Shown: in pieces, positions 1 through 64,000 of the stretch | Position numbering within the stretch: position 1 is the first letter of the stretch | Layout: each line of letters opens with the position of its first letter | NCBI GenBank assembly: GCA_963702005.1 | Contig: OY969696.1 | Coordinates: 3,552,001 to 3,616,000 of the forward strand | Direction: 5' to 3' | Origin: Candidatus Aminicenantes bacterium | Lineage (GTDB): Bacteria; Acidobacteriota; Aminicenantia; Aminicenantales; JAFGBC01 | Length of the DNA stretch: 64,000 bases | Position numbers and translations under genes: made by a program | The notes under the pieces: model-generated | Seen by the model: the letters and a program-made list of their open reading frames with translations, nothing else | What the model was told of the DNA's origin: nothing | Databases searched by the model: none

Positions 1-708
1 TACGACTCCGCCTTTATCGAGATGGATGTCCGGCAGCTCAGGACAAACCCGCCCGTCAGCTTGACCTTGAAAAAGATCTCCGCCATCGCGGCTCCGATCA
101 ACGACGACGCATCCAAAAAAGATTACGACCAAGCCAATCAACTCCTTGCCGCCGGGAAATTCGCCGGTGCGGCCGTCCTGTATGAAGACATCCTGGCCAA
201 ACATCCCGAGCTCTATCAGCTTCAGCTTGATGCCGGCCTCTGCTATCTCAAGCTGGAGGATTGGGAGAAGGCCAAGTCCCGATTCCAAGCGGTCCTCGAT
301 CGGGTCTCCCGGGCCGACGGGGCCTACGAGAATGACGCCGCCGCCGGCAAGGCCTTCGTCGGCCTGGGCGAGGTCGTGGCCCGCTCCGGAGACCTCGCCT
401 CGGCCAAGGACTATTTCGACCGGGCCCTGAGGCTCGCCCCCGAAGACGAGATTGCGGCCTACAACGTCGCGGAGATCCTTTTTTCGGCCCAGAAAGTCGA
501 TGAAGCGATCGGCTATTACGAAACGGCCCTGCGCATCAAGAAGGATTGGTCCAAACCCGTCTTCAAGCTCGGCCTGGCCCACCTCAACAAAGGCGACTAC
601 GACAAGGCCCTCGATTACCTGACCCGGTTCGTCGAGATGGACCCGGAGAATCCCAACGTCCCTCAAGCCCAAAACATGATCATCGCCATCAAGGCGATCA
701 AGAGATAG
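1..708 (+). CDS. TPR-repeat protein (5' end probably outside window)
   Basis: Multiple TPR-like helical repeats (e.g. AYNVAEILFSAQKVDEAIGYYETAL, FKLGLAHLNKGDYDKALDYL); frame open from base 1. Confidence 0.8.
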   Translation, partial: YDSAFIEMDVRQLRTNPPVSLTLKKISAIAAPINDDASKKDYDQANQLLAAGKFAGAAVLYEDILAKHPELYQLQLDAGLCYLKLEDWEKAKSRFQAVLDRVSRADGAYENDAAAGKAFVGLGEVVARSGDLASAKDYFDRALRLAPEDEIAAYNVAEILFSAQKVDEAIGYYETALRIKKDWSKPVFKLGLAHLNKGDYDKALDYLTRFVEMDPENPNVPQAQNMIIAIKAIKR

Positions 709-720
709 CGCGTCCGCCCC

Positions 721-2778
721 TTATTTCAGCATTTTGATGAAGACGCCGCCCACGACGGAGCGCGCCTGAAATCCGACCTTCCGGCCATCCCGGGTCCAGT
801 ACCAGTCCGTCATCGGGACCCGGTCGGGCGTCTCGTTGAGGAAGTCGAAAACGGGGTCGCTGAAGGCCTCGAAATCCTCGGGGCGGCCCGTGAGCGAGGC
901 CGTCCACAGGATCCAATCCAACTTCGTGTACTCCTTGCGGTTGTCGAGCGGCAGGCCGTATTTCAGCTGGACCTTCCGGTAGTAGGCCGTTTCCTTCTCG
1001 GCGACCGAGGGCGGGAACAGGCCATAGCCCAAGATCCTGTTCCAGACCAGGTTGTACTTCTGGCTCCAGGTGCCGGGCTTGTCGAAGGCCAGCCGGTAGT
1101 GATCACCGTCGTCTGCGAGCTTGAGCCACTCCCCCGCGAATTTCGCGGCCGTCGCGGCATAGGATTTAGCCTCGGCCTTCTTCCCCAGCTTCTCGCACAA
1201 ATCGGCGTAAGCCCGGAGGCCGATGATGGCCTTCAAGGACAGGTTGGCGTTATGGGCGAGATGGCCGGCGAAGTCGTCCGTGCAAAGCTGGTTCTCGGGG
1301 TCGAGGCCTTTCGCCCCGAGGTACTCCGCCCAGCGGCGGAAAAGGGCTTCGTAGGGCCGGACGAACTCGACGCTGTTTTCGGCCCGGGCCAGGGCGGCGG
1401 CCAGGATGAGCATGTTTCCGCTCTCCTCGACCGGCATCTGGTCCTCCTCGGTCAGGGCGCCTCCGCCGTAGACCTGGCCGTTGGCCTGGGGATAGGTCCC
1501 CAGGTCATGGGGCGCGAACGGGAACGGCCACATTCCGCTCTTGGCGTAGTCCAGGACGGGCCGGAGCATGGCCCTCATCAAGGGCGGGCTGAGGTGGAGA
1601 TAAAGGGGCGCCGAGGGATAGATGACGTCGACCGTCGAAATGCACCCGTTGCTGAAGTTCTCCTTGGGGAAAAAGAGCGGGGTCCCGTCGATATCGGCGG
1701 CCAGCTTGTGGGCGGCGATGGACTGCCGGAAGGCCAGGGTCCCGATCCAGGCGTATTTCTCCCCACCCGCCTTGGTCAGGGACGCCAGGAGCTGATCGTC
1801 GAATTCGCGGCAGGCCGCCGTCAGGGGACCGTAATCGAGCGCCGCCTGGGCCAGGAGCTGGGGAACCTCCCAGCCGTCGCGCCGCCAGTAGGGCCTGAGT
1901 TTGCGGTTGAAGTACTCGATCGAAAAACGGTCGTCGTAAGCGATCATCCAATATCGGGAGACGGGATCGGCTCCAACCTCGTCGAGGTTGAAGGCGACGG
2001 CGGCCACCGGATAACCTTCAGCCACGGCGCGGGGCATGTCCATCTCATCGAACGTCCCCAGCCCGCCGGATTTCCAGAAGGACTCCCGGCAGACGTCGTG
2101 CGAGGCGAGGCGGCTGAGGCCTTTCGGTTCCGTCGGAACGGCGAGATAGAAATATCCCCAGTCGATCCTCAGGTCGTCTCCCCTCTTTTCCAGCACGGGC
2201 TGGTCCTTGGATCCGAAGGAGAGCACGTCGAGGCCGGGGACTTCCAGCCGCCCCCAGACGACCTTCTGGTCGGGGGTGTTGACGGCGATTTCGCTGCAGG
2301 CGTCGAAGTAAAGCTGGACCTTGTGACGGGCGCCGTCCGTCGTCCGGACTTGGGCCGTGATATAGGTCAGGGGCCTGGACAGGATGTCAAGGCGGGCGGG
2401 GAGCAGCGGACAGAGGAAGATCAGCGTCAATTCGACGCCGCCGTCGGCAAAGGTATAAACCGTCCGGGTCGGGAACACCTCAAGGCGCGTTTGGGTCATG
2501 GCCTTCGATCCCCACGGTTCGAGCCCCATGACTCGGTAGGCCTGTCCATCGATCCGGACAAGGGCGGCCATGGCCTGAGCCTGTCCCGTCCAGTGGGCCG
2601 GCCATTTGTCGCTGAGCTTGTCGCCCGGCGACCAAATGCTGAAATAGGGATCGTGCGTGACGAGCGGGACGGACGGCGGCCTGGGGGCCGGACGTTCGCC
2701 GGCGCCCGCCAGGACAGCCGGGCCCAAACCGAATGCGATGACCAGGATGATGACGCGAGCGAGCCGTTGTCTTGACAT
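721..2778 (-). CDS. Secreted glutaminase GtaA-like / DUF4965-DUF5127-DUF1793 (alpha/alpha)6-barrel protein
   Basis: RPPSVPLVTHDPYFSIWS N-terminus, KENFSNG, PHDLGTYP, MPVEESGNM, TDDFAG motifs; ATG at 2778 with AAGGAG RBS and signal peptide. Confidence 0.8.
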   Translation of the reverse strand: MSRQRLARVIILVIAFGLGPAVLAGAGERPAPRPPSVPLVTHDPYFSIWSPGDKLSDKWPAHWTGQAQAMAALVRIDGQAYRVMGLEPWGSKAMTQTRLEVFPTRTVYTFADGGVELTLIFLCPLLPARLDILSRPLTYITAQVRTTDGARHKVQLYFDACSEIAVNTPDQKVVWGRLEVPGLDVLSFGSKDQPVLEKRGDDLRIDWGYFYLAVPTEPKGLSRLASHDVCRESFWKSGGLGTFDEMDMPRAVAEGYPVAAVAFNLDEVGADPVSRYWMIAYDDRFSIEYFNRKLRPYWRRDGWEVPQLLAQAALDYGPLTAACREFDDQLLASLTKAGGEKYAWIGTLAFRQSIAAHKLAADIDGTPLFFPKENFSNGCISTVDVIYPSAPLYLHLSPPLMRAMLRPVLDYAKSGMWPFPFAPHDLGTYPQANGQVYGGGALTEEDQMPVEESGNMLILAAALARAENSVEFVRPYEALFRRWAEYLGAKGLDPENQLCTDDFAGHLAHNANLSLKAIIGLRAYADLCEKLGKKAEAKSYAATAAKFAGEWLKLADDGDHYRLAFDKPGTWSQKYNLVWNRILGYGLFPPSVAEKETAYYRKVQLKYGLPLDNRKEYTKLDWILWTASLTGRPEDFEAFSDPVFDFLNETPDRVPMTDWYWTRDGRKVGFQARSVVGGVFIKMLK

Positions 2779-3048
2779 GGGAGACTCCTTCCGCGGTAAT
2801 AATATCAATTTCTTCCCCGCATCCTCAATAATTCGCGCACCGGGTCAGCGGCCTACGTTTTCGCAAGGGATCTCGACCGGCGTCCGGCCCCGGCCGTCGA
2901 GCCGGAGCTTCTGGAACTCGTTCTCGAAGAACTCCTGCTTGAAGCTCACGAGCGTGATCAGGCGGCATATGCCGTCTTGGCCCTTGACGGCCACGGCGGC
3001 CCGGATGGCACGAAACAGGACGGCGCCCAACGACGATAAGATCATGAT

Positions 3049-5622
3049 TCAATTCCCCCGGCAGAGCGGAAGGCGGCCGGGCCCGCCCAGGACGACGGTC
3101 GCGGCCCCCCGGATCAGCCATTCCCCGGTCGAAGGCCGATAGACGGCGATCCGGACCTTGCCGGGACCGTCATAGTGGCCCGGGACGGGGACATCTCCGA
3201 ACAAGCCGAAAACATATTGATTCCCGCCCAGGATGAACCAGCGACCCTTGGAAGGCCGGAACACGGCCGGCTCGGCCTTGCCGTCCCCGTTGTAGTCCGC
3301 CGGAATCGGGATGTCCTCGAATTCGCCCAGCGTATAGATCGCGCCGCTCCTGAGCAGCCACTGGCCGGTCGTCGGCCGGAAGACGGCGACATCGGTTTTC
3401 TTATCGCCGTCGTAATCGGCCGGGACGGGAACATCGCCCGCAGCGCCGAACCGGAAACTGCCCTGGCCCCGCAGGAACCACTCCCCCGTTTTGGGCCTGA
3501 AGAAGGCGACCTCGGACCGGCCGTCGCCGTTGTAATCGCCGGGAACGGGAATATCCAGAATCCCTCCGTAGCCCTTGATCGTCGCCCCGCCCTTGATAAG
3601 CCACATCCCCTCGAGGGGGCGGAAGATGGCCGCCTCGGCTTTTCTGTCCCCATCGTAGTCGCCCGCGGCCGGAACGTCGCCGCTCGTTCCGAACGCAAAC
3701 GACGTCCCTCCCTGGAAAAACCACTCGCCGCTCGGATAGCGATAAACGGCGATGTCGCTTTTGCCGTCGCCGTCGAAGTCGGCCGAGGCCGTGACGAGAG
3801 ACCGCTGGGGACCGTAAAGCCAGGTCTCGGTTGCCAGGAGGTCGCCGCTCCCCCCGGCCATGGTGATCTTGCCCTTGGATTCGTTGAAGACCATGGCCTG
3901 GCCGTAGCGAGGGGCCGGACAGGGCCCATCGACCCTAGCCCAAACTCCGCCGCTATATTCCCACGGGTCGTTGAGCCAGTCGTACCGGCCGGTCGTGGCG
4001 TTGTAGCGCTCGCCGCCGAAGAGGACGAGTTTGCGGCGGATGGAATCGTAGGCCAGGCCGAAGCCCGTCCGCGGTCCCGGGCCCGTCTCCGAGATCAGGG
4101 TCCAGGAAGAGCCGTTCCATTCCCAGAGGTCGCCGTATTCGGTTTTCCAATCGACCGAGCTTTGTCCGCCGAAGAGATAGACGACGCCCCGGTCCCCGTC
4201 ATAGGCCATGGCGTGGCCGTGGCGAATGGATGGCCCCGAGGACGATTTGAGCGTCCAGACCGTCCCGTTCCAGGCCCAAGTGCCGGGGTCGTCGCCGCCG
4301 GTCGTTCCCGGCACGCCGCCGAAGAGGACGACCTCCGCGCGCTTGGCGTCATAGGCCATGGCGCTTCCATAGCGGGCCGTCGGCCCGCTCGTCGCGACTC
4401 GGGTCCAGGCCGAGGTTGTCCAGTCCCAGGTCCAGGTGTCGTTAAAATAGCTGACTCCAGAGCCATAGTAGACCCCGCCGAATAGGACGGGGACTCCGCG
4501 GGCCGCGTCAAAGGCCATGCCGACGCCGCCCCGGTAGCCGAGAGGATTTTTGCTGAGCTCATACCAGCCCCAACCGTCCCAGGCCCAGGTTCCGTTCCTG
4601 AACATGAGGATCTTTCCGATCTTGGCGTCGTAGACCATGGCGTCGGGCTTGGCCGGGAACTGCCAATCGGGTTTCTTCTGGATGCGTTTCGTCCCCTCGA
4701 GCAGCCAGGTCGAGCCGGCCGAGCCGAAAAAGACGATCTGGTTGCGGGCCGCGTCATAGGCCGCTTTCCATGCGGAGGGGAAATCCTTGGGAGGAGCGAA
4801 GGCCGAGATCTTCTTCCAGGCGGCGCCGTCCCAAGTCCAGACCTGGAAGATTCTTTTCCAATCGGCCGTGTAGGTGTAGAAGGACACGACGGACTTGCGG
4901 CGCGCCGTGTCGTAGACCATGACCGGGTCATAGACGGCCGTCGGTCCCGTCGCCGTGATTTTCCTCCATTTCACGCCATCGTATTCCCAGGTGTCGTTGA
5001 AATTGGAGTCTCCGGCATCGCCCCCGAACAAGACCAGCCTGCCGCGGCTTTCATCGTAGCTCAGGCAATGATAACGCCGTCCTTGCGGTTTCGTGCCCGA
5101 GACCTTGACTTCCTTCCAGGAGCTGCCGTTCCACTCCCAAAAGTCCGCATAGTAAGGTTTGGCGTTCCCGAAATTGACCCCGCCGAAAAGGAGCGCGACG
5201 CCCCGGCTCGAGTCGAAGGCCATGGCCGCCCCCCAGCGGGCCGGAGGCCCCTGGACTTGTTTCTGCTCCCACTTGACGCCGTCCCAGGTCCAGGTATCGT
5301 TGACGATCCGGATGACCTGGTTCTGTTCCGTCCAGCCTCCGAAGAGGATCGTGACCTTCCGGGTCGAGTCATAGGCGAGCGCCGTGTTCTCCCGGGGCGA
5401 CGGACCTCCCATCGAAGCCAGGACCCAGCCCGTACCGTTCCACTCCCAGGTCTCGCGTCCCCCGCCGATCCCGCCGAACATGACGGCGACGCCGCGCGCC
5501 GAGTCGTAGGCCATGGCGTGATAGACGCGGCCTTCGGGAAGGATGTCCGCCCGCGTCCACTGGGCGACGGCCGCGGAACTCAACAGGACGAGCGCTAACC
5601 CGATGCCGATCGCTAATTTCAT
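3049..5622 (-). CDS. Secreted Kelch-like beta-propeller protein with C-terminal FG-GAP-like repeats
   Basis: Repeated MAYDSxRxxxxLFGG...TWxWDG blades followed by DxDGDGKxDxAxxRP repeats; signal peptide MKLAIGIGLALVLL. Confidence 0.85.
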   Translation of the reverse strand: MKLAIGIGLALVLLSSAAVAQWTRADILPEGRVYHAMAYDSARGVAVMFGGIGGGRETWEWNGTGWVLASMGGPSPRENTALAYDSTRKVTILFGGWTEQNQVIRIVNDTWTWDGVKWEQKQVQGPPARWGAAMAFDSSRGVALLFGGVNFGNAKPYYADFWEWNGSSWKEVKVSGTKPQGRRYHCLSYDESRGRLVLFGGDAGDSNFNDTWEYDGVKWRKITATGPTAVYDPVMVYDTARRKSVVSFYTYTADWKRIFQVWTWDGAAWKKISAFAPPKDFPSAWKAAYDAARNQIVFFGSAGSTWLLEGTKRIQKKPDWQFPAKPDAMVYDAKIGKILMFRNGTWAWDGWGWYELSKNPLGYRGGVGMAFDAARGVPVLFGGVYYGSGVSYFNDTWTWDWTTSAWTRVATSGPTARYGSAMAYDAKRAEVVLFGGVPGTTGGDDPGTWAWNGTVWTLKSSSGPSIRHGHAMAYDGDRGVVYLFGGQSSVDWKTEYGDLWEWNGSSWTLISETGPGPRTGFGLAYDSIRRKLVLFGGERYNATTGRYDWLNDPWEYSGGVWARVDGPCPAPRYGQAMVFNESKGKITMAGGSGDLLATETWLYGPQRSLVTASADFDGDGKSDIAVYRYPSGEWFFQGGTSFAFGTSGDVPAAGDYDGDRKAEAAIFRPLEGMWLIKGGATIKGYGGILDIPVPGDYNGDGRSEVAFFRPKTGEWFLRGQGSFRFGAAGDVPVPADYDGDKKTDVAVFRPTTGQWLLRSGAIYTLGEFEDIPIPADYNGDGKAEPAVFRPSKGRWFILGGNQYVFGLFGDVPVPGHYDGPGKVRIAVYRPSTGEWLIRGAATVVLGGPGRLPLCRGN

Positions 5623-5718
5623 GGATTTCTCCCGATTCTTAGAATCATTGTAATCGGTCTCGGGACGAATTGAAAGCGCGGCCCGGGACTCGAACCGGGA
5701 ACGGGGGGACAAACGGGC

Positions 5719-7131
5719 TTAGATGCGGGACTGATACTTCAATTCTTGAAAGGTGATTCGGAACTCGGTCCCGCCCTCCCTGTGGAGCTCGATCGTGCCG
5801 TCGAGCTGTTCGACCAGAAGCTGGATGATTTGCATCCCCAAGCTTTCCGCGGACTTGATGTCCAACCCGGCCGGCAAGCCGACGCCGTCGTCCCTGACGG
5901 TCAGTCGGTAGCGTCCTTCTTTCAAGTCGCGGAACTCGACGGCCAACCTGCCCTTCCGGCCCTTGGGGAATCCGTGTTTGACGCTGTTGGAGACGAGCTC
6001 GTTCAAGATCAGGCCGCAGGGGACGGCCGTGTTGACGTCCAGGAAGGCTTCATCCAGGTCCAGGCTGATGCCGACCAAGTCGGGATCGATGCCCAGGGAT
6101 TGAATCAAATGGACGACCATCTGGCGGATATAGTCGCCGAAATCGATCCGGTTCAGGTCCGGGGACTGGTAGAGCTTTTCGTGAACGATGGCCATGGACC
6201 GGATCCGGTTATGGCTCTCCTTGAGGGCCTCGGCCACGGCCGGGTCGGCGACGGCGCGGGCCTGGAGGCTCAAGAGGCTGGCCATGACCTGCATGTTGTT
6301 CTTGACGCGGTGGTAGACCTCGCGCAGCAGGACCTCTTTTTCCCGCAGGGACTCCCGGCGCTGTTCCTCGGCCGCCTTGCGTTTGGTGATGTCGGACAGG
6401 ATGTGGACGGCGCCGCTTATCCCGCCGTCCGCGTCCAGGATGGGATCGACGCCGGCCAAGAACCAGCGGTCTCCGATCAGGAACTCCGCCTCCTCGTGGG
6501 CTTTGGAGACGAGCATTTTCGGGAAAGGACAATCCATGAAGAAGTCCGTCCCGCCGTGAACGATCTCGTAACACTTCCGGCCGATAATGTCCTTGACGGG
6601 ACGAGCCAATAAGGACGCTATGGCTTCGTTGCACTGAAGGATTCGGGCCTCGGGATCCAGGAGGCAAATCCCGTCCGTGATCGCGTTGAAAGTCGTGACC
6701 CACTTGGCCGCGCTTTCCCGAAGAGCCTCCTCAGCCTCCCGCTTTTCCCCCCGGATCCGGGCGTCGTCGAGCTCACGGCGGACGGAAGGGACGAGTCGGC
6801 CCAGCTTGTCCTTCATGATGTAATCTTGGGCCCCGAGCTTCATGGCCTCGATGGCGATGTCCTCCCCGATCGTCCCGGACACGATGATGAACGGGACATC
6901 CAGACCCATTTCCTTGAAAAGCTTCAATGCGGCCGGTCCTCTGAGGTGGGGAAGGGCGTAGTCCGCCAGGATGAGGTCCCAGATTCCGTGCTGGAGGGCT
7001 TTCCTCATCCCGGCTTCGGTCTCGACGCGCTCGAAGCGGGGCTCGAACCCTCCCTCCGTCAGGTTACGGATGATGAGAAGCGCGTCGTCCTCGGAATCTT
7101 CGACGATCAGGACGCGCAGGACCTGGCTCAT
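5719..7131 (-). CDS. Hybrid receiver-PAS-HisKA_2 histidine kinase
   Basis: N-terminal REC (LIVEDSEDD), PAS, EVYHRVKNNMQ H-box, NELVSNSVKH N-box, DDGVG. Confidence 0.9.
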   Translation of the reverse strand: MSQVLRVLIVEDSEDDALLIIRNLTEGGFEPRFERVETEAGMRKALQHGIWDLILADYALPHLRGPAALKLFKEMGLDVPFIIVSGTIGEDIAIEAMKLGAQDYIMKDKLGRLVPSVRRELDDARIRGEKREAEEALRESAAKWVTTFNAITDGICLLDPEARILQCNEAIASLLARPVKDIIGRKCYEIVHGGTDFFMDCPFPKMLVSKAHEEAEFLIGDRWFLAGVDPILDADGGISGAVHILSDITKRKAAEEQRRESLREKEVLLREVYHRVKNNMQVMASLLSLQARAVADPAVAEALKESHNRIRSMAIVHEKLYQSPDLNRIDFGDYIRQMVVHLIQSLGIDPDLVGISLDLDEAFLDVNTAVPCGLILNELVSNSVKHGFPKGRKGRLAVEFRDLKEGRYRLTVRDDGVGLPAGLDIKSAESLGMQIIQLLVEQLDGTIELHREGGTEFRITFQELKYQSRI

Positions 7132-7144
7132 CGCCGTGCTCCTT

Positions 7145-7591
7145 TCAATCGGAATCCGCGGGCAGCGGCACGTTCAAGATCAGCCAATAGAGCCCGAGCT
7201 GCCTGATCGCGTCGCTGAATTCCTTGAAGTCGACGGGTTTCCGGATATAGCTGTTGGCCCCGTTCCGGTAGCCGTTGAGCAGGTCCGCTTCCTGGGTGGA
7301 CGAGGTCAGGATCACGACGGGAAGGAAGGCCGTCCGGGGATCCCGGCGGAGCAGCCTCAGGACCTCCAGTCCGTCGAGCTTGGGAAGCTTCAGGTCCAGG
7401 AGGACGACAACCGGTTTATCGCTCAGGTTCCTGCCGGCATGGGTGCCGGTCCCGAAAAGATAGTCGAGCGCTTCGACGCCGTCCCCGGCCACAACGACCC
7501 TGTTGCTGATACGGTTGTCCTGGAGCGCCCGCAGCGTCAGCTGGACGTCGTCGGGATCGTCCTCGACCAACAGAATGTGCTTATCGGCCAT
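7145..7591 (-). CDS. Single-domain response regulator
   Basis: MADKHILLVEDD...LLDLKLPKLDG...ILTSS...GANSYIRKP; overlaps the end of the upstream kinase. Confidence 0.9.
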   Translation of the reverse strand: MADKHILLVEDDPDDVQLTLRALQDNRISNRVVVAGDGVEALDYLFGTGTHAGRNLSDKPVVVLLDLKLPKLDGLEVLRLLRRDPRTAFLPVVILTSSTQEADLLNGYRNGANSYIRKPVDFKEFSDAIRQLGLYWLILNVPLPADSD

Positions 7592-9785
7592 CGCTCCCTC
7601 CTTCCCCGTCATCGAGCATGAAGTAGAACGTCGCTCCCCGTTCGGGGGCGCTCTCCGCCCAGACCCGGCCGCCGTGGCGCCGGACGATCCTCTGGACGGT
7701 GGCCAAGCCGACCCCCAGCCCCGGAAAATCCTCCTTGCGGTGGAGGCGTTGAAAGGCGCCGAAGAGCTTGTCGGCGTAGGCCATGTCGAACCCGACCCCG
7801 TCGTCCTTGACGAAAAATACATCCCGGCCGTTCTCGACGAGACGGCCCAACTCGATCCGCGCCCGGGGTTTCTTGCCCGTGAACTTCCAGGCGTTGGCGA
7901 GGAGGTTCTCGAGGACAACCTTTATGAGGGCCGGATCGGCCCGGGCGAGAAGCCCGTCGCGGATCACAATCTCAGCGTCCCGCTCCGGCGCGGACTGTCG
8001 GAGGGAAGCCGCCACCTCGCGGGCCAGCCCGCTCAGGTCGACCTCCTGCCGTTGGAGCGGGGATTTGGAAAGGCGGGCGAGCTTCAGCAGATCGTCGATC
8101 AGAAGTCCCATGCGCTGAGTGGCGGCCCGGATCCGGGCGAGATAATCCCGCCCCTTGTCCCCGACCGCCTCCCGGCAATCGTCGACCAGGACCTGGCTGA
8201 AGCCGTCGATGATCCGCAGCGGTGCGCGCAGGTCGTGGGAGACGGAGTAGCTGAACGACTCCAACTCCTTGTTGGCGGCATCGAGCTGCACCGTCCGCTC
8301 GGCGACCCTCCGTTCGAGGTTCTCGTTGAGAAGACGAATCTCTTCCTCGGCCCGCCGCTGCTCGGTGATGTCCCACGCGGAGGACAGGGCACCCGTGACC
8401 CGGCCGTCGGCGTCCTTGAGAGTCCGGCACCACCAGGCCAGCAAGCGAGCTTGGCCGTCCTTCCGCCTCTGCCAGCTTTCGAGGTAGATGACGTCCTCGG
8501 CGCCTTCGAAGAAGGGCTGGACGATCCGGTAGGTCGGCTGCTCGCCCACGAAGTAGAAGGCCGCCTCCTTCCCGACGGCGTCGTCCCCGAAGAAGTCGGT
8601 TCCGGCCTTATTCGCCCAACGGTAGACCTTGTCGTTGTCGACTTCCATGATGATGTCCGGGACCGCGGTCAGGATCGCCTCTTGGCGCAGGCTCAGCGAA
8701 CGGAGTTCCTCTTCCGCCAAGAGACGCCGGCGGAGAATGCCGATCTGTTCTCTCCTGATAATGTAGCCGAGTCCGCTGCCCGCCATGAGGATCAGGCCTA
8801 AAAGACTCGCCGCTAAATAGCGGGATTCCCGGACGAAGGGAGCGAACACCTCTTTGCGATCGACCTTGGCGACTAAAAACCACTCGGAGCCGATCACGGG
8901 CCGGAGGACCGACAAGACGGGAACGCCGCGATAGTCGACGCCCTGGAAGACCCCTTGTTTTCCCTGAACGGCGCGGGCGGCTGGGAGGCCTTCCGTGGAC
9001 AGCGGCAGCCGGAACTCGAGGGTCGTGCCCTTCCGATGGCGGAGCTGGCTGAGAAAAAGGACGTCTTTACCGTCGCGCCTGACGAGGAGCGCCTCGGCGC
9101 TCGAGCTCGGGGTCGGCCAGGATTGTATCAAAGGATATAAATATCGGGCCGGGTCCCGTCTAATAAGGATGATGCCGAGCGGACCGGACTTCCCTCCGTC
9201 CGTTTCAGGGATTGGGACGAACATGTCCACGCGGATGTCCCCCGACCGGCGCCCTCGATAAAGATCGGAGAGGGCGACCACGCCGTGAAGCGCGATCTCG
9301 AGCGCCCGGCGATAAACGGGATCATTCTCTTCGGACCAGGACATGTCCTCCGTCCCCATGATCCAATTCCCTTCCCCGTCAAGAAGAAAAACCTGGCTGT
9401 GGTCATTGTTGGCCCGGAGGGACTCGAACCAAGCCCTCAGGGCGGCCCGGGCGTTCGCGGATTCGCGTTCCGATGTCGATAACGCGTTTCGAACGGACGG
9501 CGTTAAAAAAAGATTGTCGCGGAGGGCCTGGCCGTCTCGAAGCCGCTCCGATCGCCACTCCGTGATCTCGCGGCTCTTGAGGTCGGCGACGGCCGAAAGC
9601 TGAGCATAGGCGGATTTCTGGAAAGCGCGCTTCTGGGCCGCGAAATAGAAATATCCCGCCCCTCCGATCCCGGCCGACATCGCCAGGAAAATAACAAGAA
9701 ATTTCGCCCACTGAAAAAAAACCCCTTCCGACTTCGCCTCGACGCTGGAAGAAATCGGCCCCGGATCCAACCTGCCTTTCTTCAA
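7581..9785 (-). CDS. Membrane sensor histidine kinase (periplasmic sensor, PAS, HisKA, HATPase)
   Basis: Two TM segments, ELESFSYSVSHDLRAPLR H-box, NLLANAWKF, DDGVGF, GLGVGL. Confidence 0.9.
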   Translation of the reverse strand: MKKGRLDPGPISSSVEAKSEGVFFQWAKFLVIFLAMSAGIGGAGYFYFAAQKRAFQKSAYAQLSAVADLKSREITEWRSERLRDGQALRDNLFLTPSVRNALSTSERESANARAALRAWFESLRANNDHSQVFLLDGEGNWIMGTEDMSWSEENDPVYRRALEIALHGVVALSDLYRGRRSGDIRVDMFVPIPETDGGKSGPLGIILIRRDPARYLYPLIQSWPTPSSSAEALLVRRDGKDVLFLSQLRHRKGTTLEFRLPLSTEGLPAARAVQGKQGVFQGVDYRGVPVLSVLRPVIGSEWFLVAKVDRKEVFAPFVRESRYLAASLLGLILMAGSGLGYIIRREQIGILRRRLLAEEELRSLSLRQEAILTAVPDIIMEVDNDKVYRWANKAGTDFFGDDAVGKEAAFYFVGEQPTYRIVQPFFEGAEDVIYLESWQRRKDGQARLLAWWCRTLKDADGRVTGALSSAWDITEQRRAEEEIRLLNENLERRVAERTVQLDAANKELESFSYSVSHDLRAPLRIIDGFSQVLVDDCREAVGDKGRDYLARIRAATQRMGLLIDDLLKLARLSKSPLQRQEVDLSGLAREVAASLRQSAPERDAEIVIRDGLLARADPALIKVVLENLLANAWKFTGKKPRARIELGRLVENGRDVFFVKDDGVGFDMAYADKLFGAFQRLHRKEDFPGLGVGLATVQRIVRRHGGRVWAESAPERGATFYFMLDDGEGGSDGR

Positions 9786-9798
9786 GGTCTTTCCCCCG

Positions 9799-9817
9799 AC
9801 CTATAAATATTATAGGT
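9799..9817. promoter_or_regulatory. AT-rich palindrome, possible operator upstream of the two-component cluster
   Basis: ACCTATAA-ata-TTATAGGT perfect inverted repeat 14 nt upstream of the kinase start. Confidence 0.35.
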
Positions 9818-9915
9818 TTTATAGCCGATAATAGAATACAAAAATTTGGAGCCGCTGTCAATTTCCGCCCCGGCAGGGGGAGAGCATCTCCAAATCTGTG
9901 AAGCCTGGAAGAGGA

Positions 9916-11487
9916 CTAGGACAGGAGCTTTCTCTTCTTCGCCCAACGCTCGCGGAGCCGGATCGAATCCACGCCCAGGCAGTTCCCTTTCGAGAACGGG
10001 TTTCGGCCTACGCACTCGAAGCGGAGGGTATGGGTCCCGGCCGGAAGCTTGAAGCTTCCCAGATAGTACTCCCCAACCTCCAGGTTCGGCGCATAGAGGT
10101 CGAAGTCCTCGAGGCGCTGCCCCGCTGCGGCGCCCTCCGGGGCGCGGACGTTCTTCCCGTCCAGGAAGATCCTCCAGATGCCGTAGTCGTCCGCCCGGGT
10201 GAGGTCCAACACCAAGCCCCGGTACTCCTCCCGTTCGACCTTGAAGTCGAGCTCGATGACGGGCATATCCGCCGCCGGCATAAAAAGGACCTGGCCTTCC
10301 CCCGTCCAGTCATAGCCTTTCTGGAGCTCGAGGACGCCGGCCGAGTGCCGGGCCGTCCCCAGGAGGTCCTTCCCCTCGAGGACGATATCCAGGTTGGGAA
10401 AGCGGCGCTGGGCCAAGGGGGGAATCGGGCTGAACCGTTTGGGCTGGCCGGCCTGGTACCAGAAAGCCACGGTCGCGATGTCGTCCTCGCGCTCGACGTG
10501 GCCCTCGATCTTGCCGCTCTCGGTCTCGTCGGCCGAGATCCAGCCCTTGTGCTCGATCTCGAAGCGCAGGGATTTCTCGAACCGGACCGGGTCGGGGATG
10601 TGCCAGCGGTAGAGCGAATAGCGGACGCCCAGGTCGTCGGCTCCCATGCTCATGTAGGTGCACCCGAAATAGGGATAGAGGGCCTCGTTGAGCCCCCAGG
10701 CCATCAGAAAATAATCCTCGGTGCCGGTGCCCTGGACGGAGGGCTTGGCGTCGCCGTCAACGTAGAACTTGGCGTCCCCCTCTCCGAACCAGAGCGGACT
10801 CCGGGCGCGGGCGGACATGACCGTCCCCACGTACTGGCCGCGGCCTTCCGCGTCGAGGACGAGATAGTCGCCGCCCGTCTTTTCGGGCAACTCCTGACGG
10901 TATTGGGCGCAGAAGTAGGCCGTATCCGCGGGGAGGGCGGCCTCCTCGGCGTAATCGATATGATAATAGAAGGAGCGAACGTTCTTGGCGCCTTCGTTCG
11001 TGATGGTGATCTTGGCTCTCTTATGGAACGGCATCGGCCAGAAGCAATTGTAGCCGTCGCCGCTCTCGACCATGACCGGGAGCGAGTTCAACTCGCGGCG
11101 AAGTCCGAACCCGGCGCCGAAGAAATCGCCCAGGGGCGCCTCGACCGCGGGTTCCTTCCCATCGTCCCAGTACATGCGGAGGACGATCTCGTCCGGAGCC
11201 GCCGACCCGTTCGCCTCGAGCCAGTTCGGCCGCGCCTCGCTGAAGGTGAGCCAGATATGGCGGATGACGCCCGGCCCTTTGAGGTCGGCCAGGACCCTGG
11301 TCTCGCCCGGAACGACGTATTTGATCCGGTCGGCGTTGCTGTTCGGGTTGGGATCGGCCGAGGTCACGGCCCGCGACCGGCCTGGTTTCAGGGTCATCAG
11401 ACCCGTAAGGTCCTGCGCGGACGCAGAACCAACCCCTAGAAGAATAAGGGACATCATCCCATAACGCAATACTCGTAAGCGTCTCAT
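9916..11487 (-). CDS. DUF2961 / GH172-like glycoside hydrolase, secreted
   Basis: GPGVIRHIW, APLGDFFG, NCFWPMPF, WFGEGD, GTGTEDYF, YRWHIPDPVRF motifs; GGAGGA RBS. Confidence 0.85.
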   Translation of the reverse strand: MRRLRVLRYGMMSLILLGVGSASAQDLTGLMTLKPGRSRAVTSADPNPNSNADRIKYVVPGETRVLADLKGPGVIRHIWLTFSEARPNWLEANGSAAPDEIVLRMYWDDGKEPAVEAPLGDFFGAGFGLRRELNSLPVMVESGDGYNCFWPMPFHKRAKITITNEGAKNVRSFYYHIDYAEEAALPADTAYFCAQYRQELPEKTGGDYLVLDAEGRGQYVGTVMSARARSPLWFGEGDAKFYVDGDAKPSVQGTGTEDYFLMAWGLNEALYPYFGCTYMSMGADDLGVRYSLYRWHIPDPVRFEKSLRFEIEHKGWISADETESGKIEGHVEREDDIATVAFWYQAGQPKRFSPIPPLAQRRFPNLDIVLEGKDLLGTARHSAGVLELQKGYDWTGEGQVLFMPAADMPVIELDFKVEREEYRGLVLDLTRADDYGIWRIFLDGKNVRAPEGAAAGQRLEDFDLYAPNLEVGEYYLGSFKLPAGTHTLRFECVGRNPFSKGNCLGVDSIRLRERWAKKRKLLS

Positions 11488-11616
11488 AACTCCTCCCCAT
11501 CGAAAGCGATTCCAGGCCAAATTATCCCAAGGTGTTCGCTAAGTCAACTCGGAGGGAAAGCCATCGAAAAAAAAGACGCGGGTATTTATTTCGGGAAGTC
11601 GAACTCCTCCGGAAAT

Positions 11617-11669
11617 AATTCAGGGGACACACGACTTAATTCCAAATTAAGTCGTGTGTCCCCTGAATT
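11617..11669. repeat. Perfect 25-bp-arm palindrome (REP/MITE-like hairpin)
   Basis: AATTCAGGGGACACACGACTTAATT-cca-AATTAAGTCGTGTGTCCCCTGAATT. Confidence 0.85.
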
Positions 11670-11675
11670 CTTATC

Positions 11676-11704
11676 TTGACAAGCGGAGGCGGCTTTCCTA
11701 TAAT
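11676..11704 (+). promoter_or_regulatory. Consensus sigma70 promoter for the leader/trpB2 transcript
   Basis: TTGACA (11676-11681), 17-nt spacer, TATAAT (11699-11704). Confidence 0.85.
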
Positions 11705-11711
11705 GCCCCGC

Positions 11712-11810
11712 ATGAAGTCGTTGCGCTTGGAAGAAAACACGGGAGCGCCCGCTCTCGCCCTGCTCCAGGCGTCCTTCTCTTTCTGGTGGGCGGACCCCTC
11801 CGCCCTGTAA
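11712..11810 (+). CDS. Putative Trp-sensing leader peptide, 32 aa (MKSLRLEENTGAPALALLQASFSFWWADPSAL)
   Basis: ATG at the expected TSS of the consensus promoter; tandem TGG TGG at 11784-11789; directly upstream of trpB2. Confidence 0.7.
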   Translation: MKSLRLEENTGAPALALLQASFSFWWADPSAL

Positions 11811-11888
11811 CATCACCCCTCTACTATCTTTTTTACCAGGTCATTCCTCCCGCGAGGACCATTCCCGGAAAGAAAAGGAGTTACAACG

Positions 11889-13181
11889 ATGACACGTTTC
11901 GCGACACGCAAACCCGAATATCTTCCCAAGGCCTACTACAACCTCAAGGCCGACCTCGAGGAGCTGCCCAAACCTCCCCTCCACCCGGGGACGGGGCAAC
12001 CGCTCGACCCCAAAGACCTCGAGGTCATCTTCCCCAAGGGCTTCATCGCCCAAGAGATCTCGGTCGAGCGCGAGATTCCCATCCCCGGCGAAGTCCGCGA
12101 GGCCTACGCTCAGTTCAGGCCGACGCCACTCGTCTTTGCCTCCGGCCTCAAGAAATACCTCGAGACGCCGGCCGATATCTTTTACAAATACGAAGGCGTC
12201 AGCCCGACCGGCAGCCATAAGTCCAACACGGCCCTCGCCCAGGCCTATCTGGCCTCCCGGGAAGGCGTCCGGACCCTGACGACCGAGACCGGCGCCGGGC
12301 AGTGGGGCTCGGCCCTCGCCCACGCCGGCGCCCTATTCGACATCGAGGTCAAGGTGTTCATGGTCCGGGCCAGCTACCGCCAGAAGCCGGGCCGCATAAC
12401 CCTGATGAAGCTCTTCGGCGCCACCGTCGAGGAAAGCCCGAGCCCGTTCACGGATTCAGGACGGGCCTTCTACGAGAAAGATCCCGACCACCCCGGAAGC
12501 TTGGGCATCGCCATATCCGAGGCCGTCGAGCTCGCCCTCAAGAACCAGGGCACGACCAAGTACTCGCTGGGCTCGGTCCTGGACACCGTCCTCATGCACC
12601 AGACCGTCATCGGTCAGGAGGCCGTCCTGCAGATGGACGAGCTCGGCGCGCGGCCCGATCTGGTCGTCGGATGCGTCGGCGGCGGGTCGAATTTTTCGGG
12701 ACTCGCCTTCCCCTACGTCCGGAAGAGGATCAAGGACAAGGCGGACATCCGTTTCCTGGCCGTCGAGCCCGACGCCTGCCCGTCGCTGACCAAGGGTGAA
12801 CTCCGCTACGACCACGGCGACGCCTCGGGGCTGACGCCCCTCCTCTACATGTACACGCTGGGCATGGGTTTCGTGCCGCCGCCCATTCACGCCGGAGGCC
12901 TCCGCTATCACGGCATGGCGCCGCTCGTCAGCCACCTCGTCGACAAAGGCATCGTCGAGGCCCGGGCGGTCTCTCAGCCCGAAGTCTTCGAGGCGGCCCG
13001 GGTCTTCCTCCGGACCGAGGGCATCCTCCCCGCGCCCGAATCCGCCCACGCCGTGGCCGCCGTCATTGAGGAGGCGCTGGCCGCCCGTAAAAACGGCCGG
13101 AAAAGGACGATCCTCTTCAACTTGTCGGGGCACGGCTTCCTCGATATGAGCGCATACGAGACCAACGGAAAATCCCGCTGA
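11889..13181 (+). CDS. trpB2: Tryptophan synthase beta-like protein, TrpB2 type
   Basis: YKYEGVSPTGSHK (PLP Lys), TETGAGQWG, GSLGIAISEA, GCVGGGSN, HAGGLRYHG, APESAHA. Confidence 0.92.
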   Translation: MTRFATRKPEYLPKAYYNLKADLEELPKPPLHPGTGQPLDPKDLEVIFPKGFIAQEISVEREIPIPGEVREAYAQFRPTPLVFASGLKKYLETPADIFYKYEGVSPTGSHKSNTALAQAYLASREGVRTLTTETGAGQWGSALAHAGALFDIEVKVFMVRASYRQKPGRITLMKLFGATVEESPSPFTDSGRAFYEKDPDHPGSLGIAISEAVELALKNQGTTKYSLGSVLDTVLMHQTVIGQEAVLQMDELGARPDLVVGCVGGGSNFSGLAFPYVRKRIKDKADIRFLAVEPDACPSLTKGELRYDHGDASGLTPLLYMYTLGMGFVPPPIHAGGLRYHGMAPLVSHLVDKGIVEARAVSQPEVFEAARVFLRTEGILPAPESAHAVAAVIEEALAARKNGRKRTILFNLSGHGFLDMSAYETNGKSR

Positions 13182-13221
13182 GAGGGAGGGATGATGTCCG
13201 GCGGCTTAGCGACGGTATTCG

Positions 13222-15726
13222 TTATTCCGATTTCTCTTCCCGGGCTGAGACCGTCCCGTCCCGAGCTTCGATCCGATAAAGCTTGCCACCGAAGGGGATG
13301 CGCCGCATGACGATCGTCGCCTTGAGACCCGTGCCTTGCGCGGGCTCCGGTTTCAAATCGCCCCTTACATCGGCAAGAGCTTCGACGCCTATGAGGCACA
13401 GCAGGGTCCCCCAGGTGTAATGCGGTGCGGCGCCGACGCCCCCGTCCGTGCTGCGGTAGTTCTCGCCGCTCTGGCGCTTGTCTCGCCAGTTGCGCATGAA
13501 AAGCTCGACCGAACGGCGCGCGAATTCCGCCCTACGCTCCGGGGCAGCATAGCGCCGGACGCCCTGCCAGACCAGGTAGTTGGCGGGGGGCCAGACATAG
13601 CCCCGCCAGTAATGCTGTGTCGGCCAGACGGGATCGTCGAAAGCCACCGTGGGCACGAGCCAGGGAAGCCAGAACTTGTCCTCACGGTAGAGCCAGGCCA
13701 GGACTCGCTCCGCGCGCTTGGCGTCGGGCGCGCCGCAGATGAGCGGGTAGAAGTTCATGGGCGTCAGCCTGGTCAGCCAATCGCTTCCTGGAATGCCGGG
13801 AGACAGCGGACTGACGGTCAGGCGGAGCGATGCCGGTTCCTTGTCCCGAAAATATTCGACGACTACGGGGCGAGTTTCCCCGGCCTCAAGACGGACATCG
13901 CCGGAAGCGGGCTCTCCCATCCCGCCCTTCCAGGTGTCGACCAAGAGTTCGCCGCCGACAAAGAGGCGCGCGCCGTCGACGGCGTCGATAATAAAGCGAT
14001 AAAGGCCGGACGCGGGCGGCGTGAAGGTCCCGGTCCAGCGGGCCGCCCAGCGGCCGGCGGGGATGCCTCCGGCCGGGCTGGATTCGCCCCAGTTGAAATC
14101 GAGCCGGACGTCATTCCTGCCGGCCGCTTCTCCACTCAATATCCAGTCGCGAAAAAATTCAGCCTTGAACCCGCCCTTAAACGCCAACTGCGGCAGGAGG
14201 GCCGGACCCGCGGCCAGCGGTACGTCCCAAAGACGGCTGCAGTAGATCCCCAGTTCGTCATTCCAGAGTCGCTTGTTGATCCGCTCGTTCATGGCGTCGC
14301 GCTCGGCCCGGAATCGGGCGGCGTCTCCGGTTTTACCCAGAGCATCGGCGATCAGGGCCAGGTTCTCGGCATCCATGGACCACAAAGCATTGAGATCCAC
14401 GGCGTCTGCGTTCATGGCCGAGCCCGCCATGGCCGTCCCTTCAAAATGGACGTTGTCGTCCCAGCCCGTCTCGAACTGGGCGCCCTGCCACCATCCCTGC
14501 TCCGATCCCCACTCGAGAAGGCCGTTGCGGTTTCCGTCGCGCGCGGCCGGCCACCAGTCGTGCCAGCGGACGAGCTTCGGGTAGACCCCGGCTAGGAAGG
14601 CCTTGTCCGGCCAGCGCTGGTGCATTTTCCAGACGCAGAGGGACCCGACCGGAGGCATGGACCGATGCAAAGTCACGTAGGTGTTGTTCTCGGCGCCCCA
14701 GTGGGAAAAGCTGGGGATGAAGCCGGCCGGCGTCTGAAAGGAGAGCACGGCCCGGACGGTGTCGCGGCCACCCCCGGGATCATCGAAGCCGGCCAGCAGG
14801 CCGTGAAAGAAATAATCCCAGAGAAAATAAGGATAGAGGTCGGCGTTTCCCTCGAAATCGCTCTGGTGGGACAGCCACCAGCCGCGTCCGCAGGCGTGGG
14901 CGATCCGGCCGTTGTCGCTCCCGTAAAGCCGGGCGTTGTTCAGGACATCGCCCATCGCGCCCAGAAAATCGCCCCAGTCGCCTTCGGCCGCGGGGCGGCG
15001 CGCCGTATAGCGCTCGGCGGCGGCCCGGAGGCTTTTCTCGATTCCCTCTAAAGGCGGAGCTGCGCCGACGCCGGCGGCAAACCGGACGGGCTTCCGCGGC
15101 TCAAGGGCGAGGACGACCTCGGCCTCGGGCGTCCAGTTCGCCCGGACCTGGGCGGGAGGCGGGCTCGTCCGGAAAACGAACGGGATATAGGCGCCGCGCG
15201 GCGCGATCCCGTATCCTTCGATGCCGTCGGGGGCGGCCTTGTAAATCGTGTGGAATTGAAGCCATGTCTTGGGCAGGCGTAGAGACAGGGAAGTCGGGCG
15301 GTCGGTTTCGATTATACCTATGACGCCCGCCGCGCCGGATCGCCCCCAGCTGAAGCGGACCGTCGCGTCCGCCTGCCGGAATTCGGCCCGGACATACGAG
15401 AAGTCGGGCGCGGCCGTTCCCGGCGCCATGAGCGCGGCGTCCCTGGCGGCGTATCTCGATTTCAGGCCGGGGTCGTCCCAAACCGGGTCGATAAGGAAGG
15501 CCGTTTCATCGTCGACGATGATGGCGATTCCGTAGGGGGCTTCGACGAAATAGTTGCCGATCTTTACCGATGCTGCCCCGATTTCCTTCACGGCCATATG
15601 ACTTCGGGCGTTTCTGCCGCCCTCTCCCCGCCGGCTGATTCCGGCCAGAAGGAACGGCAGAAGGACCATCAACCCACCGATCAGGATTCTGCGCTTGTTT
15701 ATCATGGCCTTTAACCTCATGGGCAT
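13222..15726 (-). CDS. MGH1/GH63-like glycoside hydrolase with inserted PA14 domain
   Basis: FLWDYFF, ETGWDD, YWRGYVWPP, GENY catalytic-barrel motifs; PA14-like segment (LDFNWG...WAARWTG...DGARL). Confidence 0.75.
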   Translation of the reverse strand: MPMRLKAMINKRRILIGGLMVLLPFLLAGISRRGEGGRNARSHMAVKEIGAASVKIGNYFVEAPYGIAIIVDDETAFLIDPVWDDPGLKSRYAARDAALMAPGTAAPDFSYVRAEFRQADATVRFSWGRSGAAGVIGIIETDRPTSLSLRLPKTWLQFHTIYKAAPDGIEGYGIAPRGAYIPFVFRTSPPPAQVRANWTPEAEVVLALEPRKPVRFAAGVGAAPPLEGIEKSLRAAAERYTARRPAAEGDWGDFLGAMGDVLNNARLYGSDNGRIAHACGRGWWLSHQSDFEGNADLYPYFLWDYFFHGLLAGFDDPGGGRDTVRAVLSFQTPAGFIPSFSHWGAENNTYVTLHRSMPPVGSLCVWKMHQRWPDKAFLAGVYPKLVRWHDWWPAARDGNRNGLLEWGSEQGWWQGAQFETGWDDNVHFEGTAMAGSAMNADAVDLNALWSMDAENLALIADALGKTGDAARFRAERDAMNERINKRLWNDELGIYCSRLWDVPLAAGPALLPQLAFKGGFKAEFFRDWILSGEAAGRNDVRLDFNWGESSPAGGIPAGRWAARWTGTFTPPASGLYRFIIDAVDGARLFVGGELLVDTWKGGMGEPASGDVRLEAGETRPVVVEYFRDKEPASLRLTVSPLSPGIPGSDWLTRLTPMNFYPLICGAPDAKRAERVLAWLYREDKFWLPWLVPTVAFDDPVWPTQHYWRGYVWPPANYLVWQGVRRYAAPERRAEFARRSVELFMRNWRDKRQSGENYRSTDGGVGAAPHYTWGTLLCLIGVEALADVRGDLKPEPAQGTGLKATIVMRRIPFGGKLYRIEARDGTVSAREEKSE

Positions 15727-15818
15727 TCTATCCGAATTCAGGCCTCCCAACCAAGGCCGGACTTTCGTCCAGAACCTTCGCGGGGCGGATTTCGTATAGC
15801 TCTATGGAGGTACCCACC

Positions 15819-16532
15819 ATGACACGGAATACCCGATTAGCGGCGCTCGCTGTTTTGACGATAGTGGCTGCCGTCGCGGCCTGCGAACACGTCTCCGATA
15901 CGCGGACGGAACGCAAGGCCGTGGACTTGGGCGGAGCGACCTCCGCCGAAGTCCGGATCAAGATGGGGGCGGGCGAGCTCCAACTGGAGGGCGGCGCCCC
16001 CGGCCTCATGGACGCTTCCTTCACGACCAACGTCCGGCGTTGGGAGCCCCGGATCGAATACGACGTCTTCGGGGGCAAAGGCCGGCTCTCGGTCGCGCAG
16101 AGGAGGGGGGGCGGCGTGTTCCTGGGCCGCTCCAAGAACGAATGGGACATCCGCCTGGGCGGCGCCGTTCCGATCGACCTCGAAGTCGGCCTCGGCGCGG
16201 GCGAGAGCAAGCTCGACCTGCGCGGTCTCGACCTCCGCTCCCTCGAGATCAACATGGGCGTCGGCGAGATGAAGCTCGACCTCAGCGGCGTCCTCAAGCA
16301 GAGCCTCCGGGCCACGATCGACGGCGGCGTCGGCCACGGGACGATCGTCCTCCCCCGCGATGTCGGCGTCAAGGTCGAAGTCGACGGCGGGCTGGGCTCG
16401 ATCGACGCCCACGGCCTGACCAAGGTCGGCCGCGGCCATGTCTATACCAACGACGCTTACGGACGGTCGCAGATCACGCTCGAGCTCAAGATCGACGCCG
16501 GGATCGGCAGCATCGACCTTAGGGTGCTCTGA
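15819..16532 (+). CDS. Lipoprotein of toast-rack / DUF2154 (LiaF-like) family
   Basis: Lipobox AVAAC; repeated GxGE/GxGS beta-solenoid motifs; GGAGG RBS. Confidence 0.7.
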   Translation: MTRNTRLAALAVLTIVAAVAACEHVSDTRTERKAVDLGGATSAEVRIKMGAGELQLEGGAPGLMDASFTTNVRRWEPRIEYDVFGGKGRLSVAQRRGGGVFLGRSKNEWDIRLGGAVPIDLEVGLGAGESKLDLRGLDLRSLEINMGVGEMKLDLSGVLKQSLRATIDGGVGHGTIVLPRDVGVKVEVDGGLGSIDAHGLTKVGRGHVYTNDAYGRSQITLELKIDAGIGSIDLRVL

Positions 16533-16601
16533 GGGACCGGAGATCCCTTCGGCGTTTTCACGGCCTTGTCTTGGCCGGCGCGGATGTGATATAAACGAGC
16601 C

Positions 16602-16943
16602 ATGAAGCCCGACCAGGCCCGCCGCGAGAAACTGGCCGACATCCTCCACCCGACGACGGAAGCCCAGTCGTTCCGGATCACGATCGTCTTTGGGTACAAG
16701 ATGACTTCCGACTACGAGAAAGCGGTCGCCCTCGCCAAGACCAACCCGACCTACACGGAGGAGGGCGAGGGAGAATGGATCCGCCGCTCGGCGACCTTTA
16801 CGCCCGAGAGCGTCGACGACCTGTTCGACCTCTTCAACCTGGTCCACGACTGGGACACGACCGAGGTCCTGGTCAATCACAAGAAAATCCCCTACGGCCA
16901 TCAGCTCTGGCTCCCCTTGATGTGGTTCTACCGCATCAAGTAA
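16602..16943 (+). CDS. Hypothetical protein
   Basis: 113-aa ORF with genome-typical codon usage; extended -10 six nt before ATG. Confidence 0.65.
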   Translation: MKPDQARREKLADILHPTTEAQSFRITIVFGYKMTSDYEKAVALAKTNPTYTEEGEGEWIRRSATFTPESVDDLFDLFNLVHDWDTTEVLVNHKKIPYGHQLWLPLMWFYRIK

Positions 16944-17046
16944 TCTCGACCGCCGTGTTTTCCCACCCGCATTTGACCCGCTGTCCGATCTGTGGTATTA
17001 GTCTCAATTCTCCCCTTGGAGACGATCTCTCCGGAGGGAGCGAGGC

Positions 17047-17718
17047 ATGATCGAGAGACGTAAGCTTTTGTCCGCGGTCGTCGTCGTCTCCTTGGCCGTC
17101 TGCCTGGATGTCCTCGCGCCCCCGAGGCTGGAAGCCGACGGGAAGTCCAAACAGGGATTCTTCCTGAGCGCCCTGGGAGTCCAGACGAGCCTGGGGGGCG
17201 ACCTGGACGGAAAGACGTCCATCTCGGACGGTCAAGAGACGTTTCTCGTCCCGAAGATCAACCGGGCCGCCGGCTACGGCCTGAGCCTGGGCCACCGCGC
17301 CGAGACCTTCTCCCAGGAGATCAGCTATTATCAAGTCGAGCATACCCTGGTCTGGAAAGATCTCGGCTCCAAGGCGACCTCTCACTGGCTGGAATACGTC
17401 CCGAAGTTCTACTTGACCACGCGGAGCGCCCTCCAGCCCTTCACCTCGTTGGCCGTAAGCTATATGTGGCTGACCGCCGAGAACTGCTCGTCGCTGGGAG
17501 GGAAAACCGGGAACGCCACCTATTACGGCTTGGGCCTCAACCTCTCGGGCGGGCTCTCGCTTTACCTCCATCCCCAGCTCGCCCTCCAGGGCTCCGGAGG
17601 CTACAGGATTCTCATGGTGGGCCGCGTCAAGGGCGTGAGCGGAAAGGCCCAGACGATCGAGAAGACGATCTGGGCCGACGGCCCCTCTTTCTCCGGCTGT
17701 CTAACGTTTACTTTTTAA
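17047..17718 (+). CDS. Outer-membrane beta-barrel (OmpA/OmpW-like) protein
   Basis: Signal peptide, amphipathic beta-strands, C-terminal Phe (LTFTF). Confidence 0.65.
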   Translation: MIERRKLLSAVVVVSLAVCLDVLAPPRLEADGKSKQGFFLSALGVQTSLGGDLDGKTSISDGQETFLVPKINRAAGYGLSLGHRAETFSQEISYYQVEHTLVWKDLGSKATSHWLEYVPKFYLTTRSALQPFTSLAVSYMWLTAENCSSLGGKTGNATYYGLGLNLSGGLSLYLHPQLALQGSGGYRILMVGRVKGVSGKAQTIEKTIWADGPSFSGCLTFTF

Positions 17719-19097
17719 ATCTCTTCGAGACGGGCGGTGAAGTGGCGGAGGAAGGGGGATTGGCGGATAATGCGCAAGCCGCGGATCTTGGCCTTGACCT
17801 TGGCGACCCGAGTGAACGCGTCCGCGACGGCGTTGAGGTGGGACACGGTATAGACGCGGCGCGGGACGGCCAGCCGGACCATTTCGAGCTCAGGGTAGAC
17901 CTCACGCCCCGTCCGCGGATCTTTTCTTCCGAACATGACGCCCCCGATCTCGACGGCCCTGATGCCGGCCTCCCGATACAGGGCGAGGGTCAGGGCCCAC
18001 CCCGGATAGCGGTGCCTGGGGATGTGAGGCAGGAAGCGGTCGGCTAAAACATAGACGGCGTGGCCGCCCACGGGCTTGACGATGGGAACGCCCCGCTCTT
18101 CGAGGAGCTTTCCCAGGTAGGCGACGTGGCCGGTCCGGTATTCGAGGTAATCCTCGTCGAGGACCTCTTCCAGGCCTTGGGCCATGGCTTCCAAGTCGCG
18201 GCCGGCCAGCCCGCCGTAGGTCGGAAAACCCTCGCTGATGATGAGGGCGTTCTTGAGCCGCTCGGCCAGCCCGTCGTCGTTGAGGGTCAGGAACCCGCCG
18301 ATGTTGACGAGGGCATCCTTCTTGGCGCTCATGGTCGCCCCGTCGGCGTGCGAGAACATCTCGCGGGCGATCGCCAGGATGGACTTCCGCCCGTAGCCCT
18401 TCTCGCGCCGCTTGATGAAGTAGGCGTTCTCGGCGAAGCGGCAGGCGTCGAAGAAGAAGGGGATCCGGTGCCGCCGCAGGAGGCGGCCGACCTCGCGGAT
18501 ATTGGCCATGGACACGGGCTGCCCGCCCCCGCTGTTGTTGGTGATCGTCATCATGGACAGCGGGATCCGCTTGGCGCCCTTTCTCCCGATAAAGGCCGCA
18601 AGCTTGGCCGTGTCCAGGTTGCCTTTGAAGGGCGCGTCGAGGTCGGGATCGCCGGCCTCCGCGACGACAAGATCGACGGCCTCGCCGCCGCGGACCTCGA
18701 CGTTGGCCCGGGTCGTGTCGAAATGGATATTGTTGGGGACGGCGTCTCCTTTTTTCAGGAGCGTTTCGAACAGGATCCGTTCGGCGGCCCGGCCCTGGTG
18801 GGTGGGGATGACGTGCTTGAACCCGAAGATCCGCTTGACGGCGGCCTCAAACCGGAAGAAGCTGCGGGCCCCGGCGTAAGACTCATCGCCGACCATGAGC
18901 GCGGACCACTGGCGGTCGCTCATGGCCGAGGTCCCCGAGTCGGTCAGGAGGTCGATGAAGACCTTATCGGCCGGGATGGCAAAGACGTTGAGGCCGGCCG
19001 CCCTCAAAGCTTTTTCGCGCTCGGCGCGCGGGGTCCGGCGGATGGGCTCGACGGTCTTGATCTTAAACGGCTCGACGGGCATCCGCTGCTCCGGCAT
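17715..19097 (-). CDS. tnaA: Tryptophanase (beta-eliminating lyase family)
   Basis: EPFKIKTVE, IDLLTDSGT, THQGRAAE, MSAKKD PLP motif, EGFPTYGGL, LRHFTAR; SAKKD favours tryptophanase over tyrosine phenol-lyase. Confidence 0.8.
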   Translation of the reverse strand: MPEQRMPVEPFKIKTVEPIRRTPRAEREKALRAAGLNVFAIPADKVFIDLLTDSGTSAMSDRQWSALMVGDESYAGARSFFRFEAAVKRIFGFKHVIPTHQGRAAERILFETLLKKGDAVPNNIHFDTTRANVEVRGGEAVDLVVAEAGDPDLDAPFKGNLDTAKLAAFIGRKGAKRIPLSMMTITNNSGGGQPVSMANIREVGRLLRRHRIPFFFDACRFAENAYFIKRREKGYGRKSILAIAREMFSHADGATMSAKKDALVNIGGFLTLNDDGLAERLKNALIISEGFPTYGGLAGRDLEAMAQGLEEVLDEDYLEYRTGHVAYLGKLLEERGVPIVKPVGGHAVYVLADRFLPHIPRHRYPGWALTLALYREAGIRAVEIGGVMFGRKDPRTGREVYPELEMVRLAVPRRVYTVSHLNAVADAFTRVAKVKAKIRGLRIIRQSPFLRHFTARLEEI

Positions 19098-19139
19098 GAT
19101 CTCCTCCTGCGCTCGCGCGATTCCGCGCTCGATCCTCGT

Positions 19140-20042
19140 TTAGAACGACACCAGGCGCTTGAATTCTTTAAAGCGCTCCTCGATCTCACACCGGGTCAGG
19201 GTTTTGAAGCGCTCGATCCCGAAGTCCTCGATGGCGAACGAGGCGATGACGCTCCCGAACACGGCCGCCCGGCGGATCTCGGCCGGACCGCGCCGGCCGG
19301 CCTTGTCCAGCGCGCCCAGAAAGCCCCCCGCGAAGCTATCGCCCGCCCCGGTCGGGTCGACGACGTCCTCGCAGGGGTGGGCCAGAACCCCGAACAGGAA
19401 GTCTTTGCTGAAGACGAGCGCGCCGTGCTCGCCCTTCTTGACGATGATAATGCGCGGCCCGCGCCCGAGGAGGCGGCGGCCCGCCTTGATCAGATTGGCC
19501 TCCTCGGCCAGCAGCTTGGCCTCCTCGTCGTTGGCGAAGAGGACGTCGACGCCGCCGAGCGTGCGAAAAAGCGCCTCGGGCTTGGTCTCGATCCAGAACC
19601 GGATCGTGTCCAGGGCGACCAGGGCCGGGCGTTCGCGGAGCTGGGCGAGGACGGGCCCGGCCAGGTCGGGGTCGATGTTGGCCAGGAAGACGATGTCGGC
19701 TTTCCGGTAGGAGGGCGGAAGCTCGGGCTTGAAGTCCCGGAAAACGTTGAGGTCGGTCCTGATCGTCGTCCGCTGGTTGGGATCGCTGCCGTAGCGGCCT
19801 TCCCAATGGAAGGTTTTGCCGGGCTTGATCTGGAGGCCGCGGAGGTCGATCTTCCGCGACTCGAGAAGCTCGATCGTCTTGCGGGGAAAGTCCTTGCCGA
19901 CGACGCCGACGACCTTGGGCCGGGTGAAGAAGCTCGCGGCCAGCGCGCAGTAGGTCCCGGAGCCGCCGACGATCCGCTCGCGCCGCTCGAAGGGCGTCTC
20001 GATCGTGTCGAAGGCCAGCGATCCAATGATGACGAGACTCAT
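19140..20042 (-). CDS. PfkB/ribokinase-family carbohydrate or nucleoside kinase
   Basis: GGSGTY, NDEEA, DPTGAGDSFAGG signature. Confidence 0.9.
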   Translation of the reverse strand: MSLVIIGSLAFDTIETPFERRERIVGGSGTYCALAASFFTRPKVVGVVGKDFPRKTIELLESRKIDLRGLQIKPGKTFHWEGRYGSDPNQRTTIRTDLNVFRDFKPELPPSYRKADIVFLANIDPDLAGPVLAQLRERPALVALDTIRFWIETKPEALFRTLGGVDVLFANDEEAKLLAEEANLIKAGRRLLGRGPRIIIVKKGEHGALVFSKDFLFGVLAHPCEDVVDPTGAGDSFAGGFLGALDKAGRRGPAEIRRAAVFGSVIASFAIEDFGIERFKTLTRCEIEERFKEFKRLVSF

Positions 20043-20053
20043 GGCGTCTCCGG

Positions 20054-20992
20054 TCAGCGCGCCAGGTATTTCCCGATCAGGGGCTTGAGGGCGGCCTTGG
20101 TCTTCCGCGGGATGAGGTCGGGCCGGGTCACGATCGTGTTTTTGAGCGCCGTCGCGCAGCCGCAGGCCGCTCCCCGCGCTTGGGGCAGGGCGGCCAGGGC
20201 TTTCTTGATGACGGCCTTGGCGTTTCCGATGTTGAGCTTAAGGTTATCCAGGATCATCTCGACCGTGACCGGCTCCTCCTCCTCGTGCCAGACGTCGTAG
20301 TCGGTAACGAGGTTCATGGTCGTGTAGCAGATCTCGGCCTCCCGGGACAGGCGGGCTTCGGTCGCGCCCGTCATCCCGATGACGGACCCTCCCCAGAGGC
20401 GATAGGCCTTGGATTCGGCTTTGGTCGAGAAGGCCGGACCCTCGATGCAGATATAGGTCCCGCCCAGGTGGGAGCGGAGGCCGAGGCCGCGGGCGGCTTC
20501 GTAGAGGGAGCGGGAAAGGTCGGCGCAAACGGGCTCGGCGAAGGAGATGTGGGCCGCGATTCCGTTTCCAAAGAATGTATTGGGCCGCCGCGTCCGGTCG
20601 AAGAATTGGCCGGCGAAGACGATATCCCGGGGCTCGATGTCCTCATTGAGGGACCCGACAGAGTTGACCGAGATGATGCGTCCGACGCCGAGAAGCTTGA
20701 ACCCGAAGATGTTGGCGCGGTAGTTGACCTCGGCCGGAAGGAAGCGATGGCCCCGGCCGTGGCGGCTCAGGAAGGCGACCCGCTTTCCCTCGAGCCTACC
20801 GATGATATAGGCGTCGGAAGGCCTCCCGAAGGGGGTCGAAAGCCTGACCTCCCGGATGTCCCGGATGCCCTCGATCTCGTAGAGGCCGGTCCCGCCCAGG
20901 ATGCCGATATCGGCACGGGGCGGAGGGGAGGGGCGGATGGCCGCCTTCCGGGAAGCGGTTTTATTATGAACTCTTGCCTTCGACTTGGCCAT
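20054..20992 (-). CDS. mtnP: S-methyl-5'-thioadenosine phosphorylase
   Basis: GILGGTGLY, TPFGRPSD, RHGRGH, EGPAFSTKAES, VTDYD. Confidence 0.9.
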   Translation of the reverse strand: MAKSKARVHNKTASRKAAIRPSPPPRADIGILGGTGLYEIEGIRDIREVRLSTPFGRPSDAYIIGRLEGKRVAFLSRHGRGHRFLPAEVNYRANIFGFKLLGVGRIISVNSVGSLNEDIEPRDIVFAGQFFDRTRRPNTFFGNGIAAHISFAEPVCADLSRSLYEAARGLGLRSHLGGTYICIEGPAFSTKAESKAYRLWGGSVIGMTGATEARLSREAEICYTTMNLVTDYDVWHEEEEPVTVEMILDNLKLNIGNAKAVIKKALAALPQARGAACGCATALKNTIVTRPDLIPRKTKAALKPLIGKYLAR

Positions 20993-21040
20993 GACGTTCC
21001 TCCTTGGACGAACCTAATCTATATAATGCCCGGGGAGGCC

Positions 21041-21087
21041 AAGTCAACCCCTCGACACTCATGGAAGCCCTGAGTGCTGCAAGGCTG
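21041..21087. repeat. Unoccupied copy of the IS110 target sequence
   Basis: AAGTCAACCCCTCGACA-CT-CATGGAAGCCCTGAGTGCTGCAAGGCTG matches the joined flanks of the IS at 31741-33038 at 44 of 47 positions. Confidence 0.85.
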
Positions 21088-21094
21088 CTGCCTG

Positions 21095-21192
21095 TCCCCG
21101 AAGCGGGGAATTCGCTACCGAAGCTCCGCACTTTGACTTCAGCAGCTCTGCGCTTCGCCAACGTCGGAGCGCCTGTCCCGCGAAGGGGATTG
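21095..21192. repeat. MITE-like segment related to 25347-25470
   Basis: Shared blocks TCCCCGAAGCGGGGAATTCGCTA, GGAGCGCCNGTCCC and TCCCGCGAAGGGGATT. Confidence 0.6.
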
Positions 21193-21276
21193 AAAATAAT
21201 TTTTTGGACAGCTCCATTGGGCGGATTTGTTTTTCTCGGCCGGACGCGTTATGCTGGAAAGACTCGGAAGCGATCC

Positions 21277-22011
21277 ATGGACCGAAGTCTCCTCGAAGCC
21301 GCGGCCGATCTTCTCCGGAAGGCCAAGACCGTGGCCGTTTTGACCGGGGCGGGGATCTCGGCCGAATCGGGCGTGCCTACCTTTCGGGGGAAGGACGGCC
21401 TCTGGAAGCGGTTCCGGGCCGAGGACCTGGCCACCCCGGAGGCCTTCGCACGCGATCCAAAGCTTGTCTGGGAGTGGTATCGCTGGCGCCGCGGCTTGAT
21501 GCGAGACGTCGCTCCCAACCCGGGCCACTCGACCCTTGCCCGTTGGGAGACCCGTTTCGACCGGCTCGACATCATCACCCAAAACATTGACGGACTCCAC
21601 GCCAAGGCCGGCTCAAAAAACATCATTGAACTCCATGGAAATATCTGGAAAACCCGCTGCACACAAGAAGGGACGGTGTTCGAGCCCGGAGCGGCGCAGG
21701 CGGAGGAATCCCTTCCCCGCTGCCCGAATTGCGGCGCCCTTCTCCGGCCTCATGTCGTCTGGTTTGGAGAGATGCTGGACCGGAAGGTTCTGGAGAAGGC
21801 CTTCACCCTGAGCGCCGCCTGCCGGGTCATGCTCGTCGTAGGAACATCAGCCTATGTTCAGCCCGCGGCCTCCCTTCCCCTGACCGCGGTTCAGGCCGGG
21901 GCAGGCCTGATCGAGATTAATCCCGAGCCGACGCCCTTGACCGAGATGTCCCACCTATTCCTGCGCGGGAAGTCCGGCGAGATCTTGCCCGCGCTCGAAG
22001 CCGCGATCTGA
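21277..22011 (+). CDS. cobB: NAD-dependent protein deacylase (sirtuin class III)
   Basis: GAGISAESGVPTFRG, TQNIDGLH, HG, LRPHVVWFGE, GTSA.VQPAA. Confidence 0.92.
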   Translation: MDRSLLEAAADLLRKAKTVAVLTGAGISAESGVPTFRGKDGLWKRFRAEDLATPEAFARDPKLVWEWYRWRRGLMRDVAPNPGHSTLARWETRFDRLDIITQNIDGLHAKAGSKNIIELHGNIWKTRCTQEGTVFEPGAAQAEESLPRCPNCGALLRPHVVWFGEMLDRKVLEKAFTLSAACRVMLVVGTSAYVQPAASLPLTAVQAGAGLIEINPEPTPLTEMSHLFLRGKSGEILPALEAAI

Positions 22012-22013
22012 GA

Positions 22014-22115
22014 TCAGCCCTTCCAGAGGCCGAGCTGGACAAGGAAGAAGGCTTTAGAGTGGTCGCGGATCCCGGATTTGAAGCCTCCGTTCTCGGAGCT
22101 GCGGCGGCCGGGGCC
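22014..22115 (-). pseudogene. Internally deleted remnant of the ester cyclase gene at 24353-24769
   Basis: Translates PGRRSSENGGFKSGIRDHSKAF|FLVQLGLWKG*, matching PGSRNADNEGFKSGVRSHYKAF and VQLGLWKG* of the intact gene. Confidence 0.75.
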
Positions 22116-22150
22116 GTCAGTTTTGGAGGTCCGCAACGCCGAGGGATTCG

Positions 22151-24265
22151 TCAACGCGTGAATTTTAGGACCACGGCGTCGCCGTAGAGGCGCTTCTTGG
22201 GCTGGAGGGCGTTTTTGACCGGGAAGTTCGAGCTCCAGCTTTCACCGGTCACATAGATGCCTCCCTTTCCGTCCGCGGCGATTCCGTAGAAACGGTCTAG
22301 TTCGGACCCGCCGAGACACCTGGACCCGACCAGGCTCCTCCCGTCGGGCTTAAAAACCGCCATGATTCCCTGTAATCCGGGATAGGCGGCGGGCGTTTCG
22401 AGGCCCGACACGGGAAACAGCCCGCCGTCGGAGTAGCCGGCGACACTAGCGTAGCCGAGTGGATCTACGGCAACGCCCAGCAGCCTGTCCATGTTCTTGC
22501 CGCCGATATAGGTCGAATAGACCGGGCTTTGGCCGTCGGCGGCCAGCTTGGTCAGAAACCCGTCCTCGTCCCCCCGATTCGTTTTCTGATAGGGCGTCTT
22601 GACGGGAAAATCAGCGCTCGCCGTCTCACCGGCGATATAGATCGTATCGTCCGGTCCGAGGGCGATGGATGATCCGAAATCGAGGCCCGCGCCGCCCAAG
22701 AACGAGCAGAAGTCAAACGCCTGTCCCGAGGGCGAGAGCTTGAGGAAAAAGGCATCTGAGGTTCCGCCTCCAAAGGTCTTCTGAAAAGCCTTGTGGACCG
22801 GGAATCCCTTCCCAGGGGTCTGGCCCGTCAGATAGATCTCTCCCCTCGCATTCAGGACGACGCCATTGACGTTGTCTATTCCGCCTCCGCCCAAATAGGA
22901 GGAAAAAATGAAGTCGCCGCCCTTGGGAACGATCTTCGAAACGAATCCGTCGTAGATCCCGCCGCGGAACGTCGACTGAATGGCGTTCTTAACCGGAAAC
23001 CCCTTGCCGCAGCTGCCGACGACGACGGCGTTTCCATCCCCGTCGGCGGCGATTCCGTAGCCGAAATCCTGGTCGGGCCCTCCGAGGAAGGTCGAATAGA
23101 CGAGGCCCTTCCCATCCTTGGTCAACCTCAGGGCGAAGGCGTCGGAGCGTTCGTTCAGGATCTCGTCCTGGATCGGATTCTTGAGGGGAAAATTGGGGCT
23201 CTCGGTCTCCCCGGCCAGGTAAATCGAGCCGTCCTTGCCCAAGGCGATCGCTCTGCCGGCGTCGATTCGGGATCCGCCGATATAAGTGGAAAAAACCAGG
23301 CTTTTTCCGCCCGGGGCGAACTTGGTCAGGAAGATATCCCATAAACCGCCGCCGTTGCCGGTCTGGCGGGCGCTTTTAACCGGAAAATCGGTGCTGTCGG
23401 TCATGCCCGTGACATAGAGAGCCCCTTGGGCATCCACGGCTAAAGCCCTGCCCCAATCCTTGCCGCTCCCTCCCAGGAATGTCGAAAAAGCAAGGACTAG
23501 AGGATCAATGAAGAGGTCGCGGCCGGGGTCATAGACGCCGATTCGGAACCCGTATTCGCCGGGACCGGCTTCGACAAACGCGGCTTCAACGTGGACTTTG
23601 CGGCCGTCCACGACCTGGAAGCTGTCGGGCCGGCGGTGGACGATTGTTCCGCAGCCTGTCTCGACGACAAGGTTTCCGTCGGCATCGATCCGCGTCTTCT
23701 CGAAGTCCCGGTAGGCGAAGCGAATATCCCCGATCCTCCCGCCGGGATGGACGACCCAGTCGTACTCGATCTCCCTCTCGATGCCGTAAACTTTGAGGTC
23801 GATTCGATCATAGAGCCCCTCGTAAACAACCGCCCGGGATGTCGGCAGGTCGACCTTCCAACGGGCCGGATCGTCCCCGATAAGATAGTTGACCCTGAAA
23901 TCGGACGGATCAACGGCCTTGACGGCGGGCGCCGGATTCGCATTCAAGAACGCAAGCATGGAAACGGCGCTCCGCACGTCATGGATATCGGCTCCGCGGC
24001 CGGCCCAAGATTCGAACACCAACCCCGATCCGGTCAGCCACAGCCTATAGGACGAGGCGTCGGCATAGAAGAGGGCTTGGCCGTCGACTTGGCCCTGATT
24101 CTGAATGAAGTAGAGCGGGACGTCCCCAAAATCCGGCTGCCGAGCGGGGTTCGGCGGCAGAGGGCCATTCGAAGCCGGTCGCCAAGGCCCCGGCCTTTGT
24201 TCGGCCGAACCGGCCATTAGCAGGAAAAGAGCCAGGATCGGAAGAAGCCGCACCTTCTTTTTCAT
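22151..24265 (-). CDS. Secreted SBBP (beta-propeller repeat) protein
   Basis: FIQNQGQ N-domain, LFIDP linker, repeated STFLGGSxxD...IAVD...YVTG.T.S.DFP blades. Confidence 0.85.
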   Translation of the reverse strand: MKKKVRLLPILALFLLMAGSAEQRPGPWRPASNGPLPPNPARQPDFGDVPLYFIQNQGQVDGQALFYADASSYRLWLTGSGLVFESWAGRGADIHDVRSAVSMLAFLNANPAPAVKAVDPSDFRVNYLIGDDPARWKVDLPTSRAVVYEGLYDRIDLKVYGIEREIEYDWVVHPGGRIGDIRFAYRDFEKTRIDADGNLVVETGCGTIVHRRPDSFQVVDGRKVHVEAAFVEAGPGEYGFRIGVYDPGRDLFIDPLVLAFSTFLGGSGKDWGRALAVDAQGALYVTGMTDSTDFPVKSARQTGNGGGLWDIFLTKFAPGGKSLVFSTYIGGSRIDAGRAIALGKDGSIYLAGETESPNFPLKNPIQDEILNERSDAFALRLTKDGKGLVYSTFLGGPDQDFGYGIAADGDGNAVVVGSCGKGFPVKNAIQSTFRGGIYDGFVSKIVPKGGDFIFSSYLGGGGIDNVNGVVLNARGEIYLTGQTPGKGFPVHKAFQKTFGGGTSDAFFLKLSPSGQAFDFCSFLGGAGLDFGSSIALGPDDTIYIAGETASADFPVKTPYQKTNRGDEDGFLTKLAADGQSPVYSTYIGGKNMDRLLGVAVDPLGYASVAGYSDGGLFPVSGLETPAAYPGLQGIMAVFKPDGRSLVGSRCLGGSELDRFYGIAADGKGGIYVTGESWSSNFPVKNALQPKKRLYGDAVVLKFTR

Positions 24266-24352
24266 GAACCCCTCCACGACGAGCACTTCCTGGCGCTTTG
24301 GACGGACGCCGATCCCCGCCGGCCCGAGGTCGAGGACGCCCGGAGGCCCCGG

Positions 24353-24769
24353 TCAACCCTTCCAGAGGCCGAGCTGGACGAACAGGTCCATGCCGTCCCA
24401 TTCGCCCCAGCGCTCGACGACCTTGTCGTTCTCGATTCTGAGGATCTCGATGCCGCGAAAGGCGATCCGCCGTCCCGAGGGGGAAACGCCCAGATATTCG
24501 CCGACATGGGTACCGGTCGCCGCCCAGAGAATGGTGACCTTGCCGGCCGCCTCGTCGATGGCTAGCTCCTCGGTCGCCGCATAAAAATCGGGGAACGCTT
24601 TGTAATGGCTCCTGACCCCTGACTTGAACCCCTCGTTGTCGGCGTTCCGGCTGCCGGGGCTGTGATCGATGAAGCCTGGGGCATGGAGATTGTCGACGGC
24701 CTCGGCGTTCCCGTTTTGCCAGAGCTCGACCATCCAGCGCAGCGCGATCGCCCTCAGCTCTTTTCTCAT
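24353..24769 (-). CDS. SnoaL-like ester cyclase
   Basis: AFPDF, GTHVGEYLGVSPSGRRI, KVVERW. Confidence 0.85.
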   Translation of the reverse strand: MRKELRAIALRWMVELWQNGNAEAVDNLHAPGFIDHSPGSRNADNEGFKSGVRSHYKAFPDFYAATEELAIDEAAGKVTILWAATGTHVGEYLGVSPSGRRIAFRGIEILRIENDKVVERWGEWDGMDLFVQLGLWKG

Positions 24770-25290
24770 CTCAATAACGTCCTGACCGCCGAAGGGATGC
24801 GTCGTCGAAGCCCGGGGAAGACCTCCACCAGCCGCATGATATCAGCCAGATCTTTCTGTCTCTTGCTTTTGCGGCGCGTCTCGTCCAGGAAGGCCCAGAC
24901 CTTGCCCTTCAAAACATCCTCAACGGCCGCGACTTTCATCCGATATCCGAGCACATTTTTAAGCTCGGCGCGAGGAATAAAATCTTGGTAGCGGGCGTCG
25001 GTTTGAAGCTGGATGCGAAGATCGGATCCGGCCTTTGCTAAATTCAGACTGTGCTCGAACGGCTCGACCTTGAAACCCCTTTTTAGGGCGGTACTCCGCA
25101 CTCTATTAAGGTAATCCGCGGCGACGACGACATCGAGGTCGAGGCTGACCACGGGTTCGACGTAGGCGTTGACGGCCAACCCACCGATGACGCAATAATC
25201 CGATTTCATCGCCCTGAGGAAAGCCAGGAATTCCTTCAGGATATCGACCCTGCCGTTGACGACAGCGTTGAAGAAGTTTTTGCCGGTCAT
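24766..25290 (-). CDS. Nucleotidyltransferase (DUF6036/AbiEii-like)
   Basis: YCVIGGLAV...DLD and K...R.KDLADI motifs. Confidence 0.7.
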   Translation of the reverse strand: MTGKNFFNAVVNGRVDILKEFLAFLRAMKSDYCVIGGLAVNAYVEPVVSLDLDVVVAADYLNRVRSTALKRGFKVEPFEHSLNLAKAGSDLRIQLQTDARYQDFIPRAELKNVLGYRMKVAAVEDVLKGKVWAFLDETRRKSKRQKDLADIMRLVEVFPGLRRRIPSAVRTLLR

Positions 25291-25346
25291 TTCCCAGCGC
25301 CTCTAATCGTTCCTACTGTATTATACAATATTTTTCCTGCTTCACT

Positions 25347-25470
25347 GAAGCTCCACGGACTTACGTCCGTGGGATCTACACTTTGCAGGCGTTGGAGCGC
25401 CGGTCCCCGAAGCGGGGAATTCGCTATTCCTCCACGGACTAACGTCCGTGGAATCCCGCGAAGGGGATTA
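25347..25470. repeat. Palindrome-bearing non-autonomous element (IS200/IS605-derived MITE-like)
   Basis: Two hairpins CCACGGAC-ttac/taac-GTCCGTGG plus blocks shared with 21095-21192. Confidence 0.55.
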
Positions 25471-25534
25471 AAAAGGAGCTGCTTTTTCATTTCGTTTTTT
25501 TCTGGCAACTCATTATATTTTTTCCATCTGTTAA

Positions 25535-26135
25535 GTAAAGATCCCCGCGGCAAGCCGCGGGGCATTAGGAGCGCAGCTTCAAGGCCAGCTGCGCAGGCCC
25601 TTGCTCCAGTTCTCGGTGACTGACGATGTACTTCGCGATCACATCCCTCGTCATCCGGTCTCCGACCGTCCTTGCGAAATATCCGTCCTCCCACACTTCC
25701 CCGCCCCACAGCTTCTTTTTCAAGCCCGCAAACTCGCGAAACAACCCCCTCCCACTCATGCTCTTTATGATCCTGACGACCTCCCCGATCGATCGCGATG
25801 GCGGAAATGATACTAGCAAATGAATATGATCTTCGGTAATTTCCATCTCGATGATTTCAATATCGTACGATTCGCAAATCTCTCCCACGATCTGTTTCGC
25901 TCGTTCCCGGACTTCCACCCGCTCGAATATCTTCTTCCGGTACTTCGGACACCAGACCAGATGGTAGGACGTGTCGTAGACCGAATGACTCGTCCGTTTC
26001 AGCGTCACCCATATACTTTACCACACTCCCGAGCAAGGGCCTTTGTGGATAAGGGGGACTTTCCGGTCCCCCTTATCACCCCCTCGGCAAGGCATACATT
26101 CCACCCCGTGGCAAGCCACGGGGCAGCCTGTAAAG
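25535..26135 (-). mobile_element. IS200-type element (tnpA only), boundaries approximate
   Basis: Matching subterminal hairpins CCCCGCGGCAAGCCGCGGGG (25543-25562) and CCCCGTGGCAAGCCACGGGG (26104-26123) flanking a Y1 transposase; extra 12-bp stem at 26048-26077. Confidence 0.85.
25565..26008 (-). CDS. tnpA: IS200/IS605 family Y1 (HUH) transposase
   Basis: YHLVWCPKYRK, DHIHL (HUH), WEDGYF, KYI catalytic Tyr. Confidence 0.93.
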   Translation of the reverse strand: MTLKRTSHSVYDTSYHLVWCPKYRKKIFERVEVRERAKQIVGEICESYDIEIIEMEITEDHIHLLVSFPPSRSIGEVVRIIKSMSGRGLFREFAGLKKKLWGGEVWEDGYFARTVGDRMTRDVIAKYIVSHRELEQGPAQLALKLRS

Positions 26136-26187
26136 CTTTCGTGCTCAAAAATGGATAAGCTTCGCCTTTTTATGATATTCTTAGCCC

Positions 26188-27387
26188 ATGCGTTACGTCT
26201 ATTTCCAGGCGACGGCCGGCCTGAGCGGCGACATGATCCTCGCCTCGCTCCTCGACCTGGGCGTCCCGCCCGCGCTGTTCAAACGGCGGATGGCCGCCCT
26301 TAAGCTCCCGGTCCGGATCGAGGCCAAGGATGTCCGGCGCGGCGCCCTGCGCGGCCTCAAGGTCGACGTCGAAGTCCGTCGCCGCGCCCACGGGAGGACC
26401 TGGGATGACGTCGCCTCTTTTATCCGCAAGATCCCTTTTTCCGCCGCGATCAGGGATAACGCCCTGTCCATCTTCAAGCGCTTGTTCGAAGCCGAGGCCA
26501 AGGTCCACGGCGGGCCTTTCCGGAAGATCCACCTTCATGAGGCCGGGGCCGACGACGCCCTGATCGATATCATCGGGACCTGCGTCCTCCTCGAAGAACT
26601 TGATATCCGCGCGATCTATTGCTCGCCCTTGAACGTGGGCAGCGGCTGGGTCAAGACCTCGCACGGCGTCCTTCCCGTCCCCCCGCCCGCGGTCGCCGAG
26701 CTTCTCAAGAACGCGCCCGTCTACTCCGCCCACGCCGCCGAGGAGCTTGTGACGCCGACCGGCGCCGCGATCGTCTCCACCCTGGCCCGGGCCTACCTCC
26801 CCTTCCCCGAGCTTGTCTATGACAGGATCGGGTACGGCGCGGGCGGCCGCGACCTCCGTGAGCTTCCCAACATCCTGCGCGCCTACGCCGGCGACCTCGC
26901 CCGGTTTCAGCCCCGCAAGCAGATTTACCTCGTCGAGGCGACCGTGGACGACGCGACCCCCCAGCTTCTCGCCCACTTCCTGGACGAAGCCCTCCGCCTG
27001 GGCGCCCTCGACGCGACCCTCTCCCCCGTCGTCATGAAGAAGAACCGGCTGGGGACAAAATTGACGCTCCTCGCCCCCCTTGATAAAATAGACTGCCTGA
27101 TCGACGCCGTCTTCAGAGAAACGACGACGATCGGCGTCCGGTACTTTCCGGTCGAACGGAGGGTTCTGGAGCGGGAGTTCCACCAAGTCCGGGTGAGCGG
27201 CGGGGAGATCGGAATCAAGGTCTCCCGACTTGAGGGGAAACCCGTCAACGTCCAGCCCGAGTATGCCGACTGCGTCAAGGCCGCCAAGGCGAGCGGCCTC
27301 CCGCTCAAGGACGTCATCCGAGCCGCCCTCGGCGCCTACGAACAAGCTCAAGGGAAAAAGCAGGCCGACAAGGACAAACGATCGTGA
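26188..27387 (+). CDS. larC: Nickel pincer cofactor biosynthesis protein LarC
   Basis: [59 protein letters not shown]. Confidence 0.9.
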
Positions 27388-27995
27388 AACCGAAAAAGAC
27401 CCCGAAGAAAACGATGGACCTCGGGCGGATCGAGCGCGGGGTCCGTCTCATCCTCGAGGGCGTCGGCGAGGACGCCGAGCGGCTCGGCATCAAGGCCACT
27501 CCCCAGCGCGTCGCCCAGATGTTCGAGGAGATCCTGGGCGGGACCAACGAGGACCCGGCCGCCGAACTCTCCGTCATCGAAAGCGAGCGGCACGACGAAA
27601 TGGTCCTGATCCGGAATATACCCCTCTACTCGATGTGCGAGCACCACCTCCTCCCCTTCGCCGGGGTCGCCCACGTCGCCTACATCCCCCAGGGCGGCCG
27701 GATCGTCGGCCTGAGCAAGATCGCCCGGGTCATCGACGTTTTCTCGCGCCGCCTCCAGGTCCAGGAGAGGCTGACTAAACAGATCGCCGACCTCCTCGAC
27801 GAACGGCTCCATCCCCTGGGCGTCATGGTCGTCATCGAGGCCGAGCATATGTGCATGTCGATGAGGGGAGCCAAGAAGCCGAGGTCGATCACGGTCACCT
27901 CGGCCGTCCGGGGCTCGTTCCGGACCAAACCGGCCACCCGGGCCGAGGCGATGATGCTGATCCGCGGAGGGCTGACCGGTGGCAAAGAACTCTGA
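27384..27995 (+). CDS. folE: GTP cyclohydrolase I
   Basis: [35 protein letters not shown]. Confidence 0.95.
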
Positions 27996-29949
27996 GAGCG
28001 CCGGGACGTTCTACGTCTCGACGCCGATCTACTACGTCAACGACGTCCCCCATATCGGTCACGCCTACACGACGATCATCGCCGACGCCCTGGCCCGCTT
28101 CCAGAAGCTCCGGGGCCGGGAGGTCTTCTTCCTGACCGGGACGGACGAGCACGGACAGAAGATCGAGAAGGCCGCGGCCGAGAAAGGGCTGACCCCGATC
28201 GAGCTCGCCGACAAGGTCGTGGGCCGGATCCTGGACCTCTGGAAGACGCTGAACATCGACTACGATTTTTTCATTAGGACGACCATGGACTTTCACGAAC
28301 GGGGCGTCCAGCAGCTCTTCCAGAGGCTCCTCGACAAAGGCGACATCTATAAGGGAACCTATAAAGGCTGGTACTGCGTCGCTGAAGAGAACTTCCTGGC
28401 CGACGACGTCCCGCTCGAGCCGGACGGGACCAAGATCTGCCCCGATTGCGGCCGCAAGGCCGGCGTCGTATCCGAGGAATCCTATTTTTTCAGGCTGTCG
28501 GCCTACCGGCAACCGCTCCTCGACACCTACGCCGCGAACCCGGCCTTCGTCCGGCCGCCCAGCCGGATGAACGAGGTCGCGAGCTTCGTCCGCCAGGGGC
28601 TCAAAGACCTTAGCATCACGCGGACGACCGTCAAGTGGGGCATCCCGGTCCCGGGCGACCCCAAGCACACGATCTACGTCTGGTTCGACGCGCTCAATAA
28701 CTACCTGACCGGCGTCGGCTACGGCTGGAAGCCCGAGCTCTGCGATAAGTTCTGGCCCGCCGACCTCCACCTCATCGGCAAGGACATCCTCCGCTTCCAC
28801 GCCATCTTCTGGCCGGCCTTCCTGATGGCAGGCGGCTTTCCCCTCCCCAAATGCGTCTTCGGCCACGGCTGGTGGCTCAAGGACGAGGCCAAAATGTCCA
28901 AGAGCAAGGGGAACGTCCTCGACCCCTACCAAATCCTGAGCGTGTTCGGTCCCGACGCCCTCCGCTATTTTCTGCTTCGCGAAGTCCCGATCGGGCTCGA
29001 CGGCAATTTCTCCCACGAGGGCTTCGTCAACCGCGTCAATTCCGACCTGGCCAACGACCTCGGGAACCTCGTCCAGCGGACCCTGACCATGATCCGGAAT
29101 TACTTCGGGGGAAAAATCGGGGAATGCGGGAGCGAGGCCGAAGAGGACGCCAAGCTCAGGGTCGAGTTCGGGGCGCTCAAGCCGCGCGTCTTAGAGCTCT
29201 ACGACGAATACGCGATCAATAAAGCGCTCGAGGAGATATGGGCGTACCTCAACGCGGTCAACAAGTACCTGGCCGATCGCGAGCCCTGGAAGATCGCCAA
29301 GGACCCGGCCCAAAAGCCCCGGCTGGCGCGGGTTTTATACCAGGCGACCGCCGCCGTCCGCGCCATTTCCTACCTGCTTTATCCGGTGATGCCCAAGACG
29401 GCGGAGAAGGTCTGGGATTTTTTGGGCGAGAAGAAGCCTCCGTCATCCGTTTGTTTCGGGGATCTCGCCTTCGAGGACTGGAAGGCCGAGCAGGAGATCA
29501 AGGAGCCGCAGCCTCTCTTCCCCCGGGTCGCTCTCAAGGACTTCCTGGGCGAGGAGCAGGCCCGGACGGAGAATGCTCCGGCACCGCCCCAAGCGGCGCC
29601 GGCTAAAAAGGAGACAACCATGGACCAGATCGGCTACGAAGAGTTCCAGAAGATGGACTTCAAGGTCGGCAAGATCGTCAAGGCCGAGCGGGTGGCGGGC
29701 GCCAACAAGCTCCTCAAGCTCGAGGTCGACCTGGGAACCGAGAAGCGGCAGATGGTGGCGGGGGTGGCCGAAACCTACGCCCCCGAGGACCTCCTCGGCA
29801 AGAGCCTCATCGTCATCGCCAACCTGAAGCCGGCCGTCATCCGCGGCGTCGAGTCCCAGGCCATGCTGCTCGCGGCCGTGTCGCCCGACGGCAAGGCCGT
29901 CATCCCCTTCTTCGACCGCGAGGTCGCCCCCGGCACCAAGGTCAAATAA
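27979..29949 (+). CDS. metG: Methionine--tRNA ligase
   Basis: PIYYVND.PHIGH, TGTDEHG, YVWFDAL, KMSKS, C-terminal tRNA-binding domain. Confidence 0.95.
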
Positions 29950-30891
29950 CTATATTGTTCCTTTTAAGATTCGGGCCAGGAAGGCGAAGCAGGCCTGGGT
30001 GACCGGGTCGCCCGCCTTTCCGAACTCCAGGTTGATCTGAGCGTGGGTCTTGTTCGGAGCCGGGACGAGCTGCGTCATGATGTGCGCCTTGCCCAGGGCG
30101 TGAAAGTAAGCCTCGGATTGCTCCTTCCTCTGAGTGTCTTCCACCCCCCCGATGCCCCCGCTGTAGGCCACGATCTGAGGAGGAATGCCGCGGCCGGACT
30201 TGACATAGGCGATGGGCGAGGCGGAGGCCCAGCCGGCGGGATCGTCTCCGAACGTATAGGTATAGACTTCGGGCAGCTGGCCCCCGTATCCCTGGGCCAG
30301 GCGGGGAAGGTCATAGGCCTGGGTGTCGAGGTCGATGACGCCCAAAATATTCTTCAGGCTGAGTTTTTCGGCTTTGAGATAGGTCGAGTCGGTGGCGACG
30401 ATCGCCACGAGATGGCAGCCCGCCGAGTGCCCCATCAGGAAGATCTTCCGGGGATCCGCGAAATAGACCGAGCCATGGCTGTAGATCCAAGCGACGGCCT
30501 TGGCGATGTCATAGGCATGGGTGGGAAATTTGATTTTCGACGTCGTCAGCCTGTAATTGACCGAAACAAAAATGTAGCCCTTCGAGGTGAAGGCCGTCGG
30601 CTTGAGGTTGACCTGGCTTTTGTCGCCCATGGACCAGGCCCCGCCATGGATGTAGATCATAACGGGAAGCAAGTTCCTCGGGTTGGCGTCGTCGGGGGCG
30701 TAGATGTCCAGGCTGGTCAGGTTCAGCTTGACGCCGGGGATGTGCACGTAGGGAATATTCTTGGTGACTATCATGCCGAAAGCCGCTCCGGGCGCGCTTA
30801 AATAGGCAAACAAGGCCAGGGCGACGAGCGCCCCTGCCCTTAACAAAGCCCGTTTTGAATTCCGCCGTCTGAAAAGCCTCTCGAGGTTCAT
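29950..30891 (-). CDS. Secreted alpha/beta hydrolase (carboxylesterase-like)
   Basis: HGGAW oxyanion motif, GHSAG nucleophile elbow. Confidence 0.85.
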   Translation of the reverse strand: MNLERLFRRRNSKRALLRAGALVALALFAYLSAPGAAFGMIVTKNIPYVHIPGVKLNLTSLDIYAPDDANPRNLLPVMIYIHGGAWSMGDKSQVNLKPTAFTSKGYIFVSVNYRLTTSKIKFPTHAYDIAKAVAWIYSHGSVYFADPRKIFLMGHSAGCHLVAIVATDSTYLKAEKLSLKNILGVIDLDTQAYDLPRLAQGYGGQLPEVYTYTFGDDPAGWASASPIAYVKSGRGIPPQIVAYSGGIGGVEDTQRKEQSEAYFHALGKAHIMTQLVPAPNKTHAQINLEFGKAGDPVTQACFAFLARILKGTI

Positions 30892-31017
30892 GCGTTGCCT
30901 CCTTGACCGCCTGTCTGGGCCGGCCCGGCCGCTTACCCGCGACCGGCCTCCTAAATATTAGACAACGGGAATGCCCCGGACTTTGCGGATTTTCGCCGCT
31001 TCCCGATGAGCCGGAAC

Positions 31018-31662
31018 TTAGATATATTCTTCGAGGACGGAACGGGAGATCTGGCCGTCCCGCAGAATGCGGGGTTTCTCCCCGGTCAGGTCCAGTACGG
31101 TCGTCGCGAGCAGTCCCGGCGTCCGCCCGCCGTCCACGATCAGGTCTACGAGGCCGGCGAAGGCCCGCTTGACGTCCCTGGGGTCATAAAGTTCCTTTTC
31201 ACCGGAAATATTGGCGCTCGTCGCCGTGATCGGGGCCCCGAGGGCCTTGACGACCGCCCGAATCCAATCGACCTTGGGATAACGGATGCCGATGGTCCGG
31301 TCCGGACCGAGGATGTCGTCCGGGATGCCGGGAACGGCCCGAAGAATCAGGGTCAACGGCCCCGGCCAGAACCGGGATGCGATCGCTTTAAAAGCCGGGG
31401 GAGGCGGCTCGACAATGCGCCCGAACATGGCCAGGTCCGAGACTATGACCGAGACGGGTTTCCCGGGGTCGCGGCCCTTGAGCCGGAAGACGGCCTCGAC
31501 CGCGTCCTTGATGAGGGCGTGGGCGCCCAGCCCGTAAAAGGTCTCGGTCGGAAAGGCCATCAGGCCCCCTTTGCTGAGGACACCGACGATTTTCCCGACC
31601 TTGTCCGTCTCGACACGGTCGGGATCGACCTTGAGGATCGAGGTCTGCTTGTTCCTTTGCAT
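31018..31662 (-). CDS. tsaC: Threonylcarbamoyl-AMP synthase (TsaC/YrdC/Sua5 family)
   Basis: FPTETFYGL, K.R...KP, WPGPLT, TSANISG. Confidence 0.9.
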   Translation of the reverse strand: MQRNKQTSILKVDPDRVETDKVGKIVGVLSKGGLMAFPTETFYGLGAHALIKDAVEAVFRLKGRDPGKPVSVIVSDLAMFGRIVEPPPPAFKAIASRFWPGPLTLILRAVPGIPDDILGPDRTIGIRYPKVDWIRAVVKALGAPITATSANISGEKELYDPRDVKRAFAGLVDLIVDGGRTPGLLATTVLDLTGEKPRILRDGQISRSVLEEYI

Positions 31663-31789
31663 GGGTCCTGAGCCGGCGCTATCGGCCGGTATCTACAGGC
31701 ATATTAAGGGGTGGGGGATGTAAAAGTCAACCCATCGACACTTCTATGATGGCGAAACGCAAGCCCCGAGAGTCTTTTTTCTTATCTTC

Positions 31790-31930
31790 GTTCCTTATGG
31801 CTGCCTCGGTTTCTTGAACCACCCTTCTATCCGCGCCTCTAAGCGCACTGTAATATCCGGTCTCGGCTCCTAAACCTCATGGAGAACGCGACTCTCGCGA
31901 GTCCGTTAAGTGTCGTCCTAGGCAGCCGAT
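31790..31930 (-). ncRNA. Predicted bridge/seek RNA in the non-coding end downstream of the IS110 recombinase (ends approximate)
   Basis: Two stem-internal-loop units whose loop strands match the target (CGACACT, TCCATGAG) and the donor junction (ATATTAC, ATAGAAG). Confidence 0.8.
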
Positions 31931-32949
31931 CGATTCATGTCCGGGAGATACGTTCTTTTCTCGGTCAAGATGCGATAGATAATGGTCAGGAGCCGCCGCG
32001 CCACCGCGATCTTGGCCGCGTTCGGCCCCTTCCGCCTGGCCAGCCGGTTGTAGAGGACTCGAAGTCCTAGGTCTTTCTTGATCGCCGGATAGACCGCCTC
32101 CAGCGCCGCCCATCTCAGCCAGGCGCTCCCCTGTTTGGTGATCCGCCCATGATATGTCCGCTCTCCCGACGCATAGGTCGAAGGAATTACCCCGGCGTAG
32201 GAGTGAAGATGGGCCGGACTGGAAAACCGTTGGATATCCGCGATCTCCACCGCGACCAGTACCGCCAGCGTCGTGGCAAAACCCGGGATGCTGTCGATGC
32301 GGGAGGCCTCCTCGATCGTTCCATACAAGGCTTGGACCCTTCCATCCGACGCCTTGATATGAGCTTGGGTTTCTTGATGTCCCCGCAGAAGATCGTCCAA
32401 GACCATCTTGTCCGGTCCCTCCAAGGGAAGCCGGCTGAGGAACTCGATCCCGCGGCCGCTGAACAGCCCGCCCGTTCGCTTGTCCACCTCCAGCCGGATC
32501 TCTTCCTTCTGCTGAGCCAAGAGCGCCCGGATCTTGTTCTTGATTTCCGTCTGGATCCGAACCCAATAGGCCCGGGCTCTCAGCACTCTTTGCGCTTGCC
32601 GGTTCGCCTCGCCTCGTTGATAGATTTCCGGAATCAGGTCCGCCCGTAAAAGCTGGGCCAGTGTCCGGGAATCCCGCTTGTCCGTCTTGATCCGGGCATG
32701 GGCGATCGCTTTGACCTGAAGCGCATTCGCCATTTTCACCTCGCCGCCCAGTTCCCTGAGAAGATCCGCCATCACATAGGAGGACCGCCCAGCTTCGAGA
32801 ACGGCCGTGAACGGATGAAACCCCTTGAGGAAGGTCTCGACATTCCTCCTGAGGTTGAAGACGCGCCCCGTCTTCAGTTCCCGTCCGTCTTCGGCCAGAA
32901 CCGTCAGCTGAGAGGCTTGCTTGTGATGGTCGACACCGATAAAATACAT
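31918..32949 (-). CDS. IS110 family recombinase/transposase
   Basis: N-terminal DEDD RuvC-like domain (IGVD, LEA, KTDKRD); C-terminal SIPG...YAG..P...ASG catalytic Ser; AVARRL. Confidence 0.95.
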   Translation of the reverse strand: MYFIGVDHHKQASQLTVLAEDGRELKTGRVFNLRRNVETFLKGFHPFTAVLEAGRSSYVMADLLRELGGEVKMANALQVKAIAHARIKTDKRDSRTLAQLLRADLIPEIYQRGEANRQAQRVLRARAYWVRIQTEIKNKIRALLAQQKEEIRLEVDKRTGGLFSGRGIEFLSRLPLEGPDKMVLDDLLRGHQETQAHIKASDGRVQALYGTIEEASRIDSIPGFATTLAVLVAVEIADIQRFSSPAHLHSYAGVIPSTYASGERTYHGRITKQGSAWLRWAALEAVYPAIKKDLGLRVLYNRLARRKGPNAAKIAVARRLLTIIYRILTEKRTYLPDMNRSAA

Positions 32950-33310
32950 CTGCGCACCTCCTTAAAAGAATTTGAGTCGACGTGTAATCTATCACAGTAT
33001 TACCCGTCAGGGAGGTGCGTTTCGCTATCATGTTACCTCATGGAAGCCATAAGTGCTGCAAGGCTGGGCTTGTTCGGGGTTAACCCTGAGCCCACTCAGC
33101 CCCATTCCTTCAAAAAGGGCTGAGTACAAAAGTGTCGCATCTCATCCCCACCTTTTAGGGCGGGGTGGCGTCGGCGAATGGGTCAATGACCCCGGGGACA
33201 AGTGACCTGTTTCCGGGACAGCCCCCCGGCCTGCTTCCCTGGGGCCGGATATCATTAAATTGGCACGCAACTTGCAAAAAGCTATAATGAAGTCTCCAAG
33301 GAGGAACGAT

Positions 33311-34090
33311 ATGAAAAAGAGCTTCGCCATCATCGCGGCCGTCCTGATACTGGCTCCCTGCCTGGCCTTCTCCAACGCCTTCAGCCTCAGGGCGGGGTAC
33401 TTCTTCCCCCGCGCCCAGCACGGGATCGATTTTAAGGACAGCCTGTGGACGATCGAGTTCGACAACATGAACTTCAAGAAAACCAATTTCACGAACTCGA
33501 TCATGGGAATCTCCTACGAATATTTCCTCAGCCGCGAGCTGAGCCTCGTCTTCAGCGTGGATACCTACAGCAGGGTCAAAGCCGGGTACTACAAGGATTG
33601 GGTCGGCTACCAGCTGACCGAGGGCGATTTCGCCTTCCCCGCAAAGTACTATGAAGGCGATTTCAGTATCTCCCACTCGCTTTCGTTCACCCTGACGCCC
33701 ATCCAGGTGTCGATCAAAATCCTTCCTTTGGGCCGCCGGAGCAAGCTCATCCCCTACTTCGGCGGAGGCGCGGGCGCTTACATCTGGGGCGTCCGGCTTC
33801 GCGGCGACATGGTCGACTTCAGCGATGAATATATCTTTACCGACTCCAAACTGGGCGACGTCAGCGTTTACCCGATCGTGGCGACCCAAGCCGAGGAGCA
33901 GACCCGGTTCAGCTTCGGCTACCATTGGTTCGCCGGCCTCATGGTCCCGGTCGCCAACCGGCTGACCCTCGAAGCCGAGTTCAAGCAGCACCTGGTCAAT
34001 GCGGGAAAGTTCACCGACGCTTTCGAAGGGTTCGACAAGTTCGACCTGAGCGGCTTCCAGGTTACGGTCGGCCTCAACTACTGGTTCTGA
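33311..34090 (+). CDS. Outer-membrane beta-barrel protein
   Basis: Signal peptide, PYFGGGAG, terminal VGLNYWF; AGGAGG RBS. Confidence 0.75.
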   Translation: MKKSFAIIAAVLILAPCLAFSNAFSLRAGYFFPRAQHGIDFKDSLWTIEFDNMNFKKTNFTNSIMGISYEYFLSRELSLVFSVDTYSRVKAGYYKDWVGYQLTEGDFAFPAKYYEGDFSISHSLSFTLTPIQVSIKILPLGRRSKLIPYFGGGAGAYIWGVRLRGDMVDFSDEYIFTDSKLGDVSVYPIVATQAEEQTRFSFGYHWFAGLMVPVANRLTLEAEFKQHLVNAGKFTDAFEGFDKFDLSGFQVTVGLNYWF

Positions 34091-34119
34091 ACGAATCCGC
34101 TGGAATCCATCTCTCTATC

Positions 34120-34151
34120 GAGGCTTCTTTCCCGCGGGGGGAGGAAGCCTC
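34120..34151. terminator. Hairpin between convergent genes, probable terminator
   Basis: GAGGCTTCTTTCCC-gcgg-GGGGAGGAAGCCTC; no clear U tract. Confidence 0.45.
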
Positions 34152-34665
34152 AGTACTTTTCCGAGGAAATGATTTCGGAGAGGCGTTTGCGAGGGCGGGC
34201 GGCGGGGTGCTCGGCCGGATAGCCGAGCGGCATCAGTCCCAGGACGCGGACCTCGGCCGGGACGCCCAGCAGGGCTTTGACCTCTTCCTCGTAAAAGGCG
34301 CCTATCCAGCAGGTCCCCAATCCCTCGGCTTGGGCTTGGAGGACAAGATGCTCCATGGCGATCGCGACGTCGACCGGCCAGGAATTCATGGTGCGCCCCA
34401 TCCGGGTGTAGCTCTTCTCGGGCAGGCCGCAGGCCGCCACGATGACGGGCGCTTCGGCCATGAACGTCTGGTTGACGCAGGCCGCGGCGATCTTGGCCTT
34501 CAGCTCCGGATCGCGGATGAGGATGAACTTCCAGGGCTGGAAGTTCTTGGCCGAAGGCGCCAGGCGGACGGCCTCCAGGACCCGGCCCAGAACATCATCC
34601 GGGAGAGGGGTCGGCTTATACTTGCGGACGCTCCGCCGCGTCCGGATGGCTTCAAGGACTTCCAT
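34150..34665 (-). CDS. Nitroreductase family protein
   Basis: RRSVRKY, APSAKNFQPW, GLGTCWIG, LGYP. Confidence 0.9.
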   Translation of the reverse strand: MEVLEAIRTRRSVRKYKPTPLPDDVLGRVLEAVRLAPSAKNFQPWKFILIRDPELKAKIAAACVNQTFMAEAPVIVAACGLPEKSYTRMGRTMNSWPVDVAIAMEHLVLQAQAEGLGTCWIGAFYEEEVKALLGVPAEVRVLGLMPLGYPAEHPAARPRKRLSEIISSEKY

Positions 34666-34694
34666 GGCTTTTCTCCTTTCCCGCGCCGAGAGGC

Positions 34695-35588
34695 TCAGGA
34701 AGGCTTGACGATGAGCAGGGTCTGGCGGACGTCGAAGGGAACCGTGATCTTCCCCCAAACCGTGCTGACGTCGACCTCGCCCCGGAACCGGCAGGGGACG
34801 GCGCTCCCTTGGAGCAGGCCGTAGACCGGCTGGCCGACCTCAAAGAAGCTGATCAGAAACGGCAGTTCGAAGACCTTCTCGCCCCGCGGCTCGATGTTCT
34901 TGTCGCCCGGGATGTCCCCCGTCCCGACCTCGTGCGCACCGAAGCTCGCGCTGAAGCGGATCGCGTCGATAAACAGCTCGTAGCTGTTGTCGTTGCTGAA
35001 CTTGACCTGGAAGGCGACATCGGCCCCGGCCACGGTCAGGTCGTTGATCTTGAGGGGAAGGAGGGCGGCGGCCGGATCGCGGAAGATGGGGAACTCCCCC
35101 CCGAAGACGATCGGGATCTTGTCCTCCCGCCTCCGCTCGTCGGCGAAGACCATGGCGCCCGTGATGTAGCAGTTGGCCTTGTCCGCGGCCTTCAGGCCGG
35201 GAATGACCTGGAATAAGAGCCCGTAGCTGATCTTGAGCGGAAGGGACAGAAGCGTCTCCCCGGCCGCCTCGATCCGGATGGGCTTGTCGAGGGGAACGTC
35301 CAGCCGGAGGTATTCCGTCTGGTCGATGAGGACCCTGTACTCGTACCGCATCAAGTAACACGCCTGGCTGGAGGCGTTCCCGATCCTGAGCTGGAAGGCG
35401 AGCGTCAAGCCTTGAGAACTTAAGCCCCGAATCTGCTTCTCGTAATTCGAGATGGTGAGGTCCTGCTTGAGGGAGTCGGCCGAGGCCGAAAGAGCGGCCA
35501 GGCCGGACAGCGCCGCGCCGACAAGGATGATAAGGAAGGCGAGGCCGCTTCTTCCGATCCGTCTTGAAGAGTTCATCGTCATTCTCAT
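34695..35588 (-). CDS. LEA type 2 (WHy) tandem-domain protein
   Basis: N-terminal hydrophobic anchor and two beta-rich WHy-like repeats (N.N...L motif). Confidence 0.6.
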   Translation of the reverse strand: MRMTMNSSRRIGRSGLAFLIILVGAALSGLAALSASADSLKQDLTISNYEKQIRGLSSQGLTLAFQLRIGNASSQACYLMRYEYRVLIDQTEYLRLDVPLDKPIRIEAAGETLLSLPLKISYGLLFQVIPGLKAADKANCYITGAMVFADERRREDKIPIVFGGEFPIFRDPAAALLPLKINDLTVAGADVAFQVKFSNDNSYELFIDAIRFSASFGAHEVGTGDIPGDKNIEPRGEKVFELPFLISFFEVGQPVYGLLQGSAVPCRFRGEVDVSTVWGKITVPFDVRQTLLIVKPS

Positions 35589-35809
35589 GGGTCCCTAAAG
35601 ATACTCCAATTCCGATCTCAAGTAAATGCGCAGGCTCAACCGACGAGGCTTCTAGTACTCAGGGCTTCGCTGAGTATGGGGCTCGAAGGACGCGGCGGCC
35701 CAGACAAGGCCCTGTGAGGGTACGCTCGACGCCTCGACATGAGAATACCCGCGTTTCTCCGGTTGTATCTGATAGAGAAACCGGATAAGTTAAGAGAGGA
35801 AAGAAAAAA

Positions 35810-36820
35810 ATGACGATGCCGGCGCGAATTTCAGAGCAGATCTTAGTCCTGTTCGGCGCCCTCCTGTGCGCGGCGCCCTCCGTCCCCTCGACTGCTCCGG
35901 ACGGAATCAGCGGCTACCGCGTTCGGTTCGGCATTCTCAAGCCTGCCGCAGGGGGCCGAGAGATGATCATCCTGCGGCAGTTCGGCCGGGACGGCAGCTC
36001 TTTTTTCCTGGGTGTCGACCCGGACAGCCTGGCCACCGAGATCGTTCCCGCCGAGGCGGGCGAGCTCGACGAAGAAGCGCTGAATACGATTCGGGAGACC
36101 ATGGCTTCGGCCCCCTACATTCGGGCTCTGAACGAAGCCGAAGCCCATTCTCAGGCCCTTCAGGACGCGGGCATTACCCACCTTCTGCCGGCCGAGCGGG
36201 GCGTCAGCCTGACGATCGATCTCTGTCCTTCGCGAAAGCCTCTGGACCGGGCTCTGTTTCGTGACATCGCCGCCGCCCTGGCCGGGATCGAAAAACCCGC
36301 GCCGCTGGCGATCTCCGTCTCGGGCGTCTGGATGGAAGACCATCCCGACGACCTGCGCTGGCTCCTCGGCCTGATCCAAGCGGGGGACATCTCCGTGGAC
36401 TGGATCAATCATACTTATCATCACCGCTACGACCCCAAGCGCCCCCTGCGGGACAACTTCCTTCTGGAAAAAGGCACCGACCTCGAAGCGGAAATCCTGC
36501 TGACCGAAAAAAAGATGATCGAAAACAGGCTTGTTCCGTCCGCCTTTTTCCGTTTTCCCGGCCTCGTCTCAGACACGACGCTGTTCAAACGCGTCACGGC
36601 CTTCGGCCTGATCCCGGTCGGAAGCGACGCCTGGCTTGCCAAAGGACAGGCCGCCAGGCCCGGCAGCATCGTGCTTATCCACGGCAACGGCAACGAACCG
36701 CTGGGCGTCAAGGAGTTCCTCGACCTCCTGGCCCGGGAAAAGACGGACATCAAGAAAAGCAACTGGCTTCTGTTCGACCTGCGAGACGGCGTCGCCCGGG
36801 AAGAAAAGATCAAACGATGA
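35810..36820 (+). CDS. Polysaccharide deacetylase-like secreted protein
   Basis: LTIDLCPS, WINHTY.H, FFRFPGL, IVLIHGNGNEP. Confidence 0.7.
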   Translation: MTMPARISEQILVLFGALLCAAPSVPSTAPDGISGYRVRFGILKPAAGGREMIILRQFGRDGSSFFLGVDPDSLATEIVPAEAGELDEEALNTIRETMASAPYIRALNEAEAHSQALQDAGITHLLPAERGVSLTIDLCPSRKPLDRALFRDIAAALAGIEKPAPLAISVSGVWMEDHPDDLRWLLGLIQAGDISVDWINHTYHHRYDPKRPLRDNFLLEKGTDLEAEILLTEKKMIENRLVPSAFFRFPGLVSDTTLFKRVTAFGLIPVGSDAWLAKGQAARPGSIVLIHGNGNEPLGVKEFLDLLAREKTDIKKSNWLLFDLRDGVAREEKIKR

Positions 36821-36890
36821 CGTCGGATACCACGCGCCGTAATTCGGAAAATAGATGTCTGGCACCATTTTTTAATCTATAATGTGTGGC

Positions 36891-38093
36891 ATGAACGCTA
36901 AAATCCGAATCCTCCCCGTCCTCATTCTATTCTCGGCGGCGGCCTGCGCGCTCCTCGCCCCGGCCTGCCGCCCCGCGGAGAAGCCGGCCGCGCCGGCGGA
37001 CGAAGCCGTCTATCGTCAAAAACCCGGCGCGCCCGACGAGACGATTTTATCCATGGACTTCGCCCGGATCTCGAAGCCCGGCGGCCTCGAAGAGTTCAAG
37101 CCCCTCTACCACACCCCGCCCGTCCAGCAGGGCAACACCTCAACCTGCTGGTCATTCGCCACGACCTCGCTCTTCGAGACCGAGCTCAAGCGCCTCTACG
37201 GGCTCGAGGTCAAGCTGTCCGAGATGCACACGGCATACTGGGAGTTCGTCGAGAAGGCGCGCCGCTTCATCCGCGAAAAAGGAAACTCGGCCCTCAGGGA
37301 AGGCTCCGAGCCCAACGCCGTCATCCTGCGGATGAAACAGTACGGCGCGGTACGCGAGTCCGATTATACAGGGCTCGTGGGCGGCGCAACCGCCTACGAC
37401 CACGACAGCCTCCACAAGGAACTCTGGGCTTGTCTTGAAGGATTCAAGGCCAGGAACGACTGGGACGAGGCCAAAGCCCTGGCCTCGGTCCGCGTCATCC
37501 TGGATAAGCACATGGGGCCTCCGCCCGAGACGATCGAGTTCGACGGCCGCCGCCTGACTCCCAAGGAATACCTTGATCAGGTCCTTAAGCTCCCCCTCGA
37601 CGATTACGTCGCCTTCACAAGCTTCAAATACACCCCCTTCTACAAGAAGGGCGAATATCGAGTCCCCGACAACTGGTGGCACAGCCAGGATTACTATAAC
37701 GTTCCGCTCGGCGAATTCTACGGCGCCCTGACCGGCGCCCTGGCCAAGGGCTTCACGGTCGCCCTGGCCGGCGACATCTCCGAGGCCGGCAACTACGGCC
37801 CCGAGGACATCGCCGTCATCCCGAGCTTCGACATCCCGCGGGAATTCATCAACCAGGACGCGCGCGAGTTCCGGTTCGCGAACAAGACCTCGACCGACGA
37901 CCACGTCCTCCATCTCATCGGGATATCCAAGCGGCCCGATGGCGACTGGTTCCTCCTCAAGGATTCCTGGCAGACGGCTTGGCAGGGCCGGTTCAAAGGC
38001 TATTTTTTCTACAGAGACGACTACGTGAAGCTCAAGATGCTGACCTTCCTCGTCCATAAGGACGCCGTCGCCGACCTCCTCGCCAAGTTCTAA
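36891..38093 (+). CDS. C1 family cysteine aminopeptidase, lipoprotein
   Basis: QGNTSTCWSF (catalytic Cys), TDDH (His), KDSW; lipobox-like LAPAC. Confidence 0.85.
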   Translation: MNAKIRILPVLILFSAAACALLAPACRPAEKPAAPADEAVYRQKPGAPDETILSMDFARISKPGGLEEFKPLYHTPPVQQGNTSTCWSFATTSLFETELKRLYGLEVKLSEMHTAYWEFVEKARRFIREKGNSALREGSEPNAVILRMKQYGAVRESDYTGLVGGATAYDHDSLHKELWACLEGFKARNDWDEAKALASVRVILDKHMGPPPETIEFDGRRLTPKEYLDQVLKLPLDDYVAFTSFKYTPFYKKGEYRVPDNWWHSQDYYNVPLGEFYGALTGALAKGFTVALAGDISEAGNYGPEDIAVIPSFDIPREFINQDAREFRFANKTSTDDHVLHLIGISKRPDGDWFLLKDSWQTAWQGRFKGYFFYRDDYVKLKMLTFLVHKDAVADLLAKF

Positions 38094-38103
38094 GGAGACG
38101 TTC

Positions 38104-40812
38104 ATGAAACTACGTTTATCCATCCTATCCGCTCTTATCATCCTACTGGCCGTTTTCGCGGCGGCGCCCTCGCTCCGGGCCGAGGACAAGCCGGTCCTCA
38201 CCCCCTGGACCGCGGACGACCTCATCAACCAGGAATCGGTCGGGAATTTCGCGATTTCGCCCGACGGCGCCTGGGCCGTCTGGACGAAGAGCACGACCGA
38301 TAAAGACAAAGACGGACGGATCAGCCGCTTGTTCCTTTCCTCGCTCAAGGAGGAGGCCGAGCCCTTCCAGCTGACCCGGGGCGATTCGAGCGATTTCGCC
38401 CCCCGCTGGTCGCCCTCGGGCAAGTTCATCGGCTTCCTCTCGGCCCGCAAGGTCCCCGGCGATAAAAGCGAGGCCGAAGGGGCCCAGGTCTGGCTCCTCG
38501 ACCGCCGCGGCGGAGAGCCCTGGAAGCTGACCGGCCTCCCGATGGGCGTCAGCTCCTTCGAATGGCTCGACGAGAACCGCCTCCTCCTCGCGGCCCGCGA
38601 GTCCCAGACCCTGCTCGAGCTCGAACAGAAGGAGAAAAAGGACTCCAGCCAGGTCGTCGAGGACCAGGAGCACATGGCGCCCCAGCGGCTGTTCGTCTTC
38701 GACATCAAAGCGCGGAAGGCCGAGCGGATCACATCGAACTCGGACCAGATCACGAACATCGAGCTCTCCCGGGACAAAAAGCTCGTCCTGACCCGGAACG
38801 AGCAGAGCGTCCGCTACGGCGTCGACAAGAAAATCAAGCCCAAGTTCTATCTCGTAGAGCTCGAAACCCGGGCCTCAAGCGAGCTCTTCCCCGAGCGCGG
38901 CTTCAAGCCCTCCTCCTTCGCCTGGGCCTGGGACTCCAAGGGTTTCTACTTCACCCGGACCCAGACGAGCGATTATGAGAACGAGGGCCCCGGCGCCGAA
39001 ATCCTCTACTACTACGACCTCGCCGCCAAGTCCTACGCGGAGGTCCCGATCGACTGGGGCTGGGGGATGTCCTACGGCTTCCTCCCCCGCGAGGACGGGT
39101 TCATCGCCGCGCTCGCCAACGGGGCCCGCCCCAAATGGCGTCGTTACGTCAAGGCCGAAGACTCCTACTCCTACAAGGAGCTCGAAGGCAAGCATTATCC
39201 CAATATCTATGGCTTCGACCTTCAGGAGGAAGGGACGGCGGCCGTCTACAGTTATTCGACGGCCTCCCAGCCCGTCCAGTATTACGTCGCGACGCTGGAG
39301 GGACCCGTCCTCAAGGGCGAGCGTCTCCTCCTCGAGCCCAACGGCGGGTTCAAGGACAAGCCCAAGGCCAAGACCGAGGTCCTCAAGTGGAGCGGCGCGC
39401 TGGGCGAGGAGGTCGAGGGCGTCCTGTACTACCCGCACGACTACATCGAAGGAAAGCGCTATCCCCTCATGCTCTCCATCCACGGCGGCCCGACCGGCTG
39501 GGACTCCGACGCCTTCGACGAGAATTGGGCGAGCTACCCCAATCTGCTGGCCCAGAAGGGCTCGTTCGTCCTTCTCCCCAATTACCACGGCTCGGGCAAC
39601 TACGGCCAAGCCTGGGCTGAATCCATCAAGGGCCGCTACTACGAGCTCGAGCTCGAGGACATCACCAAGGGCATCGACGTCCTCATCCGGAAGGGCATGG
39701 TCGATCCCGACCGGCTCGGGACCATGGGCTGGTCGAACGGCGGCATCCTGACGATCGGGCTCAGCGTCTGGACCGACCGGTTCAAAGTCGCCGGCGTCGG
39801 CGCGGCCGACGTCAACTGGACGAGCGACTACGGCAACTGCGCCTTCGGCGTCAGCTTCGACAACTACTATTTCAAGGGGACGCCCTGGGACGAGATCGAG
39901 CACTACATCCTGAAGTCACCCCTGTTCCATCTCAAGAACATGAAAACCCCGACCATCATCTTCCACGGGTCCGAAGACACCAACGTCCCCTATGAGCAGG
40001 GTTGGGAGTACTACCGAGCCCTCCAGCAGATCGGCCTGGCGCCGGTCCGCTTCATCAGCTTCCCGGGCGAGCCTCACGGCCTGCGCCTCCTGACCCACCA
40101 GAAGCGCAAGGTCGAGGAAGAGCTGGCCTGGTTCGACCGCTACTTCTTCAAGACCGAAGCAGCCCGCAACGAAGCCCTCAAGAAAGGCTCGCCTCTCGAC
40201 CTCCAAATCAAAAAGGCGGGCTTCGCGCACGCCGGCTCGCGCTACGGCGTCACGATCAAAGGCACGCTCGCCCCCGAAACGGTCCTCAGCGAGGGGCTGA
40301 ACGTCGGCCGCTTCGAGGTCACCCGGGCCCAGTGGGCCTCCTTCGACGGAAGCTACCAGGTCGAGCCCGGGACGGATGATTACCCGGCGACCGGGATGAG
40401 CTTCGATCAGGCCCAAAAGTACATTAAATGGCTGAGCGGCCGGACCGGCTTGAAGTACAGGCTTCCCACCGCGGCCGAGGCCGAGAAGCTCGCAGGGAAG
40501 GGCGGCGCCGACAACACCCTGGACTGGTGGGCCGGCTACACCCTCAACCCGGACGATGCCCGCCTCCTCCTCGACAAGGTCAAGACGCTCAAGGGCGCGG
40601 CATCGCTCCTCGTTCCGGTCGATAAATTCGACCCGGCCGGCGACGAGATGATCTTCGGCTTAGGCGGCAACGCGGCCGAGTGGGCCGTCGACGACAAGGG
40701 AAACGGCCAAGCTGTCGGGGCCTGCGCCGTTGCGCCCAAAGATCCTCAGGCCAAAAAGACGCCGCCGCCCTCCGCCTACACGGGCCTCCGCGTCATCAAG
40801 GAGGGCAGATAG
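38104..40812 (+). CDS. S9 prolyl oligopeptidase family protein with C-terminal FGE-sulfatase-like domain
   Basis: Propeller region, HGGP, GWSNGG, D..V, EPH triad; C-terminal FEVTRAQW, YRLPT.AE, GNAAEW, GLR. Confidence 0.85.
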   Translation: MKLRLSILSALIILLAVFAAAPSLRAEDKPVLTPWTADDLINQESVGNFAISPDGAWAVWTKSTTDKDKDGRISRLFLSSLKEEAEPFQLTRGDSSDFAPRWSPSGKFIGFLSARKVPGDKSEAEGAQVWLLDRRGGEPWKLTGLPMGVSSFEWLDENRLLLAARESQTLLELEQKEKKDSSQVVEDQEHMAPQRLFVFDIKARKAERITSNSDQITNIELSRDKKLVLTRNEQSVRYGVDKKIKPKFYLVELETRASSELFPERGFKPSSFAWAWDSKGFYFTRTQTSDYENEGPGAEILYYYDLAAKSYAEVPIDWGWGMSYGFLPREDGFIAALANGARPKWRRYVKAEDSYSYKELEGKHYPNIYGFDLQEEGTAAVYSYSTASQPVQYYVATLEGPVLKGERLLLEPNGGFKDKPKAKTEVLKWSGALGEEVEGVLYYPHDYIEGKRYPLMLSIHGGPTGWDSDAFDENWASYPNLLAQKGSFVLLPNYHGSGNYGQAWAESIKGRYYELELEDITKGIDVLIRKGMVDPDRLGTMGWSNGGILTIGLSVWTDRFKVAGVGAADVNWTSDYGNCAFGVSFDNYYFKGTPWDEIEHYILKSPLFHLKNMKTPTIIFHGSEDTNVPYEQGWEYYRALQQIGLAPVRFISFPGEPHGLRLLTHQKRKVEEELAWFDRYFFKTEAARNEALKKGSPLDLQIKKAGFAHAGSRYGVTIKGTLAPETVLSEGLNVGRFEVTRAQWASFDGSYQVEPGTDDYPATGMSFDQAQKYIKWLSGRTGLKYRLPTAAEAEKLAGKGGADNTLDWWAGYTLNPDDARLLLDKVKTLKGAASLLVPVDKFDPAGDEMIFGLGGNAAEWAVDDKGNGQAVGACAVAPKDPQAKKTPPPSAYTGLRVIKEGR

Positions 40813-40818
40813 GGATCG

Positions 40819-42264
40819 ATGGCCAAGCTCCGCCCGGCCTTTAGGGACAAGGCCCTCTTCGTCCGGCTGTTCGGCGCCGACGTCTACGCCGTGGGCGGAT
40901 TCGTCCGCGACCTCGTGCGCGGGACGCCGACCGAGGAGGTCGACCTCCTCGTCGTCCGGCGCAGCCTCGGCCAAATCGTGCGCCGGATCTCCCCGCACGG
41001 CCGGGTCGACCTGGTCGGAAAAAGTTTCGGAATCATCAAGTTCACGGTCCAAGGCCGCACCTACGACCTGGCCCTCCCCCGCAAGGACGCCCCGCGCGGG
41101 ACGGGGGTGCGCGGCCACAAGGATATCGCCGCGACCTCGGACCCGGATCTGCCGATCGAAAAGGACCTCGAGCGGCGCGACTTCCGCTGCAACAGCATGG
41201 CCCTCCGCCTTTCGGACGGCGCGCTCGTCGATCCCTTCGGCGGCGTCAAGGACATCCGGGCTAAAATCATCCGCCTCACCAACCCGTCCGCCTTTCCCGA
41301 AGACCCGCTCCGCGTCCTGCGCACGGCCCGTTTCGCCTCGGTCCTCGGCTTCGCCGTCGACCCGGCCATTTATCCGACGGCCAAGGACATCGACCTGGCC
41401 GGGCTGAGCGTCGAGCGCATCAACGAGGAACTCTTCAAGATCCTCCTCAACTCGCCCAAGCCGTCGAAAGGGCTCGAGGAGCTGTTCAGGCTCGGCGTCC
41501 TGCGCCGGCTCTTCCCCGAGCTCTACGGCCTGACCCTGGCCCTCCAGGACTCCGTCTTCCACCCCGAGAAGGACGAGTACGGCCACCACACGGTCTGGCA
41601 GCACACCAAGCTGACCGTGGACCAGGCCAAGACGCTCGGCGACCTCTTCGGATTCGCGGCGCCCAAGAAGCTCGCCCTGCTGCTGGCCGCCCTCTACCAC
41701 GACGCCGGAAAGCCCGGCACGGCCCAGTGGGAATTCAAGCGGGGCCGGATGGTCATCATCAACTACGGCCACGACCTGGCTAGCGAGAAGACGGTCAAGA
41801 AAGCCTTTCAGCGTTTCCGGATTTTCTCCTGGAACGGCTACCCGCTCAGCAAGGTCGTGCCGCTCATCATCAAGGCCCATCACCGGGCCTCGGAGCTCTG
41901 GCAGAGCCGCGAGAGCGTCACCCGCAAGGCCTTCAGCCGTCTGGCCGCGGATGTCGGAGGCGAGATTGAGCTCGTCGTCGCCCTCGACGCGGCCGACCGG
42001 GCCGGCCGGCGCGAGCGGCTGGTTAAGGGCCTGGACCGCGAGGCCCGCTGGCTCCTCCGAAAATTCGAAGAGCTGCGCGTCTCGAAGGAGACGATCAAGC
42101 CCCTGATCATGGGCCGCGACCTCATCAAGCTCAAAGTCGCGCCCGGCCCGGGCATGGGAAAAATACTCAAGCGCCTTTACAAGCTCCAGCTCGACAGCCG
42201 GTTCGAGACGCGGGCCGAAGGGCTCAAGCTCGCCAAGAAGATCGTGGAAGGGAAACGGCTATGA
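40819..42264 (+). CDS. Class II CCA tRNA nucleotidyltransferase / poly(A) polymerase family with HD region
   Basis: VGGFVRD, DLERRDF..N, EDPLRVLR..RF, ERI.EE, H..HD.GK. Confidence 0.85.
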   Translation: MAKLRPAFRDKALFVRLFGADVYAVGGFVRDLVRGTPTEEVDLLVVRRSLGQIVRRISPHGRVDLVGKSFGIIKFTVQGRTYDLALPRKDAPRGTGVRGHKDIAATSDPDLPIEKDLERRDFRCNSMALRLSDGALVDPFGGVKDIRAKIIRLTNPSAFPEDPLRVLRTARFASVLGFAVDPAIYPTAKDIDLAGLSVERINEELFKILLNSPKPSKGLEELFRLGVLRRLFPELYGLTLALQDSVFHPEKDEYGHHTVWQHTKLTVDQAKTLGDLFGFAAPKKLALLLAALYHDAGKPGTAQWEFKRGRMVIINYGHDLASEKTVKKAFQRFRIFSWNGYPLSKVVPLIIKAHHRASELWQSRESVTRKAFSRLAADVGGEIELVVALDAADRAGRRERLVKGLDREARWLLRKFEELRVSKETIKPLIMGRDLIKLKVAPGPGMGKILKRLYKLQLDSRFETRAEGLKLAKKIVEGKRL

Positions 42265-43244
42265 GAGTCCTCGTCGCCGGCGGCGCCGGATTCATCGGAT
42301 CCCATACCGTGAGGGAGCTCTTGGAGCGCGGCGTCGAGGTCACGATCTTCGACGACTTTTCGACCGGGCGGCGCGAGCTCGTCCCCGGCGGCAAGGCCGT
42401 CGCCGTCGTCAAGGGCGACCTCATGGACAGGGAGGCGGTCCGGGCCGCCTTCCGAAAGCGCCGCTTCGACGCCGTCCTCCACTTCGCCTCCCTGATCCAG
42501 GTCGGGGAAAGCTACAAGGACCCGGCCAAATACTACACCCACAACCTCGACACGAGTCTCAACCTCCTTGACGCCATGCGCGAGTCGGGCGTCGGGAATT
42601 TCATCTTTTCGTCGAGCGCGGCCGTCTACGGCGTCCCCGAAACGATCCCCATTCCCGAGGACCATCCCCTGAAGCCGATCAATCCCTACGGCCGGACCAA
42701 GTTGTTCGTGGAGCGCATCCTCGAGGATTACGGGCGGGCCTACGGGCTCCGTTACGTTTCGCTCCGCTATTTCAACGCGGCCGGCGCGGACCCCGAGGGC
42801 CGGCTTGGCGAGATGCACGACCCGGAGACTCACCTCATCCCCAACATTTTCCTTCATTTATTGGGGAGGGCGCCGGCCCTCGAGGTTTTCGGGACGGACT
42901 TCCCGACGCCGGACGGAACGGCCGTCCGCGACTACATCCACGTCACGGACCTGGCTGTCGCCCACGTCCTCGCCCTCGAAAAGCTCATGGCGGGCGGCAA
43001 GAGCCTCGTCCTCAACCTGGGGACGAACCGGGGTTACTCGGTCCTCGAGGTCGTCCGCAAAGCCGAGGAGGTCACCGGCCGCAAGGTCTCGATCGAGAAG
43101 CGGCCGCGCCGCGAGGGGGATGTCGCGGTCCTGCTGGCATCGAAAGAGAAAGCCGAGCGCCTGCTGGGCTGGACGCTCAGGCTCTCGGACATTGAGACGA
43201 TCATCCGGACCGCCTGGCGCTGGCATCAAAAACAAAGGACCTGA
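42261..43244 (+). CDS. galE: UDP-glucose 4-epimerase
   Basis: GGAGFIGSH, FSSSAAVYG, PYGRTK, LRYFNAAGA, DGTAVRDYIHV. Confidence 0.93.
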   Translation: MRVLVAGGAGFIGSHTVRELLERGVEVTIFDDFSTGRRELVPGGKAVAVVKGDLMDREAVRAAFRKRRFDAVLHFASLIQVGESYKDPAKYYTHNLDTSLNLLDAMRESGVGNFIFSSSAAVYGVPETIPIPEDHPLKPINPYGRTKLFVERILEDYGRAYGLRYVSLRYFNAAGADPEGRLGEMHDPETHLIPNIFLHLLGRAPALEVFGTDFPTPDGTAVRDYIHVTDLAVAHVLALEKLMAGGKSLVLNLGTNRGYSVLEVVRKAEEVTGRKVSIEKRPRREGDVAVLLASKEKAERLLGWTLRLSDIETIIRTAWRWHQKQRT

Positions 43245-43274
43245 GTCGCTTCTAAGGATAATAAGGAGGTCAGC

Positions 43275-44210
43275 ATGAATCGCGGAATGAGACGCAGGGA
43301 TTTTTTGAAGACCGGTGCGGCGGCCGGGGCGGCCGCGCTCGTCGGCGGCTTCGCCGGGGCCCGCGGGGTGACGGGCCAGCCGAGCGCGCCGCCGGACCTG
43401 GCGGTCGTCAAGGGCGCGGATTATTTCGCCGCGACGCGTAAAGCCATCGATACCCTGGGCGGAATGAAGAAGTTCGTAACGCCCGGGGCCAAGGTCGGGC
43501 TTCTCATCAACGCCCCGCTCTGGTGGCGTCTGCCGGGGAGCCACACGAACGCCGACGTCGTCCTGGCCGCGCTCCTCGCCTGCCAGGAGGCAGGGGCCGG
43601 CTCCATTCAATACCTGACCGACCCCGCGCCCGACTTCTGGACCAAGACACCCCTTTCGGCGAAATACGCCGCCGAGATCGCCTCGGTCAAGAAATGCTCG
43701 AAAAACTTCATCGAAGTCCCCGTTCCCAAAGGGACGGTCCTCAAAAAGGCCAAGGTCGTGAAAGAGCTCCTGGACTGCGACGTTTTCATCGACCTCCCCA
43801 TCATCAAGAACCACGAGGGTGTCTCCATGTCCGGGAACCTCAAGAACATGATGGGGGCCAACACGGGCGACACCAATCAGTTCTTTCACACCGGGTCCGG
43901 AACCAAGGGATCGTACGGCGACATCCCCTTCATCTCCCAGTGCATCGCCGACCTCAACACGCTGCGCCGGCCGGTCCTGTGCATCGCGGACGCGACCGTT
44001 TTCCTGATGACAAACGGCCCCCAGGGACCGGGCGAGCTGCGAAAGGCGGATAAGGTCATCGCCGGGACCGATCGGGTCGCGGCGGACGCCTACGGCGCTG
44101 GCTGCCTAGACCTCAAATCCGCCGACGTCCCGATGATCAGGAAAGCCGCCGAGCTTGGTCTGGGCCGCTTGGACTTGGACAAGCTCGCCGTCAAGGAGAT
44201 CGCGCTCTAA
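43275..44210 (+). CDS. Tat-exported DUF362 protein
   Basis: RRDFLK twin-arginine signal; P..K.H, LKNMMG, GP.GPG, D.VA.D motifs. Confidence 0.8.
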   Translation: MNRGMRRRDFLKTGAAAGAAALVGGFAGARGVTGQPSAPPDLAVVKGADYFAATRKAIDTLGGMKKFVTPGAKVGLLINAPLWWRLPGSHTNADVVLAALLACQEAGAGSIQYLTDPAPDFWTKTPLSAKYAAEIASVKKCSKNFIEVPVPKGTVLKKAKVVKELLDCDVFIDLPIIKNHEGVSMSGNLKNMMGANTGDTNQFFHTGSGTKGSYGDIPFISQCIADLNTLRRPVLCIADATVFLMTNGPQGPGELRKADKVIAGTDRVAADAYGAGCLDLKSADVPMIRKAAELGLGRLDLDKLAVKEIAL

Positions 44211-44270
44211 ATCGGGTTGACATCCCCCGAACCGCCGGCATATATTGAGGTCGGCCAAAAGGAAATCACG

Positions 44271-46262
44271 ATGAAAAAGGGGTATCCGTCCGTCCGCAAA
44301 ATCGCGTTTTCGGCTTGTGCCGTCCTGATCGCGCTCGCTCTTCTGAGCCCGAATTTTGCTCCCGGCGGCGGACCGCTCGCGCCGCCCGCGGAATCGAGGA
44401 CGGTCATCGGGCCTTACGGCGGGGACATCCGGGGCTTAGCCGCCAACCCAACCAAGCCCAAAGAAGTTTATGCCGTTTCCTACTACCAAGGCCAAGTCTT
44501 CAAATCCTCTGATTCGGGGGCGTCCTGGAAGAATCTGGCCGCTTTCGATTGCGAGCTCTACGATATCGCCCTGGCTCCCTCCGATCCCAACCGTCTCTAC
44601 GTGCTCGGGCAGGAGGGCGTATCGGTTTCCGAGGACGCGGGCGCGACCTGGACGGCTCGGGCGTTCGGGACCCGCTGCTACAGCAAAGCCTCTTTGGCCG
44701 TCGACCCCAAGGATCCGGACACGATCTATGTCGCGGGCTTTTTCCAGACGGATCCGAACCGCTACTGGATCACCTCCGCGGCATTCTTCATCTCCCGGAA
44801 CGCCGGGAAGACCTGGACGACGACGAAGCTGACGCCTTCGGGCAGCTGGGGTTCGTTATCCTGCTTCGACGTGTCCCGGGATCACCCGGACGTCTTCTAT
44901 GTCGCCGGCGATTGGTGGGATACAAAGTATAAACACCATTATATCGTCTTCCGGAGCGGCAACCGCGGCAAGAGCTGGAAAAACATCTCGCCGCCTTCTC
45001 TCAATAAAATTCCGACCGCGCTGGCGGCTGATCGCGGCGATCCCGGCCGCCTTTTCCTGACCGCCGACAGGTACGTCTTGAGAAGCTCGAACGGCGGAGC
45101 GACCTGGACGTCGACGGATCTTAAAGAACCGCTGTCGGCTGTCGCCATCGATCCCGCCCATCCCTCCCTCGTCTACGCCGGGGGGAGCTCGCTGGGTTTC
45201 CGAAGCCCGGACGGCGGCCTCAATTGGACCCGGTTCACGGGGATCGGGGGAACGGTCAAGGATTTCCTGTTCGGCACCGGCCGGGTCCTGGCGGGGACTT
45301 CGGCGGGCGTCTTCAAGAGCGCCAACAACGGGCAATCCTGGAGCGCCAGCCACCAGAACCTCTGCGCCATGAATGTCGAGACCGTGCCGGTTTCGCCCTC
45401 TTCCCCCCAGGTCGTCTACGCGGCCCTGCCCGGGATCGGGCTGTCCCGGTCGGCAAACGGCGGGAAGTCCTGGGCCAGGCAGGGAACGTCTACGATCTGC
45501 GGCGGTATCGTCGACCTCGCCGTGCGCCCAGACAATCCGGATTGGTTCATCGCCTCCGTCATGGGCTGAGGCAACTCGGGCGTCTACAGGTCTGTAGACG
45601 GCGGTAAAAAAATGACTCGAGTGGCTGTCCTCTTCGCCTACGATCTGGCCTTCAGCGCGACCTCGCCCCAGGTCATTTTCGGGACCGGCTTCTCCAACGG
45701 GATCTCGTTCTTCATGTCCACGGACGGAGGGACCACCTGGGCGACGCGTTCGGTCGGAGTGCCGGGCGAGGGCCACACCCTGGCCCTGGATCCCCGGGAC
45801 GAGAATATCATCTATATCGGCGGACGGCACAGGCTCAATACCTCTACATTAACGTATGAGACGATCGTCTCCAAGAGCCTGAACGCCGGCCAAAAGTGGA
45901 CCCACATCACGGGGAAGGTCGGCGGAACGATCATTCGCGCGCTCGCGATCGATCCCGGGACGCCGAACCGGATCTTGGCCGGCTCCGACGCCGGTATTTA
46001 TCGGAGCGAGGACGGCGGGGCGAATTGGACGCAGGCTCTGTCCGCAGATATCTACTGCATGAAAATCATAGCCTCGACGCCCAAGGCGGCCTACGCCGGG
46101 GGGCCGGCCGGGCTTTACATCAGCCTGGATGCCGGCAAGACCTGGACGGAATCCGTCGAAGGGATGACGGTCAAATACGTCCAGTGTCTTGACGCGGACA
46201 AAGCCCAAAAGACGATTTATGTTGGAACTTACGGAGGGAGTATCCTTAAGATCCGGCGCTGA
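44271..46262 (+). CDS. Secreted BNR/Asp-box beta-propeller protein with in-frame TGA (45567-45569), predicted selenoprotein, paralogue 1 (663 aa, Sec433)
   Basis: ORFs 44271-45569 and 45612-46262 are in frame; the linker reads *GNSGVYRSVDGGKKM, an Asp-box-like motif; SECIS-like hairpin 11 nt after the TGA. Confidence 0.8.
45581..45600 (+). promoter_or_regulatory. Bacterial SECIS-like hairpin
   Basis: CGTCTACA-GGTC-TGTAGACG, 11 nt downstream of the TGA; CAGGUCUG apex as in the E. coli fdhF SECIS. Confidence 0.8.
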
Positions 46263-46377
46263 TGATTCAAGGTCCCGGCTAAAGTCCCCGTTTGGCTCCG
46301 GCCCGTTGACAATATGCGGCAATCTTTGTTAAAGTTCGTAGCAGTTCACAGGTTCCCATGAAACGGGGGATTCTTCC

Positions 46378-48360
46378 ATGAATAAAAAGATGTTTTTACT
46401 TTGCGGCGTCTGGGCCTGCCTCGGTTTCATCGGACTGGGCGCGGTTTCCGACGACCCGCCTTTCTCTCCGCCCGCGGAATCGAGGACGGTCATCGGCCCT
46501 TACGGCGGGGATATCCGGGGCTTGGACGCCAACCCGGCCAACCCTAAGGAAATCTACGCCGTCTCCTACAACAGGGGGCAGGTCTTCCGTTCCACGAATT
46601 CCGGCGAAACCTGGACAAGCATCGCCGCCTTTGATTACGAGCTCTTCGATGTCGCCGCGGCTCCCTCCAACCCGAACGTCATCTATGCCCTGGGCAAAGA
46701 GAGAATTTTCAAGTCCAGCGACAAAGGGGCGACCTGGAAGGAGTACGAGTTCGGCACGCGGAGGTACGCCACAGGGCATATCATCATCCATGCCAAGGAC
46801 CCAAACGAGGTCTACGTCGCCGGCTACTTCCAGACGGACCCAAATCGAGGGGAGGCCACCTGCCCGGCCTTCCTTAAATCCCAAACCGGCGGGAAAACCT
46901 GGACGGTGACGAAAGTCAGCACGAATTCCCTCTCCGGCTCAATGACCTGCCTCGCCCTGTCCAAGAAGCATCCCGCCGTTTTCTATGCCGGCACGACATG
47001 GCGGAATGCCTTCTATAAATACTATTATGGGTTTTGTCGGAGCGACGACGGCGGCCAGAGCTGGAAGGACATCTCGCCCGCCCTGGACGGCGCCGCGTGT
47101 GATGCGGCGGTCGATCCCGACGATCCCACCCGCGTCTTCCTGGCCGCTAGTACGACCATCTGGCGCAGTGAGAACGGCGGATCGAGCTGGGCGACGACAA
47201 AACTCCAGCCTTTAACGGCTTTGGGCATGAATCCCGCCCTCCCCCAAGTCCTCTATGCCGGAGGCTCCGGGCTGATCTACAGGAGCCTGGACGGAGGGCT
47301 CCACTGGACCCAGCCCCAGGCGTGCGGCGGTTCGGCCCAGGACTTTCTGTTCGGGTCCAGCCGGGTCCTAGCGGCTACTTCAAACGGCATTTTTAGGAGC
47401 GACAACAGCGGATCATCCTGGAAGGCCAGCCATCAGGGCTTGAGCGCCATGAACATCACGACCCTGGCCGCCGCCCCTTCCTCCTCCCAGGTCCTCTACA
47501 CAGCCGTCAGCGGCTGCGGATTGTACAGATCCGGCAACGGAGGAAAAACCTGGTTGAGGACGGGGACGGGGTCGCCCTGCGATAATATTATAAGTCTCGC
47601 CGTGTGCCCGGAAAATCCCGATTGGCTCTTCGCGACCGCCTCCGGTTGAAGCAATTATGGCGTCTACAGTTCTGTAGACGGCGGAAAGAAGATGCAGCGT
47701 CTGTCGAGTATTCTCGTCTATGCCCTGACCATCAGCCCAAAATCATCTCAAGTCATTTACGGACTGGGCTATGGGATTAAATTCTATAAGAGCTCGGACG
47801 GAGGGAAGTCCTGGGTAACCCGCGTTCTCGGAAACCAGACGTACCAAAACGCCTTGGCTCTTGATCCCGAGAATGAAAACATCATCTATATTGGCGGTTT
47901 CCACTGGACAGCATCCCTTGCGGCGCGACGAAAGGGGCGCGACCGATCCGGGTGGACGGCGGTTGTCTTTAAGAGCACGAATGGCGGACAGGCCTGGAGC
48001 GGAATCACCGGGAAGATCAAAGGGACCCGGCTTTATGCGCTCGCGGTCGATCCCAAGACGCCGTCCCGGGTTTTCGCCGGAACCGATCTCGGCCTCTACA
48101 GAAGCGAAAACTCCGGCGCGAGTTGGACCGAAGTCCTCAAGGCCGATATCAATAGCGTGAAGGTCATTTCCTCCAATCCGAAAGCCGTCTACGCCGGCGG
48201 CCCTTCGGGCCTTTATCTCAGCCTGGACAGCGGCAAGACCTGGACGAAATCCGTCGAAGGGATGACGTCCAAATACGTCCAGTGTCTTGACGCGGACAAG
48301 GCCCAGAAGACGATTTACGTTGGAACTTACGGAGGGAGTATCCTCAAGATCCGGCGCTGA
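46378..48360 (+). CDS. Secreted BNR/Asp-box beta-propeller protein with in-frame TGA (47647-47649), predicted selenoprotein, paralogue 2 (660 aa, Sec424)
   Basis: ORFs 46378-47649 and 47692-48360 are in frame; the linker reads *SNYGVYSSVDGGKKM; same TGA position and hairpin as paralogue 1. Confidence 0.8.
47661..47680 (+). promoter_or_regulatory. Bacterial SECIS-like hairpin
   Basis: CGTCTACA-GTTC-TGTAGACG, 11 nt downstream of the TGA; stem identical to paralogue 1. Confidence 0.78.
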
Positions 48361-48441
48361 CGATTTCCCGTCTTCCTATTGTCGAAACGGAACAAGGATG
48401 GCATAATACCCCTCCGGTTCATTTTGCCGAGAGAGAAAGGC

Positions 48442-50256
48442 ATGCGAAAGAACTATCTCCGTATCTTCCTGCCGATGATCCTTCTTGTTCTGGCCTTCCT
48501 CGGGAGCTGTTCTCATAAGAAAGGCGCCGTAAAGACCGAGCCCAATTGGAAGCCGACTCAAGCCCAAAAAGCCGAGGACGCGGCCAAAAAACAAGCCCAG
48601 CCCGGCGCGCCCGCCGTCGAGCCTCGAACCCAGGCTCCGGCGATCGCGACGCCGCCCCCCGTCGCCGAGGAACCCGCTCCCCAAGCCAAGGAGTCCGAGG
48701 AGCCCGAGAAGGACGCCTCCGCGCTCCTCGAAGACGCCCTGAGCACCTTCCAGGACGCCCAGGCGGCTTGGGAGAGGGGCGAGTCCGACCAGGCCCTATC
48801 CCTCCTCGACGAAACTTACGGCCTCATTCTCAAGGCCAAGGTCCCGGCCGATTCTCCGCTCGTCCAGGACAAGAACGACCTCAGGCGGCTGGTCGCTCAA
48901 AAAATCCAGCAAATTTACGCCTCCAAGCCGGCCTCGGTCGGCGACAACCACCGGACGATTCCGCTCGACGAAAACAAGTACGTCCTTCAGGAGATTCAAT
49001 CCTTCCAGACACGGGAGCGGAAGCCGTTCGAGGACGCCTTTCGGGTGAGCGGCCTCTTCCGGCCCATGATCCTCGAGGAGCTCCGCAAGGAGGGCATGCC
49101 CGAGGAGCTCTCCTGGCTGCCCATGATCGAAAGCTGGTTCAAGATCCGGGCCCTGTCGCGGGCCCGGGCCCTCGGGCTGTGGCAGTTCATCCACTCGACC
49201 GGATACCGGTTCGGCCTCAAGCAGGACCGCTGGGTCGACGAGCGGATGGACCCGCTCAAAGCGACCCGGGCCGCCGTCAAGTACCTCGGCGAGCTCCATT
49301 CCTATTTCGGCGACTGGACGACGGCCCTGGCCGCCTATAACTGCGGCGAGATCCGCGTCCAAAGCGTCATCCGGGCCCAGCGGATCGACTACCTCGACAA
49401 CTTCTGGGACCTCTACCTCCAGCTGCCGCTCGAGACGGCCCGCTTCGTGCCGCGGTTGATCGCTTGCCTCCTCATCATCAACGACCCCGCCAAGTACGGG
49501 TTCAACCTTCCGCCGCCCGATCCGGCCCTCCGCTACGATACGGTCACCATCCGCCAGGCCGTCAAGCTCTCCTCCCTCGCCCAGGACCTGGGGCTCGAGC
49601 CGTCCACCCTCGCCTTCTACAATCCCGAGCTCCGCTTCGACGGTACGCCCGAGTACGATTACGACATCAAGGTCCCGCCCGGATACGGCGAAAAGGTCTC
49701 GGCCGCCGTCCGAGCGCTCCCCCGCTGGATCCCGCCCGAGGCGACCTTTTTCGTCCACTACGTCCGGAGCGGCGATACGGTGGGCTCGATCGCCCGAAAA
49801 TACCGGACGACGGTCGCGGCCATCGCCCGTCTCAACAACATGCGGCGGGTGGGCATGATCTGGCCCGGCCAACGCCTCAAGATTCCGGGCAGGGGCGTAC
49901 CGATCGAGGCCCCATCCGAAAGCGCCCCGGCGGCCAAACCCGGCGAGAAAACGACCTACGTTGTCCGAAGCGGGGACGCCCTCGACCAGCTGGCCCTCGT
50001 CTTCGCGACCACGGCCGGGCAAATCAAGGCCGACAACAGCCTCCAGGGCGACAGCCTGGCCGCCGGGCAGGCGCTCCTGATCGTCAATAACCGGAGCAAA
50101 GGGCCCCTCCGCCACACGGTCGTCGGAGGAGAAACCCTTTTCTCCATCTCGAAGCTCTACGGAATGGACCTCGACGAGTTTTTAAGCATCAACAAACTCA
50201 GCCCGGATTCCATCATCTACGCCGGCCAAGAACTCTGGGTCACGCCGACGAAGTAG
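48442..50256 (+). CDS. MltD-like lytic murein transglycosylase lipoprotein with three LysM domains
   Basis: Lipobox FLGSC, IES, GLWQF, ALAAYNCGE, ET..FVP, three LysM repeats. Confidence 0.88.
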   Translation: MRKNYLRIFLPMILLVLAFLGSCSHKKGAVKTEPNWKPTQAQKAEDAAKKQAQPGAPAVEPRTQAPAIATPPPVAEEPAPQAKESEEPEKDASALLEDALSTFQDAQAAWERGESDQALSLLDETYGLILKAKVPADSPLVQDKNDLRRLVAQKIQQIYASKPASVGDNHRTIPLDENKYVLQEIQSFQTRERKPFEDAFRVSGLFRPMILEELRKEGMPEELSWLPMIESWFKIRALSRARALGLWQFIHSTGYRFGLKQDRWVDERMDPLKATRAAVKYLGELHSYFGDWTTALAAYNCGEIRVQSVIRAQRIDYLDNFWDLYLQLPLETARFVPRLIACLLIINDPAKYGFNLPPPDPALRYDTVTIRQAVKLSSLAQDLGLEPSTLAFYNPELRFDGTPEYDYDIKVPPGYGEKVSAAVRALPRWIPPEATFFVHYVRSGDTVGSIARKYRTTVAAIARLNNMRRVGMIWPGQRLKIPGRGVPIEAPSESAPAAKPGEKTTYVVRSGDALDQLALVFATTAGQIKADNSLQGDSLAAGQALLIVNNRSKGPLRHTVVGGETLFSISKLYGMDLDEFLSINKLSPDSIIYAGQELWVTPTK

Positions 50257-50265
50257 GCGCCCCTC

Positions 50266-51783
50266 GTGGACGTTTATCTCATCAACGTCCGCTCCCCTCG
50301 GGCCGAGGCCGAGCAAACCTCGGCGGTCATGTTCCAGAAGGTCCTGGGCCGGCGCCTTTCGCCCTCCGAGCCTTTGGGTCTGGCCGTACTAGCGGCCTGC
50401 ACGCCGGCGGGGATTCATCTTCGCGCCGTGGACGAGAACGTCGCCGACGTGGACCTGGAAGCCAGGCCCGACCTAGTCGGCCTTTCCTTCCATACGCCCT
50501 GCGCGCCCCGAGCCTATGAGCTGGCGGCTCACTTCCGGTCGCGTTCGATCCCCGTCGTCATGGGCGGCCCCCATGTCTCGCTGCTCCCCGACGAAGCGCG
50601 GCTCCATGCCGACCACATCGTCACCGGCGAAGCCGAACGGGCTTGGCCGGCGTTCCTGAACGATTTTCGATCCGGACGGGCGAAGCCGTCCTATGCCGGA
50701 AGCCCGTGTCCCGGTGAATCCATGCCGTTGGCCCGCTGGGACATTTATCCGCGGGACGCCTACCTCGCCCGCACGCTCCAAGCCAGCCGCGGCTGTCCCA
50801 ACAACTGCGACTTCTGCGCCAACATCAGGTTGAGCGACCGCCGGCTCCGCCTCCGCCCTCCGGACAATGTCATCCGCGAGATGTCGACGCGGCTGGAAAG
50901 TCCAGGCCGCAGGATTTTCTTCATCGTCGACAACGATCTCTTCGCCGACACCGACTGGAGTATGGCTCTGGTCGATCGGATCAAGGACCTCGGGGTCGAC
51001 TGGTGGGGATTCGCCTCGGTCAAGGCGGGCTCCCATCCGGAGCTGCTCAAGCGCATGGCCCAAAGCGGCTGCCGCTATCTCATCGTGGGCTTCGAGTCCC
51101 TGAGCGAGGACAGCCTCAAGGCCGTCCACAAGCCCGGCAACCTTCCCGACCTCTACACCCGTACAGTCCGGACCATCCAAGACCGGGGGATCGCGGTCCA
51201 TGCCTCGTTCGTCCTCGGCCTGGACGGGGACGGGCCCGATATTTTCGAACGGACGGCCCGCTTCGCGGAAAGCCAGGGCATCCTCATCGCCAACATCAAC
51301 GTCGCGACGCCCTACCCGGGGACGGAACTCCACCGGCGGCTGGACCGGCAGGGCCGCCTCCTCCATCGCAACTGGGAACTCTATGACCGGACCCACGTCT
51401 GCTTCAAGCCGGCCAAGATGTCGGTCGAGGAGCTGGCCGAAGGCTACCGGGCGCTCTCGATCGCCATCAACGGCCGGTCTCCATCCTGGAGGCGGCTCCG
51501 CTCCTTCCTGGCCTCCGCGCCGGCCGATCCGCCGATCCGTTCTATGACGGCATCGGGCGGGCCGAAGCTCAAAACGCTCCGCCGCGTCCCGCGCTTCCTC
51601 CGCCGCACGAGTCCGGCCGATTGGGCCTTCTATATCCGGCTGCTGACCGCTCGGCGCCTCGGACCGCCGTCAAGACGCCTCTTCTACGCCACGGCCGGAT
51701 ATTTGATGAAGAGGGATTTCGTCCGGTATCTCAAAGGACGAACTGAGCCCGGCGGGTCAAGACCGAATACCCCGCAGGGCTAA
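50266..51783 (+). CDS. Cobalamin-binding-domain radical SAM protein
   Basis: PLGL, VVMGGPH, GEAE, SRGCPNNCDFC, GFES, TPYPGT. Confidence 0.85.
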   Translation: MDVYLINVRSPRAEAEQTSAVMFQKVLGRRLSPSEPLGLAVLAACTPAGIHLRAVDENVADVDLEARPDLVGLSFHTPCAPRAYELAAHFRSRSIPVVMGGPHVSLLPDEARLHADHIVTGEAERAWPAFLNDFRSGRAKPSYAGSPCPGESMPLARWDIYPRDAYLARTLQASRGCPNNCDFCANIRLSDRRLRLRPPDNVIREMSTRLESPGRRIFFIVDNDLFADTDWSMALVDRIKDLGVDWWGFASVKAGSHPELLKRMAQSGCRYLIVGFESLSEDSLKAVHKPGNLPDLYTRTVRTIQDRGIAVHASFVLGLDGDGPDIFERTARFAESQGILIANINVATPYPGTELHRRLDRQGRLLHRNWELYDRTHVCFKPAKMSVEELAEGYRALSIAINGRSPSWRRLRSFLASAPADPPIRSMTASGGPKLKTLRRVPRFLRRTSPADWAFYIRLLTARRLGPPSRRLFYATAGYLMKRDFVRYLKGRTEPGGSRPNTPQG

Positions 51784-53870
51784 AGACATCCACCCTCAGG
51801 CCGTCGCAGCCTGCCGGTCGACCACCGCCTTCGAAAGCCATCCGGACTTCGTCCCCGGGCGCAAGATCGGGCAAGGCTTGCAGTTTCTGGACGAGCGGGA
51901 TCTTTCCCCTCCCCGACCACAGCCAGCGAAGTGAGTAGCCGGACAACTTATGGGCGGGGGCGGTGCCTCGGGTTTTGACGACCACGAGCGCCCCGCCTCC
52001 GGCTTCTTCGATCCTCATCTCCTCGATCGGGCTGGATTCCGCACGGAGGACCTCGAAAGAAGGCTTCCGGTTGCCGAAGAGGTCCACGACGCCGTGAACC
52101 CGCTGCTTAAGGATGCCGAGGCCTTTATCGCCGATGTGGGTTCGGTAGTCGTTATAGCAGAAGAAAATGAAGCCTCCCACCCAGGGATAATCGCGGAAAA
52201 CGCCGTTGTGTTCGCGGAGGATCCTGATCCGCGGCTCGTCGCCCTCGGGCCGGTCCTCGGTGCAGGCGCAGAAGCCGTACTCGCTGATTACGACCGGCTT
52301 CTCGGGAAACGCGCGGTGGATGGCCTCGAGACTTCGTCTCATGTCGGCGGCCGTCCCCCCGTACCACGTTTCGTAGTACTCGTTCCACTCGATGAAATCC
52401 ATATCGCCGGCGACGTCCCGTTCCGGCGTATAGTGGAGGGAATTCGAAGCATAGGAACAAAGACGGTCGGGATCGAGCCGCTTGGCCTCGTGGAGCATCG
52501 CGCGGACGAATTCTTGGGCGGCCGGATTCTGCCCGCCGACTTCGTTGCAGAGCCCCCAGGAGAATACGGAGGGGATGGTTCCGGTCCTGCCCGATCATCT
52601 CCCGGAGCTGCTCGAGCCCGTTCTCCATGATCGCGGCCGAGGGCTTTCCCTCCATGCCTTTGAAAGTGTCGGACCCCCAGGTCGGAACCTCGACCTGGAT
52701 CAGGATCCCCTTCCGGTCGCATTCGTCGAGGACGCGCCGGTCCTGCTGCCAGTGGACGCGGGTGAAGACGCAGTTCAGCTCCTTGAGGTCGCCATGATCG
52801 TGGGCGATCCAGGAGGAGGGCTCGGCCATGCCGTAAGCCGGGTGGCTCCCGGCCATCCGCTCGACGCCGGCCAGCCGGACCGGCTCGCCGTTAAGGAGGA
52901 ATTCCGTGCCGCGGACTTGGATCCGGCGGATGCCGAAGGTCGAGGATAGCCGGTCGCCACCTTTCCCTTTCGAGGTGATCCAGGCCTCGAGGACATAGAG
53001 GTGGGGATGGTCGAAATGCCAGAGCCTGGGCCGGTCGAGGACCGCCTCTGGAAGGCCAACCTCCCGGACGGCTCCGGCCGGGACGGACTCTCCGCGGGCG
53101 GATGGGTTTTCCAGGACGGTCCGCCCCGAAGACTCCTCGAGGACGCGGACGCCGATCTCGACCTTGGAGTTCTTCGGCGAGGCGTTCCGGATGACGGCCG
53201 TGATCCTTAGGGAGGCCGTGTTCCTTTCGAGGTCGGGTTGAGCCTCGACCCATAGGTTCTCCAAATAAACCGCGGGCGTCAGGATGAGGCTGACCGGCCT
53301 GGTGATGCCGCCGTCCGGGGTCCAGTCGTAGGAGTTGCTCCGGGGCAGCAGGCCCGGCGAGAAAGCGTTGTCGACGCGGACGGCGATCGTGTTCGGCTTG
53401 CCGAGTTCGAGCAGGGACGTGATGTCAAGAGCGAAGGCCGTGTATCCCTTGCCGATGTGCTCCCCGGCTTTCCTGCCGTTGACCCAGACCTGGGCCGTGT
53501 GGAAGACGGCTTCGAATTCGATCCGGACGACCAAGCCGGCCCAAGACGGAGGCGCGTCAAATTCCTTGCGGTACCAGGCCCTTCCCAGATAGTCGGCCGT
53601 CCGCTCCGAGATCTGCCAGGTGTGCGGGACTTCGACATCCTCCCATCCCTTGCCGGGAACGCCCGCTCCATGCCAGCCCCACTTCTCCCCCTGATCCTCG
53701 CGATCAATCCGGAAATGCCATGTCCCCGACAAAGAGATGGTCCGGCGGAGGCCGCTTCCATCTTGCCCGCTCTGCAATCCCGACGAACAGGAAGCGCTCA
53801 GCACGGCCGTTCCGGCCGCGGCGGCCTTTACGCTTCCCTCCAGAAATTCCCGGCGCGTCCAACGTCCCAT
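51731..53870 (-). pseudogene. Tat-exported GH2 beta-galactosidase/glucuronidase with a single frameshift at about 52571-52574
   Basis: RREFL Tat signal; GH2 domains; removing one G from the G4 run restores RNHPSVFSWGLCNE and joins to the ISEYG nucleophile segment. Confidence 0.8.
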
Positions 53871-53992
53871 GGCGACTCTTCTTGAGGGACAGTATGTCCG
53901 CTACGGTCTCAAAAATCAATCTGGCTTAGAGAAAAATCAATATGCCGCTTGACGCGCTTTTATCCGAACCCGCGGTGTGAGATAATACAAGC

Positions 53993-54172
53993 ATGAAGCG
54001 AATGCCCAAGGCCGTGAAAATATTTAAAAGCTTTAAGGAACAGGAGGCTTGGGACATCCAGTATTATATCAACCTGAGTCCCGAAGAGCGTCAGCGTATC
54101 GCCCGAGAGCTCCGCGAAAGATTTTATGGGACAAATCCTTCGCGAATCCGGGAGGTTCACGACGCCAAATGA
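53993..54172 (+). CDS. Small 59-aa protein (MKRMPKAVKIF...LSPEERQRIARELR...), translationally coupled to the nucleotidyltransferase
   Basis: Read manually; ATGA overlap with the next gene. Confidence 0.65.
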   Translation: MKRMPKAVKIFKSFKEQEAWDIQYYINLSPEERQRIARELRERFYGTNPSRIREVHDAK

Positions 54173-54666
54173 CCCTAACCTATTTTTCGCAGGATATCCA
54201 GGACCTCCTCTCTCTCCTCTTCAAGCACAAGGTCCGTTATCTCATCGTCGGGGCGGAAGCTGTGATCTATCACGGCTTCGCCAGGCTCACCGGCGATATC
54301 GACATCTTTTTCGAATCCTCTCCGAAAAATTGCCGGACCATGTTTTCCGCTCTCCGGGAATTTTGGGCCGGTCCGGTGCCGGGGATAGGATCTCCCGCCG
54401 AGCTCGCGACCAAGGGGACGATCATCCAATTCGGCTATCCGCCGAACCGCATCGACTTGATCAATACGATTTCCGGTGTCGATTTTCCCGAAGCCTGGAA
54501 GGACAGGTCTTCCCAGAGCTTACTCGTCCGGAAGCAACACGTCACCGTGCACTACATCGGCCTCTCCGCCCTGATCAAGAACAAGGAAGCCTGTGGGCGG
54601 CCCAAGGACCTGGAGGATCTTAAGTATCTCCGGGAAGCGGCAAAAAAGGCCGGCCACAAAACGTAA
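54169..54666 (+). CDS. Nucleotidyltransferase (DUF6036-like)
   Basis: YLIVGAEAV..HG..R.T.DID and NK...GR.KD..D motifs. Confidence 0.75.
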   Translation: MTLTYFSQDIQDLLSLLFKHKVRYLIVGAEAVIYHGFARLTGDIDIFFESSPKNCRTMFSALREFWAGPVPGIGSPAELATKGTIIQFGYPPNRIDLINTISGVDFPEAWKDRSSQSLLVRKQHVTVHYIGLSALIKNKEACGRPKDLEDLKYLREAAKKAGHKT

Positions 54667-54697
54667 AAAAAGCCCGCCGCATCGGCGAAGAGGTCTT

Positions 54698-54900
54698 TGT
54701 CTGGCCCTTGCCGTCCGTCTTCGTCTTCAGCAGGCTGTCGAAATAATAGGTATAGCTCGAGGTCGCGCCCGAGGGATGGTGAACGGTCGTGAGTCGTTTG
54801 AGATTGTCGTACTCGTAGCTCGTGGAGTTGAGGTTCGCGTCCAAGACCTGGATGAGCTTCCCCTTGTCGTAGTCGAACTGGGACACCTTGCCCTCGGCAT
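54698..54900 (-). pseudogene. RHS/YD-repeat fragment
   Basis: YDKGKLIQVLDANLNSTSYEYD...KTDGKGQT, near-identical to segments around 56040-56250 and 58887-59041. Confidence 0.8.
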
Positions 54901-54987
54901 TAACTGGATATGATTTTCAATTTTGCACTTTCAACCTGACGATGGTAATATATTAAGGGATTTTAAAAATCCTGGAGAGGCAATCCC

Positions 54988-55212
54988 ATGAAAGACCTCA
55001 AGATAGTGGTGGAAAAGCATCCTGATGGGTATGTAGCCTATCCCCTTGGCCTAAAGGGCGTAATCATCGGACAGGGCGAAACCTACGAATCTGCGCTGGC
55101 TGACGTGAAGTCCGCGATCCAGTTCCATCTAGAGAGCTTTGGCCCTGAGGCGCTGGAGATAGATCCCTCGATTCTGGAAGTCTTCATTGCGGAGACCCAA
55201 GTAAGGGGATGA
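54988..55212 (+). CDS. hicB: HicB-family antitoxin (short form)
   Basis: GYVA..PLGL.G...QGETYESAL..VKSAI. Confidence 0.8.
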   Translation: MKDLKIVVEKHPDGYVAYPLGLKGVIIGQGETYESALADVKSAIQFHLESFGPEALEIDPSILEVFIAETQVRG

Positions 55213-55448
55213 TGCCCAAATTTCCTATTGATGCGCCAATCCGAAGAGTCTTAAGAGCCCTGGAACGTCTGGGTTTTAAAATTGTGCGGCAAGGCAACCA
55301 TGTCTCGATGCTTCGCCAGAACCCTGACGGCACCACAACACCCCTGACGATTCCCGGCCACTCAATAATCAAGAAATCGACCTTGCGCACTATCCTGACT
55401 CAATCTGGGATTTCAAAAGAAGCCTTCATGGAAGCGTATAAGGAGTGA
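55209..55448 (+). CDS. hicA: HicA-family mRNA interferase toxin
   Basis: ALERLGF...RQGNH...TIP.H......TL..IL.Q.G. Confidence 0.82.
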   Translation: MMPKFPIDAPIRRVLRALERLGFKIVRQGNHVSMLRQNPDGTTTPLTIPGHSIIKKSTLRTILTQSGISKEAFMEAYKE

Positions 55449-55476
55449 TGTAAGAGACATCAAGAAGGATGACAGG

Positions 55477-55646
55477 GCCATCCTGGACCGGATCCTTCAT
55501 CACGCGACCACGATCAACATCAAGGGCAATTCCTACCGTAGAAAACTAACATGGGAGGGGGGAAATTTCAAAGCCCGAAGAGGGGGGGATTATTCCACTC
55601 CCGTTGACATCTCAGGGGGTGGTACACTTTTGGACGCCCATTGACA
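55477..55646 (+). mobile_element. IS21-family remnant (istB 3' end plus two right-end-like sequences)
   Basis: AILDRILHHATTINIKGNSYR is typical of the IstB C-terminus; followed by G-rich repeats ending TTGACA at 55609 and 55646. Confidence 0.7.
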
Positions 55647-56350
55647 GTCGTCGTAGCTCAAGTTCTCGCTTGCGCTATTGGGATAGACAACCTGCGGCTT
55701 CTGCCCGGTCAGAAGATAATAATAGGTCAAGGGATTATCTCCGGACCGCGTGATCGTCCTGACCTAGCCGTCGTCGTAATAGGCGAAGGCCACGCTGGGA
55801 TCGGAGTTGACCTGATAAGTCTGGAGTTGATCTCCTGCCGTATATCCATAGGCAATCGTCCCCCGCGGGTTCACGATCGAGCTCAGCCGGCAGGAAGAAT
55901 CATAATTAAAGGTCGTCGTCTCGCTCACAACCTGGTCCTGGACGTTACCCAGATTCTCGCCGGAGAATGTATAAATTACTTTCTGCCCGTTCGGATACTG
56001 TTTCTCCTTGAGCCTCTTCAGCTTGTCATAGATAAAGGTCGTCGTCTGGCCTTTTCCGTCCGTCTTCGTCTTCAGCAGGCCGTCGAAATAATAGGTATAG
56101 CTCGAGGTCGCGCCCGAGGGATGATGGACGGTTACCAGACTATGAAGGTTGTCGTATTCGTAGGTCGTGGAGTTGAGGTTCGCGTCCAGCACCTAGATGA
56201 GCTTCCCTTTGTCGTAGAGGAACTGGGACACCTTGCCCTCGGCATCCACTACCCGGACCAACTGATCGAACTCGTCATAGTAGTACTTGGTCGACCGGCC
56301 GTTCGGATCTTCCTGGATCGTATAGACGAGCTTCTTCCCGCCCGTTTCCA
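55647..56350 (-). pseudogene. Degraded RHS core fragment
   Basis: YD repeats with nonsense TAG at 56193-56195 and 55764-55766, where sister copies have CAG and TCG. Confidence 0.8.
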
Positions 56351-56411
56351 ATAAATATTGGAATATCTTCAAAAAACCGGCCAAGCAGAGCTATAGGTTA
56401 TGATATTCCTG

Positions 56412-57161
56412 CTAATCCTGGACTCCTGCCTTTTCGAACTTGGCACCTACGAAATAATGGCCTTGATCAAATAGCAGCCATGCGTCAAAAGTGTCATGAT
56501 CATTATCGGGAGATGCACTATCGCATTCATATGCCACTTTGAATCCGTTCTGCCAAGCCCTACAATTCCATGGGACGCCAAGGATATCCTGCACCTTCAG
56601 CCATTCTATCCTATCCTCTAAAGCGAGAACTTGCTTTCGAGAAACACGCTTCGACCACCCCCGTTTTTTCCTGATCACGCCTCTCCAGGTTTGGTTATCG
56701 CCAAATATAAAATCCATCACGCGCTGATGCTTGAAGTTGGTGTCGACCAGCGCCGAGAAGTTCCAGGTCTGCCATATCGGATCATCAACCATGAAACTCA
56801 CCATCAATAGATCACCGTTTTTTGCGATGGAGGTTGGGCTTTCCTTGATTATAGCGATTCGATATGGCCATCCTTGGCATTCACCTTCTTTTTCCGCAAT
56901 GGTCGCTTTAACGCTGGGGCTTAGTAAACCTAGTAGCCCAATTTCAAACTCCAAGAAAGCTCCGGACAACGTATCATGATAAGCACCCATGATCGTGTCC
57001 ACCCATTGGGTTTCAATATATACCCAACCAGGAGGAAGCATCTTGCTTTCTTTCCGCACTATTTCTGGCCTCATATCTATTCCTAGGGCAAACTCCCATC
57101 CCACGATAACAGCTAATAACATTACCGACAACAATATAAGCACTAGCGTTTTCATTTGCAT
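56412..57161 (-). CDS. Putative immunity protein (N-terminal signal/anchor) for the upstream RHS toxin
   Basis: Lower GC, overlaps the toxin stop, hydrophobic N-terminus. Confidence 0.6.
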   Translation of the reverse strand: MQMKTLVLILLSVMLLAVIVGWEFALGIDMRPEIVRKESKMLPPGWVYIETQWVDTIMGAYHDTLSGAFLEFEIGLLGLLSPSVKATIAEKEGECQGWPYRIAIIKESPTSIAKNGDLLMVSFMVDDPIWQTWNFSALVDTNFKHQRVMDFIFGDNQTWRGVIRKKRGWSKRVSRKQVLALEDRIEWLKVQDILGVPWNCRAWQNGFKVAYECDSASPDNDHDTFDAWLLFDQGHYFVGAKFEKAGVQD

Positions 57162-59041
57162 GGTACCGTTTGCGCGCGTTCTCTTATCTTCTCTTCTGAA
57201 TCGCCGGGGCCATATCTCGTGTCCGGGCCTCCTGGTCTACAGGTATGAAGCATCTCATGGGCGATGATACGCATTGGACAAGGATCTTGACCTGGAGGAG
57301 GGAAGTTGCTCGGACAGAGAACGATGCTATCAGATCGTGGCGCGTATCCCAAAAGACCTCCGATTTTACCACACGGCCATGAATTGCATGTAATCCTCGG
57401 ACCCCCTTCCTTGCATCTCTTTTCCACGCATTGCCTCGTGAAAGCATCGGTAATCTTAGATGATATATTGCATAGGTTTGCGTATTCCGTGAATACCCAA
57501 TGTGGGCATTTTTTCCCGCAATTTGGTAGCTGAGTCTGTTGCGCCTGAAAGCCATCCGAATCCACATAATTTACTGGGTTTAATAATCCATAGCTATACC
57601 GATTGAGCCCATTCAGAAGTTCCATAGAATCCTTACTCAAAAACCTCCCTAATCCCGGATTCATATACCTCGCCCTGTAGAAATAGAGCCCCTCCTCCGC
57701 GAATTCCCGCCCCGTATACGCGTAACTATTGGCAACGGTCGTGCTTGAAGCGCGCAATTCCCCCCACGCACCGTATGAATAGCTGTTTTGAACGGTCCCC
57801 GTCGCGTCCGTCATCTCTCGGATACTCCCCAATCCATCCCCAAAATAATAGCTCTTCGCCCCGCTCCTGTCCAGATACACGGGATCGTCGATCCCGATTC
57901 CATGAAGATAATTGGTGACCGTTCCCCCCGATGTCTCTTTTATCATATCTTCTGCTTGGTACAAATACCCCGTTTCCACTCCGCCCACCGTCTTCTTTAT
58001 CCTCTCCCCCTGATAATCATAGGCATAGGAGGCGCTCACGGACCCTCCGCTGATCCCGGTCATCCTGTCGTCGTAGTCCCACGTATAGTTAGTCGAGCCT
58101 TTGGTTAATAAATTGCCGTTATTATCCCAAGTGTAAGAATTTGTTCCGTCCGAGGCTAAGAGCTGCGAATTTCGGCTCTGCGAATTCTGATAATAGGTGT
58201 AGTTGGTGACAATCGGACCCTGGCCGGCCGGCGTCACCGTCTGTTGCACGCGGTTCCCAATATCGTCGTAGCTCCACTGGTGCATGTCGCCGTTCCCATA
58301 GTCCACCCGCGTCAATTGATAGAGGTTGTCGAAATAATACTTCTCCTGCTGAGCCAGCTGATCCGTCATGCTGGTCCTATAGCCCTTCATGGAATAGGAG
58401 CCCGTCGCCTGGTTGTAGTCGTAGCCATAGGAATAAGACGAGAGCACGTTCGAATCCGGCTTCCTATTGATGATGCCCGTCAGCCTCCCCTGATCATCAT
58501 AACTGAGGTTTACACTGGAATTATTCGGATAGACAACCTGCGACTTCTGGCCGGTCAGAAGATAATAATAGGTCAAAGGATTATCGCCCGACCGCGTGAT
58601 CGTCTTGACCGAACCGTCGTCGTAATAGGCGAAGGCCACGCTGGGGTCGGAGTTGACCTGATAAGTCTGGAGTTGATCTCCTGCCGTATATCCATAGGCA
58701 ATCGTCCCCCGCGGATTCGAGAGCGAACTTAACCTATAGGATGAATCGTAGCTGAAATTCGTCGTCTCGCTCACGATCTGGTCCTGGACGCTTCCCAGGT
58801 TCTCGCCGGAAAAGGCATAAATGATCTTCTGCCCGCTCGGATACTGCTTCTCCTTGAGCCTCGTCAGCTTGTCATAGACAAAGGTCGTCGTCTGGCCCTT
58901 CCCGTCCGTCTTCGTCTTCAGCAGGCTGTCGAAATAATAGGTATAGCTCGAGGTCGCGCCCGAGGGATGATGGACGGTCGTAAGTCTTTTGAGCTTGTCG
59001 TACTCGTAGCTCGTGGAGTTGAGGTTCGCGTCCAGAACCTG
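57152..59041 (-). CDS. Orphan RHS module (N-truncated) with Cys-rich HEXXH metallopeptidase-like C-terminal toxin
   Basis: YD repeats, YTGRE...LYFYRARY...GRF.S.D core, PVNYVDSDG cleavage-like motif, then IIAHEMLH; frame open to 59041 with no proper start. Confidence 0.8.
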   Translation of the reverse strand, partial: QVLDANLNSTSYEYDKLKRLTTVHHPSGATSSYTYYFDSLLKTKTDGKGQTTTFVYDKLTRLKEKQYPSGQKIIYAFSGENLGSVQDQIVSETTNFSYDSSYRLSSLSNPRGTIAYGYTAGDQLQTYQVNSDPSVAFAYYDDGSVKTITRSGDNPLTYYYLLTGQKSQVVYPNNSSVNLSYDDQGRLTGIINRKPDSNVLSSYSYGYDYNQATGSYSMKGYRTSMTDQLAQQEKYYFDNLYQLTRVDYGNGDMHQWSYDDIGNRVQQTVTPAGQGPIVTNYTYYQNSQSRNSQLLASDGTNSYTWDNNGNLLTKGSTNYTWDYDDRMTGISGGSVSASYAYDYQGERIKKTVGGVETGYLYQAEDMIKETSGGTVTNYLHGIGIDDPVYLDRSGAKSYYFGDGLGSIREMTDATGTVQNSYSYGAWGELRASSTTVANSYAYTGREFAEEGLYFYRARYMNPGLGRFLSKDSMELLNGLNRYSYGLLNPVNYVDSDGFQAQQTQLPNCGKKCPHWVFTEYANLCNISSKITDAFTRQCVEKRCKEGGPRITCNSWPCGKIGGLLGYAPRSDSIVLCPSNFPPPGQDPCPMRIIAHEMLHTCRPGGPDTRYGPGDSEEKIRERAQTVPCK

Positions 59042-59043
59042 TT

Positions 59044-59892
59044 TTAGCTTTTCATTGATAAGTTCGAAATGAGCGATCTTGTTCTCAGTTTCTTTCTTTT
59101 TAATTCAAGATAGTGATTCTTAATGAGTTCATAATATTTCGAGTCACTATTTTCCTTTAAATATCTCTCATAACTTCTCATTGCCTCATCAATATGTTCA
59201 TCTAGAGGAGAATTGTTTAAACCATATAAATAAACTTGTAAATAGTCGTTAACTTTTTCTTCGGCGGCATTTCTTATATATTGACAATTAATATTTCCTA
59301 ATTTATTTAAATACTGATCATACCTTATAATTTTTATTCTCAATTGGTCCCAAGGAATGATAAGTCCACCATCTTCTTCATAGCCTTCTTTAATATCTTC
59401 TGACTCTATTTTAAAATATTCAAGAATTATCTCAGGTAAAGAATCCTTGAATTTCTTACACATATAAATCGGATTAAAATATAAGAACACATCTCCCTCT
59501 CCGTATCCGATACCTAGCCCGTTATCATCTAAATAAATAGCAAATTCTCTAATCGAATTATCAGCATTATTAGAGAAACTAACCCTCAGGTTTTGAAAGA
59601 TTCCTTGTTCTTCAATTTTCCTACCAAGCTCCTTGTCTTCTCTAAATCCTTCATTTAATACAGATAAAGCTTTTTGCCAATAATTCATATACTTTTCCAA
59701 ATTACCGCACAAATCTTTATATTCTTTCTTTTCAGAAAATATTTTAATATATTTTAATGTTTCCTCTTTTATGTTTACTTGCGCAGCCTTTGATAAAAAC
59801 GATCCCTCGTCCTGATACGCACTTGATATCAAGAAAATAACCAAGGGTGTCAATGAAACAGTCTGCAACATATGTTTGATATTGTTTTGCAT
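59044..59892 (-). CDS. Putative exported immunity protein (very low GC); start uncertain (59892 or 59871)
   Basis: AT-rich ORF directly downstream of and overlapping an RHS C-terminus; hydrophobic N-terminal stretch. Confidence 0.6.
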   Translation of the reverse strand: MQNNIKHMLQTVSLTPLVIFLISSAYQDEGSFLSKAAQVNIKEETLKYIKIFSEKKEYKDLCGNLEKYMNYWQKALSVLNEGFREDKELGRKIEEQGIFQNLRVSFSNNADNSIREFAIYLDDNGLGIGYGEGDVFLYFNPIYMCKKFKDSLPEIILEYFKIESEDIKEGYEEDGGLIIPWDQLRIKIIRYDQYLNKLGNINCQYIRNAAEEKVNDYLQVYLYGLNNSPLDEHIDEAMRSYERYLKENSDSKYYELIKNHYLELKRKKLRTRSLISNLSMKS

Positions 59893-60593
59893 AGTTCGCA
59901 AGGATCGTAATAATCTTCCCAACCTGATCCGCCGCATACTCCTCCTTTATCATTTGGGTCGGTGTCAACATGATAGTGTTGTAGTATTCTATGTTTACAT
60001 ACTCTTTTAAATCCGCACTTTTTTGCAGCAGCTAAAACCTTACACGACCAAACGTGATCCATGCCGTGTCTCGTTCCGGAAATATCGGCTGCGTCTCCAG
60101 TCCAGTGTGCCGATGTTGGATCTCCCCAAAACCTCCTTCCCTCGGTAACCGTGAAATCAAAACCTCCTATTTTCTGTTGTAAACAGTCCAACCTGGATTC
60201 CACATCTGGGTTTGCTGGCCATACAGTTCTCGGATCCCACGGAGGAGTTTTATAATGCCAGAGCCCCGATGGATCATTACATAGAACTGGATTGTTAGGC
60301 ACATAAGAATAAAAACTTCCGCCTTTTCTAGGCCTGAATAAATCTCTGCTCACAAACCTCCCCAGCCCCGGATCCAAATACCTCGCCCTGTAGAAATACC
60401 TCCCCTCCTCCGCGAATTCCCGTCCCGTATATCCATAACTATTGCCGACAGTCACACTTGAAGCACGGAGCTCTCCCCATGCGCCGTAGCTGTATGAATT
60501 CTGCCCGGTTCCCCTCGCGTCCGCCAATTCCCTGATACTCCCCAATCCGTCACCAAAATAATAGCTTTTTGCTCCGCTCCTGTCCAGCATCAC
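59850..60593 (-). CDS. Orphan RHS tip with peptidase M15-like (LAS) C-terminal toxin
   Basis: RHS core end, PVLCNDPSG, then SAHWTGDAADIS (SxHxxGxAxD) and HYHVD. Confidence 0.75.
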   Translation of the reverse strand: MMLDRSGAKSYYFGDGLGSIRELADARGTGQNSYSYGAWGELRASSVTVGNSYGYTGREFAEEGRYFYRARYLDPGLGRFVSRDLFRPRKGGSFYSYVPNNPVLCNDPSGLWHYKTPPWDPRTVWPANPDVESRLDCLQQKIGGFDFTVTEGRRFWGDPTSAHWTGDAADISGTRHGMDHVWSCKVLAAAKKCGFKRVCKHRILQHYHVDTDPNDKGGVCGGSGWEDYYDPCELCKTISNICCRLFH

Positions 60594-60743
60594 GTGATCG
60601 TGTTAGACAAACCGCCGCCGTAGTTGCCGATCATCTATCGTCATCGCAGCGTTTTCTTCTGGAATTGGCGGGGCATTTCCTTTATCATTGCCTATGGCCC
60701 GAGGGGGTCCCGGACGCCCCTTAGGGCGACGGGAGATAGGATC

Positions 60744-61946
60744 ATGAACAGACCGACAAACAGAAAAGGACGCATCGGGATCTTGACCGGGGGCGGCGAC
60801 GTGCCCGGCCTCAACCCCGCCATCCGGGCCGTAACGATCCGGGCCATCCACGAGGGCTACGACGTCGTCGGCATTCGGCGCGGCTGGGGCGGCCTGGTCG
60901 AGATGTCCCGCGACAAGGACCAGGACGGCGAGCACTACCAGCACCTGAGCGAGGAGATCGTCAACAGGACCGGCCGGACGGGCGGGACCTTTATCCACAC
61001 GTCCCGGACGCGGCCCAGCCATATCCCGGACGTCAACCTCCCCGCTCATCTCCGCGACCGCTATAAGGCCAAGGTCAACGACTTGACCGACGAGGTGCTC
61101 AAGAACCTCGACTATCTCGGAATCGACACCCTGATCCCGATCGGCGGCGACGACACCCTGAGCTACGGCGTCCATCTCCATAACAAAGGTGTCAAAGTCA
61201 TCGGCATCCCCAAGACCATGGACAACGATGTTCCGGGGACCGACTACTGCATCGGGTTCTCGACCTGCCTCACCCGGACGATCTCGATGACCCACGCCCT
61301 GCGCACGACGGCCGGTTCCCACGAGCGCTTCCTGGTCATCGAGATCTTCGGCCGCTACGCCGGATTCACGGCGCTGCTGCCGACCATGGCCGGCGCGGCC
61401 AACCGCTGTCTGATCCCCGAATCGCCCTTCAACGTCGAGAGGCTCTGCGAGCTCATGACCGAGGACCGCCAGGAGAACCCGAGCCTGTACTCGGTCGTCC
61501 TCGTATCGGAGGGCGCCGTCATGGAGGGCGGCGGCATGGTCTTCGAGGACGATGAGAAGGACCAGTACGGCCACCGCAAACTGGGAGGGATCGGCGACCG
61601 CATCTCGCACTTCCTCAAAGATTGTTCCCCCCGATTCAACAACGGCCGCCGGATCAACGTCATCAGCCAGCGTCTGAGCTATATCGTCCGCTGCGGCGAT
61701 CCGGACGCCGTCGATTCGATCGTCCCGATGGCCTTCGGAAACCTCGCCCTGGACCTGATCCTGGACGGCCGGCCGGGCCGCATGGTCTGCTTGAGGAACG
61801 GCCAGTACGACGACGTTCCTATCGAGGTCGTAACCAGCACCAAGAAGGTCGTCGACGTCGACAAGTACTACGATCGGGAGCGGCTCAGGCCCCTCTACAA
61901 GAGCTTCAGCCACAAGCCGTTCTTCATCATGACCAGCGATTTTTAA
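60744..61946 (+). CDS. 6-phosphofructokinase family, probably PPi-dependent
   Basis: TGGGDVPGLN, GGDD and PKTMDND (Asp/Lys signature of PPi use), GR..G. Confidence 0.88.
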   Translation: MNRPTNRKGRIGILTGGGDVPGLNPAIRAVTIRAIHEGYDVVGIRRGWGGLVEMSRDKDQDGEHYQHLSEEIVNRTGRTGGTFIHTSRTRPSHIPDVNLPAHLRDRYKAKVNDLTDEVLKNLDYLGIDTLIPIGGDDTLSYGVHLHNKGVKVIGIPKTMDNDVPGTDYCIGFSTCLTRTISMTHALRTTAGSHERFLVIEIFGRYAGFTALLPTMAGAANRCLIPESPFNVERLCELMTEDRQENPSLYSVVLVSEGAVMEGGGMVFEDDEKDQYGHRKLGGIGDRISHFLKDCSPRFNNGRRINVISQRLSYIVRCGDPDAVDSIVPMAFGNLALDLILDGRPGRMVCLRNGQYDDVPIEVVTSTKKVVDVDKYYDRERLRPLYKSFSHKPFFIMTSDF

Positions 61947-63723
61947 CGGCCTCGCCGGAGGCGGCCGGGTCGGGCCCGGCCGATCGCAGGGCCGCCAAGA
62001 TCCCGTGTCGCTTCCAGCGGACGAGGATCCAGACCCCGCTCGCCGCCGTCGCCGCAAAGATAGGAAAGAACAACTCCCATCGTCTACCCAGCAGCGTCGT
62101 CAGGGACGCGACTAACCCCAAGCAGAATACGACTCCCAGAACGCCGTCGGCCAGATCCTTGAGGTTTGCCCGGGCGATCGACGCCCGCTCCGCCGTGGGA
62201 ATCCCCCGCGCGACGGGCCCCCAGAGACCGGGCGGCCGGCAAGTCCGGTAGAATTCCCCAAGCGTGGCCGGCGACTCGGCGGGGGTCAGGAGGTCCAGCC
62301 CGACGATGACCAGCCAGCCCAGGCCGAACAGGATCAGGAACCCCTGCCAGTAAGGATGGCGGGCGGGATCGGAGAAGCCGAGCGGGAACCAGACCAGATA
62401 GGACAGGGGCAGCCCGAGGAGGATGGCAGCCCCCTCCCCGTAGAGGTTGTGCCGCCACCAAAAGAAACGCAGCCAGCTCGTCGGGAGGACGAAGGCGATC
62501 GCGACCGAATTGAGGAACAGGAACCAAGCCATCATCCGGGTCACGAAGAAGTAGCCGACGACGGCGCTGACGAGGATGAAGCCGATCGAGGCCAGCCGCC
62601 CGACGAGGACGTAGTGCCGTTCCGAGGCGGCGCGCCTGACGAACGGACGGTAGATGTCGTTGACCAGGAAAGCGCTCTGGCAGTTCATGTGAGTGCTGAC
62701 CGTCGACATGAACGCCGCCAGTTCGGCCGCGACGAGGAGCCCGGTCAGGCCGGGGACCGAATAGCGCGAGATGAGAATCCCCCAAACGTTTTCGGGGTTG
62801 GTCCCGACGGCGGGTAAAACGGCCGCTCCGATGAGCCCCAGGAACAAGAAGGGGACGACCCGGACGACGAGGGTCAGGACGGCGTTGAGCATCTGGCCGG
62901 CTTGGGCGTGGGATTCGTTCCGGGCGGCCATGAATTTCTGGGCGGCGTAGGCCTCGGCCCCGGCCGGCGACGACGCGAAAAACAGGCCTTGGACGAGCAG
63001 GAAGACGAAGGTCATTCCGGCGATCTCTCCGGCCGGGGGAAGCGGCTGGAGGAAGGCAGGGCCTTGTCGGGCGACCACCTCCCGATAGACATGGCCCAAG
63101 CCGCCGACCCTGTGGAGGATGACCGGGACGAGAATGAGGTTGGCGGCCAGGAAGATCCCGAGCTGGGGGATGTCCGTGTAGACGACGCCGTAGAGGCCGG
63201 CGACCGTTCCATAGACGAGGAGGACGCCCAGGGCGAACAGGAACAGCCAGGCCTCCGGCCAATGGAAGATCGGGGCGGTGGCTTTGCTCAGCCAGCGAAG
63301 GGCATAGGCGTTCAGGAGGATGGACCAGCCCAGGCTGATGTAGACCGCGTAAAATCCCCGGAACAGCCTGGCCCGGCGGCCTCCGAAGCGCCGCTCCATG
63401 AACTCGGCCGAGGTCGTAACGCGGAGGCGCCGCCAGAACTTAGCCCAGAGGACGGCGACGAGCGGCATCCAGACGGCGAAGGACAGCCACCACCACCAGT
63501 TGCCGACGAGTCCGTTCCGGTAGACGAGCATGGTGAAGACGGGCGCCGAGGCCGCCCCGGTATGGGTCGCCGAGATGGCGATCCCGACGACCCACCAGGG
63601 CAGGGTCCGCCCGGCGATGAAAAAGCTCTCGGTCGTCCGGCCGGCCCTGCGGAAAAACCAGGCCCCGATCGCGAGCATCGATACGGCATAGAGGATGACG
63701 ACGGTCCAGTCGAGGAAGCGCAT
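61927..63723 (-). CDS. Sodium:solute symporter family transporter
   Basis: FFIAGR.LPWW, QK..AAR.E, AAFMST, ND.Y motifs; many TM helices. Confidence 0.88.
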   Translation of the reverse strand: MRFLDWTVVILYAVSMLAIGAWFFRRAGRTTESFFIAGRTLPWWVVGIAISATHTGAASAPVFTMLVYRNGLVGNWWWWLSFAVWMPLVAVLWAKFWRRLRVTTSAEFMERRFGGRRARLFRGFYAVYISLGWSILLNAYALRWLSKATAPIFHWPEAWLFLFALGVLLVYGTVAGLYGVVYTDIPQLGIFLAANLILVPVILHRVGGLGHVYREVVARQGPAFLQPLPPAGEIAGMTFVFLLVQGLFFASSPAGAEAYAAQKFMAARNESHAQAGQMLNAVLTLVVRVVPFLFLGLIGAAVLPAVGTNPENVWGILISRYSVPGLTGLLVAAELAAFMSTVSTHMNCQSAFLVNDIYRPFVRRAASERHYVLVGRLASIGFILVSAVVGYFFVTRMMAWFLFLNSVAIAFVLPTSWLRFFWWRHNLYGEGAAILLGLPLSYLVWFPLGFSDPARHPYWQGFLILFGLGWLVIVGLDLLTPAESPATLGEFYRTCRPPGLWGPVARGIPTAERASIARANLKDLADGVLGVVFCLGLVASLTTLLGRRWELFFPIFAATAASGVWILVRWKRHGILAALRSAGPDPAASGEAVKNRWS

Positions 63724-63855
63724 GGCGGCGGACAGTTATTAAACCACATCCCGCCCCTTCGTTTCCACCGGGGGGACGAAAGAGATCGCCGGCGGCGTTC
63801 CCCCGATCGTCGAGAGGCTTGACGAAGGCAAAGGTCTTGGATAATATGGACAGCC

Positions 63856-64000
63856 ATGGTTATCATCCTCAAAACCGTCCTCGGCTTTCTGACCTCTCTC
63901 TTCGCGTTCTACTACCTCAGCGACGTATTCCGGAAAAGGAACACGTTTTCGTCGACGCCCTGGCCACGCCTGGCCGGGACGGGATTCATCACCAACCTCC
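63856..64000 (+). CDS. Membrane protein, possibly TauE/SafE (TSUP) family; runs off the window
   Basis: MVIILKTVLGFLTSLFAFYYL...GFITNL. Confidence 0.45.
   Translation, partial: MVIILKTVLGFLTSLFAFYYLSDVFRKRNTFSSTPWPRLAGTGFITNL

What the first reader, a model, noticed from the sequence alone, without database searches (positions are those of the whole stretch)
31741..33038. IS110/IS1111 bridge recombinase whose RNA guides can be decoded from the window
Seen: CT core duplicated at both ends and 16-bp subterminal inverted repeats. On the minus strand right after the stop codon is an internal loop CGACACT (31915-31909), hairpin, TCCATGAG (31883-31876), matching the left target (CGACA-CT) and the reverse complement of the right target (CT-CATGGA). 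It is closed by a stem that overlaps the last codons. A second loop ATATTAC (31856-31850), hairpin, ATAGAAG (31830-31824) matches the circle junction ATGTTAC-CT-TCTAT (6/7 and 7/7). Established: IS110 recombinases use a bispecific bridge/seek RNA, located downstream of the gene in IS1111-type elements. Inference: a complete, probably active, programmable orthologue with long target guides.
Basis: partly seen in the sequence, partly recalled or inferred. Interest (0 to 1): 0.75.

Follow-up and report, generated by a model that had tools for sequence, protein, structure and literature searches.

The report
IS1111-type insertion sequence with bridge RNA
This is an intact mobile DNA element of a known family that carries its own small guide RNA, and the RNA's guide letters do match the element's insertion site and its own ends.

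Summary
Window 31741-33038 is an intact 1,298-bp IS110-family element of the IS1111 type. It has a 343-aa DEDD/Ser recombinase on the minus strand, 16-nt subterminal inverted repeats and a long non-coding region downstream of the gene. That region encodes an RNA of about 120-134 nt with two guide loops.

Loop 1 carries CGACACU and UCCAUGAG, the two halves of the insertion site. An unoccupied copy of the site, with a single CT, lies at 21053-21065. In 11 related elements with other flanks, these two blocks are hypervariable and match each element's own flanks. The count is 109 of 154 positions against about 50 expected, and 0 of 200,000 permutations reach it.

Loop 2 matches the element's own ends. 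It co-varies with the ends in a Rhizobiales clade that is 41% identical, whose RNA a covariance model recovers (E 2e-10 to 3e-7).

The closing stem over the last codons has compensatory changes, but it competes with an equally conserved long-range helix. "Long guides" is not supported: the site is 13 bp. RNA expression and activity are untested. This is a new member of a known kind.

The parts
31741..33038 (-). Whole IS element, 1,298 bp, counted with a CT (AG on the gene strand) at each end
   Evidence: Twelve related elements align end to end at positions 1-1298 and lose similarity exactly at these ends. The unoccupied site is at 21040-21087.
31918..32949 (-). Recombinase gene, 343 aa, ATG start preceded by AAGGAGGTG
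   Evidence: ORF. Pfam PF01548 and PF02371. NCBIfam NF033542 at 195.6 bits. PDB relatives are ISCro4 9t56 and IS621 8wt6, and the D, E, D..D and SG motifs are aligned.
33016..33031 (.). Subterminal inverted repeat, arm at the gene-upstream end
   Evidence: I3: 16 nt, 94% complementary to 31746-31761.
31746..31761 (.). Subterminal inverted repeat, arm at the gene-downstream end
   Evidence: I3.
31797..31930 (-). Predicted bridge/seek RNA region: target loop module 31930-31865, donor loop module 31864-31816, 3' strand of the long-range helix 31806-31799
   Evidence: This is the conserved scaffold in 15 relatives. Covariance model R1 recovers the homologous RNA in 9 Rhizobiales elements, with E from 1.9e-10 to 2.8e-7.
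31909..31915 (-). 5' target guide CGACA+CU. It is identical to the + strand left half-site plus core, so it would pair with the opposite strand.
   Evidence: Column entropy is 1.68 bits against 0.03-0.5 in the scaffold. In 11 relatives it matches the element's own right flank at 60 of 77 positions.
31885..31907 (-). Apical hairpin of the target loop
   Evidence: Three pairs have compensatory changes.
31876..31883 (-). 3' target guide UCCAUG+AG. It is the reverse complement of + strand CT+CATGGA.
   Evidence: Entropy is 1.24 bits. It matches the element's own left flank at 49 of 77 positions.
31874..31875 (-). GU after the 3' target guide. It is complementary to the last two bases (AC) of the element end next to the core, so it is a possible handshake guide.
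   Evidence: Exact 10-mer repeat, D13. It is invariant in the clade, but the position reads AA in the Rhizobiales clade. This reading is an inference.
31919..31929 (-). 5' strand shared by two alternative helices (UCGGCU-G-CCUA). It overlaps the last codons and the stop codon.
31863..31872 (-). 3' strand of the local closing stem (UAGGAGCCGA)
   Evidence: In the 119-nt fold the MFE uses this stem. Covariation at columns 6-81 is CG:15, UA:5.
31850..31856 (-). 5' donor guide AUAUUAC, 6 of 7 against ATGTTAC of the element end. It is followed by AG, not by a core complement.
31832..31847 (-). Apical hairpin of the donor loop
   Evidence: Two pairs have compensatory changes.
31824..31830 (-). 3' donor guide AUAGA+AG, 7 of 7 with the other element end plus core
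   Evidence: 7 of 7 in 16 of 17 rows. In the Rhizobiales clade the guide becomes AUUGGAG together with the end.
31799..31806 (-). 3' strand of the long-range helix (AGGCAGCC) that pairs with GGCUGCCU at 31927-31920
   Evidence: I12. Chosen by RNAalifold and by the MFE of the 134-nt RNA. At least 6 contiguous pairs in 19 of 22 RNAs.
21040..21087 (+). Unoccupied copy of the target motif; the 13-bp site is at 21053-21065
31701..31730 (-). Host promoter-like site TTGACT-18-TAATAT, 10 bp outside the element end and upstream of the Sua5/YrdC gene

Best explanation
Window 31741-33038 is an intact insertion sequence of the IS110 family, IS1111 type. Its recombinase is a DEDD RuvC-like domain plus a Tnp domain with the SG serine. 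The recombinase would work with an RNA made from the 177-nt non-coding region downstream of the gene.

The RNA has two modules with the same plan: closing stem, 5' guide, hairpin, 3' guide, two further bases, U, closing stem.
- **Module 1, the target loop.** CGACA+CU would pair with one strand of the left half-site plus core. UCCAUG+AG would pair with the other strand of core plus right half-site. Together they specify CGACA-CT-CATGGA.
- **Module 2, the donor loop.** AUAUUAC and AUAGA+AG would read the two element ends as joined in the excised circle.

Recombination at the shared CT then inserts the element without a target duplication.

Read with CT as the top strand, the layout is that of IS621: left guide 5', pairing with the bottom strand, and right guide 3', pairing with the top strand. 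Read on the gene strand, it is the order reported for IS1111 seekRNAs.

The target is a repeated 47-bp intergenic motif that abuts the -35 box of host promoters.

Shown here: the anatomy, the matches, the covariation of guides with flanks and ends, and the conservation of the scaffold. Inferred: that the RNA is made, that it binds the recombinase and directs recombination, and that this copy is active.
For: **Protein family.**

**IS1111-type anatomy.**
- The subterminal repeat is 16 nt.
- The non-coding stretch is 89 nt upstream of the gene and 177 nt downstream.
- The protein is 343 aa with the motif G-V-I-P-S-T-Y-A-S-G. PMC11187229 section 6 describes 330-350 aa and GL-P----S(t)G.

**Unoccupied site.** It has one CT.

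**Same target used repeatedly.** Three more contig-end copies in another genome (L021, L023, L026) sit next to the same half-site ...GGCTTCCATG|AG.

**Natural retargeting.**
- 13 full-length relatives share the termini AG|GTA(A/G)CATGAT...ATCATAGA|AG but have different flanks.
- Two were dropped because they carry duplicate guides, leaving 11. Their guide blocks match their own flanks at 60 of 77 positions (5' guide) and 49 of 77 (3' guide).
- Matches to other elements' flanks average about 2 of 7.
- 0 of 200,000 permutations reach the observed totals.
- The guide blocks are the only hypervariable columns in the RNA.

**Donor loop.**
- The 3' guide equals the element end plus core in 16 of 17 rows.
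- The 5' guide matches the other end at 5-7 of 7 positions.
- In the Rhizobiales clade both guides change together with the ends: ACGCCAC with GTGGCAT, and AUUGGAG with ATTGG+AG.

**RNA homology and structure.**
- Model R1 hits 9 of 9 Rhizobiales loci at the expected place.
- On A5, 98.1% of cells are paired, 69 cells have changes on both sides against 26.0 +/- 3.9 in shuffles, and 0 of 500 shuffles reach this. Slid controls give at most 13 cells.

**Published rules.** Passages of PMC11208158 and PMC11208160, and sections 9, 10 and 12 of PMC11187229.
Against: **Expression.**
- No expression data exist for this RNA.
- No sigma-70-like promoter is found inside the element.
- The circle-junction candidate TTGCGT-17-TAACAT has only 7 of 12 matches and falls below the scan threshold.
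- No Rfam family matches.

**Imperfect guide matches.**
- Some relatives fit poorly. The L001 3' guide matches 2 of 7 non-core positions. L002, L008 and L009 match 3 of 7, and the L014 5' guide matches 3 of 7.
- The 5' donor guide is followed by AG, GG or AC rather than a core complement.
- The 5' donor guide also carries a C opposite A at its second position in 10 of 17 rows.

**Structure statistics.**
- On A5 the number of pairs with a change on both sides (9) is not above the shuffles (mean 8.0; 165 of 500 reach it). Only the cell count and the covariation score are above them.
- The A3 and A5 alignments were fitted to the tested structure.

**Copy number.** Only one copy lies in the window.
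Confidence: 0.85

Rival explanations
1. Only a target-seeking RNA is functional. On this view the first module alone acts, like the short seekRNA. The second loop is scaffold or a protein-binding element, and its likeness to the element ends is incidental. The ends would be recognised by the protein through the subterminal repeats and by the flanking target halves.
For: - In PMC11187229 (section 10) the 82-nt short seekRNA of ISEc11 was enough for transposition of a mini-IS flanked by target sequence.
- The 5' donor guide here is imperfect (6 of 7), has no core pairing, and has a recurrent C-A mismatch in relatives.
Against: - Both donor guides change together with the ends between the two clades.
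- The 3' donor guide equals end plus core in 16 of 17 rows.
- The two modules have the same plan.
- PMC11208160 (passage) reports donor-complementary loops in IS1111 elements.
Confidence: 0.1
2. The anatomy is right, but this copy is a resident that no longer moves. The guides can be decoded, yet the RNA or the protein is not made or is defective.
For: - There is a single copy in 64 kb.
- A second perfect target at 21053-21065 is unoccupied.
- No internal promoter was predicted.
- The Shine-Dalgarno sequence can be sequestered by a 9-bp helix in the 5' leader.
Against: - The ORF is open and full length, with the catalytic motifs.
- Both termini are identical to those of relatives.
- Relatives include copy pairs at different loci that are 99.0% and 99.9% identical.
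- A fragment (L026) that is 97.7% identical lies at the same half-site in another genome.
Confidence: 0.2
3. The matches are not RNA guides. They are chance repeats or DNA-level sites, such as remnants of target sequence or protein-binding repeats.
For: None beyond the lack of expression data.
Against: - 0 of 20,000 shuffles give the pair of matches.
- The guide blocks track different flanks in 11 relatives.
- The surrounding helices keep pairing through changes on both sides.
Confidence: 0.02

Closest known systems
IS1111-family elements with seekRNA: ISEc11, ISKpn4, ISPa11, ISPst6 (Siddiquee et al. 2024, PMC11187229; sections 6, 9, 10, 12 and 13 read)
   Same: - The long non-coding region lies downstream of the gene.
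- There are subterminal inverted repeats.
- The transposase is 330-350 aa with the GxxPxxxxSG motif.
- There are two short target matches, and the one complementary to the gene-strand (top) side lies 5' of the other.
- Close relatives are naturally retargeted through the guide blocks.
- The short and long RNA forms have sizes comparable to module 1 alone and to both modules.
   Different: - The protein is only 23% identical to ISKpn4.
- Model R1 does not detect the ISKpn4 RNA.
- The target is a promoter-proximal repeat of an uncultured lineage, not attC, REP or Tn21 ends.
- A donor loop is evident here, whereas that paper did not need one in its assays.
IS621 bridge RNA (Durrant et al. 2024, PMC11208160; Hiraizumi et al. 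2024, PMC11208158; passages read)
   Same: - The RNA is bispecific, with a target loop and a donor loop.
- Each loop has a 5' guide for the bottom strand of the left half and a 3' guide for the top strand of core plus right half, when CT is read as the top strand.
- The core is CT.
- Two further bases after the right guide could act as handshake guides.
- The catalytic residues are DEDD plus Ser.
   Different: - The RNA lies downstream of the gene, and gene and RNA are antisense to the CT-top orientation.
- The subterminal repeats are 16 nt instead of 2-3 nt.
- The guides are 7 and 8 nt against 9 and 4 nt.
- The 5' donor guide does not pair with the core.
- The protein match to IS621 is weak (E 1.3e-8, best stretch residues 217-329 of the query).
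Unnamed IS110-family elements of Rhizobium, Ensifer, Afipia, Aminobacter and Neorhizobium plasmids (L027, L028, L034-L040)
   Same: - The transposase is 41% identical.
- The 3' RNA is homologous (E 1.9e-10 to 2.8e-7), with the same two-module plan and the same two alternative helices.
- The termini follow the same plan: AG|GTGGCATGA...TTCATTGG|AG.
   Different: - The donor guides and ends differ.
- The two bases after both 3' guides are AA.
- These elements insert into AAGG|AG sites that look like ribosome-binding sites.

Membership tests
IS110 family (DEDD transposase elements) | N-terminal DEDD RuvC-like domain plus C-terminal Transposase_20 domain | tested here: met
   PF01548 E 9.8e-16 and PF02371 E 6.1e-19. 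NF033542 'IS110 family RNA-guided transposase' scores 195.6 bits against a cut-off of 140.
IS110 family (DEDD transposase elements) | Catalytic D, E, D, D and the serine of the SG motif | tested here: met
   In the phmmer alignment to ISCro4 (9t56), figvD, lEAg, ktDkrDs and yaSGe align with the conserved motifs. The residue roles come from PMC11208158. The mapping is by motif, not by structure.
IS110 family (DEDD transposase elements) | Insertion without target duplication; a shared core dinucleotide at both junctions | tested here: met
   The unoccupied site at 21053-21065 has one CT. The occupied site has CT at both junctions.
IS1111 group | Subterminal inverted repeats of 7-17 bp | tested here: met
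   16 nt with 15 of 16 complementary, set back 5 and 7 nt from the element ends as counted here. The criterion comes from PMC11208160.
IS1111 group | Longer non-coding region downstream of the gene | tested here: met
   89 nt upstream against 177 nt downstream. The criterion comes from PMC11187229 section 6.
IS1111 group | Transposase of 330-350 aa with the GL-P----S(t)G motif | tested here: met
   The protein is 343 aa and carries GVIPSTYASG, with V in place of L.
IS1111 group | Transposase groups with IS1111 members in a phylogeny | not tested
   No tree was built. ISKpn4 is 23% identical over 98% of the protein and IS621 matches in part, which does not discriminate. No set of reference proteins of both groups was at hand.
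Bridge RNA / seekRNA | Two guide segments in one loop, complementary to opposite strands of the two target halves and overlapping at the core | tested here: met
   Covariation with flanks in 11 relatives, with 0 of 200,000 permutations reaching the observed total.
Bridge RNA / seekRNA | A second loop complementary to the joined element ends (bispecific bridge RNA) | tested here: met
   Guides and ends change together between clades. One weak point is that the 5' guide does not pair with the core.
Bridge RNA / seekRNA | Conserved stem-loop scaffold supported by covariation | tested here: met
   The caveats are that the alignments were fitted to the model and that two alternative closing helices exist.
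Bridge RNA / seekRNA | Match to published covariance models of bridge RNAs | not testable with these tools
   Rfam 15 gave no match. The models of Durrant et al. are not in any library held here.
Bridge RNA / seekRNA | The RNA is expressed, binds the recombinase and is needed for recombination | not testable with these tools
   This needs RNA sequencing, a pull-down and a recombination assay.

The most novel reading that the evidence does not exclude
The RNA may have a built-in conformational switch. The 5' strand at the stop codon (UCGGCU-G-CCUA) can pair locally with UAGGAGCCGA, which closes the target loop as in the short seekRNA form. Alternatively it can pair with AGGCAGCC about 120 nt downstream, which closes the whole RNA into a multi-loop.

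Both helices are kept in two clades whose proteins are only 41% identical. The local helix is kept through C-G to U-A exchanges. The long-range helix is kept through an added U-A pair. The choice would depend on where the RNA's 3' end lies, which would couple processing from the long to the short form with readiness of the target loop.
Probability: 0.2. Interest if true: 0.5.

Novelty: new member of a known kind. Interest (0 to 1): 0.3.

Why it matters
Bridge/seek RNA recombinases are being developed as programmable genome-rearrangement tools. This locus adds a divergent IS1111-type orthologue from an uncultured lineage; its relatives are in Candidatus Aminicenantes genomes.

It comes with a ready natural series: 11 related elements with the same scaffold, the same ends and different guide-target pairs. 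The series shows which RNA positions are programmable and how many mismatches nature tolerates.

It also shows that the IS621 guide layout holds in an IS1111-type element once the core is read as CT. None of this is surprising to a specialist, because the kind of system and its location downstream of the gene are already published.

Tried and rejected
- **Rfam.** There was no meaningful match in 31500-33300 at E up to 10; two weak matches at E 2.5 and 4.6 are unrelated to the RNA. Nothing reached gathering score in the whole window.
- **Circle-junction promoter.** No site reached 8 of 12 matches. The best was TTGCGT-17-TAACAT at 7 of 12, so I do not claim a junction promoter.
- **Choosing between closing helices with close relatives only.** Adding the Rhizobiales clade supported both helices rather than one.
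- **Reach of model R1.** It found nothing at E up to 1 in L017, L018, L020, L029 (ISKpn4) and L030-L033, whose proteins are 23-42% identical.
- **Sigma-54 reading of the target motif.** I rejected it by eye because the GG-to-GC spacing is one base too long. No tool was used for this.
- **Handshake reading of the two bases after each 3' guide.** I keep it only as a weak inference. GU fits the donor in this clade. The Rhizobiales clade has AA there, which fits the target instead.
- **Rows left out.**
  - The permutation test used 11 of the 13 full-length elements. L009 and L013 were dropped because they carry the same guides as L008 and L012.
  - L003, L005, L011, L015 and L017-L026 were not in that test, because they lack one or both ends or are too distant.
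- **Not checked.**
  - No supplementary files of either paper were opened, and figures are not held. So the published IS1111 bridge RNA drawings could not be compared directly.
- **In print.** A search for papers holding both 'Aminicenantes' and 'IS110' found none.
Full report
**1. What is in the sequence**

- CT lies at 31741-31742 and at 33037-33038.
- A 343-aa ORF lies on the minus strand at 31918-32949.
- The inverted repeat is 31746-31761 / 33016-33031, 16 nt with 15 complementary (I3).
- On the minus strand, downstream of the stop codon (31920-31918), lie CGACACT (31915-31909), TCCATGAG (31883-31876), ATATTAC (31856-31850) and ATAGAAG (31830-31824).
- The right-hand match is really an exact 10-mer, ACCTCATGGA, shared by 31874-31883 and 33035-33044 (D13).
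- None of 20,000 dinucleotide shuffles of the 175-nt non-coding region gave both target matches.

**2. The protein and the element**

The ORF has the two Pfam domains of IS110-family transposases. It passes the NCBIfam model 'IS110 family RNA-guided transposase' at 195.6 bits against a cut-off of 140. Its solved relatives are the ISCro4 and IS621 recombinases. In the printed alignment the motifs that hold the catalytic D, E, D, D and the SG serine are aligned (residue roles from passages of PMC11208158).

The layout is that of the IS1111 group as described in PMC11187229 section 6 and PMC11208160 (passages).
- The subterminal repeats are long.
- The leader is short (89 nt) and the downstream non-coding region is long (177 nt).
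- The protein is 343 aa with GVIPSTYASG.

I did not build a tree, so placement in that group rests on these features.

**3. The target, and proof that one CT belongs to the site**

The 13-mer CGACACTCATGGA occurs once more in the window, at 21053-21065. It sits inside a 47-bp stretch (21040-21087) that equals the joined flanks of the element apart from three substitutions. The site before insertion therefore has one CT and there is no duplication, as expected for this family.

Both copies of the motif lie directly upstream of a TTGACT -35 box of a minus-strand gene. One gene is a PNP_UDP_1 family gene at 20054-20992 and the other is a Sua5/YrdC gene at 31018-31662. The insertion leaves the promoter hexamers of the Sua5/YrdC gene intact, 10 bp outside the element.

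**4. Relatives, and the test of the guides**

A scan of one genome per species found 26 loci, mostly in Candidatus Aminicenantes assemblies.
- Twelve align to the element end to end. They share the termini AG|GTA(A/G)CATGAT ... ATCATAGA|AG but have unrelated flanks.
- Three contig-end fragments in one genome (L021, L023, L026; 84-98% identical over 131-229 nt) stop next to ...GGCTTCCATG|AG. This is the same half-site as in the window, in different wider contexts.
- In the aligned non-coding regions the scaffold is nearly invariant.
- Each element's blocks match its own flanks. The 5' block equals the reverse complement of core plus right flank at 60 of 77 non-core positions. The 3' block equals left flank plus core at 49 of 77.
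- Matches to other elements' flanks average about 2 of 7, and 0 of 200,000 permutations reach the observed totals.
- The permutation test used 11 of the 13 full-length elements. L009 and L013 were dropped as duplicates of L008 and L012.
- The fit is not uniform. The L001 3' guide matches 2 of 7, L002, L008 and L009 match 3 of 7, and the L014 5' guide matches 3 of 7.

**5. The donor loop**

ATAGAAG equals the last five bases of the element plus core in 16 of 17 rows. The 5' guide matches the reverse complement of the first seven bases of the other end at 5-7 of 7 positions. It is followed by AG, GG or AC, not by a core complement. It also has C opposite A at its second position in 10 of 17 rows, so the effective pairing may be only about five bases.

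The decisive evidence comes from a distant clade.
- tblastn against plasmids found elements in Rhizobium, Ensifer, Afipia, Aminobacter and Neorhizobium whose transposases are 41% identical.
- A covariance model built from the Aminicenantes RNAs hit 9 of 9 of these loci over its full length, at the end of the gene, with E from 1.9e-10 to 2.8e-7.
- In this clade the ends are GTGGCAT... and ...ATTGG+AG, and the guides read ACGCCAC and AUUGGAG. Both donor guides have changed together with the ends.
- The model found nothing in ISKpn4 or in five other loci at 23-42% identity.

**6. Secondary structure**

The two apical hairpins are supported by compensatory changes.

For the closing stem there are two candidates that use the same 5' strand at the stop codon.
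This is UCGGCU-G-CCUA with UAGGAGCCGA. It is the minimum-energy fold when the RNA ends at 31812. In the 22-RNA alignment it has four pairs with changes on both sides. One of them, columns 6-81, switches between C-G (15 rows) and U-A (5 rows) within the Rhizobiales clade, in ungapped conserved blocks.
- **Long-range helix.** This is GGCUGCCU with AGGCAGCC at 31806-31799. RNAalifold picks it, and so does the fold of the 134-nt RNA (-50.2 kcal/mol, z -3.36). It is kept as GCUGUCCUG with CAGGACAGC in the other clade, that is, with one added U-A pair. At least 6 contiguous pairs are present in 19 of 22 RNAs.

The whole-structure statistics on A5 are as follows.
- 98.1% of cells are paired.
- 69 cells have changes on both sides, against 26.0 +/- 3.9 in shuffles, and 0 of 500 shuffles reach this.
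- The count of such pairs (9) is not above the shuffles (mean 8.0; 165 of 500 reach it).
- The alignment was fitted to the tested structure.

PMC11208160 (passage) notes multi-loop predictions for many IS1111 bridge RNAs. PMC11187229 reports short and long RNA forms (table in PMC13604230). Both fit this picture.

**7. How it most likely works**

Read with CT as the top strand, the RNA repeats the IS621 scheme given in PMC11208158. The 5' guide of each loop is identical to the left half and so pairs with the bottom strand. The 3' guide is complementary to core plus right half on the top strand. Read on the gene strand, it gives the order stated for IS1111 seekRNAs: the top-strand match lies 5' of the bottom-strand match (PMC11187229 section 9).

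The GU after the 3' target guide is complementary to the two donor bases next to the core. This is what an IS621-type handshake guide would do. However, the position is invariant in this clade and reads AA in the other clade, where it fits the target instead, so I hold this reading loosely.

That the RNA is transcribed, processed, bound and used is an inference. No promoter was predicted inside the element, and the junction candidate is weak.

**8. Activity**

The gene, both ends and all guides are intact. Within single relatives' genomes there are copy pairs that are 99.0% (L008/L009) and 99.9% (L012/L013) identical at different loci. So the clade has moved recently. For this particular copy nothing more can be said.

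**9. Comparison and novelty**

This is a new, divergent member of a published kind. Its protein is 23% identical to ISKpn4 and gives only a weak, partial match to IS621. The guides cover 13 bp (7 and 8 nt with the shared core), against 9 and 4 nt in natural IS621, so 'long target guides' holds only for the right side.

A search for papers with both 'Aminicenantes' and 'IS110' found none. Large surveys of IS110 orthologues exist, though, and their supplements were not seen.

Noticed in passing
window 21040-21087 and the flanks of the element (31722-31740, 33039-33070): A 47-bp intergenic motif is present twice in the window, once occupied by the element and once empty. Each copy abuts the TTGACT -35 box of a minus-strand gene. 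On the gene strand it can form a hairpin (GCACUYA, 9-nt loop, UGAGUGU) with the recombination core inside the 3' arm. Its function is unknown.
   Followed up: partly
window 33019-33011 and 32961-32953 (minus strand): In the leader of the recombinase mRNA, CGCACCUCC can pair with GGAGGUGCG. This would sequester the Shine-Dalgarno sequence (MFE -24.9 kcal/mol, z -2.16). Both arms are unchanged in 12 of 14 aligned relatives and there is no compensatory change. It may be a block on translation of read-through transcripts.
   Followed up: partly
L027, L028, L034-L039 (plasmid loci of Rhizobiales): All eight elements whose left end was located have a left flank ending in ...GG before the AG core, giving sites such as AAGG|AG. 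Most have an ATG 6-10 nt into the right flank. This clade therefore seems to insert into ribosome-binding sites.
   Followed up: partly
window 31919-31929 with 31863-31872 or with 31799-31806: Two mutually exclusive helices share one 5' strand, and both are conserved in two distant clades.
   Followed up: partly
L011:1441-2567: This is a decayed relative. It has an internal deletion that removes about 180 nt including the start of the gene, a terminal GG instead of AG, and a right flank that fits its guide only with a 3-nt gap.
   Followed up: no
window 33062-33101: A 22-nt imperfect palindrome lies directly beside the target motif (I2). A different hairpin-forming stretch lies at the same place beside the empty copy, at about 21093-21110.
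   Followed up: no
window 1-64000: No Rfam family reaches its gathering score anywhere in the 64-kb window.
   Followed up: no
window 46412-46463 (minus strand): A weak, fragmentary hit of model R1 (9.2 bits, E 1.6) shares GAAACCGAGGCAGG with the RNA's 3' tail. It is probably chance.
   Followed up: no

Follow-up and report, generated by a model that had tools for sequence, protein, structure and literature searches.

Tandem genes for secreted beta-propellers with an in-frame UGA and a SECIS-like hairpin: candidate selenoproteins from an Aminicenantes-like bacterium

Two tandem genes in a 64 kb stretch of DNA (the window, meaning the whole stretch analysed) each probably encode a single exported protein, about 660 residues long, with selenocysteine (Sec) inserted at an internal UGA. 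This is the best explanation of the evidence, although it is not proven. It builds on a preliminary description of the DNA, which had noted that each gene is split into two open reading frames (ORFs) around a TGA and that a hairpin follows each TGA. The features are as follows.

44217..44246, plus strand: promoter-like site before paralogue 1 (TTGACA, 18 nt, TATATT; 11 of 12 positions, consensus match only)
44271..46262, plus strand: paralogue 1, 663 codons plus stop with the internal TGA read through; ends TGA TGA
45498..45500, plus strand: codon of conserved Cys410, paralogue 1; invariant alignment column, 23 residues ahead of the recoded site
45567..45569, plus strand: in-frame TGA of paralogue 1, codon 433, proposed Sec codon
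45581..45600, plus strand: SECIS-like hairpin of paralogue 1, perfect 8-bp stem, GGTC loop
45612..45614, plus strand: conserved in-frame ATG, Met448 of paralogue 1; table 11 ORF start
46306..46335, plus strand: promoter-like site before paralogue 2 (TTGACA, 18 nt, TAAAGT; 10 of 12 positions, consensus match only)
46378..48360, plus strand: paralogue 2, 660 codons plus TGA stop with the internal TGA read through
47578..47580, plus strand: codon of conserved Cys401, paralogue 2; counterpart of Cys410 in paralogue 1
47647..47649, plus strand: in-frame TGA of paralogue 2, codon 424, proposed Sec codon
47661..47680, plus strand: SECIS-like hairpin of paralogue 2, 8-bp stem identical to that of paralogue 1, GTTC loop
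47692..47694, plus strand: conserved in-frame ATG, Met439 of paralogue 2; counterpart of the ATG at 45612

The paralogues lie in tandem and share 55% identity. In each, the TGA is in frame with the ORF on either side and is followed by a 42-nt gap and then an ATG, and alignment of the paralogues places both TGAs in one column, as originally claimed. The gap translations, GNSGVYRSVDGGKK and SNYGVYSSVDGGKK, had been likened to the remaining blades; in our own reading they comprise a beta-strand and an Asp-box resembling those of the other 12 blades, and 13 Asp-box blades are readable in paralogue 1. Judged by eye, the N-terminus of paralogue 1 bears a signal-peptide-like segment, and the first ORF pieces have a signal peptide where the second pieces have none, again as first described. 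Consensus matching of the kind that located the two promoter-like sites found none upstream of the internal ATGs. A scan of the window for other in-frame TGA-interrupted genes returned only ordinary neighbouring genes that share a frame by chance. TGA is a genuine stop in the window, terminating 17 of the 43 other long ORFs as well as both paralogues, and a genetic code in which TGA is a sense codon is therefore excluded.

Coding constraint continues in frame past the TGA, through the gap and beyond, which is the pattern looked for in selenoprotein genes. Between the paralogues, dN/dS is 0.44 upstream of the TGA and 0.33 downstream, with dS values of 0.81 and 1.24, respectively. The 14 codons of the gap carry five synonymous versus three non-synonymous changes (dN/dS 0.11), and six of these eight base changes fall at codon position 3. 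Neither gene has an in-frame ATG, GTG or TTG in the gap ahead of the conserved ATG, so the gap could be translated by read-through alone. By these sequence comparisons, the internal TGA is judged to be old and the part downstream of it to be translated. The proposal that each ORF pair is one gene of about 660 codons, with the TGA read through, is supported both by this coding signature and by a structure model that forms a single tandem propeller.

If translation were instead to stop at the UGA and restart at the conserved ATG 42 nt on, the products would be an exported piece of 432 aa and a second piece of 216 aa, with the hairpin modulating the coupling between them. Two ORFs are indeed called by table 11, and the ATG is kept in both paralogues at an Asp-box position (Met448 in paralogue 1) that is held by Trp in the other 12 blades and in 7 of 8 distant relatives. 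However, a coding pattern is evident in the 14 gap codons, which specify strand C and an Asp-box and would have no reason to do so if left untranslated. By eye, the second piece has no signal peptide, though its partner would be exported, and no clear Shine–Dalgarno sequence precedes the ATG, in contrast to the GGAG-like sites seen at well-defined starts in the window. In the model, strand B of blade 9 lies before the TGA and strand C after it; the split would cost this blade one strand, and termination at the TGA would cut the ninth blade of a single tandem propeller in two. A split gene is thus considered quite unlikely. Translational bypass, for which phage T4 gene 60 is a precedent, would involve take-off at the GGC or GGT (Gly) codon that precedes the UGA and landing on a GGC past the hairpin, with about 33 nt skipped. 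Both genes do have a Gly codon before the stop, a stable hairpin after it and a matching GGC just beyond, but purifying selection acts in frame on the skipped segment, which codes for the strand and Asp-box expected there, and its omission would strip one strand from blade 9. We regard bypass as extremely improbable.

Examination of 55 pattern matches among genome contigs identified only three related loci, two of which are only 22–25% identical. The third, L001, lies on a syntenic contig of a Ca. Aminicenantes metagenome-assembled genome with 86–89% nucleotide identity in the flanks; here about 0.8 kb of frame-shifted mosaic is all that remains of the locus, and the Sec region is missing. As judged from this remnant, either the gene pair may be dispensable or the L001 assembly may have collapsed. 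The retention of only a degraded mosaic in a close relative would also suit a pair of decaying pseudogenes, both copies carrying an inactivating nonsense mutation. This is very improbable, as the TGA occupies one column despite a dS of about 0.8–1.2, and the flanking bases differ, so that the TGA predates the divergence of the paralogues and was not spread by conversion. In addition, dN/dS in the downstream half is not near 1, and neither gene contains a further stop or frameshift over its length of about 1990 nt. Nothing specific favours a sequencing or assembly error as the origin of the TGA, although the related record is a metagenome-assembled genome and the window may come from assembly too. 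Random error cannot account for an identical codon in both of these diverged paralogues, each copy being accompanied by a conserved hairpin, and the likelihood of an error as the explanation is close to negligible.

The hairpins agree with their first description in starting exactly 11 nt after the TGA in both paralogues and in having perfect, identical 8-bp stems, for which an energy of −9.6 kcal/mol was calculated. Perfect hairpins of this type (8-bp stem, loop of 3–8 nt) account for 24 entries on the plus strand of the window, compared with a mean of 11 in 20 shuffles. The occurrence of two such hairpins 11 nt past the only two interrupting TGAs is not chance. The codons in the stem are rare, as had been noted: among 25 window genes, GTA and TCT supply 2.9% of Val and 3.2% of Ser codons, respectively. 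At alignment columns with an identical residue and a rare codon, the same codon was kept in only 5 of 35 cases; two of these five are the adjacent TCT and GTA of the stem, two lie in a gene-converted tail and one lies elsewhere. Across 1818 aligned 28-nt windows, the hairpin window ranks first in shared base pairs (nine pairs), and the hairpin is the sole stable fold common to both genes. The DNA around the stem has diverged, in line with the earlier account, the 11-nt spacer differing at five positions and the loop at one. Recent gene conversion as the source of the identical hairpins was rejected, since spacer and loop differ; the C-terminal tail of the gene pair, which is truly converted, has a dS of 0.18. 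Conservation of the hairpin nucleotides thus goes further than its codons demand, and the hairpin is selected as RNA.

Thermodynamic measures of the individual hairpins were mixed. A 60-nt fold of paralogue 1 has a z-score of −3.49, with 1 of 200 shuffles folding as well, and the corresponding fold of paralogue 2 is unremarkable (z −1.16; 30 of 200 shuffles). Ranked among local 28-nt folds within its own gene, the hairpin comes eighth in paralogue 1 and fourth in paralogue 2, being outranked in stability by other GC-rich local folds in both genes. As the stem is identical in the two copies, it offers no compensatory change to prove pairing.

The element of E. coli fdhF (formate dehydrogenase H) has a bulged U. 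The paralogue stems, by contrast, are perfect over 8 bp without a bulge. In other respects the elements are alike: each has an in-frame UGA within a coding region and, inside the ORF, a hairpin with a 4-nt apical loop. The MG1655 sequence of fdhF bears out the stated resemblance, with 11 nt between the TGA and the minimal hairpin and an apex that contains CAGGTCTG, as in paralogue 1; the 8-nt apex CAGGUCUG is identical in paralogue 1 and fdhF. In paralogue 2 the loop is GUUC, a U replacing the second loop G of fdhF and paralogue 1. The host proteins also differ, fdhF encoding an oxidoreductase and the paralogues a secreted beta-propeller. For bacterial SECIS elements more generally, a distance of 16–37 nt from the UGA to the apical loop is given in the relevant part of PMC10778597, and a small, G-containing apical loop in that of PMC1088965. 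By these two accounts, both hairpins fit the rules for bacterial SECIS elements, their loops (GGUC and GUUC) beginning 19 nt past the TGA.

Rfam searches returned no SECIS_2 or SECIS_3 match at E ≤ 10 over positions 44000–48600, where only four chance-level, non-SECIS matches were seen, and nothing in the whole window matched at the gathering score. The E. coli fdhF element, used as a positive control, scored 87.1 bits with SECIS_2 and 35.8 bits with SECIS_3. These models (55–59 positions) probably include coding context of formate dehydrogenase. According to ARAGORN, the 64 kb window contains no tRNA, and hence no tRNA-Sec, and Pfam searches for selA, selB and selD gave no match among 41 proteins (39 window ORFs and the two read-through proteins). 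The absence of Sec machinery from a 64 kb window is neither for nor against Sec.

Both this absence and the lack of Rfam SECIS matches could be counted in favour of selenium-independent read-through, in which a suppressor or near-cognate tRNA for Trp, Cys or another residue would decode the UGA and the hairpin would be a stimulator or an unrelated RNA element; this explanation shares the coding evidence with the Sec model. However, the hairpin has the spacing, loop size and 8-nt apex of a proven SelB-binding element, and Trp is found at the recoded column in none of 8 distant relatives. Nor, to our knowledge, is hairpin-stimulated UGA read-through, SECIS elements aside, an established mechanism in bacteria. 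Selenium-independent read-through is therefore held to be unlikely.

The structure model of read-through paralogue 1 is a tandem seven-bladed propeller (pLDDT 76.7). The PDB structures that match it best by Foldseek are all GH74 (E 5e-28, TM 0.71; mostly TM 0.69–0.73), and comparison of the family profile with GH74 (2cn3) gave an E of 1.9e-44; a PDB sequence search with paralogue 1 alone returned just three weak matches. Like the GH74 xyloglucanases (PDB 6mgl, 2cn2 and 1sqj), the paralogues are tandem seven-bladed BNR/Asp-box propellers, but identity is about 17%, the paralogue proteins are about 70–100 residues shorter, and the in-frame UGA lies in the blade adjoining that with the second catalytic Asp. 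Both catalytic Asp columns are replaced, by Tyr72/Asn65 (column 64) and Gly388/Gly379 (column 355), as read from a low-identity profile alignment in which the N-domain Asp was taken as the residue differing between 2cn2 and 2cn3. We take the C-domain catalytic Asp of GH74 to lie in the GDIGG motif.

Pfam Sortilin-Vps10 scored 115.8 bits with paralogue 1 and 133.7 bits with paralogue 2 (gathering threshold 33). The NCBIfam model NF045728, 'F510_1955 family glycosylhydrolase', scored 201.3 and 218.9 bits (cutoff 175), these scores being sums over five stretches of a 246-position model that place the proteins in the family at the repeat or domain level only. The paralogues thus resemble this family and the Sortilin-Vps10/BNR proteins of Acidobacteriota in exceeding curated cutoffs, whereas the relatives are called as uninterrupted ORFs; no selenoprotein description for the NF045728 or Sortilin-Vps10/BNR families was found in the sources examined. 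ESM Atlas searches, which used the two table-11 ORFs as queries and provide family-level leads rather than alignments, identified uninterrupted look-alikes of the N-terminal ORF with the Pfam set and length of the paralogues (619–696 aa), mostly from Acidobacteriota (7 of 10 among the matches listed). No Atlas clusters of about 430 aa or 216 aa, as would suit TGA-split relatives, stood out.

A tblastn search of plasmids gave 47 matching records, all below 60% identity (best 27.9%); six records were retrieved and five aligned, serving for the GH74 columns and being too distant for a Sec/Cys comparison. In a profile alignment of 8 distant relatives (20–28% identity), the recoded column holds Asn, Ser, Thr or a gap, and Cys in none of the 8. 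MAFFT places Cys at this column in one of 3 distant relatives, a Cys that lies two residues off in the profile alignment.

Under the Sec reading, it is proposed that a ribosome arriving at the UGA (codon 433 in paralogue 1, 424 in paralogue 2) would meet, 11 nt further on, the tetraloop hairpin (8 bp; GGUC or GUUC), which would act as a bacterial SECIS element and may keep SelB and Sec-tRNA(Sec) at the A site. Translation would then run on through blade 9, taking in strand C and the Asp-box, and end at the real stop, a UGA with no hairpin after it. The product, presumably exported by its N-terminal signal peptide, would fold as a pair of GH74-type BNR propellers with seven blades each, Sec being in the B–C strand loop of blade 9, which is second in the C-terminal propeller. 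This loop would lie on the propeller face where ligands usually bind. Cys410 precedes strand A of blade 9 by two residues (strands taken from the structure model), and blade topology in the model suggests that it is near residue 433 in space. This invariant Cys, 23 residues upstream, and Sec might together create a site for selenenylsulfide redox chemistry or metal binding. A broader proposal is tentative and, taken whole, doubtful: that the proteins are a new selenoprotein family whose Sec occupies a loop on the ligand face of a secreted, GH74-like double propeller lacking both catalytic Asp residues, and that Sec and Cys make up an active site outside the cell that is new and serves for selenenylsulfide redox chemistry or for binding metal or chalcogen. 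In that case, the scaffold of a carbohydrate enzyme would have acquired selenium chemistry outside the cell, in an uncultured Aminicenantes-like lineage.

Most prokaryotic selenoprotein families are redox enzymes. A beta-propeller, BNR or Asp-box selenoprotein family, which the preliminary description did not know of, was likewise not found in the selenoprotein literature searched, and no relevant literature linking Aminicenantes to selenoproteins or selenocysteine was found. The pertinent part of a 2026 review counts more than 110 known prokaryotic selenoprotein families (PMC13188914). A recently predicted non-classical selenoprotein, the FCYXU-type TonB-dependent receptor, is similar, as outlined in parts of PMC12013277 and PMC13188914, in being a predicted cell-envelope or exported protein outside the thioredoxin-fold oxidoreductases and in having been detected via an in-frame TGA and a SECIS-like hairpin. 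For that receptor, the same parts document TGA- and Cys-homologues across several genomes and a CxxU motif; the propeller genes, in contrast, are only two paralogues in one genome with no CxxU-type motif nearby, their local context being G-U-G or G-U-S with the conserved Cys 23 residues upstream.

If the Sec reading is true, Sec in a secreted BNR/GH74-type propeller would take selenium use into a structural class and a cellular location with hardly any precedent. It would also provide an entry point to Sec usage among uncultured Aminicenantes-like bacteria. Since paralogue 1 and E. coli fdhF have the same hairpin apex, a reporter in E. coli, with and without selB, is realistic. There is also a lesson for annotation: gene callers cut each gene into two ORFs, and similar genes may hide in metagenomes as fragments.

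The replacement of the Asp-box Trp by a conserved ATG has no explanation under the Sec reading. Positioned just past the hairpin, this ATG might form part of a selenium-dependent switch between the full-length protein and two fragments.

Two tandem paralogous propeller genes, paralogue 1 and paralogue 2, occupy the + strand at 44271-48360. ORF calling with translation table 11 divides each of them at an internal TGA:

44217/44271-45569, + strand, first ORF of paralogue 1
45567-45569, + strand, in-frame TGA of paralogue 1
45612-46262, + strand, second ORF of paralogue 1
46378-47649, + strand, first ORF of paralogue 2
47647-47649, + strand, in-frame TGA of paralogue 2
47692-48360, + strand, second ORF of paralogue 2

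In both genes, the ORF halves share one frame and only a single TGA plus 42 nt lies between them. The two TGAs share one alignment column. The read-through products comprise 663 (paralogue 1) and 660 (paralogue 2) residues and are 55% identical. The 14 gap codons after the TGA encode a β-strand and an Asp-box resembling those of the other twelve blades. The preliminary description had proposed in-frame halves with a 42-nt gap and a TGA at the equivalent residue, which is matched to the base, as well as proteins of about 660 residues and an Asp-box-like motif in the gap, on which manual reading of the translations agrees. The TGA flanks read GGC-TGA-GGC in one copy and GGT-TGA-AGC in the other. 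As these flanking bases differ, the common TGA is older than the divergence of the paralogues and did not spread recently by conversion.

TGA terminates 17 of the 43 other long ORFs picked in the window, eleven of which have Pfam matches. Both propeller genes also end at TGA, paralogue 1 with TGA TGA. A genetic code in which TGA is sense is excluded by these terminations, and the two internal TGAs therefore require a local explanation. No second convincing interrupted gene was found in the window, the remaining same-frame ORF pairs being neighbouring genes.

Comparison of the paralogues revealed coding constraint on both sides of the TGA and in the gap.

Substitution between paralogues 1 and 2, by segment
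Upstream of the TGA: dS 0.81, dN/dS 0.44
14-codon gap: dS 0.91, dN/dS 0.11 (5 synonymous and 3 non-synonymous changes)
Downstream of the gap: dS 1.24, dN/dS 0.33
Last ~45 codons: dS 0.18, dN/dS 0.27

The near-identical last ~45 codons (46125-46262 and 48223-48360) form a 3′ gene-conversion tract, with dS 0.18 against 0.8-1.2 elsewhere.

Within the gap, six of the eight base changes fall at codon position 3. Neither gene has an in-frame start codon there upstream of a conserved ATG, so the gap can be translated solely via read-through of the TGA. On the sequence evidence, the DNA 3′ of the TGA is translated and each ORF pair is a single gene read through a conserved UGA. The combined pattern of dN/dS, gap and flanks makes two independent proteins unlikely and in effect rules out a pseudogene, a reading that the TGA-flank differences and dN/dS leave with very little probability. 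Translational bypass, from a Gly codon to a GGC after the downstream hairpin, is disfavoured by the paralogue alignment at the TGA and gap and by the dN/dS pattern, and is less probable still. A sequence error, against which the alignment at the TGA and the dN/dS pattern also speak, is the least probable explanation of all.

Termination at the UGA with restart at the conserved ATG is improbable. In each gene the ATG (45612-45614; 47692-47694) follows the TGA by 42 nt, and its Met replaces the Asp-box Trp of blade 9, which is kept in the other 12 blades and in seven of eight distant relatives; both features speak for restart. However, restart leaves the coding constraint on the gap unaccounted for, the second fragment would lack a signal peptide, and no clear ribosome-binding site precedes the ATG. 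The conserved ATG may have arisen as a neutral substitution or may serve as a fail-safe for restart.

A perfect 8-bp hairpin begins exactly 11 nt after each TGA:

45581-45600, + strand, hairpin of paralogue 1, loop GGTC
47661-47680, + strand, hairpin of paralogue 2, loop GTTC

The stem sequence is identical in both paralogues, and adjacent TCT and GTA codons occupy its 3′ arm in each. TCT makes up 3.2% of Ser codons and GTA 2.9% of Val codons in 25 window genes. Among the 35 identical-residue columns with a rare codon in either copy, the same codon is kept in five: two in the stem, two in the converted tail and one elsewhere. Across 1818 aligned 28-nt windows of both genes, the hairpin window has the highest count of base pairs common to both (nine), and the hairpin is the sole stable fold with common structure; the lone window whose minimum energy is stronger has zero common pairs. 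Judged by these codon and pairing comparisons, the hairpin is conserved as RNA. As the stems are identical between copies, compensatory change is absent as proof of pairing. The hairpin alone folds at −9.6 kcal/mol, and among the local folds of the two GC-rich genes it comes only 8th (paralogue 1) and 4th (paralogue 2). Folded in its 60-nt context, it gives z −3.49 in paralogue 1 (matched by one of 200 shuffles) and z −1.16 in paralogue 2 (matched by 30 of 200); unusually good folding is limited to paralogue 1.

In the E. coli K-12 fdhF sequence, a minimal hairpin begins 11 nt after the TGA, and its apex contains CAGGTCTG, an 8-mer identical to the apex of paralogue 1. The preliminary description had cited this spacing and shared apex, and both are seen in the fdhF sequence; its account of the window hairpins (identical 8-bp stem, loop GGTC or GTTC, 11 nt from each TGA) agrees in coordinates, and the TCT and GTA codons it called uncommon are indeed so. 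The fdhF loop starts 18 nt after the TGA, whereas those of the window hairpins start at 19 nt, and the fdhF SECIS element has a bulged U that the window hairpins lack. Both published SECIS rules hold for the window hairpins: the 19-nt UGA-to-loop distance falls inside the 16-37 nt that a passage of PMC10778597 gives for bacterial SECIS elements, and the apical loop is small and contains G (a passage of PMC1088965). The conserved SECIS-like hairpin is at the canonical distance from the UGA. The Rfam models SECIS_2 and SECIS_3 gave no match at E ≤ 10 at the locus and none at gathering score in the window, while the fdhF positive control scored 87.1 bits (SECIS_2) and 35.8 bits (SECIS_3). The models span 55-59 positions, a length at which formate-dehydrogenase coding context is probably part of them; the miss is therefore taken to mean 'not that family' and not to mean 'not a SECIS'. 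It still counts as a negative result for the hairpin.

Selenocysteine (Sec) insertion is the best explanation of the conserved UGA and hairpin, and is moderately probable. Selenium-independent read-through of the UGA would explain the coding evidence just as well; it does not account for the SECIS-like spacing and apex, and is rather unlikely. Sec insertion here would be a new instance of a known recoding type, without a new mechanism. As for Sec machinery, the window contains 0 tRNAs and no sel gene among 41 proteins scanned.

A scan of genome contigs returned three loci from 55 pattern matches. One, the Ca. Aminicenantes MAG contig L001, is syntenic with window 37477-50262, its flanking genes showing 86-89% nucleotide identity. 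Its propeller locus (L001 9940-10804) comprises some 0.8 kb, in which fragments of paralogue 2 in three frames are patched into a mosaic lacking the Sec region. Paralogue 1 does not occur there, and about 2.3 kb of other DNA separates the DUF362 gene from the propeller remnant. The mosaic reflects either real gene decay or assembly collapse of repeats. The other loci, L002 (an Acidobacteriota MAG) and L003, encode proteins 21-28% identical to those of the window, and five plasmid-borne relatives were added to the alignment. The recoded column (codon 433 in paralogue 1, 424 in paralogue 2) holds N, S, T or a gap in the eight distant relatives in the profile alignment, and Trp in none of the eight. 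The second L003 gene has Cys at this column in the MAFFT alignment and two residues off in the profile alignment.

The window proteins match the Pfam families Sortilin-Vps10, PSII_BNR and BNR, and exceed the cutoff of NCBIfam NF045728 ('F510_1955 family glycosylhydrolase') via five repeated stretches. An AlphaFold model from a two-sequence alignment (pLDDT 76.7, pTM 0.64) has successive four-stranded blades. GH74 xyloglucanases account for all of its best PDB matches (E 5e-28, TM about 0.71, 17% identity); these are tandem seven-bladed propellers whose fold the window proteins share, and a profile built from ten family members matches GH74 chains at E 1.9e-44. Profile column 64 is Asp in one and Ala in the other of chains 2cn2 and 2cn3 and thus marks the N-domain catalytic Asp. 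Column 355 lies in the GDIGG motif, which we take to be the site of the C-domain catalytic Asp. Instead of Asp, paralogues 1 and 2 have Tyr72 and Asn65 at column 64, and Gly388 and Gly379 at column 355. With the fold present but both catalytic Asp columns replaced, the window proteins are not classed as GH74 enzymes. Adjoining the column aligned with the second catalytic Asp is Cys373 of paralogue 2 (47494-47496), in the SGCG loop of blade 8; paralogue 1 has PGIG at this site, so Cys373 is not conserved.

In the AlphaFold model, the paralogue 1 TGA separates strands 426-431 and 437-441 of the ninth blade; the Asp-box and strand 449-452 come next. A stop there would split a blade of the second propeller, which favours one polypeptide. 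Seven of the ten ESM Atlas rows listed for the N-terminal ORF are uninterrupted look-alikes of 619-696 aa, mostly from Acidobacteriota; taken without alignment, these are leads. The recoded residue corresponds to profile column 400, in the blade after that bearing the second GH74 catalytic Asp, and adjoins a conserved Asp (QQDN) in four plasmid-borne 'glycosyl hydrolase' relatives. Cys410/Cys401, 23 residues upstream, is invariant between the paralogues and lies two residues before strand A of the ninth blade. Blade topology would place the B-C loop and this Cys at the same end of neighbouring antiparallel strands, making a Cys-Sec pair plausible, with residues 406-410 modelled at pLDDT below 50.

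Glycan-degrading genes are abundant in two parts of the window:

724-15750 and 52155-53870, glutaminase A-like six-hairpin protein, DUF2961, MGH1-like/GH63-like with PA14, and GH2

This gene content suggests a saccharolytic lifestyle, in keeping with secreted propellers acting on or binding glycans.

More than 110 prokaryotic selenoprotein families are known, according to part of a 2026 review (PMC13188914). In the available part of its main text, BNR, propeller, sortilin, glycos-, hydrolase, repeat, WD40, YVTN, Ycf48 and NF045728 do not occur. The available part of the deep-Sep paper (PMC12013277) describes nine new families, no propeller among them, with a supplement that may list more, and a test set including the Acidobacteriota genome Occallatibacter riparius, with three selenoprotein genes. 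The terms absent from the review are likewise absent from the main text of the BSepDB paper, whose supplement may list more. A search combining Aminicenantes with selen- terms returned a top paper irrelevant in its available part, and other titles without sign of Sec use. The claim that no BNR-propeller selenoprotein family is known holds for the searchable literature, where no paper was found combining selenoprotein or selenocysteine with BNR, Asp-box or β-propeller. If Sec is inserted, a secreted, catalytically 'orphan' GH74-like propeller joins the selenoprotein families.

Two genes downstream of the propellers, a B12-binding radical SAM gene (50266-51780) ends in TAA. The CUAEP/CCAEP-tail radical SAM (seleno)protein model matches it weakly, at E 3e-7 and 29 bits (cutoff 500), which looks like generic radical SAM similarity. 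An IS200-type Y1 transposase ORF (25568-26008, − strand, Pfam Y1_Tnp E 5e-40) is surrounded by five repeated perfect GC-rich hairpins (25353, 25431, 25543, 26051 and 26104) within 25341-26123, and L001 18194-18370 matches window 25478-25341 at 71%. The transposase and hairpins may form a REP/RAYT-like repeat family. Third-position GC is 0.30-0.63 at 31877-35361 and 54593-60593, compared with about 0.8 elsewhere. Most ORFs in these stretches lack a Pfam match, an exception being an RHS-repeat ORF (57155-58774), and there is a DUF6036 nucleotidyltransferase ORF (54049-54663) at the upstream edge of the second. Both stretches may be horizontally acquired.
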